From Frankiales bacterium (GTDB lineage: Bacteria; Actinomycetota; Actinomycetes; Mycobacteriales; SCTD01), in assembly GCA_025966295.1 (NCBI GenBank), contig JAOPVD010000012.1, forward strand, positions 1-38,510: a DNA stretch of 38,510 bases. Reading direction: 5' to 3'. Below, one piece after another: positions 1 through 38,510 of this stretch. The notes beneath the pieces were generated by a model. The model was given only the letters and a program-made list of their open reading frames with translations. It ran no database searches and was not told the DNA's origin. How positions within the stretch are numbered: the first letter of the stretch is position 1; each line of letters starts with the position of its first letter. Position numbers and translations under genes: made by a program.

Positions 1-230
1 TTCGGCAGCAACGCCGTAGCCGCGGGACCCGTCCTTTCGCGAAGGCTGTTGCGGGCGCCGCGGTCGTAGGGCATGCGCTGCTCCGGCACGTACTGCCCCG
101 CCGCATCCAGCACGACCTGGTTCCGGCCAGCCGCCTTTGCGACGTACAGCGCGGCGTCGGCCCGGGCGATGCTCGCGTTGAGGTCTTGAGCCCGCCGGAC
201 CGGCGCCAGGCCGACCAGGGGTTGGGCCAC
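1..230 (-). CDS. Partial ORF (3' end lies beyond the window) that begins with only the last ~30 residues of a GGDEF domain. Probably a truncated diguanylate-cyclase remnant.
   Basis: My translation of the minus strand reads ..VAQPLVGLAPVRRAQDLNASIARADAALYVAKAAGRNQVVLDAAGQYVPEQRMPYDRG.. The string ADxALYxAKxxGRNxV is the typical C-terminal end of GGDEF domains. An in-frame TGA at 240-242 sits immediately upstream, so the rest of the domain is missing. The first possible start is GTG at 230. Confidence 0.4.
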   Translation of the reverse strand, partial: MAQPLVGLAPVRRAQDLNASIARADAALYVAKAAGRNQVVLDAAGQYVPEQRMPYDRGARNSLRERTGPAATALLP

Positions 231-239
231 GTGGTTCGC

Positions 240-833
240 TCAGCGTGAAGCGACGGCCCGCTCAGCGTCGGACTCGAGGGGCCCATCCCCGTGCTGCCGC
301 CCAGGCGGAGCGGCCGGAAGGTGCTTCGGCCCACCCATGCCGTCGATGTAGGCCAGCGCCACCGCCGAGACCACGAACGCGAGGTGGATGACGGTCTGCC
401 ACAGCATCGTGTCGGCGTCGTGCTTGCTCGCGTCGATGAACGTCTTCAGCAGGTGGATGGAGGAGATCCCGATGATGGCCGTGGCGAGCTTGACCTTGAG
501 CACGTTCGCATTGACGTGGGACAGCCATTCGGGCTGGTCGGGGTGCCCGTCGAGGCGGATCCGGGAGACGAAGGTCTCGTAGCCGCCGACGATGACCATG
601 ATGAGCAGGTTGGCAATCATCACGACGTCCACGAGCCCCAGGACGACCAGCATGATGTCGGTCTCGTCGAGCTTGCCGGCCCCGGTGTCGACGATCAGGT
701 GCCACAGCTCGAGCAGGAAGTGCCAGACGTAGACGCCCTGCGCCGCGATGAGGCCCAGGTACAGCGGGACCTGCAACCACCGACTGAGGAACATGAAGTA
801 GCCGAGATGGCGGACGCCGGGGGCGCGGGACAT
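240..833 (-). CDS. yqhA: YqhA-family (UPF0114) integral membrane protein
   Basis: 197-aa ORF with an ATG start. The N-terminus [15 protein letters not shown] and several hydrophobic helices match the UPF0114/YqhA pattern. Confidence 0.8.
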
Positions 834-916
834 GGACCTGCCTTGGCCTGGGGAACGGATGCGTCCTCATTATCGCCCAGAGCAGGGCCACCGCACGCAG
901 CCGGGGGGGACGTGGG

Positions 917-1435
917 TCAGTCAGCTCTCAAGGTCTCCGGCGCCGGCCGGTCCTGCGCCTCATGACCCGGGTCGAGCACCTTGGCGCGGGACAGCCGCAG
1001 CGGCTGCAGGTCCCCAGCCGTCCAGGCCTCCATCGGCTCCACGACGAAGCAGGCGTGGTCGCTGCCCTCGTCGAGCATGGAAACCCGCCTCGCCACGAAC
1101 CGGTTGGGGCAGCTGACCAGCAGCGGCACCCCACCGGGACCGGCGTCCCAGGCGCATTGACTGAACTTGTCCACGCGGTCGCCTGAGACCGTGCCGAAGA
1201 GCCGGGCGACCTCCAGGTCGCCCTGGGCGAGGAAGTGGACTGCCAGGTAGTCGGCGTGCAGGGCCACGCGGTACGTGTGGTTGGCCTTGGACAGCCACAC
1301 CGCGTAGCGCCGCGGCTCGATGCTGCACTGCGCGTGGAACCCGATCAGGCAGCCGGCCCGCTCATTGCCCGATGCCGTCGTCACAACAGCCATTGCGGGA
1401 TCGAGCTGCGCGACGAGCTCGTCAAAGGCGGTCAC
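917..1435 (-). CDS. Flavin reductase-like (FMN-binding split-barrel) protein
   Basis: 172 aa. The stretch AMAVVTTASGNERAGCLIGFHAQCSIEPRRYAVWL is typical of flavin reductase domain proteins. The GTG start overlaps the stop of the upstream gene (GTGA at 1432-1435). Confidence 0.8.
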   Translation of the reverse strand: MTAFDELVAQLDPAMAVVTTASGNERAGCLIGFHAQCSIEPRRYAVWLSKANHTYRVALHADYLAVHFLAQGDLEVARLFGTVSGDRVDKFSQCAWDAGPGGVPLLVSCPNRFVARRVSMLDEGSDHACFVVEPMEAWTAGDLQPLRLSRAKVLDPGHEAQDRPAPETLRAD

Positions 1436-2217
1436 CGTGCCCGGTCCCTCTCGTAGCGGAGAAAGAGCGTTCCGTCCTCGTCGACCACGGCGTGCTCGAG
1501 GGTGAAGCGGGATGTCTCGGCACCGGGCGGCGTGAGAGCCAGCGGGAGGGGGTCACCGCCCATCAGCGGAGTGAGGGTGAGGCACAGCTCGTCGAGCAAG
1601 CCGGCGCCTGCGAGCCCGCCGAGCAGCGTTGGGCCACCCTCACACAAAACGACCTCTGCGCCACGCTCGCGGAGCTGATGCAGCGCCGAGCCCAGGTCGA
1701 CCGAGTCGTCTCCCGCGAGGACCACCTCGGCGACGGCTCGGGCCTCCTCCCGGCGCGCTTCCGGCGCACTCGCGCAGGTGATGATCAGCGGCCGCGGCCC
1801 CGCATCGGTATCGGCGAACAGCGGGATCGACCAGTCGATGTCGAGCGAGCCGCTCAGAACGGCGATGGGCGGGGCGACGGGGCGCCCCGCCTCCAACCTG
1901 CTTGCCTCCAGTGCCGCGTCCAGCCGCACCGGGCCGTAGCGCTCCCGGCGCACGGTCTCGGCCCCGACCAGCACGACGTCGGGCACCGTGCGCAGCTCCC
2001 GGAACAGCCGCGCATCCGCCGGCGTCGAGAGCGCGCCGACCCGGCCCGCGACCGCGGCAGTGCCGTCCAGGCCGCCGACCATGTTCCCGAGCACCCACGG
2101 CCGGGACGCGGGGGCGAGGCGTTCCGCCTTCACGTAGAGCTCGAGGAGGTCGGTGAGGTCATCTGCCGTCTGAAGCCGCCGCACCGAGCCACATCCGCCG
2201 CGCGGCAGGGTCGTCAT
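1432..2217 (-). CDS. Dihydrofolate reductase-family / RibD C-terminal domain reductase
   Basis: The real start is the internal ATG at 2217 (MTTLPRGG..). The upstream part of the listed 433-aa ORF is Arg/Ser-rich artefact. Motifs VLVGAETVRRERYGP, VLCEGGPTLLGGL and DELCLTLTPLMGG fit RibD_C. Confidence 0.75.
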   Translation of the reverse strand: MTTLPRGGCGSVRRLQTADDLTDLLELYVKAERLAPASRPWVLGNMVGGLDGTAAVAGRVGALSTPADARLFRELRTVPDVVLVGAETVRRERYGPVRLDAALEASRLEAGRPVAPPIAVLSGSLDIDWSIPLFADTDAGPRPLIITCASAPEARREEARAVAEVVLAGDDSVDLGSALHQLRERGAEVVLCEGGPTLLGGLAGAGLLDELCLTLTPLMGGDPLPLALTPPGAETSRFTLEHAVVDEDGTLFLRYERDRAR

Positions 2218-2233
2218 TTGGGGTGCCGCCGCC

Positions 2234-3457
2234 TCAGACGTCGACGAGGGACTTGAGCGGGACGTCCGCGTCGCTGACGAGGTCGGCGGGCAGCGTGCCG
2301 CCTGCGCCCAGCAGGCGACGGACGAACAGGTAGTCGGCTGTGCGGTTGACGCAGTCGATCGCAATGAGCCGGCCGGCGCGGTAGTACAGAGCCGAGAACC
2401 GCTCGCTGTCGGGCTCACCCCGCACCACGACCTCCTCGTAGCCCGTTGACAGGCCGGCGATCTGCAGCTTGAGGTCGTCCTGGTCCGACCAGAACCACGG
2501 CACCGAGCAGTACGGCTGCTCGAGGCCGAGCAGGGACGCCGCCGCCGCTTTGGCCTGGTCGACGGCGTTCTGCACCGACTCGAGGCGAACCATGACGCCG
2601 GGGTCCAGAGGGTGTGGCAGCAGCGTGCAATCTCCCGCCGCCACCACCCGCGGGTCGCTGGTGCGAGCGCACTGGTCGACGACGACCGCACCCTGCCGCA
2701 GCTCGAGACCCATCTGCTCGGCCAGCTCGACACGCGGGCGCACGCCGATGCCGACGAGAACGAGGTCGGCGGGCAGCTCGCTGCCGTCGTCCAAGCGCAC
2801 GCCCGACACGCCCTCCTGGCCCACGATCTCGGTCACGGTGCGGCCGAGGCACACCCGAGTTCCGCGACGCTCGTGCGCCTGCTGGTAGAACGCCGATACC
2901 TCAGGCGCGACGGCGCGGGCGACCAGCCGCGGAAGCATCTCGACGACCGTCACGTCCTTGCCCTTGGCGCGGCAGACCGCCGCCGCCTCCAAGCCGATGA
3001 AGCCGCCGCCGACGACCACGACCGACCGCGCGGCCGGCAGCAGCGCGGCCAGACGGTCCGCGTCGGCGAGGTCGCGCAGGTAGAGCACACCGTCGAGGTC
3101 CGCACCGGGTACTGGCAGGCGCATCACCCGGGCACCGGTCGTGAGCGCCAGCCGGTCGAACGGAAGCCGGCGGCCGCTGTCGGTGGTGGCGCACCCGCCG
3201 TCGAGGTCGACGTCGACGACGCGATCGCCGAGCACGAGGTCGATGCGCTGGGCCTCGTAGAAGGAGGCATTGCGCAGGCTCAGCGACTCGGCGGTGGCGG
3301 CGCCGGCGAGGTAGGCCTTGGACAGCGGCGGTCGAGCGTACGGGCTGCTCGGTTCAGCGCCGACGAGGGTCACCGTGCCCTCGTAGCCGAGCTCGCGGAG
3401 CGACACGGCCGTCTGGGCGCCGGCCTGGCAGGCACCGACGATGACCACCCCGGGCAT
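2234..3457 (-). CDS. FAD-dependent ferredoxin-NAD(P)+ reductase (putidaredoxin reductase-like)
   Basis: The real start is ATG at 3457 (MPGVVIVGACQAGAQ..). It has two dinucleotide-binding motifs (VVIVGACQAG and VVVVGGGFIGLEAA) and the C-terminal reductase domain. The ATGA overlap with the ferredoxin stop is at 3457. Confidence 0.9.
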   Translation of the reverse strand: MPGVVIVGACQAGAQTAVSLRELGYEGTVTLVGAEPSSPYARPPLSKAYLAGAATAESLSLRNASFYEAQRIDLVLGDRVVDVDLDGGCATTDSGRRLPFDRLALTTGARVMRLPVPGADLDGVLYLRDLADADRLAALLPAARSVVVVGGGFIGLEAAAVCRAKGKDVTVVEMLPRLVARAVAPEVSAFYQQAHERRGTRVCLGRTVTEIVGQEGVSGVRLDDGSELPADLVLVGIGVRPRVELAEQMGLELRQGAVVVDQCARTSDPRVVAAGDCTLLPHPLDPGVMVRLESVQNAVDQAKAAAASLLGLEQPYCSVPWFWSDQDDLKLQIAGLSTGYEEVVVRGEPDSERFSALYYRAGRLIAIDCVNRTADYLFVRRLLGAGGTLPADLVSDADVPLKSLVDV

Positions 3458-3792
3458 CAGAACTGCTCGGGCGAGACTCGGACCAGCAGGCCGTCGAGCT
3501 CCTCGGTGATGACGACCTGGCAGGACAGCCGGCTGCCGGGCTGGCACTCGGCCATGGCGTCGTCGAGGATCTCGGCCTCCGTCGGGTCGTCGGCATCTTC
3601 GGGCCGGCCGACGCGGTCGATCCAGGCGTCGTCGACGTAGACGTGGCAGCTTGCGCACGACAGGAAGCCGCCGCACTCGGCGACGATGCCAGGCACGCCG
3701 TTCTTCACGGCGGTGTCCATGACGGTGGCGCCGATGGCGCCCTGGACCTCGTGGCTGACGCCCTTCGGGTCGACAAAAACGATCCTTGCCAC
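3457..3792 (-). CDS. 2Fe-2S ferredoxin (adrenodoxin/putidaredoxin type)
   Basis: Cys pattern C-x5-C-x2-C...C (AECGGFLSCASCHVYV ... SRLSCQV). I prefer the GTG at 3792, which follows GAGGAGG. The alternative GTG at 3852 would add 20 aa. Confidence 0.85.
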   Translation of the reverse strand: MARIVFVDPKGVSHEVQGAIGATVMDTAVKNGVPGIVAECGGFLSCASCHVYVDDAWIDRVGRPEDADDPTEAEILDDAMAECQPGSRLSCQVVITEELDGLLVRVSPEQF

Positions 3793-3848
3793 TGTGCGTG
3801 CCTCCTCGGCATCCGTCGTGCTGGCGGTGGGCGACGCTACAGGCGGGG

Positions 3849-4403
3849 TCACGTCGCATCCGGGAAGTCGAAGCCGAGGCCGGACAAGGCCGACGAGGTC
3901 TCCTCGGCGAAGTGCGCGAGCACCAGCAGATCACGGAGCCTGCCGTCGCGGTCGCGCATGTGGTCGCGCAGCAGCGCCTCGCCCTCGAAACCGAGCCGCC
4001 TGAAGACCTCGGCCGTCCCCTCCTGCTCGGCGGGCACCTCCACCACGATCTTGCTCAGCCCGGCGAGGAGGGCCGCCCGTAGCGCCGTGCGGGCCAGCAG
4101 CCGGCCCAGCCCCTGGCGGCGGGCATTGCGAGCCACCACCAGCCGCAGCTCGCCGACGTGGCTCGACAGGCCGAGGCCCGGCAGCAGCGCCGCGTAGCCC
4201 GCCACGCCCTGCTCGGACAGGACCACCCACCGGCTGGCTGGGCCCGGGTCGCCGGCGGCCGTGCCGGCCCAGGCCGGGTCTCGGACGTCCTCCTTCACCA
4301 CGGTCACGTCTTCGTCCGGTAGCGCGTCGAAGAACCGGCGCAGGTCGTCGGCGTGCTCGCGGGCCAGCAGCGTCGCGGCCGCCGAGGCGGTGCTGGTGGT
4401 CAT
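3849..4403 (-). CDS. GNAT-family N-acetyltransferase
   Basis: 184 aa. It carries the acetyl-CoA binding motif LVVARNARRQGLGRLLA. Its ATG overlaps the phaC stop (ATGA at 4400-4403). Confidence 0.8.
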   Translation of the reverse strand: MTTSTASAAATLLAREHADDLRRFFDALPDEDVTVVKEDVRDPAWAGTAAGDPGPASRWVVLSEQGVAGYAALLPGLGLSSHVGELRLVVARNARRQGLGRLLARTALRAALLAGLSKIVVEVPAEQEGTAEVFRRLGFEGEALLRDHMRDRDGRLRDLLVLAHFAEETSSALSGLGFDFPDAT

Positions 4404-5506
4404 GGCTGCTCCAGGGGGACGGGCCGGCTACGGCGGCGCAGGAAGTCCGAAATAGCGGGGATGCTCGTACGGTGTGCGGTGCGCCCGACGACCTGGCCGA
4501 TATGGCCCGCGTCCAGCAGCAGCTGCTGCTTGTCTGCGGAGCCGACAAGCTCGAACGCCGGCAGTGACGCCGACGGCGGGACGATGTTGTCGCGAGTGGC
4601 GACGACGTTCAGGTAAGGCGTGCGGATGTCGGCCAGCGAGACCTGCCGGTTGCCCAGCCGCAGCCGGCCGGTCATGAGGGCGTTGTCGCGGATGAGCATG
4701 TCGACCGACTGCTGGGCGGCCCGCCCGGGAAAGGGCACGTGGTCCTTGGCCCAGCCCGCCATGCGCTGGTGGGCCTCGACGAGCGCGTCGTCCCAGAGGT
4801 TGTCGAGCAGGTTGGCGTACTGCGACAGCTCCTGGGTCGGGGCGATGAGCTTGAAGTACTGGTAAAGCACGCTCGGTGGCACGTTCCCCGCGTCGTCGAG
4901 GACCTCGCCGACCTTCAGGTCTCCCCGTGCCAACGCCTCGGTCAACGCCCAGGAGCCCTGGTAGTCCACAGGCGTCGCCACCGTCGTGAGGCTCGCAAGC
5001 GGCAGCTCGGGGTTGGCGGCGACGGCGAGCAGCGCGAGGACGCCACCGAAGCAGTAGCCGAGCAGCGACACGTCGGGGCTGCCGGACGCCTCACGCACGG
5101 CATCGACGGCAGCCGGTATGTAGCGCTCGGCGTAGTCCTCGAGGCCGTTGCTGGCGTCCCGCTCGTCGGGAGTTCCCCAGTCGAGAAGGAACACGTCAAA
5201 GCCGTCGTCGCGCAGGTGCTCGACGAAGCTGTTGCCGGGAGTCAGGTCGAGCACGTAGCTCTTGGACACCAGGCTGAAGACGATGAGCAGCGGCGGCGCG
5301 TGGCGCACGTGGTCGCTGCGGTAGCGCCACATCGTGGCCCGGTCCTTCTGCCAGACGACGTCCTTGGGCGTGAGCCCCGCCGCGGGTCGGCCCGCCCCGG
5401 CGACGATCTTGATGCCGTTGCGGGCGCGGAGGGCGTTGCGCTCCACGTCGCGGCGTACGCGGTTGAGGACCTCCCCCGGAGCGCGCAGCACCGCCCCCGC
5501 ACCCAT
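4400..5506 (-). CDS. phaC: Class III poly(R)-hydroxyalkanoate synthase catalytic subunit PhaC
   Basis: 368 aa, which is class III size. It has the lipase-box-like GYCFGG with a Cys nucleophile, a candidate Asp in ATRDNIVPP and a candidate His in DAGHIG. Confidence 0.8.
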   Translation of the reverse strand: MGAGAVLRAPGEVLNRVRRDVERNALRARNGIKIVAGAGRPAAGLTPKDVVWQKDRATMWRYRSDHVRHAPPLLIVFSLVSKSYVLDLTPGNSFVEHLRDDGFDVFLLDWGTPDERDASNGLEDYAERYIPAAVDAVREASGSPDVSLLGYCFGGVLALLAVAANPELPLASLTTVATPVDYQGSWALTEALARGDLKVGEVLDDAGNVPPSVLYQYFKLIAPTQELSQYANLLDNLWDDALVEAHQRMAGWAKDHVPFPGRAAQQSVDMLIRDNALMTGRLRLGNRQVSLADIRTPYLNVVATRDNIVPPSASLPAFELVGSADKQQLLLDAGHIGQVVGRTAHRTSIPAISDFLRRRSRPVPLEQP

Positions 5507-5509
5507 CCC

Positions 5510-5926
5510 CTACCGCCGCGGGTCGTCGGCACGGGCCGCCGGCGCGACCCCGCCCGCGCGGGGAGCGTTGCGTCGCGCCGTCCTCGTGGGCCGGGAGGGC
5601 CCAACCGGCTCCGGCGGGGCGACGGCGAGCGGAGCCGCCTCGGCCGGCGCTGCGCTGCGCTGGACGTCCTCGCGCAGCAGGCGGACCTCGCGGTCGAGGT
5701 CGCCCAGCTGACGGCGCAGCCGCCGGACATCCGTGCCCGCAGGGAGGTTGAGCAGGTGCCACGCCTGCTGGGTGCGCGCCTCGACGGTGCGTCCCACGGT
5801 GCGGCGCGATCGCTGGACGAGCACGACGGCGATGGCGAAGCCCGACTCGTGCACGAGCTTCTCGAGCCGCGGCGCGACCGCGCCCTCGGCGGCGTCAAAG
5901 GCGCGACGCCATGTCGCCTTGCCCAC
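5510..5926 (-). CDS. Small coiled-coil protein with a PhaE/phasin-like motif; putative partner of PhaC
   Basis: 138 aa with a GTG start preceded by GAGGGAG. The motif LLNLPAGTDVRRLRRQLGDLDREVRLLRE resembles the NLP(S/T)xxD..L..L..EV motif of PhaE and phasin families. The gene sits immediately upstream of phaC (3-nt gap). The C-terminus is a Pro/Ala-rich tail. Confidence 0.55.
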   Translation of the reverse strand: MGKATWRRAFDAAEGAVAPRLEKLVHESGFAIAVVLVQRSRRTVGRTVEARTQQAWHLLNLPAGTDVRRLRRQLGDLDREVRLLREDVQRSAAPAEAAPLAVAPPEPVGPSRPTRTARRNAPRAGGVAPAARADDPRR

Positions 5927-6033
5927 GGGATCTCCCTCGTCGGTGTGTGACGAGCATTACGCATCAGGAGCAATTTATCCAGAGGAATTGAGATGTTGGC
6001 CACCACCAGCACCTCGCTCCCGGCTCGCCCCGA

Positions 6034-6039
6034 TAGCCT
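6034..6039 (+). promoter_or_regulatory. Candidate -10 hexamer (TAGCCT, TANNNT type) placed so that the XRE gene would be leaderless
   Basis: TAGCCT lies 6 nt upstream of the GTG start at 6046, and there is no SD sequence in between. This geometry is typical of leaderless actinobacterial mRNAs. Confidence 0.3.
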
Positions 6040-6045
6040 GCGCGG

Positions 6046-6432
6046 GTGTCGGAAGTCGGGTCGCCGTGGCCGGAGGTTGCCGCGTTCCTGCGCGCGCAGC
6101 GGCAGCTCGCGCAGCTGTCGCTGCGGCACCTCGCCCGGCTGACGAACGTGTCGGACTCCTACCTGAGCCAGGTCGAGCGCGGCCTGCACCAGCCTTCGCC
6201 CGAGGTGCTCAAGGCGATGGCGGGCGCGCTGGGACTGCCGGCCGGCCAGTTGTTCGAGCGGATGGGTTGGCTGGACGCGGCGCCCTCCGGAACGCAATCG
6301 GGGGCAGGGGATGCACCGGAGCCGCCGCGGGAGGTGAGCGTCGAGGACGCCATCGCCCGCGACCCACGACTGACGCCGGCACAAAAGGGCGCATTGCTGG
6401 GCATGTACCGCACCCTCGTCACTGGTGCTTGA
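6046..6432 (+). CDS. XRE-family helix-turn-helix transcriptional regulator
   Basis: 128 aa. The HTH core is LSLRHLARLTNVSDSYLSQVERGLHQPSPEVL. The gene is divergent from the phaE-like/phaC operon. Confidence 0.85.
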   Translation: MSEVGSPWPEVAAFLRAQRQLAQLSLRHLARLTNVSDSYLSQVERGLHQPSPEVLKAMAGALGLPAGQLFERMGWLDAAPSGTQSGAGDAPEPPREVSVEDAIARDPRLTPAQKGALLGMYRTLVTGA

Positions 6433-6493
6433 CATACCAAGCGGTGCTTGGTCCACTTCGCGGGCCGCACGTTCCCGCGATCCGGAGGTCCGC

Positions 6494-6793
6494 ATGTCCA
6501 CGTACGCCGAACTCACCGAGAAGGCCACCACCCAGCTGCTCGAGGCCGTCAAGCCGGTCGAGGAGCTGGCAGTGACCGTCGCCAGCGCCGTCGACGGTGC
6601 CGTCCGCAAGCTGCCGTCCCTGCCCGTCTCCGAGCGCTTCCCGACGCCGGCCCAGGTCGTCGGCGCCAACTTCGCGATCCTCGGCCGGCTGATGACGGCG
6701 CAGCAGGACTTCGCCCAGCGCCTGCTCGACCCCGCCGGCGTCCCCGCGCGCGCCACGGCCGCCAGCAAGGCCACCGCTTCCAGCAAGGTCTGA
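6494..6793 (+). CDS. Small (99 aa) Ala/Val/Leu/Glu-rich, probably helical protein of unknown function (phasin-like by context only)
   Basis: The ATG at 6494 is preceded by GGAGG. The listed ORF start at 6425 has no SD. A very strong hairpin follows the gene. Confidence 0.6.
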   Translation: MSTYAELTEKATTQLLEAVKPVEELAVTVASAVDGAVRKLPSLPVSERFPTPAQVVGANFAILGRLMTAQQDFAQRLLDPAGVPARATAASKATASSKV

Positions 6794-6803
6794 TCACGCA
6801 CGC

Positions 6804-6837
6804 CGGCACGGGGCGGGCCAAGGCCCGCCCCGTGCCG
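6804..6837 (+). terminator. Intrinsic-terminator-like GC-rich hairpin
   Basis: CGGCACGGGGCGGGCC-AA-GGCCCGCCCCGTGCCG gives about 14-16 perfect base pairs, starting 11 nt after the stop at 6793. Confidence 0.7.
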
Positions 6838-6858
6838 ACCACCAGAGAGAGAGCCCCC

Positions 6859-7662
6859 GTGCCGCACGTCCTGTCGACGCTCGGGGCAGCGCCCCACGCG
6901 CGCCCGAGCCTGCTGCTCCAGGCGCTCGAGCTGCCGCGGGCCTGCGCCGAGTACGGCGCCCTCCTGAGCACCGCCGGCCTGCTGCGGCTGCTGCCCAAGG
7001 GCACCGGCGCGCCCGTCGTCGTGCTTCCCGGCTTCGCCGGCGACGACCTCTCGACCGCTGCGCTGCGGACCGTCCTGCGCGGGCTGGGCCACCACGTCGT
7101 CGGCTGGGGGCTGGGTCGCAACGTCGGCCCCACCTCGAGCACGCTGGCCGGGGTCGACCGGCTGGTGCGCGGGCTCGTCGACCGGCACGGCGTCCCCGTC
7201 GCGCTCGTCGGCTGGAGCCTCGGCGGCGTCTTCGCGCGCCGACTGGCCGCCGCACGTCCCGAGGAGGTGCGCCGGGTCGTCACCCTCGGCAGCCCGTACC
7301 GGCTCGACGACCCGGCGAAGACCCGTGCCCAGTGGCTCTACAACCGCTTCGAGCATCTGCACGACGCGGCGCACGAAGTGCGTGTCGGCGGACCTGCCTC
7401 GCGTCCGCTCCGCGTCGCCAGCACCTCCATCTACTCCTACACCGACGGCGTCGTGCCGTGGGGCGCATGCCGCGAGGCTGACACCGCCTTGGCCGAGAGC
7501 GTCGCCGTTCCAGGCAGCCACAACGGCCTCGGGCACAACCCGCTGGCCATGTGCGTCGTGGCCGACCGCCTGGCGCTCCCGCCCGGCGACCACTCCCGCT
7601 TCGCGCCGCCCGCGGCGCTGCGTCACCTGTTCCGCGTCGGCGGCGCGCCGGTCAACCGCTGA
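6859..7662 (+). CDS. Alpha/beta-fold hydrolase (esterase/lipase-like)
   Basis: I infer a GTG start at 6859, because the upstream part of the listed ORF overlaps the previous gene. It has the nucleophile elbow GWSLGG, a candidate Asp in YTDGVVPW and a candidate His in GSHNGLGHNP. Confidence 0.75.
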   Translation: MPHVLSTLGAAPHARPSLLLQALELPRACAEYGALLSTAGLLRLLPKGTGAPVVVLPGFAGDDLSTAALRTVLRGLGHHVVGWGLGRNVGPTSSTLAGVDRLVRGLVDRHGVPVALVGWSLGGVFARRLAAARPEEVRRVVTLGSPYRLDDPAKTRAQWLYNRFEHLHDAAHEVRVGGPASRPLRVASTSIYSYTDGVVPWGACREADTALAESVAVPGSHNGLGHNPLAMCVVADRLALPPGDHSRFAPPAALRHLFRVGGAPVNR

Positions 7663-9184
7663 CGGCCACCCCGGCTCCGTGCTGGGCCCGCAGGGCGCGC
7701 TTGTCCAGCTTGCCCATGGCCGTGCGTGGCAGCTCGTCGACCACCGTGAGCAGGCGCGGGCACTTGTAGTGCGCGAGGTGCGCCCGGCAGTGCTCGAGCA
7801 GGGCCTGTGCGGTCAGCGCCGGGTCGGCCACGACGACGAGCGCGCGCAGCTCCTCACCCATCTCCTCGTGCAGCACCCCGAAGGCCGCGGCGTCCACGAC
7901 CCCGGGCACCGCCGTCAGCACCGCCTCGACCTCGGCCGGGTAGACGTTCACGCCGCCGGAGACCACGAGGTCCGACACGCGGTCGGTGATGTAGACGTAG
8001 CCGTCCGCGTCGACGTGGCCCACCTCGCCGAGGGTGAACACGTCCGGCGGCAGGTCGGCGTCCTTCCCGTGCGACGGGTCGGCGTAGACCAGACCTCGTC
8101 CGGTCGCGTCGCGAAAGCACAGCCGCCCGGTGGTCCCGGGCGGCAGCGTCCGGCCGTCGGCATCGAGCACCAGCACCTCGTACGGCGGCACCGCGCGGCC
8201 GACCGACCCCGGGTGCGCGAGCCACTCGATCGAGTCGATGCTGTTCGTGGTCCCGACCTCGGTGCCGCCGTAGGCCTCGTCGAGGATGGGCCCCCACCAG
8301 GCGATCATCCGGCGCTTGAGCTCGACGGGGCACGCCGCGCCGGTGTGCACCACCTTGCGCAGCGAGCTGGTGTCGTAGGCCTTCCGGACCTGCTCGGGCA
8401 GGGCGAGCAGCCGCGCGAAGTGCGTCGGCACCATGACGCTGGCAGCCACGCGGTGCTCCTGCACGGCGCGCAGCACGCCCTCGGCGTCGAAGCGCGGCAG
8501 CACGACGAGCGGCGTGCCGGCCAGCAGCAGGCGCACCGCCGTCAGTGGGCCGGTGTGGTGCAGCGGTCCGACGACGAGGTGCGGGCTGAAGGCGGCGAGC
8601 GGGTTGGCGCGCAGCCGCTCGAGCAGCTCGCGGACGTCAGCTCCCCCAGGGAACGTCGTGGGTGGCTGCTCCACCGGCTTCGGCCGGCCCGTCGTACCCG
8701 AGGTGAACATGAGCGGCGGACGCGGCACGAGGTCCAGCGCGGCCGGAACGTCCGGCGCTGCGGCCAGGAGCGACTCCCACCCGCGGACATCCGCGGAGGA
8801 CGCGGAGCGCCACGCGAGGACGTCGAAGTCCCCCACGGCAGCCGCCGCCTGCACCGCCACCTCCAGCGTCTCGGGCCCAGCCAGCACGACGCGCGCCTGC
8901 GCCACAGTCAGCACGTACTCGACCTCGCCCGGCTTGAGGTGCGCGCTGACGGGGACGGCAGAGAGCCCGGCGAGGGCGATCGCGGCGTGGGCCACGACCG
9001 TCTCAGTGCTGTTGTGCGCGAGGACGGCGACCCGCCCGGCCGGCCCGGTGTCGAGGCCGCGCAGCACGCCAATGGCGCGGTCGAGGACGGTGTCCAGCTC
9101 GGACCAGGTGAGAGCCGTCCTGCCGTCGGTCACGGCAATCTCGCCGGGACCTCGCTCGGCGATGGTTTCGCGTAGGCCGCTCAT
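7652..9184 (-). CDS. AMP-dependent acyl-CoA synthetase/ligase
   Basis: 510 aa. It has the AMP-binding motif FTSGTTGRPKPV and a C-terminal GKLDKRAL. Its ATG overlaps the upstream stop (ATGA at 9181-9184). Confidence 0.9.
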   Translation of the reverse strand: MSGLRETIAERGPGEIAVTDGRTALTWSELDTVLDRAIGVLRGLDTGPAGRVAVLAHNSTETVVAHAAIALAGLSAVPVSAHLKPGEVEYVLTVAQARVVLAGPETLEVAVQAAAAVGDFDVLAWRSASSADVRGWESLLAAAPDVPAALDLVPRPPLMFTSGTTGRPKPVEQPPTTFPGGADVRELLERLRANPLAAFSPHLVVGPLHHTGPLTAVRLLLAGTPLVVLPRFDAEGVLRAVQEHRVAASVMVPTHFARLLALPEQVRKAYDTSSLRKVVHTGAACPVELKRRMIAWWGPILDEAYGGTEVGTTNSIDSIEWLAHPGSVGRAVPPYEVLVLDADGRTLPPGTTGRLCFRDATGRGLVYADPSHGKDADLPPDVFTLGEVGHVDADGYVYITDRVSDLVVSGGVNVYPAEVEAVLTAVPGVVDAAAFGVLHEEMGEELRALVVVADPALTAQALLEHCRAHLAHYKCPRLLTVVDELPRTAMGKLDKRALRAQHGAGVAVSG

Positions 9185-10677
9185 CGCAGCTCCTTCTTGA
9201 GGATCTTGCCCGAGGCGCCCTTCGGGAGCTCGTCGAGGACGCGCACCTCGCGGGGGTACTTGTAGGCGGCCAGGCGCTCCCGGCAGAAGGCCACGACCTC
9301 ATCGGCCGTGACGTGGGTGCCCGGCCGCAGCGAGACGACCGCCACGACCTCCTCACCGAGCCGGTCGTCGGGGCGCCCGAGGACCGCCGCCTCGCTGATG
9401 GACGGGTGGGCGTAGAGCACCTCCTCGACCTCGCGCGGGTAGACGTTGTAGCCGCCGCGGATGATGAGGTCCTTCTTGCGGTCGACGACGAACAGGAAGC
9501 CGTCCTCATCCTCGTAACCCAGGTCTCCGGTGTGCAGCCATCCGTCGCGCACCGCCTCGGCGGTCGCGACCGGGTCGCCGTAGTAGCCCTTCATGACGTT
9601 GTGACCGCGCACGACGAGTTCGCCCACGTGCTCCGGACCGCGCTTCAGCCTCCGGCCCTCCGCATCCACCACGTGGACGTCGACACCCCAGACGGGCTTG
9701 CCGATCGAGAGCAGCCGGCGGTCCTCGCGGCTGCGGTTGAAGGTGGCCGTGGCGCACGACTCGGAGAGCCCGTAGCCCTCGAGGAGCAGGACGCCGAACC
9801 GCTCCTCCACCTTCCGCAGCACCTCGCCCGGCAGGGCAGCGCCCCCCGAGACCGCCAGCCGGAACGGGCACAGGTCCCGGGCCGAGGTGTCCTCCCGCAG
9901 CAGGGCGTGGAACATCGTCGGGACGCCGAACACGATGGTCACGCCGTCGCGTTCCATGACGTCGAGGACGGCCTGCGGTTCGAAGCGCGGCAGGACCGTC
10001 AGGGTGCTGACGTAGCGGACGGCGACGCCGATCAGCGACAGCCCGTACACGTGGAAGAACGGCACGACGGCGAGCGAAACGTCGTCCGGGCCGAACCCGA
10101 ACAGCGCCCCCGAGATCGCGCTGTTCATGACCAGCTGCAGGTGTGTGAGCTGGGCGCCCTTGGGCCGGCCGGTCGTGCCGCTCGTGTAGACCAGCACCGC
10201 CGTGTCCTCCGAGCTGGTCGGCACGAGGTCGTCGAAGGGCTCGGCGTCGTACAGCAGCGCGAGTTCGCGGCAGCCGGCGGGAAGCGGTGCGCCGTCGGCC
10301 AGGGCGTACACCGGCAGTCCGTCGCCGGCGCGCGCCGCCTCGGCGGCGAATGGTCCGCTCGTGACCAGCAGGCTCGCGCCCGAGTCGTGCAGCTGGTGGT
10401 GTACCTCGCGCTCGCGCAGCTGGGGGTTGAGCGGCACGACCGTGAGACCGGCGCGCAGGACGCCGAAGTAGAGGGCGACGAAGTCGGGGCCGTTCGGCAG
10501 CTGGACCGCGATCTTCGCCGCCGCTCCGAGGCCGAGCGCGAGCAGGCTCGATGCCACGCGGCCGGAGCGGTCGTCGAGCTCGGCGTAGGTGACGGTCCTG
10601 CCGTCGTGGACGAGGCACGTCCGGTCCGGTGCCGCGCGCGCCGCCTCGCGCAGGACCGTGGCGAAGTTGAGGCTCAC
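9181..10677 (-). CDS. Long-chain-fatty-acid-CoA ligase-like adenylate-forming enzyme
   Basis: 498 aa. Motifs are YTSGTTGRPKGA, GYGLSE, TGDLGYEDEDGFLFVVDRKKDLI and GKILKKEL. There is a GTGA overlap with the echA-like stop at 10674-10677. Confidence 0.9.
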   Translation of the reverse strand: MSLNFATVLREAARAAPDRTCLVHDGRTVTYAELDDRSGRVASSLLALGLGAAAKIAVQLPNGPDFVALYFGVLRAGLTVVPLNPQLREREVHHQLHDSGASLLVTSGPFAAEAARAGDGLPVYALADGAPLPAGCRELALLYDAEPFDDLVPTSSEDTAVLVYTSGTTGRPKGAQLTHLQLVMNSAISGALFGFGPDDVSLAVVPFFHVYGLSLIGVAVRYVSTLTVLPRFEPQAVLDVMERDGVTIVFGVPTMFHALLREDTSARDLCPFRLAVSGGAALPGEVLRKVEERFGVLLLEGYGLSESCATATFNRSREDRRLLSIGKPVWGVDVHVVDAEGRRLKRGPEHVGELVVRGHNVMKGYYGDPVATAEAVRDGWLHTGDLGYEDEDGFLFVVDRKKDLIIRGGYNVYPREVEEVLYAHPSISEAAVLGRPDDRLGEEVVAVVSLRPGTHVTADEVVAFCRERLAAYKYPREVRVLDELPKGASGKILKKELR

Positions 10678-11477
10678 GCGACGGGGTCGGCAGCGAACCG
10701 CGGCCGGCGCTTGCCGAGGAAGGCCGCGACGCCCTCGCGACCGTCCGCCGCGCCGGCGAGGGCTGCGATGCTGGCCGCCTCGGCGTCGAGCTGGTCTGCC
10801 CAGCTGCGGTCCGGCGCGGCCCGCAGGAGTGCCTTGGTCGCGGCGAGCGCGGGCGCCGACCCGGAGGCCAGCTGCTCGACGAGCGCGTCGCCGGTCGCGG
10901 CCAGCTCGTCGTCCTCGACGACGCGGCTGACGAGGCCCCAGGCCTCGGCCTGCTCTGCCGTGAGGGTCCGGTTGGTCAGGGCGAGGTCCATCGCACGCGC
11001 CGGCCCGAACGCCCTTGCGAGGTGGGCGGAGACGCCGCAGTCAGGTGACAGGCCGGCGGCCGTGTAGGCGACCCGCAGGCGCGCTCGCCGGCCGACGAGG
11101 ACGACGTCCCCGGCGAGCGCGACGCCCAGCCCGCCACCGGCCGCGGCACCTTGCACGACACAGACCACGGGCACGGAGGCAGCGCGCACGCGGTCCAGTG
11201 CGGCGTGCGCTGCGGCGGCCACCGCGGCGACGTGAGCTGACGGGTCCGCCACGCCGGCGAACTCGGCCAGGTCACCGCCGACGCAGAAGGCCGACCCCTC
11301 GGCGTCGAGGCGCAGGACGCGCAGAGCGGGATCGCCCAGCAGCTCGGCGACCCCGTCGCGCATCGCCTCGACCATGGCGAGGTCGAGCGCGTTGCCGGCG
11401 TCCGGCCGAGCGAGCGTGAGCGTCCCGACCCCGCCCACAAGGCGGGTCCGAACGCGGTCTCGCAGCAGCTGTCCCAT
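10674..11477 (-). CDS. Enoyl-CoA hydratase/isomerase (crotonase) family protein
   Basis: The real start is ATG at 11477 (MGQLLRD..), preceded by GGAGG. The crotonase fold signature is FCVGGDLAEF ... VVQGAAAGGGLGVALAGD. Confidence 0.9.
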   Translation of the reverse strand: MGQLLRDRVRTRLVGGVGTLTLARPDAGNALDLAMVEAMRDGVAELLGDPALRVLRLDAEGSAFCVGGDLAEFAGVADPSAHVAAVAAAAHAALDRVRAASVPVVCVVQGAAAGGGLGVALAGDVVLVGRRARLRVAYTAAGLSPDCGVSAHLARAFGPARAMDLALTNRTLTAEQAEAWGLVSRVVEDDELAATGDALVEQLASGSAPALAATKALLRAAPDRSWADQLDAEAASIAALAGAADGREGVAAFLGKRRPRFAADPVA

Positions 11478-11529
11478 GGCACCTCCGCCGAACGGGCCGC
11501 CGGCACGGCCGCCAGGGACAGTAGGCCCG

Positions 11530-11548
11530 TGACACGGCTCACGTGTCA
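11530..11548. promoter_or_regulatory. Inverted repeat TGACACG-N5-CGTGTCA upstream of the hydratase/ligase operon
   Basis: Perfect 7-bp arms. On the minus strand the repeat contains a TTGACA hexamer (11544-11549). It lies 53-71 nt upstream of the start at 11477. Confidence 0.35.
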
Positions 11549-11553
11549 AGCAA

Positions 11554-11565
11554 TTCTCATGATGA
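11554..11565. promoter_or_regulatory. Copy A of the recurring AT-rich palindromic motif (TTCTCATGATGA)
   Basis: 11/12 match to TC[C/A]TCATGA[T/G]GA. It lies in the divergent intergenic region 11478-11697. Confidence 0.4.
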
Positions 11566-11650
11566 ACTGGCGGTCGCCGGCGCCGGACAGCCACGCAGCC
11601 GCCCCGCACGCACGGCGCGGCCCGGCAAGGAGGGGGTTGACGCTTTCCTC

Positions 11651-11662
11651 TCCTCATGAGGA
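11651..11662. promoter_or_regulatory. Copy B of the recurring motif: perfect 12-bp palindrome TCCTCATGAGGA
   Basis: A perfect palindrome that directly abuts a TANNNT hexamer (TAGAGT, 11664-11669). It lies about 36 nt upstream of the DoxX start (AGGAGG + GTG at 11698). Confidence 0.45.
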
Positions 11663-11697
11663 TTAGAGTCAGGTGGACCACGCTCTAGGAGGCCCCT

Positions 11698-12216
11698 GTG
11701 CTCGACCACCCGGCGGACCTCGGGCTGCTGCTGTTCCGGGTGGTCGTCGGCGTGGTCCTGCTGGCCCACGGCTGGAACCACGTGTTCGGCGGCGGCAAGA
11801 TCGCCGGCACCGCCCGGTGGTTCGAGTCCCTCGGCATGCGACCCGGGCTCCTGCACGCCTGGACCGCCAGCGTCACGGAGCTGGGCGCCGGGACGCTGCT
11901 CGTCCTCGGGCTGCTCACGCCCTTCGCTGGCGGCGCCGTGATCGGGGTGCTGCTGGTGGCGTGGGTGACCAACCACGCCGGCAACGGCTTCTTCATCTTC
12001 CGCCCGGGCGAGGGATACGAGTACGTCCTGGTTCTGGTGGCGTGCGGCGTCCTGCTGGCCTGCACCGGCGGCGGCGCCGTGTCGCTGGACCACGCACTCA
12101 ACGTCTTCGACGGCCCCGGCTGGCGCTCGGCCTCGCTGGCGCTCGCGGCCGGCTTCGGCGGCGCCGCCCTCACCCTCGGCGCCTTCTGGCGCCCACCGGC
12201 GAAGACGCCGGCCTGA
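11698..12216 (+). CDS. DoxX-family membrane protein
   Basis: 172 aa with four hydrophobic segments. The motif LLLFRVVVGVVLLAHGWNHV is typical of DoxX. The GTG start is preceded by AGGAGG. Confidence 0.85.
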   Translation: MLDHPADLGLLLFRVVVGVVLLAHGWNHVFGGGKIAGTARWFESLGMRPGLLHAWTASVTELGAGTLLVLGLLTPFAGGAVIGVLLVAWVTNHAGNGFFIFRPGEGYEYVLVLVACGVLLACTGGGAVSLDHALNVFDGPGWRSASLALAAGFGGAALTLGAFWRPPAKTPA

Positions 12217-12279
12217 GCCCGAGGTCGCGGCCCGTCGCCGTCCTCGCGGCGGTCGACGTGGTGCGCCGCGCCGCCTGAG

Positions 12280-13425
12280 TCAGACGCCGAGCCGCTCAAG
12301 CAGCTGCGCGCGGTGGTGCGCCGGGTCGCCGAACAGCAGGGAGCTGCTGCGGGCACGGCGGAAGTACAGGTGCGCCGGGTGCTCCCAGGTGAAGCCGATG
12401 CCGCCGTGCACCTGGACGTTCTCGGCCGAGGTGAAGACGAACGCCTCCGAGCACACGACGCCCGCCATCGCCGCCGCGACCGGGAGCTCGGCGCTCCCGT
12501 CCGCCGCCGCAGCCACCGCCCAGGCCACCGCCGAGCGCCCGGCGTCGACCTTCATCGCCATGTCGGCGCAGCGGTGCTTGACCGCCTGGAACGAGCCGAT
12601 CGGCCGGCCGAACTGCAGCCGGATCTTCGCGTAGTCGACCGCCATCTCCAGGGTGCGCTGCGCGCCGCCGAGCTGCTCTGCGGCGAGGGCCACGACCGCC
12701 CGGTCGAGCACCCGTTGGACGAGCGGCTCGGCCGCGCCGTCGCGGCCGACGAGCCGGGCGGGCACGTCCCGCAGCACCAGCTTGGCCAGCTTGCGCGTCG
12801 GGTCCAGCGTGCGCATCGAGGTGCGCTGCAGGCCAGGCGCGTGGCCCTCGACGGCGAACAGGCTCAGGCCCTCGTCGCTCCGGGCGACGACCAACAGCAG
12901 GTCGGCGAGCAGGCCGTCGAGGACGAAGGACTTGGTGCCGTCGAGGCGCCAGCTGCCATCGGTGTCACGTCGCGCCGAGGTCGCCGTCCGTGCGACGTCC
13001 CAGCTGCCGTCGTCCTCCGTGACCGCGAGCGTCGCGAGGCAGGTGCCAGCCGCGATGCGCGGCAGATGCTCCTCGCGGGCCGCGGCGTCATCGCCGAGCA
13101 GCAGCGCGCCCGCGGCCAGCACGACCGTCGAGAAGTAGGGCAGGCAGGCCGACGCCCGACCGAGCTCCTCGAGGACGACGGCCAGCTCGCGGAATGACCC
13201 CCCCGATCCTCCGAGCTCCTCGGGGACATCGATGCCGATCAGGCCGAGCTCCTCGGCCAGCTGCTTCCACAGCGCCGCGTCGTGGCCCGTCTCGGTCTCC
13301 ATGAGGCGACGGACCGCGCTCTCGTCCGAACGGCGGGAGAGGAAGGTGCGCAGCGCGGTGCGCAGCTGCTCCTGGGTCTCGTCGGGCCCCAGCCGGACCG
13401 GCGACCGCTCGATGGACAGCGTCAT
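12280..13425 (-). CDS. Acyl-CoA dehydrogenase family protein
   Basis: The real start is ATG at 13425 (MTLSIERSP..), which overlaps the upstream stop (ATGA). The C-terminus reads QVHGGIGFTWEHPAHLYFRRA, as in FadE-type ACADs. Confidence 0.9.
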   Translation of the reverse strand: MTLSIERSPVRLGPDETQEQLRTALRTFLSRRSDESAVRRLMETETGHDAALWKQLAEELGLIGIDVPEELGGSGGSFRELAVVLEELGRASACLPYFSTVVLAAGALLLGDDAAAREEHLPRIAAGTCLATLAVTEDDGSWDVARTATSARRDTDGSWRLDGTKSFVLDGLLADLLLVVARSDEGLSLFAVEGHAPGLQRTSMRTLDPTRKLAKLVLRDVPARLVGRDGAAEPLVQRVLDRAVVALAAEQLGGAQRTLEMAVDYAKIRLQFGRPIGSFQAVKHRCADMAMKVDAGRSAVAWAVAAAADGSAELPVAAAMAGVVCSEAFVFTSAENVQVHGGIGFTWEHPAHLYFRRARSSSLLFGDPAHHRAQLLERLGV

Positions 13426-14915
13426 GCGGTCGCCAGCTCGTCGCGCAGGACCCGGCGCAGCAGCTTGCCGGTCTCGTTGTGCGGCAGCGCAGGCAGGAAG
13501 TGCACCCGGGCCGGCGTCTTGGACGACCGCAGCCTCTCCCGGACCCACGTCTGCAGCTCCTGCTCTGTGGCCGAGCGGCCCGCGACGAGGACCACAGCCG
13601 CGTTGACGGCCTCCCCCCACTCGGTGTCGGGGATGCCGACGACAGCCGCTTCGGCCACCGCGGGGTGGGCGAGCAGAACGTCCTCGATCTCGCCCGGCGA
13701 GAGGTTCTCGGCACCGCGCACGATGACGTCGTCCGCGCGGCCGTCGACGTAGAGGAAGCCGTCCTCGTCCAGCCAGCCGCGGTCGCGCGTCGGGAACCAG
13801 CCCTCCTCGTCGAGGGCACGGTGGGACAGGTACTCCCCGGACACCTGCTCGCCCCGCACGTAGATCTCCCCCTGCTCCCCCGCCTGCACGGCGAGACCAT
13901 CCACGTCACGCACCTCGATCTCGACCGACGGCAGCGGACGGCCGACCGAACCCAGGCGGCGGCGTACGGCCGGGTCCTCGCTGGCGGCGGCGTCGCGGTG
14001 CTCCTGCGGCCCAAGGACCGCAATGGTCGAGCTGGTCTCGGTGAGGCCGTAGGCGTTGACGAGGTCGACGTCCGGCAGCAGGGCGAGGGCCCGCTCCACG
14101 ACGGTGAACGGCATCCGGCCGCCGCCGTACGACAGGTGGCGCAGGGCCGGCAGGCCCTGCCCGTCGCGCTCGAGCACCTCGAGGATCCGGCCCAGCATCG
14201 TCGGGACGACCATCGCCTGCGTGATCGCCTCCCGGCGCGCCAGCTCGACCCAGGCCTCCGGGGAGAAGCTCGCGAGCTGCACCATCCGCCGACCGGCGTA
14301 GACCGACGTGAGGACGCTCGAGATCCCCGCGATGTGGTACGGCGGGACGCTCACGAGGATGGCCTCGTCCTCGTCGGCGCCGAGGAACTCGACGCTCGAC
14401 AGGACGTAGGACACCAGGTGGCTGGCGCGTAGGACGGCCCCCTTGGGCTCGCCGCTCGTACCGCTGGTGAACAGGAGCACCGCCACCGCGTCGCCGTCGG
14501 GCTCGTGCTCGCCGGCTAACGCGGCACCCTTCTCGGCGAGCGCACCCAGCTCGTCCGGCGACACGACCTCGATCCCCTGCACGTCCGCGAAGCGGGCGGC
14601 CTGCTCCGGTGGCGCCACGACGACGGCGGGCGCGATCCGGGTCACCATGGCCTGCAGTTGCGCGTCCGCGAGCCGGTAGTTCAGCGGCACGAACGGCAGG
14701 CCGGCGTACGACGCGCCGTAGACGAGCAGGGGCAGGGCGCTGGACGTCACGTCGACCATGGCGACGTGCTGCACCCCCCGGGCCTTGAGCTCGGCCCCGA
14801 GGCCGCGGGCGCGGTCCTGCAGCTGCGCGTAGGACAGCCCGTCGGCCTTCGTGCCGACCGCGAGCCGGTCGGGGCATCCCTCGGCCGCCATCTCGAGCAG
14901 CATCGTCAGGTCCAT
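13422..14915 (-). CDS. Adenylate-forming acyl-CoA ligase (class I)
   Basis: 497 aa. Motifs are FTSGTSGEPKGA, AYGLTE, TRDRGWLDEDGFLYVDGRADDVI and GKLLRRVL. Confidence 0.9.
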   Translation of the reverse strand: MDLTMLLEMAAEGCPDRLAVGTKADGLSYAQLQDRARGLGAELKARGVQHVAMVDVTSSALPLLVYGASYAGLPFVPLNYRLADAQLQAMVTRIAPAVVVAPPEQAARFADVQGIEVVSPDELGALAEKGAALAGEHEPDGDAVAVLLFTSGTSGEPKGAVLRASHLVSYVLSSVEFLGADEDEAILVSVPPYHIAGISSVLTSVYAGRRMVQLASFSPEAWVELARREAITQAMVVPTMLGRILEVLERDGQGLPALRHLSYGGGRMPFTVVERALALLPDVDLVNAYGLTETSSTIAVLGPQEHRDAAASEDPAVRRRLGSVGRPLPSVEIEVRDVDGLAVQAGEQGEIYVRGEQVSGEYLSHRALDEEGWFPTRDRGWLDEDGFLYVDGRADDVIVRGAENLSPGEIEDVLLAHPAVAEAAVVGIPDTEWGEAVNAAVVLVAGRSATEQELQTWVRERLRSSKTPARVHFLPALPHNETGKLLRRVLRDELATA

Positions 14916-14919
14916 CGCG

Positions 14920-15219
14920 TCAGTCCGAGGCCGGCAGGGACTTGGCGTCCTTGACGCTCAGCAGGCGGCCGTCGACGGACAGGCTGCCGGCACCGCCCTT
15001 GGTGCAGAGCAGCTCCAGACCGCTGGCCGGGTCCTCGTAGCGCTTGCCGAGCAGGGCCCCGCCGTCGTAGCCGGGTGCGAGCTCAGCCTCGCCAGCCGGG
15101 CCGGCGCCCTCCGCCATCGGCTGGCCGCCGCACTCGACGGACACCGGCGATGCGGGCGCCCTGACCACGACCACCGTGGCCGTGCACACACCGCTCCGAA
15201 GACGGGTTCCTGCCTTCAT
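14920..15219 (-). CDS. 99-aa protein of unknown function with two degenerate desulforedoxin-like repeats
   Basis: The ATG at 15219 is preceded by AGGAGGAG. See the finding at 14920-15219. The stop lies 4 nt before the ligase start. Confidence 0.65.
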   Translation of the reverse strand: MKAGTRLRSGVCTATVVVVRAPASPVSVECGGQPMAEGAGPAGEAELAPGYDGGALLGKRYEDPASGLELLCTKGGAGSLSVDGRLLSVKDAKSLPASD

Positions 15220-15292
15220 GACTGCTCCTCCTGCTTGGGCCGCCACCTGCGGCTCCTGACGACTGCCGATCGTGCTCTCGTGCCCGTGCGGC

Positions 15293-16375
15293 TCAGCGGC
15301 CGGTGCTGCCCGCCACCTCGGAACGGTCGAGGACGTCGAGCGCCGAGCGGGTCAGCGCGACCACCTGCGCCCCGCGGGTCCCCATGCGCTCATCGGTCGT
15401 CTCGCCGCGCAGGTAGCGGGCGTACAGCTGCTGGAGGATGACGATCGTCTTCCAGCGGCCGTACGCCTCGTACCAGTCGATGTCGGCGATCTGCCTTCCG
15501 CTGCGTTCGCGGTAGCGCTCGACGACCTCGGCGCGCGTCGGGAGGCCGAGCCGGTCCACACCGGGCACGATGAGTACGACGTCGGGGCCGTCGGAGGGGT
15601 CGGGCCAGTAGTTCAGCAGGGTGCCGAGGTCGACCAGCGGGTCGCCGAGCGTCGTCATGTCCCAGTCGAAGACCGAGACGACCTGATCGGGGTCGTTGGG
15701 CGCGAACTGGCAGTTGTCGATCTTGAAGTCGTTGTGCACGAGCGCCGGCGGGCCGGACACCGGCATCCGCGCGGCCAGCCGGTCGCTCAGCTGTTCGGCC
15801 TGGCCGTCGCCGTCCTCCGGGGCCACGGCGTCCCAGCGCTTGCGCCAACCGGCGAGCTGCCGGGTGAGGAAGCCGTCGGGCCGGCCGAGGTCCCCCAGGC
15901 CGACGGCGACGGGGTCCACGGCGTGCAGGTCGGCGAGCGCGTCGACGACGGCGAACCCGATCCGTCGACCGGCGTCGGGCAGGTCGCTCATCGAGTCGGG
16001 GATGGCGTCCCAGACCACGATCCCGGGCCGGTACTCGACGACGAGAAAGTCCGACCCGACCACGGACGGGTCCTCGCAGAAGGAGAACGCGCGAGGCGCG
16101 CGGGGGTAGCCGGCGTACAGCCTCGACAGCGCCCGGTACTCACGTCGCATGTCGTGCGCACCGGGCGCGAGCACGCCGAACGGGGGCCGTCGCACGACGA
16201 GCCGACGGTCGCCGAACGACACCTGGTAGGTGAGGTTGGCCGAGCCGTTGGGGAACTGCAGGACCGTCATCTCGCCCTGCAGGCCCGTCACGTTCGCGCG
16301 CAGGTACGCCTCCAGCGCCGCCCAGTCCAGCTCCTCGCCGGCTCGGACGGGCGCGGTCTCCTGCCGGTCAACCAC
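15293..16375 (-). CDS. APH-fold phosphotransferase (aminoglycoside-phosphotransferase-like kinase; ACAD10/11- or LvaA-type by context)
   Basis: 360 aa. It has the catalytic loop VHNDFKIDN, the metal-binding VFDWDMTTLGDPLVDLG and an N-terminal ...LEAYL... The GTG start overlaps the end of the upstream ACAD by 8 nt. Confidence 0.9.
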   Translation of the reverse strand: MVDRQETAPVRAGEELDWAALEAYLRANVTGLQGEMTVLQFPNGSANLTYQVSFGDRRLVVRRPPFGVLAPGAHDMRREYRALSRLYAGYPRAPRAFSFCEDPSVVGSDFLVVEYRPGIVVWDAIPDSMSDLPDAGRRIGFAVVDALADLHAVDPVAVGLGDLGRPDGFLTRQLAGWRKRWDAVAPEDGDGQAEQLSDRLAARMPVSGPPALVHNDFKIDNCQFAPNDPDQVVSVFDWDMTTLGDPLVDLGTLLNYWPDPSDGPDVVLIVPGVDRLGLPTRAEVVERYRERSGRQIADIDWYEAYGRWKTIVILQQLYARYLRGETTDERMGTRGAQVVALTRSALDVLDRSEVAGSTGR

Positions 16376-17660
16376 GGCCGAGCGCCAGGGCGTCGGCGTA
16401 GCGGAGCCGCGCCGCGTCCGTCATCGTCGGCAGGTGGTAGGGCGGGAACAGGCCCTCGTCGGGCTCGTAGGCCCGCAGCAGGAACTGCGCGAGGTTGACC
16501 TTGTGCACCTCGGTCGCGCCGTCGGCGAGGCCCATGTGGAACGACTCCATCACCCACTTGCCGAACGGCAGCTCCTTGGAGATGCCGAGCGAGCCGTGGA
16601 TCTGGATGGCGCGGCCGGCCACGTCGAGCAGCACCTTCGGCATGCCCGCCTTGACCGCGGAGATGTCGGCGCGCACGAGGCGGTAGTCGTTGTAGCGGTC
16701 GATCTTCCACGCGGTGCGCAGCACCAGGAGCCGGAACTGCTCGATCTGCAGCCAGCTGTCGGCGACCATCTCCTGCACCAGCTGCTTGCGCGCCAGCGGC
16801 TCACCCTTCGTGGAGCGGGACACGGCGCGACGGCAGATCAGGTCGAAGGCGTGCTGCACGAGGCCGACGGTACGCATGGCGTGGTGGATGCGGCCGCCGC
16901 CGAGGCGCGTCTGCGCGACGGCGAAGCCGGCGCCGCGCTCACCGAGCAGGTGGTCGGCCGGGATCCGGCAGTCCTCGTAGCGGATGTAGGCGTGCGTGCC
17001 CTCCGCCTCGTCATGACCGTGCACGCCGACGTTGCGGACGATGTTGACACCCGGCGTGTCCGCCGGCACCACGAACATCGACATGCTGGAGTGCTTCGGC
17101 GCGTCGGGGTCGGTCACCGCCATGACGATGAGGAACGACGCGAAGCCGGCGTGGGACGAGAACCACTTCTCGCCGTTGATGACCCACTCGTCGCCGTCGA
17201 GGACCGCCGTGGTGCGGAACCCCGTCGGGTCGGATCCGCCGTGCGGCTCCGTCATCGAGAACGACGACACGATCTCGTTCTCCAACAGCGGCTCGAGGTA
17301 CTGCTTCTTGAGGGCGTCGGTGCCGTAGTGGGCGAGGATCTCGGCGTTGCCGGAGTCCGGCGCCTGACAGCCGAACACGACCGGGCCCGAGTGCGTGCGG
17401 CCGAGCCGCTCGTTGAGCAGCGCGAGCTTGAGCTGGCCGTACCCGAGGCCGCCCAGCTCGGGGCCGAGGTGGGCGCCCCACAGCTTGCGCTCACGCACCT
17501 GGGCCTGGAGCGGCTTGATCAGCGCGTTGCGGACCGGGTCACGCACGTCCCAGGCATGCTCGATGACGAGGTCGACCGGCTCGATCTCGTTGGTGACGAA
17601 CTCGTCGACCCAGTCGAGCTCCTGCTGGAAGTCGGGGTCGGTCTCGAAGTCCCATCCCAT
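16368..17660 (-). CDS. Acyl-CoA dehydrogenase family protein with Asp at the canonical catalytic-Glu position (ACAD10/11/LvaC-like)
   Basis: 430 aa; the ATG is preceded by GAGGAG. The ACAD fold motifs are SSFSMTEPHGGSDP and WVINGEKWF. The C-terminal motif reads GLADGATEVHKVNLA where typical ACADs have xYEGTxEIQ. Confidence 0.9.
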   Translation of the reverse strand: MGWDFETDPDFQQELDWVDEFVTNEIEPVDLVIEHAWDVRDPVRNALIKPLQAQVRERKLWGAHLGPELGGLGYGQLKLALLNERLGRTHSGPVVFGCQAPDSGNAEILAHYGTDALKKQYLEPLLENEIVSSFSMTEPHGGSDPTGFRTTAVLDGDEWVINGEKWFSSHAGFASFLIVMAVTDPDAPKHSSMSMFVVPADTPGVNIVRNVGVHGHDEAEGTHAYIRYEDCRIPADHLLGERGAGFAVAQTRLGGGRIHHAMRTVGLVQHAFDLICRRAVSRSTKGEPLARKQLVQEMVADSWLQIEQFRLLVLRTAWKIDRYNDYRLVRADISAVKAGMPKVLLDVAGRAIQIHGSLGISKELPFGKWVMESFHMGLADGATEVHKVNLAQFLLRAYEPDEGLFPPYHLPTMTDAARLRYADALALGRG

Positions 17661-17730
17661 TGCGCCTGCTCCTCGCTGTGACGTCGGCCGTGGCCGTCCG
17701 TTCCCTGTCGTTCTGGAAGATGGACGCGCG

Positions 17731-18873
17731 CTAGCGCGTCAGGATCGTGCAGGCGCTGATGCCGGGCGCGCCGTAGACGTGCGTGAAGGCCACCTGGGGA
17801 GACCCGGGCACCTGCCTGTTGCCAGCGTCGCCCCGCAGCTGGAGTGCGTTCTCGTAGACCTGGCGCAGACCGGACGCGCCGATCGGCTCGCCGTTGGCGA
17901 TGCAACCGCCGTCGGTGTTGATCGGCAGGCTTCCGCCGATCTCGGTGGCGCCGGACCGGATGAGCCCCTCCTGCTCGCCGTGCTTGCACAGGCCCGTCTC
18001 GGCCATGTGCATGAGCTCCGCGCCGGCCTCGGTGTCCTGCACCTGGGCGACGTCGACGTCCTGCGGGCTGACGCCGGCCAGCTCGAACACGGCTTGCGAG
18101 GCCTCGACGGTCGGGCTGTCCCCCCGCTCCGGCGACAGCCAGGGACTGAAGACCTCGAACGAGCCGAAGCGCCGCGACCGGAAGCTGACGCCCTTCAGCA
18201 CCACGGCGCGGTCGGTGTAGGCGCGGGCCTTGTCAGCGCGGCAGAGCACGAGCGCGACGGCCCCTTCCCCGGGGGAGCAGTACATGTACTGCGTCAGCGG
18301 GTGGCTCACCATCGTTGAGCTCGCGATGTCCTGCTCGCTGATGGCTGTCCGCCGCCAGGCGTTGGGGTTGAGCGCGCCGTTGCGGAACGACTTCGCGGCG
18401 ATGGTCGACAGGATCGCCGGGTCGAGGTCGTGGTCGTGCAGGTACCGCTGCGCCTTCAAGCCGAAGAACTGGGTGGTGAGCATCAGGCCGGTCTCGCCGT
18501 ACCAGGCGCCGAGCCCCATCGACTCGGGGTCGGCGTTGAAGGGGCCGCGCGGGTGCTTGTCGAAGCCAATGACCATGCCGAGGTCGGACGCACCCGACTG
18601 GATGCTCGCCACGGCGCTGATCAGCGCGCTGCCGCCGGTGGCGCAGCCGTTCCAGACGTTCAGGAACGGCAGGCCGGTCTGACCGAGGTCGGCGACGAGG
18701 GTGTCGGCGTCACCGCCGTCGCGGCTGCCGCCGACGGCGAACTGCATGTCCGACCAGTCGAGCGAGCAGTCGCGCAGCGCCTCCCGCACGGCGTGCAGGG
18801 CCTGCTGGCGGCCGGACACCCCGTCGGTACGACCGAAGGGGTGGATGCCGATGCCGATGATGGCGACGTCCAT
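17731..18873 (-). CDS. SCP2/Ltp-type thiolase-like protein
   Basis: 380 aa; the ATG is preceded by GGGAGG. NVWNGCATGGSALISAV carries the nucleophile Cys, and the C-terminal GGSLPINTDGG is typical of the family. Confidence 0.9.
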   Translation of the reverse strand: MDVAIIGIGIHPFGRTDGVSGRQQALHAVREALRDCSLDWSDMQFAVGGSRDGGDADTLVADLGQTGLPFLNVWNGCATGGSALISAVASIQSGASDLGMVIGFDKHPRGPFNADPESMGLGAWYGETGLMLTTQFFGLKAQRYLHDHDLDPAILSTIAAKSFRNGALNPNAWRRTAISEQDIASSTMVSHPLTQYMYCSPGEGAVALVLCRADKARAYTDRAVVLKGVSFRSRRFGSFEVFSPWLSPERGDSPTVEASQAVFELAGVSPQDVDVAQVQDTEAGAELMHMAETGLCKHGEQEGLIRSGATEIGGSLPINTDGGCIANGEPIGASGLRQVYENALQLRGDAGNRQVPGSPQVAFTHVYGAPGISACTILTR

Positions 18874-18886
18874 GCGGGCCTCCCTC

Positions 18887-19309
18887 TCAGTCCGTGCTCG
18901 GGGCGGTGGGGGCGAAGGCGAAGGTGACGACGTCGGTGCCCTCGGAGTCGGTGCGGAACGGCTCGAGGACCAGCTCGACCGGCGCGCCGATGCGCAGCTT
19001 CTCCGGGTCGCTCTCCGTCAGCCGCGCCTCGACGAGGACCGCGCCGAGGTCGACGTAGCCGACGCCGTACGGCGTGAACTCCTCCGGACCTTGGTACGGC
19101 GGCTTCGGCCGGAAGGCCTGGACCGTGAAGGACCACAGGGTGCCGGTGCGCGGGAGCTCGCAGGGCTGCATGTCCACGCGGGTGCACCGCGGGCAGCCGT
19201 CCTGCTGCGGGAAGGTCGTGGTGCCGCAAGAGCGGCAGGCGCTGCCGATCAGGTGCGGGACGCCGTCGCGCTCAGCGAACAGGCCGGGAGCGACCGCCCG
19301 GGACGTCAC
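18887..19309 (-). CDS. DUF35 OB-fold / zinc-ribbon protein (thiolase partner)
   Basis: 140 aa with the rubredoxin-like CRSCGTTTFPQQDGCPRC followed by an OB-fold region. There is a GTGA overlap with the upstream stop. Confidence 0.85.
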   Translation of the reverse strand: MTSRAVAPGLFAERDGVPHLIGSACRSCGTTTFPQQDGCPRCTRVDMQPCELPRTGTLWSFTVQAFRPKPPYQGPEEFTPYGVGYVDLGAVLVEARLTESDPEKLRIGAPVELVLEPFRTDSEGTDVVTFAFAPTAPSTD

Positions 19310-20508
19310 GTCCCCACCTCGGCGTGGCCCGCGCCGGCCAGGACCTGGGCGGTGTGCTGGCCGAGTCGGGGCGCGGCCGTCGGGCCCGGAGGTGTGAAGG
19401 TGCTGAAGCGGTAGGGACTCCCGGGCTGGAGGGCGGTGCTGCCGTCGGGCTGCTCGACCGGTGTGAAGAAGCCGCGCGCCTGCAGGTGCTCGTCGCCGAA
19501 CAGGTCCTCGGGGGCGTTGGTGATGCCGATCGGCAGACCGCGGCGCTGCCCCTCGTGGTAGAGGAACTCAGCGTCGTGCACGAGGAAAAAGACCTCGACG
19601 AGCTCCTGCACGTGGCTGAAGTTCCGCTGTCGGTGGGCGAGGTCACTGAAGGCCGGGTCGACCAGGTCGGCGGCCAGGCCGGCGCTGTCCATCCAGTCGA
19701 CGAGGGCCTGCCAGGGCTTCTGGTCGGCGAGGATGAGCGCGAAGTAGAGGAACCGGTCGTCGGCGCTGCGGAACAACGCCGGCTGCGTCGGTGACGGTTG
19801 CGCGTGCCGGGCCGTCTGCCGCTGCACCTTGACCCGCGGGTAGAACCAGAACGGGTTGGCCAGCTCACCGCTGACCGCGAGGCTGTCGTGCATGGAGACG
19901 TCCACCAGCTGGCCCCTGCCGGTGCGGCTGCGCTCGAGCAGCGCGAGCAGCAGGCCGGTGTGGGCGAAGCTCGCCGCGGTGAGGTAGCCCTGGTCGCCGC
20001 CGGGACGGATCGGCGGGATCTCGTGGTCGTCGTAGCCGCAGCTCAGCAACGGCCCCCCGGCGGCGAGTCCGATCAGGTCGCTGGAGCGGTAGTGGGCCCA
20101 CGGACCGTCCTGGCCGAACGGCGTGACCGCCAGCACGACGAGCCGGGGACTCAGCTCCCGCAGCTGTGCGAAGTCCAGACCCCGGGCGGTCGCGTCGCCT
20201 GAGCGGCCGGTGGTCAGCAGGACGTCGGCGTCCAGCACCAGCTGCCGCAGCTGCTCGCGGTCCTGCTCGCTGTCCGAGAGCACGACGCTCTTCTTGGTCG
20301 AGTTGTAGGCGCGGAACGCCAGGCTCGCCTCCGGACCGGTTTGGCCCTCGGCGAAGGGGCCGACCCCGCGGCTCGCGGCGCCCTCCGGCGGCTCCACCTT
20401 GACCACGTCGGCGCCGAGGTCGGCGAGCAGCTTGCCGGTGTACTCGCCGGCCGGGTCCTCGGCCAGCTCGACCACGCGCAGGCCGGTGTACGGCGTCGTC
20501 AGGCTCAT
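19306..20508 (-). CDS. Family III (CaiB/BaiF) CoA-transferase, Asp-retaining paralog
   Basis: The real start is ATG at 20508 (MSLTTPYTGLRVVEL..), an ATGA overlap. The listed 849-aa ORF fuses it to artefact sequence. It contains GKLLADLGADVVKVE, and the catalytic Asp is present in PFGQDGPWAHYRSSDLIGLAAGG. Confidence 0.9.
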   Translation of the reverse strand: MSLTTPYTGLRVVELAEDPAGEYTGKLLADLGADVVKVEPPEGAASRGVGPFAEGQTGPEASLAFRAYNSTKKSVVLSDSEQDREQLRQLVLDADVLLTTGRSGDATARGLDFAQLRELSPRLVVLAVTPFGQDGPWAHYRSSDLIGLAAGGPLLSCGYDDHEIPPIRPGGDQGYLTAASFAHTGLLLALLERSRTGRGQLVDVSMHDSLAVSGELANPFWFYPRVKVQRQTARHAQPSPTQPALFRSADDRFLYFALILADQKPWQALVDWMDSAGLAADLVDPAFSDLAHRQRNFSHVQELVEVFFLVHDAEFLYHEGQRRGLPIGITNAPEDLFGDEHLQARGFFTPVEQPDGSTALQPGSPYRFSTFTPPGPTAAPRLGQHTAQVLAGAGHAEVGT

Positions 20509-21803
20509 CAGATGATCCCCTCGGCGGCCAGCTCGGCCACCTCGTCGTCGGACAGGCCGAGGACCTCGGTGAAGACGTGGTGGTTGTCCTCGCCGAGCAG
20601 CGGTGCGGAGCGCCAGTTGTCCTGCTGCATGTCGGAGAACAGCACCGGGCTGCCCTCGAAGCGGGCCGGACCGATCACCGGGTGGTCCATCTCGAAGAAC
20701 GTCCCGCGGTGAGCGATCTGCGGGTCGGTCTCGGCCAGGTCCTCGGCATCCTGCACGGCGGCGGCGGCGACACCGGCGCCCTGCAGCAGGTGCATCACCT
20801 CGTGCGGCGTGCGGGTGCGCGTCCAGTCGGACAGGTGCTTGTCGAGCTCGTCCTGGAGCGCGTGTCGCGCGGCCTGCGTGCCGAAGCGCGGGTCGTCGGC
20901 CCACGACGGGTTGCCCAGCGCCCCGACGAGCCGGGCCCAATCGTCGTCGTTGAAAACGGCGACGGCCACCCAGCGGTCGGGCTCCGAGCACGGGTAGACG
21001 CCGTGCGGGGCCGCGAGCGGGTTCTCGAGCCGGTTGCCCGTCGGGAAGCCCGGCCGCCGGGTCGGGCGGTCGTTGACCGCGACGTCCATGAGGATCGGGC
21101 CAAGCAGGTTGATGCCGACCTCGACGGCCGACACGTCGATCTCGGTGCCCTTGCCGGTCACCCCGCGGTGCAGGATCGCCATGAGCAGCGCGGCCGAGTT
21201 GTAGTAGGCCGCCTGGTTGTCCATGTGGGACAAGCCCCAGCCCGACGGCTCGCGGTCCGGCAGGCCGCTGACGAACGTCATCCCGCTGACCGCCTGGATG
21301 ACGGGGCCGTAGCTCCGGTAGCCGACGTGCGGGCCGGTGTGCCCGTAGCCGCTCATCCGCGCGTAGACCACCTCGGGCGACAGCTCCTGCAGGCGCTCGT
21401 ACGTCAGGCCCCAGCGCTCCATGACGCCCGGCGCGAAGTTCTCCGTCACCACCGAGCTGGCCGCGATGAGCTGGTCGGCGAGCTCGCGCCCCCGCGACGT
21501 GCGCATGTTGATCGTGACGCCGAGCTTGTTGCGGCTGTAGTTGTTGAACAGGCCGCCCTTGTCGGGGTCCGGGTTCGGGTCTTCGTCGCCGTACGTCCGC
21601 GGGTCGTCCTTGTAGAGAGGCAGGCGGCGCGGCATGTCGAGCCGGGTCCGGTCCTCGATCTTGATGACGTCGGCCCCGAAGTCGGCCAGCATGCGCGTCG
21701 CAACGGCGCCGACCCCCATCCAGCAGAAGTCGGCGACCCGCACCCCGGCCAACGGGCCCGTGCGCGGACGTGGCCTGCGGTCCGTCGACGCCGTGGGCTG
21801 CAC
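20508..21803 (-). CDS. Family III (CaiB/BaiF) CoA-transferase paralog lacking the catalytic Asp
   Basis: It contains RMLADFGADVIKIED and GYGHTGPHVGYRSYGPVIQAVSG, with Gly where the catalytic Asp aligns. I prefer the GTG at 21803 because AAGGAGGA lies just upstream. Alternative starts are ATG at 21869 and the start at 21884. Confidence 0.85.
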   Translation of the reverse strand: MQPTASTDRRPRPRTGPLAGVRVADFCWMGVGAVATRMLADFGADVIKIEDRTRLDMPRRLPLYKDDPRTYGDEDPNPDPDKGGLFNNYSRNKLGVTINMRTSRGRELADQLIAASSVVTENFAPGVMERWGLTYERLQELSPEVVYARMSGYGHTGPHVGYRSYGPVIQAVSGMTFVSGLPDREPSGWGLSHMDNQAAYYNSAALLMAILHRGVTGKGTEIDVSAVEVGINLLGPILMDVAVNDRPTRRPGFPTGNRLENPLAAPHGVYPCSEPDRWVAVAVFNDDDWARLVGALGNPSWADDPRFGTQAARHALQDELDKHLSDWTRTRTPHEVMHLLQGAGVAAAAVQDAEDLAETDPQIAHRGTFFEMDHPVIGPARFEGSPVLFSDMQQDNWRSAPLLGEDNHHVFTEVLGLSDDEVAELAAEGII

Positions 21804-21855
21804 GTCGTCCTCCTTCGTCGATGTCGCGGGCGAGAACCTCAGCGCCGCAGGGCAC

Positions 21856-21884
21856 ACGCTATTCCTCATGATGTATTTCGGCAA
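21856..21884 (-). promoter_or_regulatory. Candidate sigma-A-type promoter (-35 TTGCCG, 17-nt spacer, -10 TAGCGT) with palindromic motif copy C in the spacer
   Basis: The minus strand reads TTGCCG-aaatacatcatgaggaa-TAGCGT. Copy C (TCCTCATGATGT on the plus strand, 21863-21874) lies entirely within the spacer, about 55 nt upstream of the GTG at 21803. Confidence 0.4.
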
Positions 21885-21941
21885 GGCTTTTCGTGACCCA
21901 GGTCACTTCGTTGGTCGGGCGCTCGTGCGGCACGCCGCCGC

Positions 21942-22175
21942 TCAGCCCTCCTGCAGCCCCAGCGCCCGTTCCGGGCAGGTCTGTACGCCGAGCCGCGCCT
22001 GTCGCCGGAGCTCGTCGGTCGCCGGCACGACCTCGTCGACGAGCTCGACGAAGCCCTCGTCATCCGGGGCGAACACGCCGGGTGCCAGGCTGTAGCAGCG
22101 GCCGTGACCGACGCAGGCCTCACGGTCGACCAGGACGCGCAGCGTGGCGTTCTCGCCGCCCGGGACCGCGCTCAC
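21942..22175 (-). CDS. Small [3Fe-4S]-type ferredoxin (P450 partner type)
   Basis: The real start is GTG at 22175, which overlaps the P450 stop (GTGA). 77 aa, with CVGHGRCYSLAP ... CPERA (C-x2-H-x2-C ... CP). Confidence 0.8.
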   Translation of the reverse strand: MSAVPGGENATLRVLVDREACVGHGRCYSLAPGVFAPDDEGFVELVDEVVPATDELRRQARLGVQTCPERALGLQEG

Positions 22176-23422
22176 CGGACCACCGAGGCGGTGTCCCAGA
22201 CCAGCGGCAGCTTGCTCAGCCCGAGCTGCGGGCCGCTCTCGACGATCTCGTCCGGCCCGACCGACGGGTCCAGTCGGTAGTGCGGGATGCGCTTGTGCCA
22301 CTCCTGGAGCGCCACGGTGAGCTCGAGGCGAGCCAGGTGGGAGCCGAGGCAGCGGTGCGGTCCGCTGCCGAACGAGAAGTGCGTGACGGCCTCGCGGTCG
22401 AAGTCGACCTTCTCAGCGTGCTCGAACTCGAGCGTGTCACGGGACGCCGCGGCCAAGGTCAGCATGACCATGTCGCCCTTCTTCATGGGGCAGCCGTGGA
22501 AGTCCATGTCCTCCTCCACGCGCCGGCCGTCCATGACGATGGCGAAGGCGCGCAGCAGCTCCTCGACCGCAGCCGGCGCGATCGAGGGGTCGTCGATGAT
22601 CCGCTGCCGGTCGTCGTCGTGTGTGGCCAGGTGGTAGAAGGCGTAGCCGAGCTGGCTCTTGACCGTGTCGAGCCCGGCCAGGATCAGCACGAGCGACATG
22701 TTCAGGAACTCCTCGTCGGTGATCGGCCGGTCGCCGATGTTCGACGTTGCGAGGCGGCCGAAGAAGTCGTCCCGCGGGTTCGCGCCGAGCTCTGCCAGCA
22801 GAGCGGTGAAGTACGCCCGGATCTCGGCGAACGCCCGCTGCAGCAGCTCGACCCCCTCGGGGTTGCCAAGGCCGGCGAAGGCGTCCTCGACCCAGGCCAC
22901 GAACTTGTCGGTGTCCTCGGTGGGGAGCTCGACGATCTGCAGGAAGACCTTGGTCGGGAAGACCATGGCGAAGTCGGTCACGAGGTCGACCGAGCCCTTG
23001 TCCATGAGCGACTCGATGAGCTCGACGCAGTCTCGTCGGATGGAGGGCTCGAGCCCTGCGACGACCTTCGGGGAAAACTGCGGGTTGAGCACAGAGCGGT
23101 AGAGCCGGTGGTTCGGCGGGTTCTCCATCGTCGGGATGAAGTGGTAGTCGGGCTCGGGGATGGTCGGCACCGTGGCCGAGCTGCTGAACAGCTGCGGGTT
23201 CTGGAACGCCTCCTGGACCAGGGCGTTGCGGTTGAGCATCCAGAAACCACCGCCGAAGGTGTTCCAGGCGATCGGCGACTTCTCCCGCATCTCGTCCAGG
23301 ACCGTGAAGTACTCCGTGGCCGGGCGCGGCTGGGTGAAGTCGAAGTCGACGACCGGGCAGCCCGCCGCCGTAACCTCCTCGGTGCGGCTCAAGGGAGTGG
23401 CCTCCTCGTGCGTAGCAGTCAC
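22172..23422 (-). CDS. Cytochrome P450, CYP101 (P450cam)-like
   Basis: Heme loop FSFGSGPHRCLGSHLA, ExxR (VEELLR) and I-helix ILAGLDTV. The stretch YHFIPTMENPPNHRLYRSVLNPQFSPKVV...CVELIESL closely parallels P450cam [29 protein letters not shown]...CSLIESL. I prefer the GTG at 23422 (preceded by GGAGAGG). The alternative is ATG at 23449. Confidence 0.9.
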   Translation of the reverse strand: MTATHEEATPLSRTEEVTAAGCPVVDFDFTQPRPATEYFTVLDEMREKSPIAWNTFGGGFWMLNRNALVQEAFQNPQLFSSSATVPTIPEPDYHFIPTMENPPNHRLYRSVLNPQFSPKVVAGLEPSIRRDCVELIESLMDKGSVDLVTDFAMVFPTKVFLQIVELPTEDTDKFVAWVEDAFAGLGNPEGVELLQRAFAEIRAYFTALLAELGANPRDDFFGRLATSNIGDRPITDEEFLNMSLVLILAGLDTVKSQLGYAFYHLATHDDDRQRIIDDPSIAPAAVEELLRAFAIVMDGRRVEEDMDFHGCPMKKGDMVMLTLAAASRDTLEFEHAEKVDFDREAVTHFSFGSGPHRCLGSHLARLELTVALQEWHKRIPHYRLDPSVGPDEIVESGPQLGLSKLPLVWDTASVVR

Positions 23423-23498
23423 GTCAGCCTCTCCTCGTCGGTCGTGCATGGGTGGGTGGTCGCAACCAAGCCGGTGCGGCAGATGTACTCGCGGCTGT

Positions 23499-24791
23499 TC
23501 ATCGGGGCACGTCCCGCCACGGACCCCGGTCCTGGCGGGGTTCGGCCGGCAGCCCGAGCAGCCGGTCGCCGATGATGTTCCGCTGGATCTCGTCGGTGCC
23601 ACCGGCGATGCGGTAGCCCGGTGCGCCCAGCAGGTGCTCGGTCCAGGCGAACGTGCCCCACTCGCCCGTGTCGGCCGCGAGGCGCGGGCCGAGGACGGCA
23701 GCAGCCGCCTCGGAGGCCAGCGCCATCCCCTGCACCCAGTGCAGCTTGCGCAGCGAGCCGACCGGTCCGGGCTCGTCGCCCGACAGGCGGGACTCGTGGT
23801 CGCGCTGCGCGGCCAGGCGGGCCACCTGCTCGGAGATCCAGACGTCGGCCAGGAGCTGACGCACGTGGGGGTCGGTGTCGCGCTGCAGCTCCTGGGCGAG
23901 CGGGAGCAGCTGCTGCCAGCCGCCGCCCACGCGGCTGCTCGCGCCGCTGTGGCCGCGTTCGAACCCGAGCGTGGCCAGCGCGACCTTCCACCCGGCCCCG
24001 ACGTCGCCGAGGCGCAGGCTGTCGGGGATCCGGACCTCGTCGAGGAACACCTCGCAGAAGGACGTGCCCCCGGACATCTGTCGAAGCGGCCGCACGTCGA
24101 CCCCGGGGAGGTCGAGCGGGAGCAGGAAGGCAGTGAGGCCCGCCTGCTTGACGGCGTCGGGGTCGGTGCGCGCGATCAGCTCCCCCCACCGGGCGAACTG
24201 CGCACCCGAGCTCCACACCTTCTGCCCGGTGACGACCCAGTCGTCGCCGTCGCGCACGGCCCGCGTGCCGAGTCCACTCAGGTCCGAGCCGGCGGCGGGC
24301 TCGGAGAACAGCTGGCAGCACAGCTCGTCGCCCCGCAGCAGCGGGCGCAGGTGGGTGGCCACCTGGTGCGGCGTGCCGAACAGGCGCAGCGTGGGGGCCA
24401 CCAGGTGAAGAGTGACCGAGGAGAGCTCGTGCGCCGGCGGGACGTCGTAGGCAACCTCGAGAGCGTTGAACGCCTCCTCGTAGGCGGACGACAGCCCCGC
24501 GCCGCCTAGCTCGACGGGCCAGGTCAGCGCGCCGAAGCCGGCGTCGTACTTGCAGCGCTGCCACTCGCCGACCTGCCGGAGCAGGGCCAGCTCGTCCTCG
24601 TGGGAGAGGTCGTGGAAGACCGCGACGGAGTCCGACCCGGCGCCCCAGGCGTCCTCCTGCGAGCGCGGCGCAGCGGACCGGGCGAGCCAGGCTGCGGCGC
24701 GCCGCCCGAATTCCGCCAGCTCCTGCGTGCTCGCAGCCGTGCTCGGCACCGTGGGTCTCCTCGCGCTCGACACCTGCATGACGTGCGTCAC
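23499..24791 (-). CDS. Acyl-CoA dehydrogenase family protein
   Basis: The GTG at 24791 is preceded by GGAGGAA; the alternative is ATG at 24779. Motifs are CQLFSEPAAGSDL, WVVTGQKVWSS and the C-terminal YRIAGGTDEIQRNIIGDRLLGLP. Confidence 0.9.
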   Translation of the reverse strand: MTHVMQVSSARRPTVPSTAASTQELAEFGRRAAAWLARSAAPRSQEDAWGAGSDSVAVFHDLSHEDELALLRQVGEWQRCKYDAGFGALTWPVELGGAGLSSAYEEAFNALEVAYDVPPAHELSSVTLHLVAPTLRLFGTPHQVATHLRPLLRGDELCCQLFSEPAAGSDLSGLGTRAVRDGDDWVVTGQKVWSSGAQFARWGELIARTDPDAVKQAGLTAFLLPLDLPGVDVRPLRQMSGGTSFCEVFLDEVRIPDSLRLGDVGAGWKVALATLGFERGHSGASSRVGGGWQQLLPLAQELQRDTDPHVRQLLADVWISEQVARLAAQRDHESRLSGDEPGPVGSLRKLHWVQGMALASEAAAAVLGPRLAADTGEWGTFAWTEHLLGAPGYRIAGGTDEIQRNIIGDRLLGLPAEPRQDRGPWRDVPR

Positions 24792-24852
24792 AGGTTCCTC
24801 CGTATGAATACCACCTCGGCTGTCCGTCGTCAGCCTGACCGGACGCCGGCCG

Positions 24853-25260
24853 TCAGCTGCGGGCCAGCCGCCACTGCGGGACGACCGTCCCGTCGACGTC
24901 CTCGAACCAGGCGATGACCGGCGCGCCCGCGCGCAGCTCCGGCCGGCCTGGCAGGTGCCCCACAAGCCGCGTGCCGGGCAGGTCGTCGAGCTCGACGAGC
25001 AGCACGGTGTACGGGGCCGGGAAGGCCGGGTGGACCGCGTGCTCGACCACCGACCACGAGTACACGGTGCCGGTGGGCGTCACCGGTTCCCAGCGCCCCT
25101 CCCAGCTGCCACAGGCGCGGCAGTACGCGCGTGGCACGTGCAGGACGGCGTCGCAGCCGTTGCAGCGGCGCAGGGCCAGCTCGCCGCGGGCGGCGGCCTC
25201 GAAGAAACCGCCCGTGTCGACGTCGTCGGTGACCGGCAGCAGCCGGGGCGTGCCGGTCAC
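24853..25260 (-). CDS. DUF35 OB-fold / zinc-ribbon protein (second copy)
   Basis: 135 aa with CNGCDAVLHVPRAYCRAC followed by an OB-fold region. There is a GTGA overlap with the thiolase-like stop. Confidence 0.85.
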   Translation of the reverse strand: MTGTPRLLPVTDDVDTGGFFEAAARGELALRRCNGCDAVLHVPRAYCRACGSWEGRWEPVTPTGTVYSWSVVEHAVHPAFPAPYTVLLVELDDLPGTRLVGHLPGRPELRAGAPVIAWFEDVDGTVVPQWRLARS

Positions 25261-26438
25261 CGGTCAGCCACGAGGATGAGGCCGCTGCCGGGGGGCAGCG
25301 GGGTGGCGGTGACGAGACAGGTCTCGGCGCCGGGGACCTGCGAGGTCGAGCTTCCGCGGATCTGCCGGACGCCCTCGAGGACGTGGTTCATGCCGTGCAC
25401 GTAGCCCTCCGACAGGTGGCCGCCGCCGGTGTTGATGGGCAGCGACCCGCCGAGCCCGATCGCACCGCTCGCCGCGAACGCGCCCCCCTCGCCCTTCTCG
25501 CAGAAGCCCCAGTCCTCGAGCTGCATCAACACGGTGATCGTGAAGCAGTCGTAGAGCTGAGCGACGTCGATGTCCTCGGGGCCCAAGCCGGCCCGCTCGT
25601 ACAGGACCTTCGACACGGCCGTCGCCGGGAGGGAGGTGATGGACTCGCGGAACAGCGTCGGGAACTGGATGCCCGGCTGCGGGTCGGCCGTGCTGGCCTG
25701 GGCGACCGCGCGGATGACCGCCGGCGGCTGACGCAGGTCCCTGGCCCGTTCGACGGTCGTGACCACCACGGCACAGGCCCCGTCGGTCTCCAGGCAGAAG
25801 TCGAACAGCCGAAGCGGGTCGGCGATGAGGCGGGCGCCCAGATAGTCGTCCATCGACAGCGTCTTGGCGTGCATCTGCGCCGCCGGGTTGTCGTTCGCCC
25901 GCGCGCGGCACGTCGTAGCGATGGCGCCCAGCTGCTCCTCGGTCGTGCCGAACTCGAGCATGTGCCGACGGGCCATGAGAGCGAAGATCTGACCGGGAGT
26001 GACGAGGCCGTACGGCGCGAAGAGCTCGTCATAGCTGCCTGCTCCGCCGACCCGCTGCTCGGACAGGGCGCTCTGCCCGAAGCGGCGCCCCGAGCGGCCG
26101 TTCAGGCCGCGGAAGACCAGGACGGTCGTCGCCTGGCCGGACAGGATTGCCGCGACGGCCTGGGCCACCATCCCCGGCGGGGCGACGCCACCCGGACCGA
26201 CCTCGGACCAGTACGTCAGCTGCGGGATCCCCAGCACGTCAACGAGGTCGTTGTGCCGCACGTTGTCCATGTCGCAGCGCACGATCCCGTCGACGTCCTG
26301 CGCCGTCAGGCCCGCGTCCTCCAGGGCCGCGAGGGCCGCCTGGGCGACGAGGGTCAGCTCGCTGCGCCCCGACGCCCGGGAGAAGTCGGTCGTCCCGATG
26401 CCCGCGATCGCGCAGCGGTCCCGGTGGGAGGTCGCCAT
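25257..26438 (-). CDS. Thiolase-like protein lacking the nucleophilic Cys (Ltp2/aldolase-like)
   Basis: 393 aa. The N-terminus is AIAGIGTTDFSR and the C-terminus is GGSLPINTGGGHLSEGYVHGMNHVLE. The nucleophile region reads EVGPGGVAPPG (no Cys), and a YDCF motif is present. Confidence 0.9.
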   Translation of the reverse strand: MATSHRDRCAIAGIGTTDFSRASGRSELTLVAQAALAALEDAGLTAQDVDGIVRCDMDNVRHNDLVDVLGIPQLTYWSEVGPGGVAPPGMVAQAVAAILSGQATTVLVFRGLNGRSGRRFGQSALSEQRVGGAGSYDELFAPYGLVTPGQIFALMARRHMLEFGTTEEQLGAIATTCRARANDNPAAQMHAKTLSMDDYLGARLIADPLRLFDFCLETDGACAVVVTTVERARDLRQPPAVIRAVAQASTADPQPGIQFPTLFRESITSLPATAVSKVLYERAGLGPEDIDVAQLYDCFTITVLMQLEDWGFCEKGEGGAFAASGAIGLGGSLPINTGGGHLSEGYVHGMNHVLEGVRQIRGSSTSQVPGAETCLVTATPLPPGSGLILVADR

Positions 26439-26440
26439 GC

Positions 26441-27223
26441 CTAGCCCGCGGGGTACGGCGAGGAGATGGACACGCCGCCGTCGACGGTGAGGACCGTGCC
26501 CGTGGTGAAGGAGGACGCCGAGGACGCGAAGTACAGGACCGTCCCCACGATCTCCGCTGGGTCGCCCAGCCGGCCGACGGCGTAGCGCTCCTTCGCCCAG
26601 GCGGTCAGGCCCTCGAGGTCCCAGGACGCCGAGATGTCGGTGAGGAACGGTCCCACCATGATCCCGTTGACCCGGACGTTCGGGCCCAGCACGCCGGCGA
26701 AGCCCAGGGTCATGCTGTTGAGCCCCGCCTTCGCCGCCGCGTAGGGCAGGTCGTTCGCCGTCGGCCGGGCCGCGGCGATGCTGCTTATGTTGACGATGGA
26801 CCCGCCGTTGCCGGCCGCCATCCGCTCACCGACCAGGACGCTCAGCCGGAACGGGCCCTTGAGGTTGACCGCGAAGACCTTGTCGTACAGGTCCTCGCTC
26901 AGCTCGGACAGGCTCGGATACAGCGGGGCGATGCCGGCGTTGTTGACGAGGACGTCGACCGCCCCGAACTCGGCGTAGCTGGTCTCCACCAGCTGCTCGA
27001 CGTCGTCCCAGCGGCCGACGTGGCAGGCGACCGGCAAGGCGCGCCGGCCGGTCGCCTCCCGGACCTCCCGCGCGACCTGCTCGCAGGCGTCCAGCTTGCG
27101 GCTCGCGATGACGACGTCGGCCCCGGCCCGGGCCAGACCCAGGACGGTCTCGCGGCCGAGCCCCCGGCTGCCGCCGGTGACGAGGGCGGTCTTACCGGCG
27201 AGCGGCAGGTCTGCGGCGGCCAT
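26441..27223 (-). CDS. Short-chain dehydrogenase/reductase (SDR)
   Basis: The real start is ATG at 27223 (MAAADLPLAGKTALVTGGSRGLG). It also has NNAG and YAAAKAG. The upstream part of the listed 435-aa ORF is artefact. Confidence 0.9.
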   Translation of the reverse strand: MAAADLPLAGKTALVTGGSRGLGRETVLGLARAGADVVIASRKLDACEQVAREVREATGRRALPVACHVGRWDDVEQLVETSYAEFGAVDVLVNNAGIAPLYPSLSELSEDLYDKVFAVNLKGPFRLSVLVGERMAAGNGGSIVNISSIAAARPTANDLPYAAAKAGLNSMTLGFAGVLGPNVRVNGIMVGPFLTDISASWDLEGLTAWAKERYAVGRLGDPAEIVGTVLYFASSASSFTTGTVLTVDGGVSISSPYPAG

Positions 27224-27224
27224 G

Positions 27225-28400
27225 TCAGAAGTCAAGGTGGTAGATGCGCGCGGCGTTGCCGTGCAGGATCTTGCCCATGGCCTCGCGGTCCACCTCGGAG
27301 AAGGTCCGGTCGAGGTACTCGTCAGGACGGACGGCCGTCGTCGCCGGGCCGGGCGACATGCTCGTGGGGTGCGGGAAGTCCGTCTCGTACAGGAAGTTGT
27401 CGGCGCCGAGCTGCTCGATGGCGGCCTTTGCGCTCTTGTCCTCGAACCAGAAGCAGCCGTAGATCTGGCGGGCGAAGTACTCGCTCGGCAGCAGCTCGTA
27501 CTCCGGGTGCTCCTGCGGCACGCCGCAGTTCTTCCACTGCCAGTCGAGGGCCTCGAGGGCGAACGGGATCCACCCGATGCCGCTCTCCACCGAGACGAAG
27601 TCGAGGTCAGGGAAGCGGTGGCAGATGCCGCCGGTGATGATCTGCGAGATCGTCGCGGCGTTGGCGAGGAAGAACGAGACGCCCATTGCGGCGTAGTTCG
27701 CGTGCTTGCCGTTGTCCGGGTGCCCCGTCGAGAAGGGGTCCAGGTCACCGGAGGCGATGTGGTAGTTGATCGGCAGGCCGCGCTCCTCGGCCGCGCGCCA
27801 CATCGGGTCCCAGTAGCGGTCGGTCATCTCGGGGAGGCCGAAGTAGGCGGGGTTCTGGGTGAACGTCACGCCCTTGTGGCCGGCCTGGTAGCAGCGGTCG
27901 ATCTCGGCGACGGTCGCGTCGATGTCCCAGAACGGCAGGCCGGTGATGGCGACGAAGCGGCCGGGCGCGAAGTTCGACCACTCGGTCAGGTAGTCGTTGT
28001 AGGCCTGGATGAGGGCGAGCTGGAGCTCGGCATCCTTCATCGCCACGATGGTCTTGGCGTCGAAGACGGCGATGTTCGGGTACAGCAGCTGCGCGTGGAT
28101 GCCGTACTCGTCCATGACCGCGAGGCGCTGCTTCGGGTCCCAGGTCGCCGGATCGGCGTCGCTGAACCGGCGCGGGTGGAAGGGCGGGTACTCGTGCCAG
28201 CCGGCCATGGCGGCCGCACCGGCGGCGCCGAGCCGCTTGTCCCCAGAGAACCAGGCCTCTTCCTCTGCCTTGTCGTCCCACCTCACGTGCGGGACGCGGT
28301 CGCCCCACTTGGCCACCGACATGCGCGAGGTCCACAGATCCGGCGGCTCGACCACGTGGGTGTCGGCGTCGATGATCAGGATGTCGTCGAAGGTCGTCAC
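27225..28400 (-). CDS. Amidohydrolase_2 (ACMSD/LigI-like metal-dependent hydrolase/decarboxylase) family protein
   Basis: The IIDADTHVVEP metal-binding start, the length and the C-terminal ..NAARIYHLDF fit the family. The start is uncertain: GTG at 28400 or GTG at 28442. Confidence 0.8.
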   Translation of the reverse strand: MTTFDDILIIDADTHVVEPPDLWTSRMSVAKWGDRVPHVRWDDKAEEEAWFSGDKRLGAAGAAAMAGWHEYPPFHPRRFSDADPATWDPKQRLAVMDEYGIHAQLLYPNIAVFDAKTIVAMKDAELQLALIQAYNDYLTEWSNFAPGRFVAITGLPFWDIDATVAEIDRCYQAGHKGVTFTQNPAYFGLPEMTDRYWDPMWRAAEERGLPINYHIASGDLDPFSTGHPDNGKHANYAAMGVSFFLANAATISQIITGGICHRFPDLDFVSVESGIGWIPFALEALDWQWKNCGVPQEHPEYELLPSEYFARQIYGCFWFEDKSAKAAIEQLGADNFLYETDFPHPTSMSPGPATTAVRPDEYLDRTFSEVDREAMGKILHGNAARIYHLDF

Positions 28401-28483
28401 GAGATCTCTTCTCTGAGCAGGGACGGCACGGTCGGAAGGCACACGAGGCCGGCTGCGACCGTCGCGTGGGGAGCCGGTGTGAC

Positions 28484-28501
28484 GTAGACCATAAGTAGAC
28501 C
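28484..28501. repeat. Tandem direct repeat GTAGACC-ATAA-GTAGACC (11-bp register); candidate regulator binding site
   Basis: Two exact 7-mers spaced one helical turn apart. They overlap a minus-strand TANNNT hexamer (TATGGT, 28488-28493), 42-100 nt upstream of the amidohydrolase start. Confidence 0.3.
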
Positions 28502-28658
28502 GCTGGCCCGGGTCAATCTTTCGTCAAGATGAAAGCGGGGCTTTCCGAAGCATCAGGACGGCCCGGCCCGCACGTCCAGAAGGCCTGCGACGCCTCGGGT
28601 TCGAGCCCCACGGTTCTGACGCAGGACCTCCTGGACCTGGACAGATTCATACGGAGGA

Positions 28659-28687
28659 TTGACGCGGGCCATGTGGTGCGATTCACT
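28659..28687 (+). promoter_or_regulatory. Candidate promoter for the SDR-ALDH-SnoaL operon (-35 TTGACG, 17-nt spacer, -10 TTCACT)
   Basis: The hexamer spacing is 17 nt. AAGGAG (28704-28709) and the ATG at 28715 follow. The -10 deviates from TANNNT at position 2. Confidence 0.3.
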
Positions 28688-28714
28688 CGCGGGACTGACC
28701 TCGAAGGAGCATCG

Positions 28715-29494
28715 ATGCAACTGCAGGGACGCACGGCCGTCATCACCGGCGGGACCCAGGGCATCGGCTTCGGCATCGCCCAGGCCTTTCTCGCCGAGGG
28801 CGCCAACGTCGTGATCGGCAGCCGTTCCGAAGCGAACGGCGCCAAGGCCCTAGCGGAGCTCGGCGCCCCGGATCGCGCGATGTTCCTCACCTGCGACGTC
28901 CTTGTCCGCAGCGACGTGGACCGCCTCGTCGACAGCGCGGCCGCGCGCTTCGGCAGCGTCGACGTCCTCGTGAACAACGCGGGCGGCAGCGACGGCTTCG
29001 CGCTGGTGCACGAGATGAGCGACGAGGCCTGGGACAAGTGCATGACGTGGTCCGTCGACTCGGCCTTCTGGGCCTCGCGGCGGGCTCTCAACCACATGGT
29101 GGACCAGGGATGGGGCCGCATCATCAACATCTCCTCCACCGAGGGAAAGCAGGCCAGCAAGCCCACCGTGAGCCACTACATCACCGCCAAGCACGCGCTG
29201 AACGGCTTCACCAAGGCGGTCGCCTTCGAGTACGGCAGGCAGGGCATCACCAGCAACGGCATCTGCCCCGGGGCCATCGAGACCGAGCGCATGAAGGAGG
29301 TCGGCCCCGCCTACGCCGAGTCGAACGGCCTGACCTACGAGGAGTTCCTGGCCACCTACACGGCGGACGCCATGACCGGCCAGATGAACACCGTCGAGCA
29401 GGTGGCCGCGCTGGCGGTACTGCTGGCCAGCGAGGTGGGTGCCGGCATCACGGGAGCCTTGCTGAACGTCGACGGCGGCACTGCCTCCTGGTGA
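28715..29494 (+). CDS. Short-chain dehydrogenase/reductase (3-hydroxyacyl/alcohol dehydrogenase-like)
   Basis: The ATG at 28715 follows AAGGAG. Motifs are TGGTQGIGFG, NNAG and YITAKHA. The in-frame upstream ATG at 28529 was rejected (see rejected list). Confidence 0.9.
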   Translation: MQLQGRTAVITGGTQGIGFGIAQAFLAEGANVVIGSRSEANGAKALAELGAPDRAMFLTCDVLVRSDVDRLVDSAAARFGSVDVLVNNAGGSDGFALVHEMSDEAWDKCMTWSVDSAFWASRRALNHMVDQGWGRIINISSTEGKQASKPTVSHYITAKHALNGFTKAVAFEYGRQGITSNGICPGAIETERMKEVGPAYAESNGLTYEEFLATYTADAMTGQMNTVEQVAALAVLLASEVGAGITGALLNVDGGTASW

Positions 29495-29569
29495 CCGGCG
29501 TCCCGGGCTGACCCGGGCGCGCCCCACGAGCTCCCTACCCGAGACCACCTCCCGGAAGGCCCTGACCTG

Positions 29570-31072
29570 ATGAGCACCACCGCTGAGCGCGCGTCCCTCC
29601 CGTACGACCTGTCGGCTGCCGCACGCGCCGTCTACGAGCAGCCGGTCGTCGGCCACGTCATCGACGGCGAGGTCCGCGAGTCGGCCTCCGGGGAGAGCTT
29701 CCCGGTGTACGACCCTTCCACCGGCCTCGAGTTCGCCCGGGGCGCGCAAGGCGGCAGCGCGGAGGTCGAGGCCGCCGTGCTCAGTGCGCGGCGGGCCTTC
29801 GTCGACGGCCGGTGGCGCCTGATGCCGCCGGCGCAGAAGGAGCGCGTGCTCCACCGGTACGCCGAGCTGATCGCCGAGAACCGGACTGCCTTCGGTGAGC
29901 TCGACAGCATTGACGCCGGCATCCTCAAGGGGTTCGGGGGCTTCATTGCCGACTTCGCCGTCGGCGCCATCGACTACTACGCCGGCTGGCCGACGAAGCT
30001 CAAGGGCGTCGTCCCGGCCGTGCCGGCCGACCTGTCTGTCGCGCTCGTCCGCGAGCCCGTCGGCGTCGTCGGCATCATCACGCCCTGGAACGGCCCGACG
30101 GCCGTCGCCGCCTTCGTTGCCGCGGCACTCGCCGCCGGTAACTCGGTGATCCTCAAGCCGGCCGAGCAGACCCCCCTGTCGGCGCACCTGCTGGGCGTCC
30201 TCGCGCTGCGCGCCGGCGTGCCGGCCGGCGTCTTCAACGTCGTGCAGGGTGCCGGCGAGGTGGGCGGCGCCCTGGTCGCCCATCCCGGTGTCGACAAGAT
30301 CTCGTTCACCGGCTCCGTCGCGACCGGCAAGGCCATCGCCGAGGCCGGGGCGAAGACCCTCAAGCGGGTGAGCCTCGAGCTCGGCGGCAAGAGCCCCATC
30401 CTCGTGTTCCCGGATGCCGACCTCGACCTGGCCGCAGCCGGTGCGATGTCCGCGATCTGGAACAACTCCGGTCAGGTCTGCACGGCCGGTTCACGGACAC
30501 TGGTGCACCGCTCGGTCTACGACCGCTTCGCCGAGAAGGTCGTCGCGGAGAGCGCCAAGCTCCAGGTCGGCGGTGCCTTCGAGGAGGGCACCGAGCTCGG
30601 CCCCCTCGTGTCCGCCGCGCAGCTCGCCCGCGTCCAGTCGTACGTCGAGATCGGCCAGGCCGAGGGCGCCGAGCTCGCGCTTAGCCCCACGGCTTCCGGC
30701 GGCGGCGGCTACTTTCACGGCCCGACGGTCTTCACTGGCGTGCGCAACGACATGCGCATCGCCCAGGAGGAGATCTTCGGCCCGGTGATGGCGCTGCTCC
30801 CCTTCGACACGGAGGAGGAGGCGTACGCCATCGCCAACGACGTCGAGTTCGGCCTGTCGGCGGGCGTGTGGACCAACGACCTGTCCCGCGCGCACCGCGC
30901 GTCCCGCGCCCTCCACGTCGGCACCGTCTGGATCAACACCTACCAGAACAACGACGTCTCCGTTCCCTACGGCGGCGTCAAGCAGTCGGGCTACGGCCGC
31001 ACCCTCGGCGAGGAGTCGCTGGAGGCGTTCCTGCACACGAAGAGCGTCTGGACCAAGGTCTTCGACGCCTGA
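29570..31072 (+). CDS. NAD(P)+-dependent aldehyde dehydrogenase
   Basis: 500 aa. Motifs are ITPWNGP, FTGSVATGK, ELGGKSP and the catalytic Cys in GQVCTAGSR. Confidence 0.95.
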   Translation: MSTTAERASLPYDLSAAARAVYEQPVVGHVIDGEVRESASGESFPVYDPSTGLEFARGAQGGSAEVEAAVLSARRAFVDGRWRLMPPAQKERVLHRYAELIAENRTAFGELDSIDAGILKGFGGFIADFAVGAIDYYAGWPTKLKGVVPAVPADLSVALVREPVGVVGIITPWNGPTAVAAFVAAALAAGNSVILKPAEQTPLSAHLLGVLALRAGVPAGVFNVVQGAGEVGGALVAHPGVDKISFTGSVATGKAIAEAGAKTLKRVSLELGGKSPILVFPDADLDLAAAGAMSAIWNNSGQVCTAGSRTLVHRSVYDRFAEKVVAESAKLQVGGAFEEGTELGPLVSAAQLARVQSYVEIGQAEGAELALSPTASGGGGYFHGPTVFTGVRNDMRIAQEEIFGPVMALLPFDTEEEAYAIANDVEFGLSAGVWTNDLSRAHRASRALHVGTVWINTYQNNDVSVPYGGVKQSGYGRTLGEESLEAFLHTKSVWTKVFDA

Positions 31073-31108
31073 GCCGCCGCCCCCCGCGTCCACATCGAGG
31101 AGATCCCG

Positions 31109-31597
31109 ATGACGATCGACACCCCCGCCACCCCGACGCTGTCGCCCAGCCTCGAGGAGCAGGTACGCCACCTGTACGACCGCTCGAGGATCGGCGACGC
31201 GCTCTACGCCTACGCCTACAGCTGTGACACGAAGGACGTGGCGAGGCTCCGCACCCTGTTCACCCCGAGCGCCCGGGCCCGCTACGGCAAGACCCAGGAG
31301 TGGCTGGAGGGCGGTCCGACCATCGCCGAGTGGATCGGCACCGCCACCGCGCCGACCCGGTGGCAGCACCACCTCATCAACGTCTACGACGTCGCCGTCG
31401 AGGGTGACCGGGCGACGGCGTGCGTCTACCTGGTCTCGCACCAGACGACGAGCGCGGAGCCGGACACGGTGCTCATGATGACCAGCCGCTACTCCATGCA
31501 GCTGGTCCGCGACGGTGGCTCTTGGCGCATCGACGTGCTCGACCTGCTGGTCGGTTGGATGGACAGCCGGCATGCCTCGCAGGCCGACCTCCCCTGA
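31109..31597 (+). CDS. SnoaL-like / NTF2-superfamily protein
   Basis: 162 aa; the ATG is preceded by GAGGAG. The N-terminus EEQVRHLYDRSRIGDALYAYAYSCDTKD and overall pattern are typical of SnoaL_4/NTF2-like proteins. Confidence 0.7.
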   Translation: MTIDTPATPTLSPSLEEQVRHLYDRSRIGDALYAYAYSCDTKDVARLRTLFTPSARARYGKTQEWLEGGPTIAEWIGTATAPTRWQHHLINVYDVAVEGDRATACVYLVSHQTTSAEPDTVLMMTSRYSMQLVRDGGSWRIDVLDLLVGWMDSRHASQADLP

Positions 31598-31624
31598 TCT
31601 CCCGCTGCTGACCTGCACGACCAG

Positions 31625-31653
31625 GGCCCCGTCCGGCACCGCCGGACGGGGCC
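31625..31653 (+). terminator. GC-rich hairpin terminator after the SnoaL-like gene
   Basis: GGCCCCGTCCGG-cacc(g)-CCGGACGGGGCC forms a perfect 12-bp stem, 28 nt after the stop. It sits in a convergent intergenic region. Confidence 0.7.
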
Positions 31654-31715
31654 TCGCGCGTTCGGCCGGTGGAGAGGCGGAGTGCGCGTGCGCCTCCAGC
31701 AGCGCTGCGCACGAC

Positions 31716-31752
31716 GGCGCCCGCCGTCCCGGACTCCGGGGCGGCGGGCGCC
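31716..31752 (-). terminator. Long GC-rich hairpin terminator after the ABC permease gene
   Basis: GGCGCCCGCCGTCCCG-gactc-CGGGGCGGCGGGCGCC forms a ~16-bp stem with one G-U pair, 20 nt downstream of the permease stop (31772). Confidence 0.6.
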
Positions 31753-31771
31753 AGGTCGTGCGAGGACCGGA

Positions 31772-32854
31772 TCAGGCAGCCGTCGCCTGGGCGGCCTGCG
31801 CGCGCCGGCTCTTGCGGGTCTGCGTGATCTGCCGACTGGCGAGAGCCACCGCGATGAGCAGCGCAGCGCCCTGGAAGAGCGGCTGGATCCAGAACGTGCC
31901 CGGACCGAAGGCGAGCTGCAGGCCCTTGATGCCGAAGGCCAGCGCGAAGTAGGCAACCAGGGTGCCCCACACGTTGGGCCGACCGGAGAACTGCGACGCC
32001 CCGAAGAAGACGGCGGCGAGCGCAGGGAACAGCAAGCCGGGACCGGCTTCTGCCGAGTACGCCCCAACCCGCATCGAGTACACGATGCCCGCAAGGGCCG
32101 CGATGCCGGCGGACGCCACGAACGAGCCGTACACGAGTTTCGAGGTCGGCAGTCCGGCCAGGCGCGCCGCCTCCGGGTTGCCGCCGACCGCGAACAGGTG
32201 GCGACCCACCGGCGTGTGCTCCAGCACGGCCCACACGACGACGGCGAGCACGAGCAGCAGGGCCACGACGACCGGGACGCCCAGCACGTTCGAGCTGCCC
32301 ATCTTCTCGAAGGTGCCGTCGAACTTGCCGATGACCTGGCGGTTGTCCGAGATCTTCAGGGTCACGGCGCTGAGCACCTGGCTCACCCCGAGCGTCGCGA
32401 TCAGCGAGTTGACGCGGAAGCGCACGACGAGCACACCGCTCAGGACGCCGGACGCACAGCAGACCGCGACCGCGATGAGGCAGACGACCGCGATCGGCAG
32501 GTCCGTGTTGAGCGAGAACCAGTTGATCAGGCACAGGGACAGGCCCATGAGCGCACCGACCGACAGGTCATAGGTCCCGGCCGCCAGCGGGACGAGGAAG
32601 GCGAGCGCGAGAACCGCTGTGACGACGCCCTCGCCGAAGGTCAGCCGGAAGGTGCTGACGGTCAGGAAGATGTCGGGCTTGAGAATGCCGAACAGGATCA
32701 GGAAGCCGATCCACAGGAACACGGCGCTGTAGCGACCCAGGATGAGGCTGAGCGGCTGCCGCGGCGACGCAGCGGACGCCGGCCTCGTCCCGGCGGGCGT
32801 GGAGACGACGTCAGCCTCGCCCGCGACCGTCTGGGGCTGCGAGTTTCTCAACAT
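31772..32854 (-). CDS. ABC transporter permease, CUT2 (ribose/xylose-type, BPD_transp_2) family
   Basis: 360 aa, multi-pass hydrophobic. It has RbsC-like stretches (GTYDLSVGALMGL and VGGNPEAARLAGLP). Confidence 0.9.
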   Translation of the reverse strand: MLRNSQPQTVAGEADVVSTPAGTRPASAASPRQPLSLILGRYSAVFLWIGFLILFGILKPDIFLTVSTFRLTFGEGVVTAVLALAFLVPLAAGTYDLSVGALMGLSLCLINWFSLNTDLPIAVVCLIAVAVCCASGVLSGVLVVRFRVNSLIATLGVSQVLSAVTLKISDNRQVIGKFDGTFEKMGSSNVLGVPVVVALLLVLAVVVWAVLEHTPVGRHLFAVGGNPEAARLAGLPTSKLVYGSFVASAGIAALAGIVYSMRVGAYSAEAGPGLLFPALAAVFFGASQFSGRPNVWGTLVAYFALAFGIKGLQLAFGPGTFWIQPLFQGAALLIAVALASRQITQTRKSRRAQAAQATAA

Positions 32855-32880
32855 GGTTGTCCAGGGTCCGTAGGAGTGGG

Positions 32881-34416
32881 TCAGGGCGCTGCGGGGCGCA
32901 GTTCTGAGGGGAGCTCGAGCAGGGGGGCGGCGACCTGCGCCTGGTCGATGGCGGCAGCGCTGAGGTCGGCGCCGCGGACGAGCTCACGCACCACGCGTCC
33001 CTGGCGCAGCACCAGGACGCGGTCGGACAGCCTGGCGAGCTCGCCGCTGTCGGTCGACGCCAGCAGCACCGACATGCCGCCGTCCACGGCGGCCTCGACG
33101 ATGGTGTGCACCTGGTCGCGGGCCTTCACGTCGATGCCTGCGGTCGGGTCGTCGAGCACGAGGACAGCGGGATCGAGCCGGAGCGCGCGGGCGACGAGCA
33201 CCTTCTGCTGGTTGCCGCCCGACAGGCTGGTGATGGGCGCCTCCGGGCCCCGCGTCACGACACCCATAGAGCTGATGTACTCCTGCACCTCGCGAGCCTC
33301 GGAACGCCGGGCCAGGCGGCCCTTGAACGTGTGCCGGCCGAGCGAGCCGAGGGTGAGGTTCTCCCGCACGTTGAAGTTGCTGAAGATGCCGTACCGGGCG
33401 CGCTCGCCGGGCACGAGCGCGAGACCGGCCTTGAGGCCCGCGGACGGCGAGCCCGCGACGATCTCCGTCCCGGCGACGCGGACGACACCGGTACGCGGCA
33501 ACCGGCCGGTGACGATCGCGGCGAGTTCCTCGCGACCGGAGCCGGTGAGGCCGGCGACACCCAGCACCTCACCCTTGCGCACCTGGGCGGTGACGCCGTG
33601 CACGGTCCCGCCAGCGACGTCGGCGAGGTCGAGGACCACGTCCGCCTCGTCGCGCTGCCCGGCCGTGCGGCCGCCGGACACGACGAGGTCGTGGCCGACC
33701 ATCATCCGCACGAGGCTGTCGGCGTCCGCGGACGCGGCATCCGTGGTCGCCACCTTCTTGCCGTCGCGCAGCACGGTGATGCGGTCGGAGATCTCGAAGA
33801 TCTCCTCCAGGTGGTGCGACACGATGAGGATGCTGTTACCCGCCTCGCGCAGGTGCCGCACCGTCTCGAACAGCCGCTCGACGTCCGTGTTCGGCAGGGC
33901 CGCCGTCGGCTCGTCGAGCACCACGAGGGCGCTCCCGAGCGAGGCGTCGGGCAGTGCCCGGGCGATGGCGAGGCCCGTCCGGTCGGCCAGGCCGAGCTCG
34001 CCGACCGGACGTCGCACGTCGATCGTCAGGCCGGCTCGTTCGACGAGTGCCTGCGCCTGCTCCCGGGCGGCCGACCAGCGGATGCGACCACCGAGGCCGA
34101 CCGGGTAGCTGCGGCCGAGCATGAGGTTCTCGATCCCGCTCAGCTCCAGCACCAGGCCAAGGTCCTGGTGGACGAAGCGGATGCCGGCAGCGTGCGCGGC
34201 GACCGCCGAGCCGAGCTCGAGCGGAGCGTCGTGCATGGTGGCGGACGCACCGTCGTCGGGTTGGTGGTAGCCGGCCAGCACCTTGATGAGGGTCGACTTG
34301 CCTGAGCCGTTCTGCCCGACCAGCGCATGCACCTCCCCCTGCTGCACTTCGAGGTCGACCCGGTCGAGCGCCAGCTGACCGGCGAACGACTTGGACAGGG
34401 AGGAGATGGTGAGCAT
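32881..34416 (-). CDS. ABC transporter ATP-binding protein with duplicated ATPase domains (RbsA-like)
   Basis: The ATG at 34416 is preceded by GGAGG. It has Walker A GQNGSGKST, signature LSGGNQQKV, Walker B VLVLDDPT and a degenerate second P-loop GLTGSGREEL. Confidence 0.9.
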   Translation of the reverse strand: MLTISSLSKSFAGQLALDRVDLEVQQGEVHALVGQNGSGKSTLIKVLAGYHQPDDGASATMHDAPLELGSAVAAHAAGIRFVHQDLGLVLELSGIENLMLGRSYPVGLGGRIRWSAAREQAQALVERAGLTIDVRRPVGELGLADRTGLAIARALPDASLGSALVVLDEPTAALPNTDVERLFETVRHLREAGNSILIVSHHLEEIFEISDRITVLRDGKKVATTDAASADADSLVRMMVGHDLVVSGGRTAGQRDEADVVLDLADVAGGTVHGVTAQVRKGEVLGVAGLTGSGREELAAIVTGRLPRTGVVRVAGTEIVAGSPSAGLKAGLALVPGERARYGIFSNFNVRENLTLGSLGRHTFKGRLARRSEAREVQEYISSMGVVTRGPEAPITSLSGGNQQKVLVARALRLDPAVLVLDDPTAGIDVKARDQVHTIVEAAVDGGMSVLLASTDSGELARLSDRVLVLRQGRVVRELVRGADLSAAAIDQAQVAAPLLELPSELRPAAP

Positions 34417-34480
34417 GGTGACCTCCACTGGAGCCCTCGAACGTGAGCAGGGGGACGTGCCGTGCGAACTCGTTGGGCGG

Positions 34481-35632
34481 TTAGACGCCCCAGTCCTTCT
34501 TGAAGCCGTCCTGGTAGCCCGCCGGGCCCTGCCAGCCGTCCTTCAGGTCCTTGATCTTCGCGGCCTCCTCGGACGTGGAGACGACGTAGAACGGCGGGAC
34601 CGCCGCCTTGCGCTCGCCCTCGAGCGTCCAGGAGTCGGTTGCAAGGCGGGCCATCTCGTCGGTCATGGTCCACATCGCCAGCTCCTGAGGCAGCGCGATC
34701 CAGGCCCCGGGCGCGCCGTCGGCGATGCTCGTGAACTGCGCTTGCGTGCCCTGGACGCCAACGATCTTGACCTTGTCGGCGAGGCCGGCTGCCTTCAGCG
34801 CGGCGACGACGCCGGTGGAGAGTGTGTCGAAGGTCAGGTAGACGTAGTCGATCTTGGGGTCGGACTGCAGGAACGACGCGATCTTCTGCGGCACCTGGCC
34901 ACCGCCGAGGTCGGCCACGGTGACGTCGAGCCGCTCGAAGCGGCAAGCGGGGCAGACCTTCGCGAGCTCGTTCTTCGCGGGCCCGCTCTGCGCCTCGAGG
35001 ATCGGGAAGGCGGGCAGGTTGACCATCAGGACGTTGGCCGAGCCCTCGGAGTCGACGGCGATGAAGTCCGCCATCGTCTTGGCGTAGACGGCGGCGGCGG
35101 TTGCGTCGTAGCAGTCGCCGTAGAGGTTGTTGTCCTTGCCCGCCGGCACATCCGTGGAGTAGCAGGCGAACAGCGGGATGCCCTTCGCCTTGGCCTGCGC
35201 CGCCTGCTGCTTGAACAGCTCGAGCGGGGTGCCGGTGTAGCCGATGTAGTCAACCCCGGCGTCGATGAGCTGCTGCACGGCGGCCCCCGGGTCGGTGGCA
35301 CTGGCGTTGACCGTCTGCAGGTCCCAGCCCAGCGCGGTCGTCGTCGTCTTGAGGAAGCCGGCGAGCTTGACGCAGGACGGGTCGGCGCACACCACGAAGC
35401 CGACCTTCTTCTTCGGCGGCTTGCTCGGCAACGCATCGCGGTCCGGCAGCACCTGGGGCGGCGACGAGTAGGCGGCGAGGTTTGCCTTTGCCGCCTGCAG
35501 GTCGGTGGACGAGGCGGACGCCTTCGGCGGGTCCGCCGCGGCGCCGCTGTCGCTGGAGCCGCACGCGGTGGCCAAGACAGCCACGAGCGCGAGGACGGCG
35601 GGCGCGAGGATGCGCTTACCTCTAGTGATCAT
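34481..35632 (-). CDS. Lipoprotein substrate-binding protein of the ABC importer (periplasmic-binding-protein type I)
   Basis: The real start is ATG at 35632 (MITRGKRILAPAVLALVAVLATACGSS). It has a signal peptide plus lipobox L-A-T-A-C. The upstream part of the listed 442-aa ORF is artefact. Confidence 0.85.
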   Translation of the reverse strand: MITRGKRILAPAVLALVAVLATACGSSDSGAAADPPKASASSTDLQAAKANLAAYSSPPQVLPDRDALPSKPPKKKVGFVVCADPSCVKLAGFLKTTTTALGWDLQTVNASATDPGAAVQQLIDAGVDYIGYTGTPLELFKQQAAQAKAKGIPLFACYSTDVPAGKDNNLYGDCYDATAAAVYAKTMADFIAVDSEGSANVLMVNLPAFPILEAQSGPAKNELAKVCPACRFERLDVTVADLGGGQVPQKIASFLQSDPKIDYVYLTFDTLSTGVVAALKAAGLADKVKIVGVQGTQAQFTSIADGAPGAWIALPQELAMWTMTDEMARLATDSWTLEGERKAAVPPFYVVSTSEEAAKIKDLKDGWQGPAGYQDGFKKDWGV

Positions 35633-35824
35633 GTGACCTCGTTCTAGGAGTGGTGCACGGAAGGTCCGCCGCTGCAGGGCATCCGGCGGTGGTGTGGTGG
35701 CACAGGGTTCCGGGACGGGCCGCTCGGCGAGCCGGATCGGCGGTGACGGGGTTGCGGCGCCCGCGGCCCCGGTGGGCTCGGTGCATGTGGAGTACATCAC
35801 AACGACCACCGTTGTGTCGACGTT

Positions 35825-35836
35825 TCATCATGATGT
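35825..35836. promoter_or_regulatory. Copy D of the recurring motif (TCATCATGATGT; core 10-bp perfect palindrome CATCATGATG)
   Basis: 11/12 match to TC[C/A]TCATGA[T/G]GA. It lies near the centre of the 389-nt divergent region between the binding-protein gene and the GntR gene. An inverted repeat CACAACG-N5-CGTTGTG (35798-35816) sits beside it. Confidence 0.4.
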
Positions 35837-35988
35837 TTTTGGGTGCAGCGACGCCTTCCCGGCAACATGCCGGCCGCACTGGAGGCAACGACGGCGACGG
35901 CAGATGCGACACGACTGGACATAGTTCTCACGGAGAAATAGACCAGAACTGAGCGGGGTGTCCGTGGGCTGCTGAGACGTGTCGGGAC

Positions 35989-35994
35989 TAGAAT
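35989..35994 (+). promoter_or_regulatory. Candidate -10 hexamer TAGAAT for the GntR-family gene
   Basis: A near-consensus TANNNT hexamer 28 nt upstream of the ATG at 36022. GGGGGA lies between them as a possible SD. Confidence 0.3.
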
Positions 35995-36021
35995 TGCGCG
36001 AACGTTTACACGGGGGATTCC

Positions 36022-36867
36022 ATGAGGCGCACGGCCGGTCGCAATGACGACAGCGGCATCGTCGCGGCCGTCACCGGCCTGCCGATCCGCTACACCCTCA
36101 CGCAGGAACATGGCCTGCCCGGCCAGGTCGACGACGTGACGCCGGCGCCGCAGCGCGTCATCAAGATGAGCGAGGCTGTGGCGCAGGACATCGTGCGCGA
36201 CATCGTGGCCCGGGGCCTGAGCGTCGGCGACCGGCTGCCCCCGGAGGCCGCGATGGTCTCGGAGTACGGCGTCAGCCGCGAGTCGCTGCGCGAGGCGCTC
36301 CGCATCCTCGAGGTGCAAGGACTGATCGTCATCCGACGCGGTCCCGGCGGGGGCCCGGTGGTCTCAGGCATCGACCCGCGCAACCTGGCCCGGACGTCAG
36401 CGCTCTACTTCCACCTGTCGGGCGCCAACTACGACGAGCTCTTCGAGACCTGGCAGTCCGTCGAGCCCATCCTCGCGCAGAAGGTCGCTCATGCGCCGGA
36501 CCGCAGACTCGTGCGCGAAGCCCTGGCCCCCTACCTGGAGGCCTTTGCACCCGACGTCACGCAGCAGCACCTCGTCAGCACCGCCAACGCCTTCCACGCC
36601 GTCATCGCCGAGCTGAGCCACAACCGCGTACTGACGCTGATCGTGCAGGCCGTCAGCCACATCGTGAACGACCAGGTGCTGAGCGACTTCGACCCGGTCC
36701 TCGCGGCGGGCCAGATCGGCCACGACCACGAGGAGATCGCCAAGGCCATCGTGGACGGGCGTGCGTCCAAGGCACGGCGGCTGATGGAGGAGCACATCGT
36801 GCACATCACCGACGCGTACCGGGCGAGCTTCCCGGACCGCGTGCTCAGCCTCGTCGAGTGGCGCTAG
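36022..36867 (+). CDS. GntR-family transcriptional regulator, FadR subfamily (FCD effector domain)
   Basis: Winged-HTH region KMSEAVAQDIVRDIVARGLSVGDRLPPEAAMVSEYGVSRESLREALRILEVQGLIVIRRGPGGG, followed by a helical FCD-like C-terminus. The start is uncertain: ATG at 36022, or a downstream GTG/ATG. Confidence 0.85.
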   Translation: MRRTAGRNDDSGIVAAVTGLPIRYTLTQEHGLPGQVDDVTPAPQRVIKMSEAVAQDIVRDIVARGLSVGDRLPPEAAMVSEYGVSRESLREALRILEVQGLIVIRRGPGGGPVVSGIDPRNLARTSALYFHLSGANYDELFETWQSVEPILAQKVAHAPDRRLVREALAPYLEAFAPDVTQQHLVSTANAFHAVIAELSHNRVLTLIVQAVSHIVNDQVLSDFDPVLAAGQIGHDHEEIAKAIVDGRASKARRLMEEHIVHITDAYRASFPDRVLSLVEWR

Positions 36868-36894
36868 CCGAAGCGGACCGCCTGCACGGAGCCC

Positions 36895-37791
36895 TCAGGA
36901 ACCGGCGGCGACCGGGACGTCGTGCGGGTCCAGGCCGAGCGCGTGGGCGCACCGGGCCAGGCTCCGCTCGCGGTCCTCGCGAGTCGCGCCCACCCAGACC
37001 TTGTCGGCCCACAGGACGAGGTCGTCGATCCCCTCCGACCCGTAGCGGGACACGGCTTGGGCGTCGAGGTCCTCCACGCGGAAGACGCAACGGAACGGCT
37101 CGGTACGACTGGCCTGCTCCCGTTCGCGCACCAGCGCGTCCCGCAACGCGACGGCGCTCTCCATCGACGGCGTGCCGGAGCTGAACCAGCCGTCGCCGAG
37201 CCGCGCCGCCCGGGCCAGCGCCTTGGGGCCGTTGCCGCCCAGCACCAGCGGGACGTCGACCCGTCGCGCCGTCACCTGCAGCGACGGGAAACAGAAGTGC
37301 CTGCCCGAGTGCGCGAACGTCCCGCCGGCCCACGCCTTGCGGAGCACCTCGACAGACTCCTCGAGCCGCGGCATGCGCTCGGCGTACGCGATGTCGAGCG
37401 CGTCGAACTCCTCGCGCAGCCAGCCCGCGCCGATGCCGAGCACCACGCGCCCACCGCTGAGCTCCTGGGCGGTGGCCACGGTCCGCGCGGTGAGCAGCGG
37501 ATGACGCAGGGGCAGCAGGTAGATGCCCGTGGCGACCCGCAGGTGCGTGGTGGCCGCGGCGATCGCGCCGAAGACGACCCACGGGTCGACGAGCTCGGTG
37601 TCCGGCACCACGATCGGCCCCGTGTGGTGCTGCGCCGAGCCGTCCGACGGGTGCTTGCTCGAGTACTCCGCCGGATGGAACAGGTGCTCGCCCAGCCAGA
37701 GCCCGTCGAAGCCCAGCCGGTCAGCAGCGATCGACAGCTCGAGCAGGTCCCGGGCCGGCATGCCGTACGCCGACAGGCCGATGCGTGTCAT
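36895..37791 (-). CDS. Luciferase-like monooxygenase (LLM) class flavin/F420-dependent oxidoreductase
   Basis: The ATG at 37791 (MTRIGLSAYG..) is preceded by GGAG. Motifs LGFDGLWLGEHLF, GRVVLGIGAGW and LVLGGNGPKAL are typical of the LLM class. Confidence 0.85.
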   Translation of the reverse strand: MTRIGLSAYGMPARDLLELSIAADRLGFDGLWLGEHLFHPAEYSSKHPSDGSAQHHTGPIVVPDTELVDPWVVFGAIAAATTHLRVATGIYLLPLRHPLLTARTVATAQELSGGRVVLGIGAGWLREEFDALDIAYAERMPRLEESVEVLRKAWAGGTFAHSGRHFCFPSLQVTARRVDVPLVLGGNGPKALARAARLGDGWFSSGTPSMESAVALRDALVREREQASRTEPFRCVFRVEDLDAQAVSRYGSEGIDDLVLWADKVWVGATREDRERSLARCAHALGLDPHDVPVAAGS

Positions 37792-37804
37792 GTGAAGGCT
37801 CCAT

Positions 37805-38510
37805 TCATCCGAGCGACTCGCCACCGTCGACGATGAGGTTCGTACCGGTCACGAAGGACGACGCCGGCGAGCACAGGTAGAGGGCCGCCGCGGCCATGTC
37901 GGCGGGACTACCCGCACGCGCCATCGGCACGTTCTCCACCATCGCCTCGTAGACCTCGGGGTTGCGCTCCAGCGACAAGGGCGTCGCCGTGATACCAGGT
38001 GACAGCAGGTTGACGCGGATGCCCAGCGGGGCGAGCTCGACCGCGGCCACGCGAGCCAGCTGGTTGAGGCCCGCCTTGGTGGCGGAGTAGACCGAACGGC
38101 CCGGCAGGGCGCCCAGGGCGCGGATGGACGACACCACGACGATGGCCATGTTGTCGCTCGGCCGGTCGCGCATGAGCCGTCCGGCCAGCTGGATGCACTG
38201 GAAGGAGCCGGTCAGGTTGAGGGCCACGACGTCGTCCCAGTCCTGCATGGACAGCTCGAGGAAGGGCGTGATGGCGCCCGTGCCGGCGTTGGCCACCGCG
38301 ATGTTCAGGCGAGGCAGCTCGTCGCGGAGCCGGGTGAACAGCGCGTCGAGGCTGTCCCGGTCGCTGGTGTCGGCAGGCATGGCGATCACCCGTTGCGACG
38401 GGCTGCAGCCGGCGCGCAGCTGCTGCACCGCCGCCTCCAGCGCGAGCGGGTCACGGGCCACGAGGACGACGGACGCTCCCGCAGCGACGAGCTGCTCCGC
38501 GATGCCCCGG
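37805..38510 (-). CDS. Short-chain dehydrogenase/reductase, 5' end outside the window
   Basis: It has NAG, YSATKAG and C-terminal LIVDGGESLG. Reading continues in frame past 38461 to the window edge (..GIAEQLVAAGASVVLVARDP..), so the listed Met at 38461 is an internal GTG. Confidence 0.85.
   Translation of the reverse strand, partial: RGIAEQLVAAGASVVLVARDPLALEAAVQQLRAGCSPSQRVIAMPADTSDRDSLDALFTRLRDELPRLNIAVANAGTGAITPFLELSMQDWDDVVALNLTGSFQCIQLAGRLMRDRPSDNMAIVVVSSIRALGALPGRSVYSATKAGLNQLARVAAVELAPLGIRVNLLSPGITATPLSLERNPEVYEAMVENVPMARAGSPADMAAAALYLCSPASSFVTGTNLIVDGGESLG

Follow-up and report, generated by a model that had tools for sequence, protein, structure and literature searches.

The conversion of 4-hydroxyacyl-CoA via 4-phosphoacyl-CoA to 2-enoyl-CoA has been shown for the bacterial LvaA/LvaC pair and for ACAD10 and ACAD11 of mammals, and pairs of this type channel 4-hydroxy acids into beta-oxidation. 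In ACAD11 the 4-phosphate is bound by an Arg/His/Arg triad (R626, H634 and R637). In lvaABCDE of Pseudomonas putida, and in LvaA/LvaC of Burkholderia pseudomallei, an APH-fold kinase and an Asp-type ACAD are separate proteins, and the lva cluster also encodes an SDR (LvaD) and a CoA ligase (LvaE). LvaA/LvaC and the Burkholderia orthologues carry out the phosphorylation-elimination chemistry in vitro (PMC11342911), and LvaB, at 12 kDa, is a binding partner of LvaA (PMC6692424).

The locus described here is a row of five genes at positions 12280-17660 of the window, which is the whole stretch of 38,510 nucleotides that was analysed, from the MAG of an uncultured actinobacterium of the Frankiales. 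Three further genes of the window are of importance for its interpretation and are given after the five.

ACAD-A, 16368..17660, minus strand, 430 aa: homologue of the ACAD10/11-LvaC type with an Asp base, predicted to eliminate phosphate from 4-phosphoacyl-CoA
Kinase, 15293..16375, minus strand, 360 aa, GTG start: APH fold of the ACAD11-N-terminal/LvaA type, predicted 4-hydroxyacyl-CoA kinase
99-aa protein, 14920..15219, minus strand: member of an unannotated family, predicted to be all-beta; predicted accessory partner of the ligase and not of the kinase
Ligase, 13422..14915, minus strand, 497 aa: adenylate-forming acyl-CoA ligase, predicted to activate the acid substrate
ACAD-B, 12280..13425, minus strand, 381 aa: probable non-catalytic beta-type subunit of a heteromeric (alpha2beta2) ACAD
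ACAD-C, 23499..24791, minus strand: probable catalytic subunit of the alpha type, with which ACAD-B likely pairs
SDR, 26441..27223, minus strand: adh_short (4e-50), candidate 4-oxoacyl-CoA reductase of the LvaD kind, as a source of the kinase substrate
Enoyl-CoA hydratase, 10674..11438, minus strand: ECH_1 (1.6e-43), candidate consumer of 2-enoyl-CoA by its position only

The locus shares with lva the separate kinase and Asp-type ACAD, its cluster also contains a CoA ligase and an SDR that is a candidate counterpart of LvaD, and the chemistry predicted for it by homology is the same. It differs in that the ACAD gene precedes the kinase gene, in that the SDR is 9 kb off, and in that the small protein tracks the ligase instead of the kinase, a gene context that would set it apart from LvaB. 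The surroundings are also different, a large CoA-transferase/thiolase/P450 cluster as opposed to a levulinate operon. ACAD-A is furthermore a more distant branch (about 41% identity to ACAD11, against 56-62% for LvaC), and for that reason it counts as a subfamily of its own, one that could act on another substrate. Both domains of mammalian ACAD10/ACAD11 (8v3u, 8v3v, 2wbi) are homologous to our kinase and ACAD-A, and the catalytic Asp, the Arg/His/Arg phosphate site and the HxD...N...D residues of the kinase are conserved here, but the mammalian proteins are kinase-ACAD fusions, whereas the present ones are two bacterial polypeptides in the opposite order and lack the HAD domain.

On the strength of sequence homology, the conservation of catalytic residues and the linkage of the genes, we infer, with a probability of roughly 0.6, that the row is made up of three functional units: the kinase with ACAD-A, the ligase with the 99-aa protein, and ACAD-B as the beta subunit of a separate ACAD. 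The activities, the substrate and the physical partnerships discussed below are predicted from the same evidence.

Gene arrangement

The first-pass annotation had described the row as five tightly packed co-directional genes, and inspection of the open reading frames and junctions bore out the coordinates, overlaps and motifs that it gave. The GTG of the kinase overlaps the TGA of ACAD-A by 8 nt, the TGA of the small gene and the ATG of the ligase are separated by a 4-nt gap, and the ligase and ACAD-B share an ATGA overlap. The start of the small gene was placed at the ATG at 15219 and not at the GTG at 15246, since an AGGAGG lies 5 nt before that ATG and the homologues are 99-103 aa long. GC3 is 0.93-0.97 in each of the five genes. 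An independent metagenome contig (L085) carries all five in identical order and with the same 8-nt overlap, at 61-86% protein identity, and this recurrence argues that the row is more than a chance arrangement.

The kinase and ACAD-A

Pfam profile searches found PF01636 (APH) in the kinase at 5.3e-45, and the ACAD N/M/C domains in both ACAD-A and ACAD-B. The catalytic loop HNDFKIDN (residues 214-221) and the DWD metal site (237-239) are intact, as had been noted, and H214, D216, N221 and D237 are retained in 85/85 homologues. Only four sequences in the PDB match the kinase at E<=1e-3, namely 9o56 (1.5e-80), 3dxp (1.6e-46) and ACAD11 twice (5.4e-40 and 7e-39); antibiotic APH structures are not among them. 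The comparison with antibiotic-resistance APHs thus supports a grouping of the kinase with kinases of the ACAD11 type.

ACAD-A matches 4hr3 (6.8e-79), mouse ACAD11 (2.1e-72) and human ACAD11 (4e-68), and the top ordinary ACAD reaches just 4e-45, a preference of about 25-30 orders of magnitude in E-value that places it on the side of the ACAD11 clade and not with ordinary FadE. Its identity to the ACAD domain of ACAD11 is 40.7%, and to 4hr3 likewise about 41%. The claim that an Asp replaces the catalytic Glu was confirmed by alignment: in the motif LADGATEVH (residues 378-386), D380 falls on D753 of ACAD11 (LADGPDEVH in 8v3u), the residue for which the inactive ACAD11 of structure 8v3v has a mutant Asn, and it is retained in 27/27 orthologues. 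R252, R257, H260 and R263 align to R626, R631, H634 and R637 of ACAD11. Three of them, R252, H260 and R263, fall within RLGGGRIHHAMR and are retained in 29/29 orthologues, and all five residues, D380 and R257 included, are kept in 27-29 orthologues; an unrelated ACAD from the same loci has I/I/L in place of the R/H/R triad. Membership of ACAD-A in the ACAD10/ACAD11/LvaC clade is thus supported by the Asp base, the phosphate triad and the PDB ranking, and by homology the kinase and ACAD-A would be a bacterial representative of the pair known from LvaA/LvaC and ACAD10/11.

The combination of ACAD and kinase, in many cases joined by an SDR, is found repeatedly across Actinomycetota and Proteobacteria. 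Annotated examples, with or without the SDR, come from Caulobacter, Acinetobacter, Paraburkholderia and Streptomyces plasmids, and the 8-nt overlap is seen in Paraburkholderia as well as in L085. A kinase is present in the locus for 27/28 ACAD-A orthologues, a count biased by the fact that the loci are kinase-anchored, and of the 27 loci that have both genes, 19 have a spacing of no more than 423 nt between them. Seen from the kinase, 37 homologue loci are flanked by 1.4 kb or more on each side; 14 of these contain an ACAD-A orthologue, which adjoins the kinase in 9, and 16 contain none of the cluster genes. The adjacency on which the first-pass annotation relied does therefore recur in other genomes, but it is not universal.

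A proposed route for 4-hydroxyacyl-CoA

The translationally coupled kinase and ACAD-A would form the core unit. The ligase would produce a CoA thioester, and the kinase would use ATP to phosphorylate the 4-hydroxyl of 4-hydroxyacyl-CoA. ACAD-A, with its FAD, would then oxidise C2-C3 with Asp380 as the base and R252/H260/R263 holding the phosphate, eliminate the phosphate and be re-reduced, so that the net product of the two enzymes would be a 2-enoyl-CoA for beta-oxidation.

As for the origin of the 4-hydroxyl, reduction of a 4-oxoacyl-CoA by the SDR of the cluster, in the manner of LvaD, is judged from gene context to be more likely than hydroxylation by a P450. The SDR is 9 kb from the pair in the window, but orthologues with 55-77% identity adjoin the kinase in many related loci (e.g. 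L121, L128, L129, L135, L101 and L106), and Caulobacter, Acinetobacter and Paraburkholderia have annotated SDR-ACAD-kinase trios. P450 hydroxylation and the opening of gamma-lactones, both named earlier as sources, are weak candidates: the P450 is only an occasional neighbour, and the SDR orthologue adjoins the kinase in many relatives, as LvaD does in lva.

The ligase and the 99-aa protein

The ligase has the domains PF00501 (AMP-binding, 6.8e-63) and PF13193 (AMP-binding_C, 7e-24), and its closest relatives in the PDB are generic, MenE at 4e-59 and FadD13 at 7e-55. The 99-aa protein has no match in Pfam or NCBIfam, and a fold match to its AF2 model (pLDDT 89, all-beta) was not found among solved PDB structures. 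The family is nevertheless large: it has 1315 clusters at 50% identity, occurs in at least 576 species genomes and spans Actinomycetota and Proteobacteria, with an invariant C-terminal tail, K-x-L-P-[AS]-S-D, that is always free.

The first-pass annotation took the 99-aa protein for a different small partner of the kinase, an assignment that gene context does not support: the ligase orthologue is directly downstream of the small gene in 65/83 genome loci, and the kinase is within 10 kb in just 3/84. The ligase orthologues (43-65% identity) start 6-96 nt after the small gene and are usually preceded by it, although in about 15 of the 83 small-protein loci the ligase is absent nearby, and one lineage has a ligase orthologue without the small gene. 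We think that the 99-aa protein is probably an accessory partner of the ligase, possibly docked via its invariant free tail. A bolder proposal, to which we give somewhat less than even odds, is that this undescribed and widespread family serves one particular clade of adenylate-forming CoA ligases, either as an obligate accessory subunit or as a regulator or carrier that acts by inserting its tail. If so, it would be the functional counterpart, for catabolic acyl-CoA ligases, of the MbtH-like proteins, the small partners of NRPS adenylation domains. By analogy, those too are small, have their genes beside that of an adenylate-forming enzyme and are conserved as a pair with it, but the 99-aa protein shares neither sequence nor fold similarity with them (no Pfam match), being all-beta and having the invariant free tail. 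Of everything in the gene row, this ligase-linked family is the lead of greatest novelty.

ACAD-B and ACAD-C

The second ACAD of the row had been counted as an extra component of the phospho-elimination module, and this did not hold. ACAD-B lacks a catalytic base at both canonical positions: in the alignment it has Phe365 where MCAD has its Glu and ACAD11 its Asp, and an Ala at the position of ChsE4 E247. Its top NCBIfam matches are IpdE2 and the PimD small subunit, and its top PDB matches are Tcur3481 (5.8e-44) and ChsE5 (4x28_D). ACAD-C, on the other hand, has a Glu aligned to ChsE4 E247 and a Gly at the MCAD-Glu position, and it matches pimC_large (3.9e-42); its top PDB matches are ChsE4 (4x28_A, 4.7e-34) and Tcur3483. 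The two thus resemble the beta subunit without a base and the alpha subunit with a Glu of ChsE4-ChsE5/FadE26-27, IpdE1-IpdE2/Tcur3483-3481 and PimC-PimD. The genes of those alpha2beta2 enzymes are adjacent, whereas ACAD-B and ACAD-C are 10 kb apart in the window, with ACAD-C upstream. Relatives with 49-51% identity have a C-like gene beside them in Rhodococcus BH4 and in M. branderi, and in M. avium pP7a such a relative is the B-like half of a 786-aa fusion protein whose other half is C-like. Judged by this adjacency and fusion in relatives, ACAD-B likely pairs with ACAD-C, and the two would make up an alpha2beta2 ACAD of their own, with ACAD-B as the inactive beta subunit and the product of 23499-24791 as the alpha subunit. 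Four loci have ACAD-B and ACAD-A, with ACAD-C absent from the captured DNA.

Alternative explanations

One could read the five genes as a single lva-like unit, with the 99-aa protein standing in for LvaB as partner of the kinase and the second ACAD as an additional component of the same step. The parts list is like that of lvaABCDE, the genes are tightly packed and co-directional, and in L085 the small gene even overlaps the stop of the kinase. For the kinase and the Asp-type ACAD the likeness to lva stands, but we find the single unit improbable, as the 99-aa family follows the ligase and is seldom near the kinase (the counts are given above), is found in many Proteobacteria without a kinase nearby, and is missing beside the ACAD-kinase pairs of Thermobifida, Caulobacter, Acinetobacter and Paraburkholderia; the second ACAD is of the beta type, without a base, and has relatives fused or adjacent to ACAD-C-like subunits. 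That an ordinary FadE-type dehydrogenase should stand by chance beside an antibiotic-resistance APH is hardly credible, even though public annotation as 'acyl-CoA dehydrogenase family protein' and 'aminoglycoside phosphotransferase' would suggest it. The alignments refute it, with an Asp and not a Glu at the base position of ACAD-A together with the R/H/R triad, the kinase has no match to an antibiotic APH structure at E<=1e-3, and the pairing recurs across phyla with stop and start overlapping.

It is also conceivable, if rather unlikely, that the kinase and ACAD-A are a diverged subfamily which keeps the logic of phosphorylation followed by elimination and applies it to a substrate other than a simple linear 4-hydroxyacyl-CoA, for instance the hydroxyl of an alicyclic or terpenoid-derived acyl-CoA, or a dicarboxylyl-CoA. 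The modest identity of ACAD-A to ACAD11 and 4hr3 would agree with this, and so would the conserved cluster, which has two family III CoA-transferases, two thiolase/OB-fold pairs and the alpha/beta ACAD, as well as a P450cam-like P450 and a DitZ/PtmU3-like protein, a context that points to a bulky or branched acid. However, the residues that in ACAD11 place C2-C3 and the 4-phosphate are all conserved in ACAD-A, which argues for the same position of the phospho-group relative to the thioester; even so, the acyl tail might be unusual.

Organization of the gene row

The row of five genes is not one unit of the kind known from Pseudomonas putida lvaABCDE (LvaA kinase, LvaB small protein, LvaC ACAD, LvaD SDR, LvaE ligase), but three: a predicted phospho-elimination pair, a CoA ligase together with its putative small partner, and a subunit of a different acyl-CoA dehydrogenase (ACAD). 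The first-pass annotation had described five co-directional, tightly packed genes here, and when open reading frames, junctions and domains were checked all of them were found on the minus strand, exactly where they had been placed:

16368-17660, minus strand: first ACAD (ACAD-A)
15293-16375, minus strand: APH-fold kinase
14920-15219, minus strand: 99-aa small protein
13422-14915, minus strand: adenylate-forming (AMP-binding) CoA ligase
12280-13425, minus strand: second ACAD (ACAD-B)

Domain searches identified the two ACADs, the kinase and the ligase, and gave no match for the 99-aa protein. The GC3 is 0.93-0.97 in each of the five genes, in DNA of about 71% G+C. The stop of ACAD-A overlaps the GTG start of the kinase by 8 nt, a gap of 73 nt leads from the kinase to the small gene, whose ATG has an AGGAGG box 5 nt ahead of it, the ligase follows after 4 nt, and ligase and ACAD-B share an ATGA overlap. 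An independent metagenome contig (L085) carries all five genes in identical order and with the identical overlap. The synteny with this contig reaches past the five genes (window 4400-5491, minus strand, and 6859-9133, against L085:15715-21095); downstream in both there are two more ligases, an alpha/beta hydrolase and a PhaC_N-like hydrolase, and GntR regulators in L085 stand at the place of the window's DoxX and hydratase.

The kinase and the first ACAD

From their sequences, the kinase and ACAD-A are predicted to add a new and divergent bacterial pair to the known LvaA/LvaC-ACAD10/11 system. In PDB searches ACAD-A matched a Mycobacterium abscessus ACAD (4hr3, 6.8e-79) and ACAD11 of mouse (2.1e-72) and human (4e-68), and the best ordinary ACAD was far weaker (4e-45); the identity to the ACAD domain of ACAD11 is 40.7%. 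The proposal that Asp replaces the catalytic Glu in ACAD-A is borne out by the alignment of its LADGATEVH on LADGPDEVH of ACAD11, in which the motif Asp falls on the residue made Asn in the inactive ACAD11 structure 8v3v. The catalytic base of ACAD11 is D753, and R626, H634 and R637, which are missing from conventional ACADs, hold the 4-phosphate (PMC12440821). D380, R252, H260 and R263 of ACAD-A take these four positions in the alignment and are invariant in 27-29 orthologues from other genomes, and an unrelated ACAD of the same loci has Ile/Ile/Leu at the triad and Glu at the base position.

The kinase matches just four PDB sequences at E ≤ 1e-3, namely 9o56, 3dxp and two forms of the ACAD11 N-terminal kinase domain, and no antibiotic APH is among the matches at this threshold. 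Across 85 homologues its HxD, Asn and Asp residues do not vary. A literature search on actinobacterial 4-hydroxyacyl-CoA kinases, FadE36 and PDB entry 9o56 gave nothing useful. The conversion of 4-hydroxyacyl-CoA through 4-phosphoacyl-CoA to 2-enoyl-CoA has been shown for LvaA/LvaC and Burkholderia orthologues, and they can replace ACAD10 domains (PMC11342911). With the alignments of both proteins, the invariant residues and this bacterial precedent, all three sequence-based refutation tests thus support the core claim of an LvaA/LvaC-ACAD10/11-type pair, and we consider with good confidence that the phosphorylate-then-eliminate mechanism would carry over to it by homology.

The adjacency of kinase and ACAD, which had been expected to be conserved, recurs in many loci, L085 and several plasmids included, but is not universal. 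A kinase homologue is also present in 27 of the 28 fetched loci with an ACAD-A orthologue, a count biased by the retrieval of most loci with the kinase as query, and of the 27 loci holding both genes, 19 have them within 423 nt of each other. Counted from the kinase, among 37 homologue loci flanked on each side by 1.4 kb or more, an ACAD-A orthologue is adjacent in 9 and found anywhere in the locus in 14, and none of the cluster genes appears in 16. Nocardia and Rhodococcus have the kinase next to a different ACAD, a few kb off ACAD-A. The orders annotated on plasmids are:

Caulobacter plasmid: SDR-ACAD-kinase
Acinetobacter plasmid: SDR-ACAD-kinase
Paraburkholderia plasmid: ACAD-kinase-SDR, 8-nt overlap
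Streptomyces plasmid: small-ligase-kinase, divergent from SDR-ACAD

Six loci (L090, L091, L134, L144, L161 and L167) hold kinase homologues of 56-68% identity with neither cluster genes nor an ACAD for several kb around; either the gene for their ACAD partner lies elsewhere, or such paralogues have another role. Genes like those of the pair are common in Actinomycetota, with Rhodococcus, Nocardia, Streptomyces, Thermobifida and Pseudonocardia among the carriers, and their present annotation goes no further than "phosphotransferase family protein" and "acyl-CoA dehydrogenase family protein". The predicted pair would extend the recently solved lipid biochemistry of phosphorylation-driven 4-hydroxyl removal to these genes.

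The second ACAD

ACAD-B carries Phe where MCAD has its Glu and ACAD11 its Asp, and Ala where the alternative base would be. Among protein families it matches IpdE2 and the PimD small subunit best, and its closest structures, Tcur3481 and ChsE5, are beta subunits of alpha2beta2 ACADs. The window also encodes an alpha-type ACAD (ACAD-C, 23499-24791), which matches PimC, a large subunit, as well as ChsE4 and Tcur3483, both alpha subunits, and has a Glu aligned with ChsE4 E247. One could suppose that ACAD-B partners ACAD-A, as the two are adjacent in two other loci (L113 and L152) and coupled in Thermobifida, and four loci have ACAD-B with ACAD-A while ACAD-C is absent from the captured DNA. We consider ACAD-C the likelier partner, however, since in Rhodococcus BH4 and Mycobacterium branderi the genes for relatives of ACAD-B (49-51% identity) have C-like genes as direct neighbours, and on the Mycobacterium avium plasmid pP7a (L176:6001-8361) an ACAD of 786 aa consists of a beta-type half (50% identity to ACAD-B) and an alpha-type half (40% identity to ACAD-C). 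Here the two subunits of a heteromeric dehydrogenase are naturally fused. The missing base, the matches to beta subunits and the C-like neighbours and fusion are the reasons why ACAD-B is best read as a putative inactive subunit of a separate heteromeric dehydrogenase.

The small protein and the ligase

The 99-aa protein is genomically linked to the ligase and not to the kinase. An orthologue of the window's ligase (43-65% identity) starts 6-96 nt downstream of the small gene in 65 of the 83 genome loci with room for it, and in three further loci it adjoins the small gene in a different arrangement; just 3 of 84 loci have a kinase within 10 kb, Proteobacterial loci have the small gene and the ligase with no kinase, and several ACAD-kinase clusters do without the small gene. 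LvaB is a 12-kDa protein that binds LvaA (PMC6692424), and the role of an LvaB analogue is unsupported by gene context, the comparison being made by gene context and published description. Two mis-assignments are thus corrected, that of the small protein as an LvaB-like kinase partner and that of the second ACAD as part of the module.

The unannotated family travelling with the CoA ligase is the most novel element of the row. It counts 488 relatives in a word-indexed search and 1315 representative clusters in an exhaustive one, in at least 576 species genomes that range from Acidimicrobiia and Actinomycetes to Sphingomonadaceae, Caulobacteraceae, Comamonadaceae and further groups. The proteins have a length of about 100 aa, 50-60% identity across phyla and invariant GKR, CGG and C-terminal K-x-L-P-[AS]-S-D motifs. 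The confident AlphaFold model (pLDDT 89) shows an all-beta fold and a tail that is less well ordered. A Pfam search at E ≤ 5 yielded only noise, and no match was found in the PDB by profile search (best E = 0.81) or by Foldseek with the model (best E = 0.18). In every family match the end of the domain is the C-terminus of the protein, also in the few longer proteins, where it follows a Fer2 domain in one case and an ABC ATPase in another, the latter possibly a gene-calling artefact; fusions to the ligase were not found among the family members.

The family has three nearly invariant cysteines. The family member P0265 (234 aa) has a 2Fe-2S ferredoxin domain N-terminal to the small-protein domain, and in another genome, at L004:7766-8306, a 4Fe-4S ferredoxin gene lies directly 5' of the small gene; a redox or metal link is possible. 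Where no ligase follows (L006, L040, L079, L171), a family III CoA-transferase is often the immediate upstream neighbour, and in Sphingobium the small gene follows a CoA-transferase gene and precedes the ligase. The small protein may have a wider role in CoA activation.

The surrounding cluster and the source of the 4-hydroxyl

The five genes sit inside a long minus-strand array, with an enoyl-CoA hydratase and two more ligases further downstream and the following neighbours:

27225-28400, minus strand: DitZ/PtmU3-like protein of Amidohydrolase_2 fold
26441-27223, minus strand: SDR
17731-21884 and 24853-26438, minus strand: two thiolase-like/OB-fold (DUF35) pairs and two tandem family III CoA-transferases
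23499-24791, minus strand: alpha-type ACAD (ACAD-C)
21942-23392, minus strand: P450cam/CYP101-like P450 and adjacent 4Fe-4S ferredoxin

Much of this gene set recurs, with the order shuffled, in Rhodococcus, Nocardia, Thermobifida and many soil metagenome contigs. By the logic of lva, a 4-hydroxyacyl-CoA would arise by reduction of a 4-oxoacyl-CoA. Such a reduction fits the context better than P450 hydroxylation or the opening of a lactone, since an orthologue of the SDR directly adjoins the kinase in many related loci, whereas the P450 is present in only some of them.

The closest solved relatives of the P450 are hydroxylases of camphor (camphor 5-monooxygenase, 5e-68) and other terpenoids. 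About 18 kb from it, at 2234-3792 (minus strand), are a putidaredoxin-like 2Fe-2S ferredoxin and a putidaredoxin-reductase-like flavoprotein, and P450, ferredoxins and flavoprotein would make a complete class I system. The protein at 27225-28400, whose orthologues (63-68% identity) recur in related clusters, is closest, among solved proteins, to the diiron oxygenases DitZ (9e-37), which hydroxylates diterpenoids, and PtmU3 (1.6e-30); the N-terminal D-x-H is present, but the C-terminal motif reads DFPHPT instead of the published D-x-P-H-x-D/E. The relatives of these two proteins give a speculative hint of an alicyclic or terpenoid acid as substrate. The CoA-transferases, thiolase/OB-fold pairs, SDRs, hydratase and ACAD resemble the Bbs set for beta-oxidation of benzylsuccinate, although the matches to the BbsA and BbsB NCBIfam models are weak. 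Across Actinomycetota the CoA-transferase/thiolase set is conserved together with the kinase cluster. The pair sits in a conserved, uncharacterised catabolic cluster whose substrate can now be searched for.

Follow-up and report, generated by a model that had tools for sequence, protein, structure and literature searches.

The window analyzed here (the whole stretch of DNA, 38,510 nucleotides) carries two adjacent minus-strand genes for family III (CaiB/BaiF-type) CoA-transferase proteins, followed directly by a DUF35/thiolase pair; both observations had been made in an earlier note on this DNA and were confirmed. The features of the locus, together with the codons discussed below, are as follows.

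21809..21816, minus strand: Shine-Dalgarno-like GAAGGAGG, 5 nt 5' of the GTG start of the upstream gene (sequence reading)
20508..21803, minus strand: upstream gene, BbsF-like, nucleophile-bearing family III CoA-transferase subunit, 431 aa (PF02515, 1.4e-103)
21306..21311, minus strand: Tyr165-Gly166 codons of the upstream protein, Frc Tyr139-Glu140 columns (alignment)
21219..21221, minus strand: Asp195 codon of the upstream protein, column of Frc/CaiB Asp169 (MAFFT alignment)
20506..20510, minus strand: TGATG junction, upstream-gene stop and downstream-gene ATG with one base in common
19306..20508, minus strand: downstream gene, BbsE-like subunit lacking the nucleophile Asp, 400 aa (PF02515, 9.7e-71)
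20077..20082, minus strand: Ser143-Asp144 codons of the downstream protein, Asp144 at the Frc Glu140 column (alignment)
19984..19986, minus strand: Tyr175 codon of the downstream protein, nucleophile column (alignment)
18887..19309, minus strand: DUF35 gene, zinc ribbon and OB fold (PF01796, PF12172)
17731..18873, minus strand: thiolase-like gene (Pfam thiolase domains; 7pxp_C, 1.1e-43)

Both transferase proteins matched the PF02515 CoA_transf_3 profile end to end, the upstream protein with 347 bits over profile positions 1-366 and the downstream protein with 239 bits over positions 2-366 (gathering cut-off 23.3 bits), and the two are 26% identical to each other. No NCBIfam equivalog profile reached its cut-off for either subunit. 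The stop codon of the upstream gene occupies 20510-20508 and the ATG of the downstream gene 20508-20506, so that the junction is TGATG with a single common base rather than the 4-nt ATGA overlap at 20508 described previously. The DUF35 gene in turn begins with a GTG that overlaps the downstream-transferase stop via GTGA. Its product gave a weak match, below cut-off, to the NCBIfam BbsA model (4e-14), and the nearest solved relative of the thiolase-like protein is the benzoylsuccinyl-CoA thiolase subunit BbsB. In this run of four genes the transferase pair comes first, before the genes for the BbsA-like DUF35 protein and the BbsB-like thiolase. A promoter and terminator scan of 17500-22400 found neither.

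To locate the catalytic residue, both proteins were aligned by MAFFT with Frc, CaiB and YfdE. In this alignment Asp169 of E. coli Frc (YfdW) and Asp169 of CaiB share one column, which is occupied by Asp195 in the upstream protein and by Tyr175 in the downstream protein, and BLASTP of the two paralogues gave the same assignment. Published work identifies Asp169 as the CaiB nucleophile and describes strict conservation of the catalytic Asp for Frc and YfdW (PMC9196870). The earlier note had placed the Asp of the acyl-aspartyl anhydride in the segment following GxGxxGP; the two peptides it quoted occur as written in the proteins, but that (Y/H)-D segment aligns with Frc Tyr139-Glu140, and the nucleophile column lies about 29 residues further on. 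At the Tyr139-Glu140 columns the upstream protein has Tyr165-Gly166 and the downstream protein Ser143-Asp144, and at the Glu140 column the single-subunit enzymes have Glu (Frc), Asp (YfdE) or Asn (CaiB). The proposal that the upstream paralog had lost its catalytic Asp was therefore not borne out, Asp195 filling the Frc/CaiB column in all 80 orthologues, and the Asp credited to the downstream paralog does exist as Asp144 but is not at the nucleophile column. The alignment check that the note had asked for did find one paralog without the Asp, the downstream rather than the upstream one. The asymmetry between the subunits is real but reversed, since at the nucleophile column the upstream type has Asp and the downstream type Tyr or another residue. 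Judged by sequence, the catalytic Asp of a family III CoA-transferase is found in the upstream protein, which keeps all canonical active-site motifs, and the subunit without the nucleophile is the downstream one.

The upstream protein has orthologues in 80 genomes (63-84% identical), in which Asp195 stands in a [Y/H]-M-D-N motif that is also invariant for Asp in a 36-genome alignment. Tyr165 is Tyr in 77/80, Gly166 is Gly in 79/80, and each of the five fixed residues of the ENFxPG loop is kept in 79-80 of 80. Gly or Ala at the Frc Glu140 column is a family-wide trait, being present in 97 of 115 Asp-bearing subunits or halves. With respect to the downstream protein (orthologues 48-79% identical), the nucleophile column of 73 orthologues contains Tyr in 47, Phe in 18, Ala, Met and Ser in two each and His in one, with Asp in 0/73, and no conserved acid was found among them within 4 residues of Tyr175. 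The residues at the Frc Tyr139 and ENFxPG-loop positions are variable. The large-domain site of this subunit appears degenerate because Tyr occupies the nucleophile position and both Tyr139 and the ENFxPG loop are lost. The Glu140 column is nevertheless acidic in 69/73 (Asp 61, Glu 8; the other 4 have Asn), Y-D-D-H at 159-162 is invariant in the downstream-type alignment, and an N69/K72 motif is well conserved, so that the subunit may do more than serve as a scaffold. An R-Q-T-x-R-H-A-Q-P stretch in its small domain and linker is also invariant. Mean column identity over the same 36 genomes was 76% for the alignment of the upstream (F) type and 63% for that of the downstream (E) type.

The two gene types are kept together across genomes. 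An E-type gene directly follows the F-type gene in 79/79 informative loci from Actinomycetota and Alphaproteobacteria, one further locus (L050) being uninformative as it stops at a contig end. The gap at the junction is -4 to +4 nt in 70/73 related loci, with TGATG identical in 33. Apparent absence of the E-type gene at L037, L041, L067 and L080 was rejected, the gene there being split into 2-3 matches by frame changes or assembly errors, and an apparent natural F-E fusion at L051 was rejected as a frame change near the F-type 3' end because the normal TGA-ATG junction is still present in the DNA. Two-domain proteins of about 800 aa made up 117 of the best 150 representatives related to the downstream protein, and 102 of the 117 combine an Asp-less N-half with an Asp-bearing C-half; the 33 single-domain representatives all lack the Asp. 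By profile scoring the Asp was missing from 143/148 E-type domains and kept in 110/119 F-type domains.

Among solved structures, each protein comes closest to a different chain of one entry, the upstream protein matching 9fn0 chain B (3.3e-68, versus 2.6e-22 for 9fn0_A) and the downstream protein chain A (7.2e-51, versus 3e-32 for 9fn0_B). A predicted F-E complex gave an ipSAE of 0.97 (best control 0.01), a value which, as only the hetero pair was folded, does not separate a heterodimer from two homodimers. The same ipSAE mark was reached by 58/80 solved complexes and by 2/110 mismatched pairs. At least 97% of contacts agreed between runs, the partner pLDDT was 92, and residues 195-197 of the F subunit lie within the modeled interface. 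Similarity to the solved family III dimers may account for this result. Taken as a whole, the evidence makes it likely that a BbsEF-type family III CoA-transferase with two unlike subunits is encoded here, its genes translationally coupled and its products forming an interlocked heterodimer whose working site would be in the upstream subunit alone. The obligate heterodimer with one catalytic subunit proposed earlier fits the conserved pairing, the fusions and the 9fn0 chains in its layout, with the roles of the subunits swapped.

We regard it as unlikely that the proteins instead form separate homodimers, with ordinary transferase activity in the upstream one and a non-transferase function, for example binding, isomerisation or racemisation, in the downstream one. 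Homodimers are the norm for most family III members, and the fold test held no homodimer-versus-heterodimer comparison; yet the genes are adjacent with coupled junctions in every informative locus, E-F single-chain fusions account for most of the best 150 relatives, and the closest solved relatives of both proteins belong to one entry. The racemase version, which the earlier note had raised as its alternative, was rejected on the active-site columns. From 1x74 alignments we tentatively place the catalytic His126 and Asp156 of MCR in the columns of Frc 139 and 169, where the upstream protein has Tyr and Asp and the downstream protein Ser and Tyr. Rather less probable again is that both subunits are catalytic, the downstream one via a displaced acid (Asp172 or Asp160/Asp161), which would give two different working sites. 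Asp172 is indeed near the nucleophile column, three residues before it, and neither Asp160 nor Asp161 varies among 36 orthologues. However, the Asp172 position is Asn in 51, Asp in 20 and Gly in 2 of 73 orthologues, hence an acid is not conserved there, and Asp160 and Asp161 lie in a loop where Frc and YfdE also have Asp upstream of the nucleophile; this placement puts them probably off the thioester site, in a region where the alignment is gapped and the exact register uncertain. The loss of Tyr139 and the ENFxPG loop from the downstream protein also argues against a second site. Catalysis by the downstream protein through Asp144, with the Gly166-bearing upstream protein as scaffold, is highly improbable: the (Y/H)-D position is Asp in the one and Gly in the other and is acidic in many single-subunit enzymes (Frc Glu, YfdE Asp), but it is the column of Frc Glu140 whereas the nucleophile is Asp169 (PMC9196870), it is Asn in the active transferase CaiB and in 4/73 downstream-type orthologues, and the real nucleophile and canonical motifs are in the upstream protein and missing from the downstream one.

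In the favored one-site heterodimer, the two genes would be translated as a coupled pair and the products would assemble as a heterodimer, perhaps α2β2 as in BbsEF, with a working large-domain site in the upstream BbsF-like subunit only. Asp195 would attack the donor acyl-CoA to give a mixed anhydride, the acceptor acid would displace the donor acid, and the CoA thiolate would return to form the new thioester. These anhydride steps are the established family III mechanism, carried over to the Asp195 enzyme by inference. The downstream BbsE-like subunit would provide the other half of the interlocked dimer, and its small domain and linker, with the R-Q-T-x-R-H-A-Q-P stretch, may cap the single working site. 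By analogy, the enzyme would activate a carboxylic acid using an acyl-CoA freed later in the same pathway, possible acceptors being substituted dicarboxylates and 4-hydroxy acids.

The surrounding genes point to a catabolic setting, with an Ltp2-type aldolase pair, a kinase and acyl-CoA dehydrogenase module and CoA ligases as neighbors. A module common to Actinomycetota and Caulobacterales/Sphingomonadales at about 70% identity comprises the F+E transferase, the BbsAB-like DUF35/thiolase pair and an Ltp2-like aldolase that comes with a DUF35 protein. It further includes an APH-type kinase alongside an acyl-CoA dehydrogenase, as well as a CoA ligase, an SDR, a luciferase-like monooxygenase and a GntR/FCD regulator. 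Judging from gene content, the substrate of the window enzyme is almost certainly not benzylsuccinate, as the host is of aerobic type, no glycyl-radical enzyme turned up in the 88%-complete genome, and the neighbors are other than BbsCD/BbsH. We raise as a tentative possibility that the transferase genes stand at the head of a conserved, so far uncharacterised module for aerobic catabolism, maybe an oxygen-dependent counterpart of bbs for a different class of substrate. If so, the conserved pocket of the Asp-less subunit would set substrate or regio-specificity. A literature search found no paper on this gene cluster in Rhodococcus.

Annotation by the (Y/H)-D motif would lead to the wrong subunit being called dead. 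The nucleophile-column test instead predicts catalysis by the BbsF-like subunit, whether in the window pair, its orthologues, the 9fn0 chains or most of the fused forms. The coupling of the pair is conserved in two phyla, within a catabolic island, and the enzyme offers a target for enzymology in culturable relatives belonging to Rhodococcus, Nocardioides, Gordonia, Thermomonospora and Phenylobacterium.

Among known systems, the homodimeric Frc/YfdW, CaiB, YfdE and SUGCT share the fold and Pfam family, and the upstream protein keeps the equivalents of their Asp169, Tyr139 and ENFxPG. These enzymes have two identical sites per dimer, whereas one subunit of the present pair lacks the nucleophile. 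MCR (1x74) belongs to the same family and gave a weaker match (upstream 1.3e-20, downstream 2.1e-18). Enzymes of the PtmU4/DddD type carry two family III modules in one chain with a conserved Asp in the C-terminal module, and it is this layout that the fused relatives resemble. A study of these enzymes counts 2,401 homologues and reports mutation of Asp430 of PtmU4 to probe the function of that residue (PMC6006322). In contrast to these, the window encodes the modules in two genes, F before E, that are coupled in translation, and neither the sulfur transfer of PtmU4 nor the additional lyase chemistry of DddD is indicated by the cluster. The literature search gave nothing usable on PhtSa/PhtSb or Rv1866.

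The closest parallel is BbsEF, the succinyl-CoA:(R)-benzylsuccinate CoA-transferase (PDB 9fn0, 9fol, 9fun), which likewise consists of two old paralogous family III subunits. The literature search turned up no publication describing the BbsEF structure or assigning the Asp to one of the Bbs subunits. The gene order differs, being F then E here, and we take bbsE to precede bbsF in the bbs cluster. The host also differs, being a high-G+C actinobacterial MAG of aerobic type that has P450 genes, and its transferase pair has neither BbsCD nor BbsH among its neighbors. The link of BbsEF to a fumarate-adding glycyl-radical enzyme is not seen here, as neither the window nor the 88%-complete genome yielded a PFL-like enzyme. 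What is shared is the enzyme layout and part of its context, a DUF35 protein and a BbsB-like thiolase being encoded alongside. Each subunit is closest to a different 9fn0 chain, and only one of the two subunit types has the nucleophile Asp: chain B, of the F type, has Asp in that column and chain A, of the E type, has Tyr, and the Glu140 column is Gly versus Asp in the same sense as in this pair. As read from these columns, the catalytic subunit of BbsEF would be the BbsF-like chain. The two-subunit layout of the BbsEF type is already known and is widespread.

The two family III CoA-transferase paralogues lie in DNA of 70-74% G+C, at the head of four closely spaced genes.

20508-21803, reverse strand: upstream gene (F-type, BbsF-like), GTG start at 21803, stop codon at 20510-20508, 431 aa
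GAAGGAGG, reverse strand: 5 nt ahead of the upstream gene's GTG, read from the sequence
19306-20508, reverse strand: downstream gene (E-type, BbsE-like), ATG at 20508-20506, 400 aa
18887-19309, reverse strand: DUF35 gene, overlapping the downstream transferase gene by GTGA
17731-18873, reverse strand: thiolase-like gene, beginning 13 nt past the DUF35 gene

An earlier note had described a 4-nt ATGA overlap at 20508; the transferase genes do overlap, but the junction reads TGATG, in which the upstream stop codon and the downstream ATG have a single base in common. Both proteins matched Pfam PF02515 (CoA_transf_3) across the entire profile (upstream 1.4e-103, downstream 9.7e-71), and their fold family is established. 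The proteins are only 26% identical by BLASTP, so the duplication behind them is old.

Both window proteins and their orthologues (80 F-type, 73 E-type) were aligned with E. coli frc (yfdW), caiB and yfdE, taken from the annotated MG1655 record. Native Frc and CaiB each carry Asp at residue 169, and both fell in a single column; Asp169 is the nucleophile of CaiB, and strict conservation of the catalytic Asp is described for Frc and YfdW (PMC9196870). In this column Asp195 of the upstream protein (S-H-M-D-N-Q) stands opposite Tyr175 of the downstream protein (G-D-Q-G-Y), and BLASTP of the two paralogues reproduced the same pairing. The two peptides quoted in the earlier note were found in the proteins exactly as given, but the (Y/H)-D position following G-x-G-x-x-G-P, where it had placed the anhydride-forming Asp, corresponds to Frc Tyr139-Glu140 and not to the nucleophile; it is Tyr165-Gly166 in the upstream and Ser143-Asp144 in the downstream protein. 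The asymmetry that it proposed, one paralogue without the catalytic Asp, is therefore real but reversed. The alignment against Frc and CaiB, which had been suggested as a check, put Asp195 of the supposedly Asp-less upstream paralogue in the catalytic column, which establishes the subunit bearing the nucleophile.

Residues at active-site columns (E. coli Frc numbering) among 80 F-type and 73 E-type orthologues
Asp169: F-type D80; E-type Y47, F18, A2, M2, S2, H1
Three residues ahead of Asp169: F-type S80; E-type N51, D20, G2
Tyr139: F-type Y77, F3; E-type S68, C3, G1, T1
Glu140: F-type G79, R1; E-type D61, E8, N4

No conserved acid was found near the nucleophile column in the 73 E-type orthologues. 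Each of the five specified residues in the E-N-F-x-P-G loop was kept in 79-80 of the 80 F-type orthologues, and the same positions are variable residues in the E-type subunit. By these column counts and the variable loop, the downstream subunit has lost the nucleophile and two more conserved elements of the active site, and its upstream partner looks like an ordinary transferase.

With respect to partnership, the E-type gene came next after the F-type gene and in the same orientation in 79/79 of those among 80 related loci that had downstream sequence (one contig ends, and the E-type copy is fragmented in four), which establishes conservation as a pair. Their coupling is likewise established: of 73 junctions, 70 have an intergenic gap between -4 and +4 nt, and 33 read TGATG. 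The downstream protein was searched against 1.84 billion representative proteins and the best 150 matches were analysed. Two-domain proteins of about 800 aa made up 117 of these, with an Asp-less N-half and an Asp-bearing C-half in 102/117, and the Asp was absent from all 33 single-domain proteins. Scoring with a profile for each type gave 148 E-type domains, 143 of them without the Asp, and 119 F-type domains, of which 110 had it. Two-domain fusions of family III CoA-transferase halves have already been published.

At one related locus (L051:11230-11330), F and E fall in one 846-codon frame owing to a frame change close to where the F-type gene ends; a natural fusion was rejected, as the TGA-ATG junction is still there, and this is probably a MAG assembly error. 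In L037/L041 (Nocardioides alcanivorans), L067 and L080 the E-type gene was split across two or three separate reading-frame segments, and in L037/L041 the F-E pair occurred twice on one contig in inverted orientation. These split genes and inverted copies may be pseudogenes or assembly errors.

A complex fold model of the pair, built with its own 36-row alignments, gave an ipSAE of 0.97 versus 0.01 for the best control, a mark that 58 of 80 solved complexes attained, against 2 of 110 mismatched pairs. Contacts agreed by at least 97% between runs, partner pLDDT was 92, and F residues 195-197 were among the roughly 520 contacts. Because interlocked family III dimers have already been solved, this pass shows likeness to them; it is compatible with homodimers too and is not proof of binding. 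The invariant linker and small-domain residues of the E-type subunit, E215, L216, N218, P219, F222, Y223 and R230-Q-T-x-R-H-A-Q-P238, were all within the modelled interface. Both Y-D-D-H (159-162) and R-Q-T-x-R-H-A-Q-P (230-238) of the Asp-less subunit were invariant in 36 orthologues and lay in or adjoining that interface.

We propose an EF protomer with a single working site that Asp195, Tyr165 and ENFxPG would form on the upstream subunit's large domain. The E-type subunit would form the second half of the interlocked dimer, and the linker and small-domain residues listed above may close the Asp195 site. Following the family III scheme, the Asp would attack the donor thioester to give a mixed anhydride, the acids would exchange and CoA-S- would return. 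The higher constraint on the F type (mean column identity 76% vs 63%) fits this single-site reading. A ligand-binding or specificity role for the E-type subunit's own pocket is possible, since it retains invariant Y-D-D-H (159-162) and N69/K72.

The host genome is a 3.08-Mb MAG, 88% complete, with four additional family III CoA-transferase matches (contigs C267, C43, C369 and C301). The nearest related locus is in a Marmoricola MAG (F type 84% identical).

Upstream of the pair, reverse strand: amidohydrolase_2, SDR, Ltp2-like thiolase-fold protein (best solved match 6ok1_A, 7.5e-91), second DUF35, acyl-CoA dehydrogenase, P450, ferredoxin
Downstream of the pair: acyl-CoA dehydrogenase, APH-type kinase, small protein, CoA ligases, enoyl-CoA hydratase

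Across related loci carrying the pair, the recurring neighbours were the Ltp2-like protein (54 loci), SDR (48), GntR/FCD regulator (44), acyl-CoA dehydrogenase (37), CoA ligase (31), APH-type kinase (30), luciferase-like monooxygenase (29), the Ltp2-like protein's DUF35 partner (28) and a BbsB-like thiolase (24). None of the recurring versions of the GntR/FCD regulator, luciferase-like monooxygenase and SDR (e.g., L071:1792-2634, L032:17467-18372, L067:15725-16498) was found around the window's own pair. Most relatives carry the Ltp2-like and DUF35 genes directly after the E-type gene (e.g., L010:12458-14060), a slot occupied in the window by the BbsAB-like pair; here they lie at 24853-26438 (reverse strand), about 3 kb upstream of the pair (4.3 kb when counted from the E-type gene), and the acyl-CoA dehydrogenase, P450 and ferredoxin genes intervene.

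As no PFL-like glycyl-radical enzyme was found in the 88%-complete MAG and no NCBIfam equivalog fits, the pathway is almost certainly not benzylsuccinate metabolism. The pair belongs to an uncharacterised, mostly aerobic beta-oxidation-like route, in which, by analogy, the transferase probably activates an acid using an acyl-CoA formed later in the pathway. F-type proteins of Actinomycetota share 66-71% identity with those of Caulobacterales/Sphingomonadales (Phenylobacterium, Caulobacter, Sphingomonas, Novosphingobium), and the F-E-Ltp2-like-DUF35 order is the same (L009, L013, L017, L018, L022, L028, L058, L072, L076-L078 and others), which suggests that the entire module was transferred between phyla. 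The main interest of the pair is this surrounding pathway.

The best solved relative of both proteins was benzylsuccinate CoA-transferase (BbsEF, 9fn0): the upstream protein matched F-type chain B at 3.3e-68 versus 2.6e-22 for chain A, and the downstream protein E-type chain A at 7.2e-51 versus 3e-32 for chain B. JGI gives the label 'BbsF subunit' to one near homologue of the upstream protein. The thiolase-like gene product was closest to the BbsB subunit (7pxp_C, 1.1e-43), and the DUF35 gene matched the BbsA model weakly, under the model's cut-off. In the printed alignments, Asp and Gly of chain B face Asp195 and Gly166 of the upstream protein, and Tyr and Asp of chain A face Tyr175 and Asp144 of the downstream protein. 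Because the 9fn0 chains have the same residues at both columns, the residue pattern, judged from these alignments, is a BbsEF-type trait and not peculiar to the window. The earlier interpretation was correct in kind and reversed in detail, and the pair is another example of an already known, very widespread enzyme layout.
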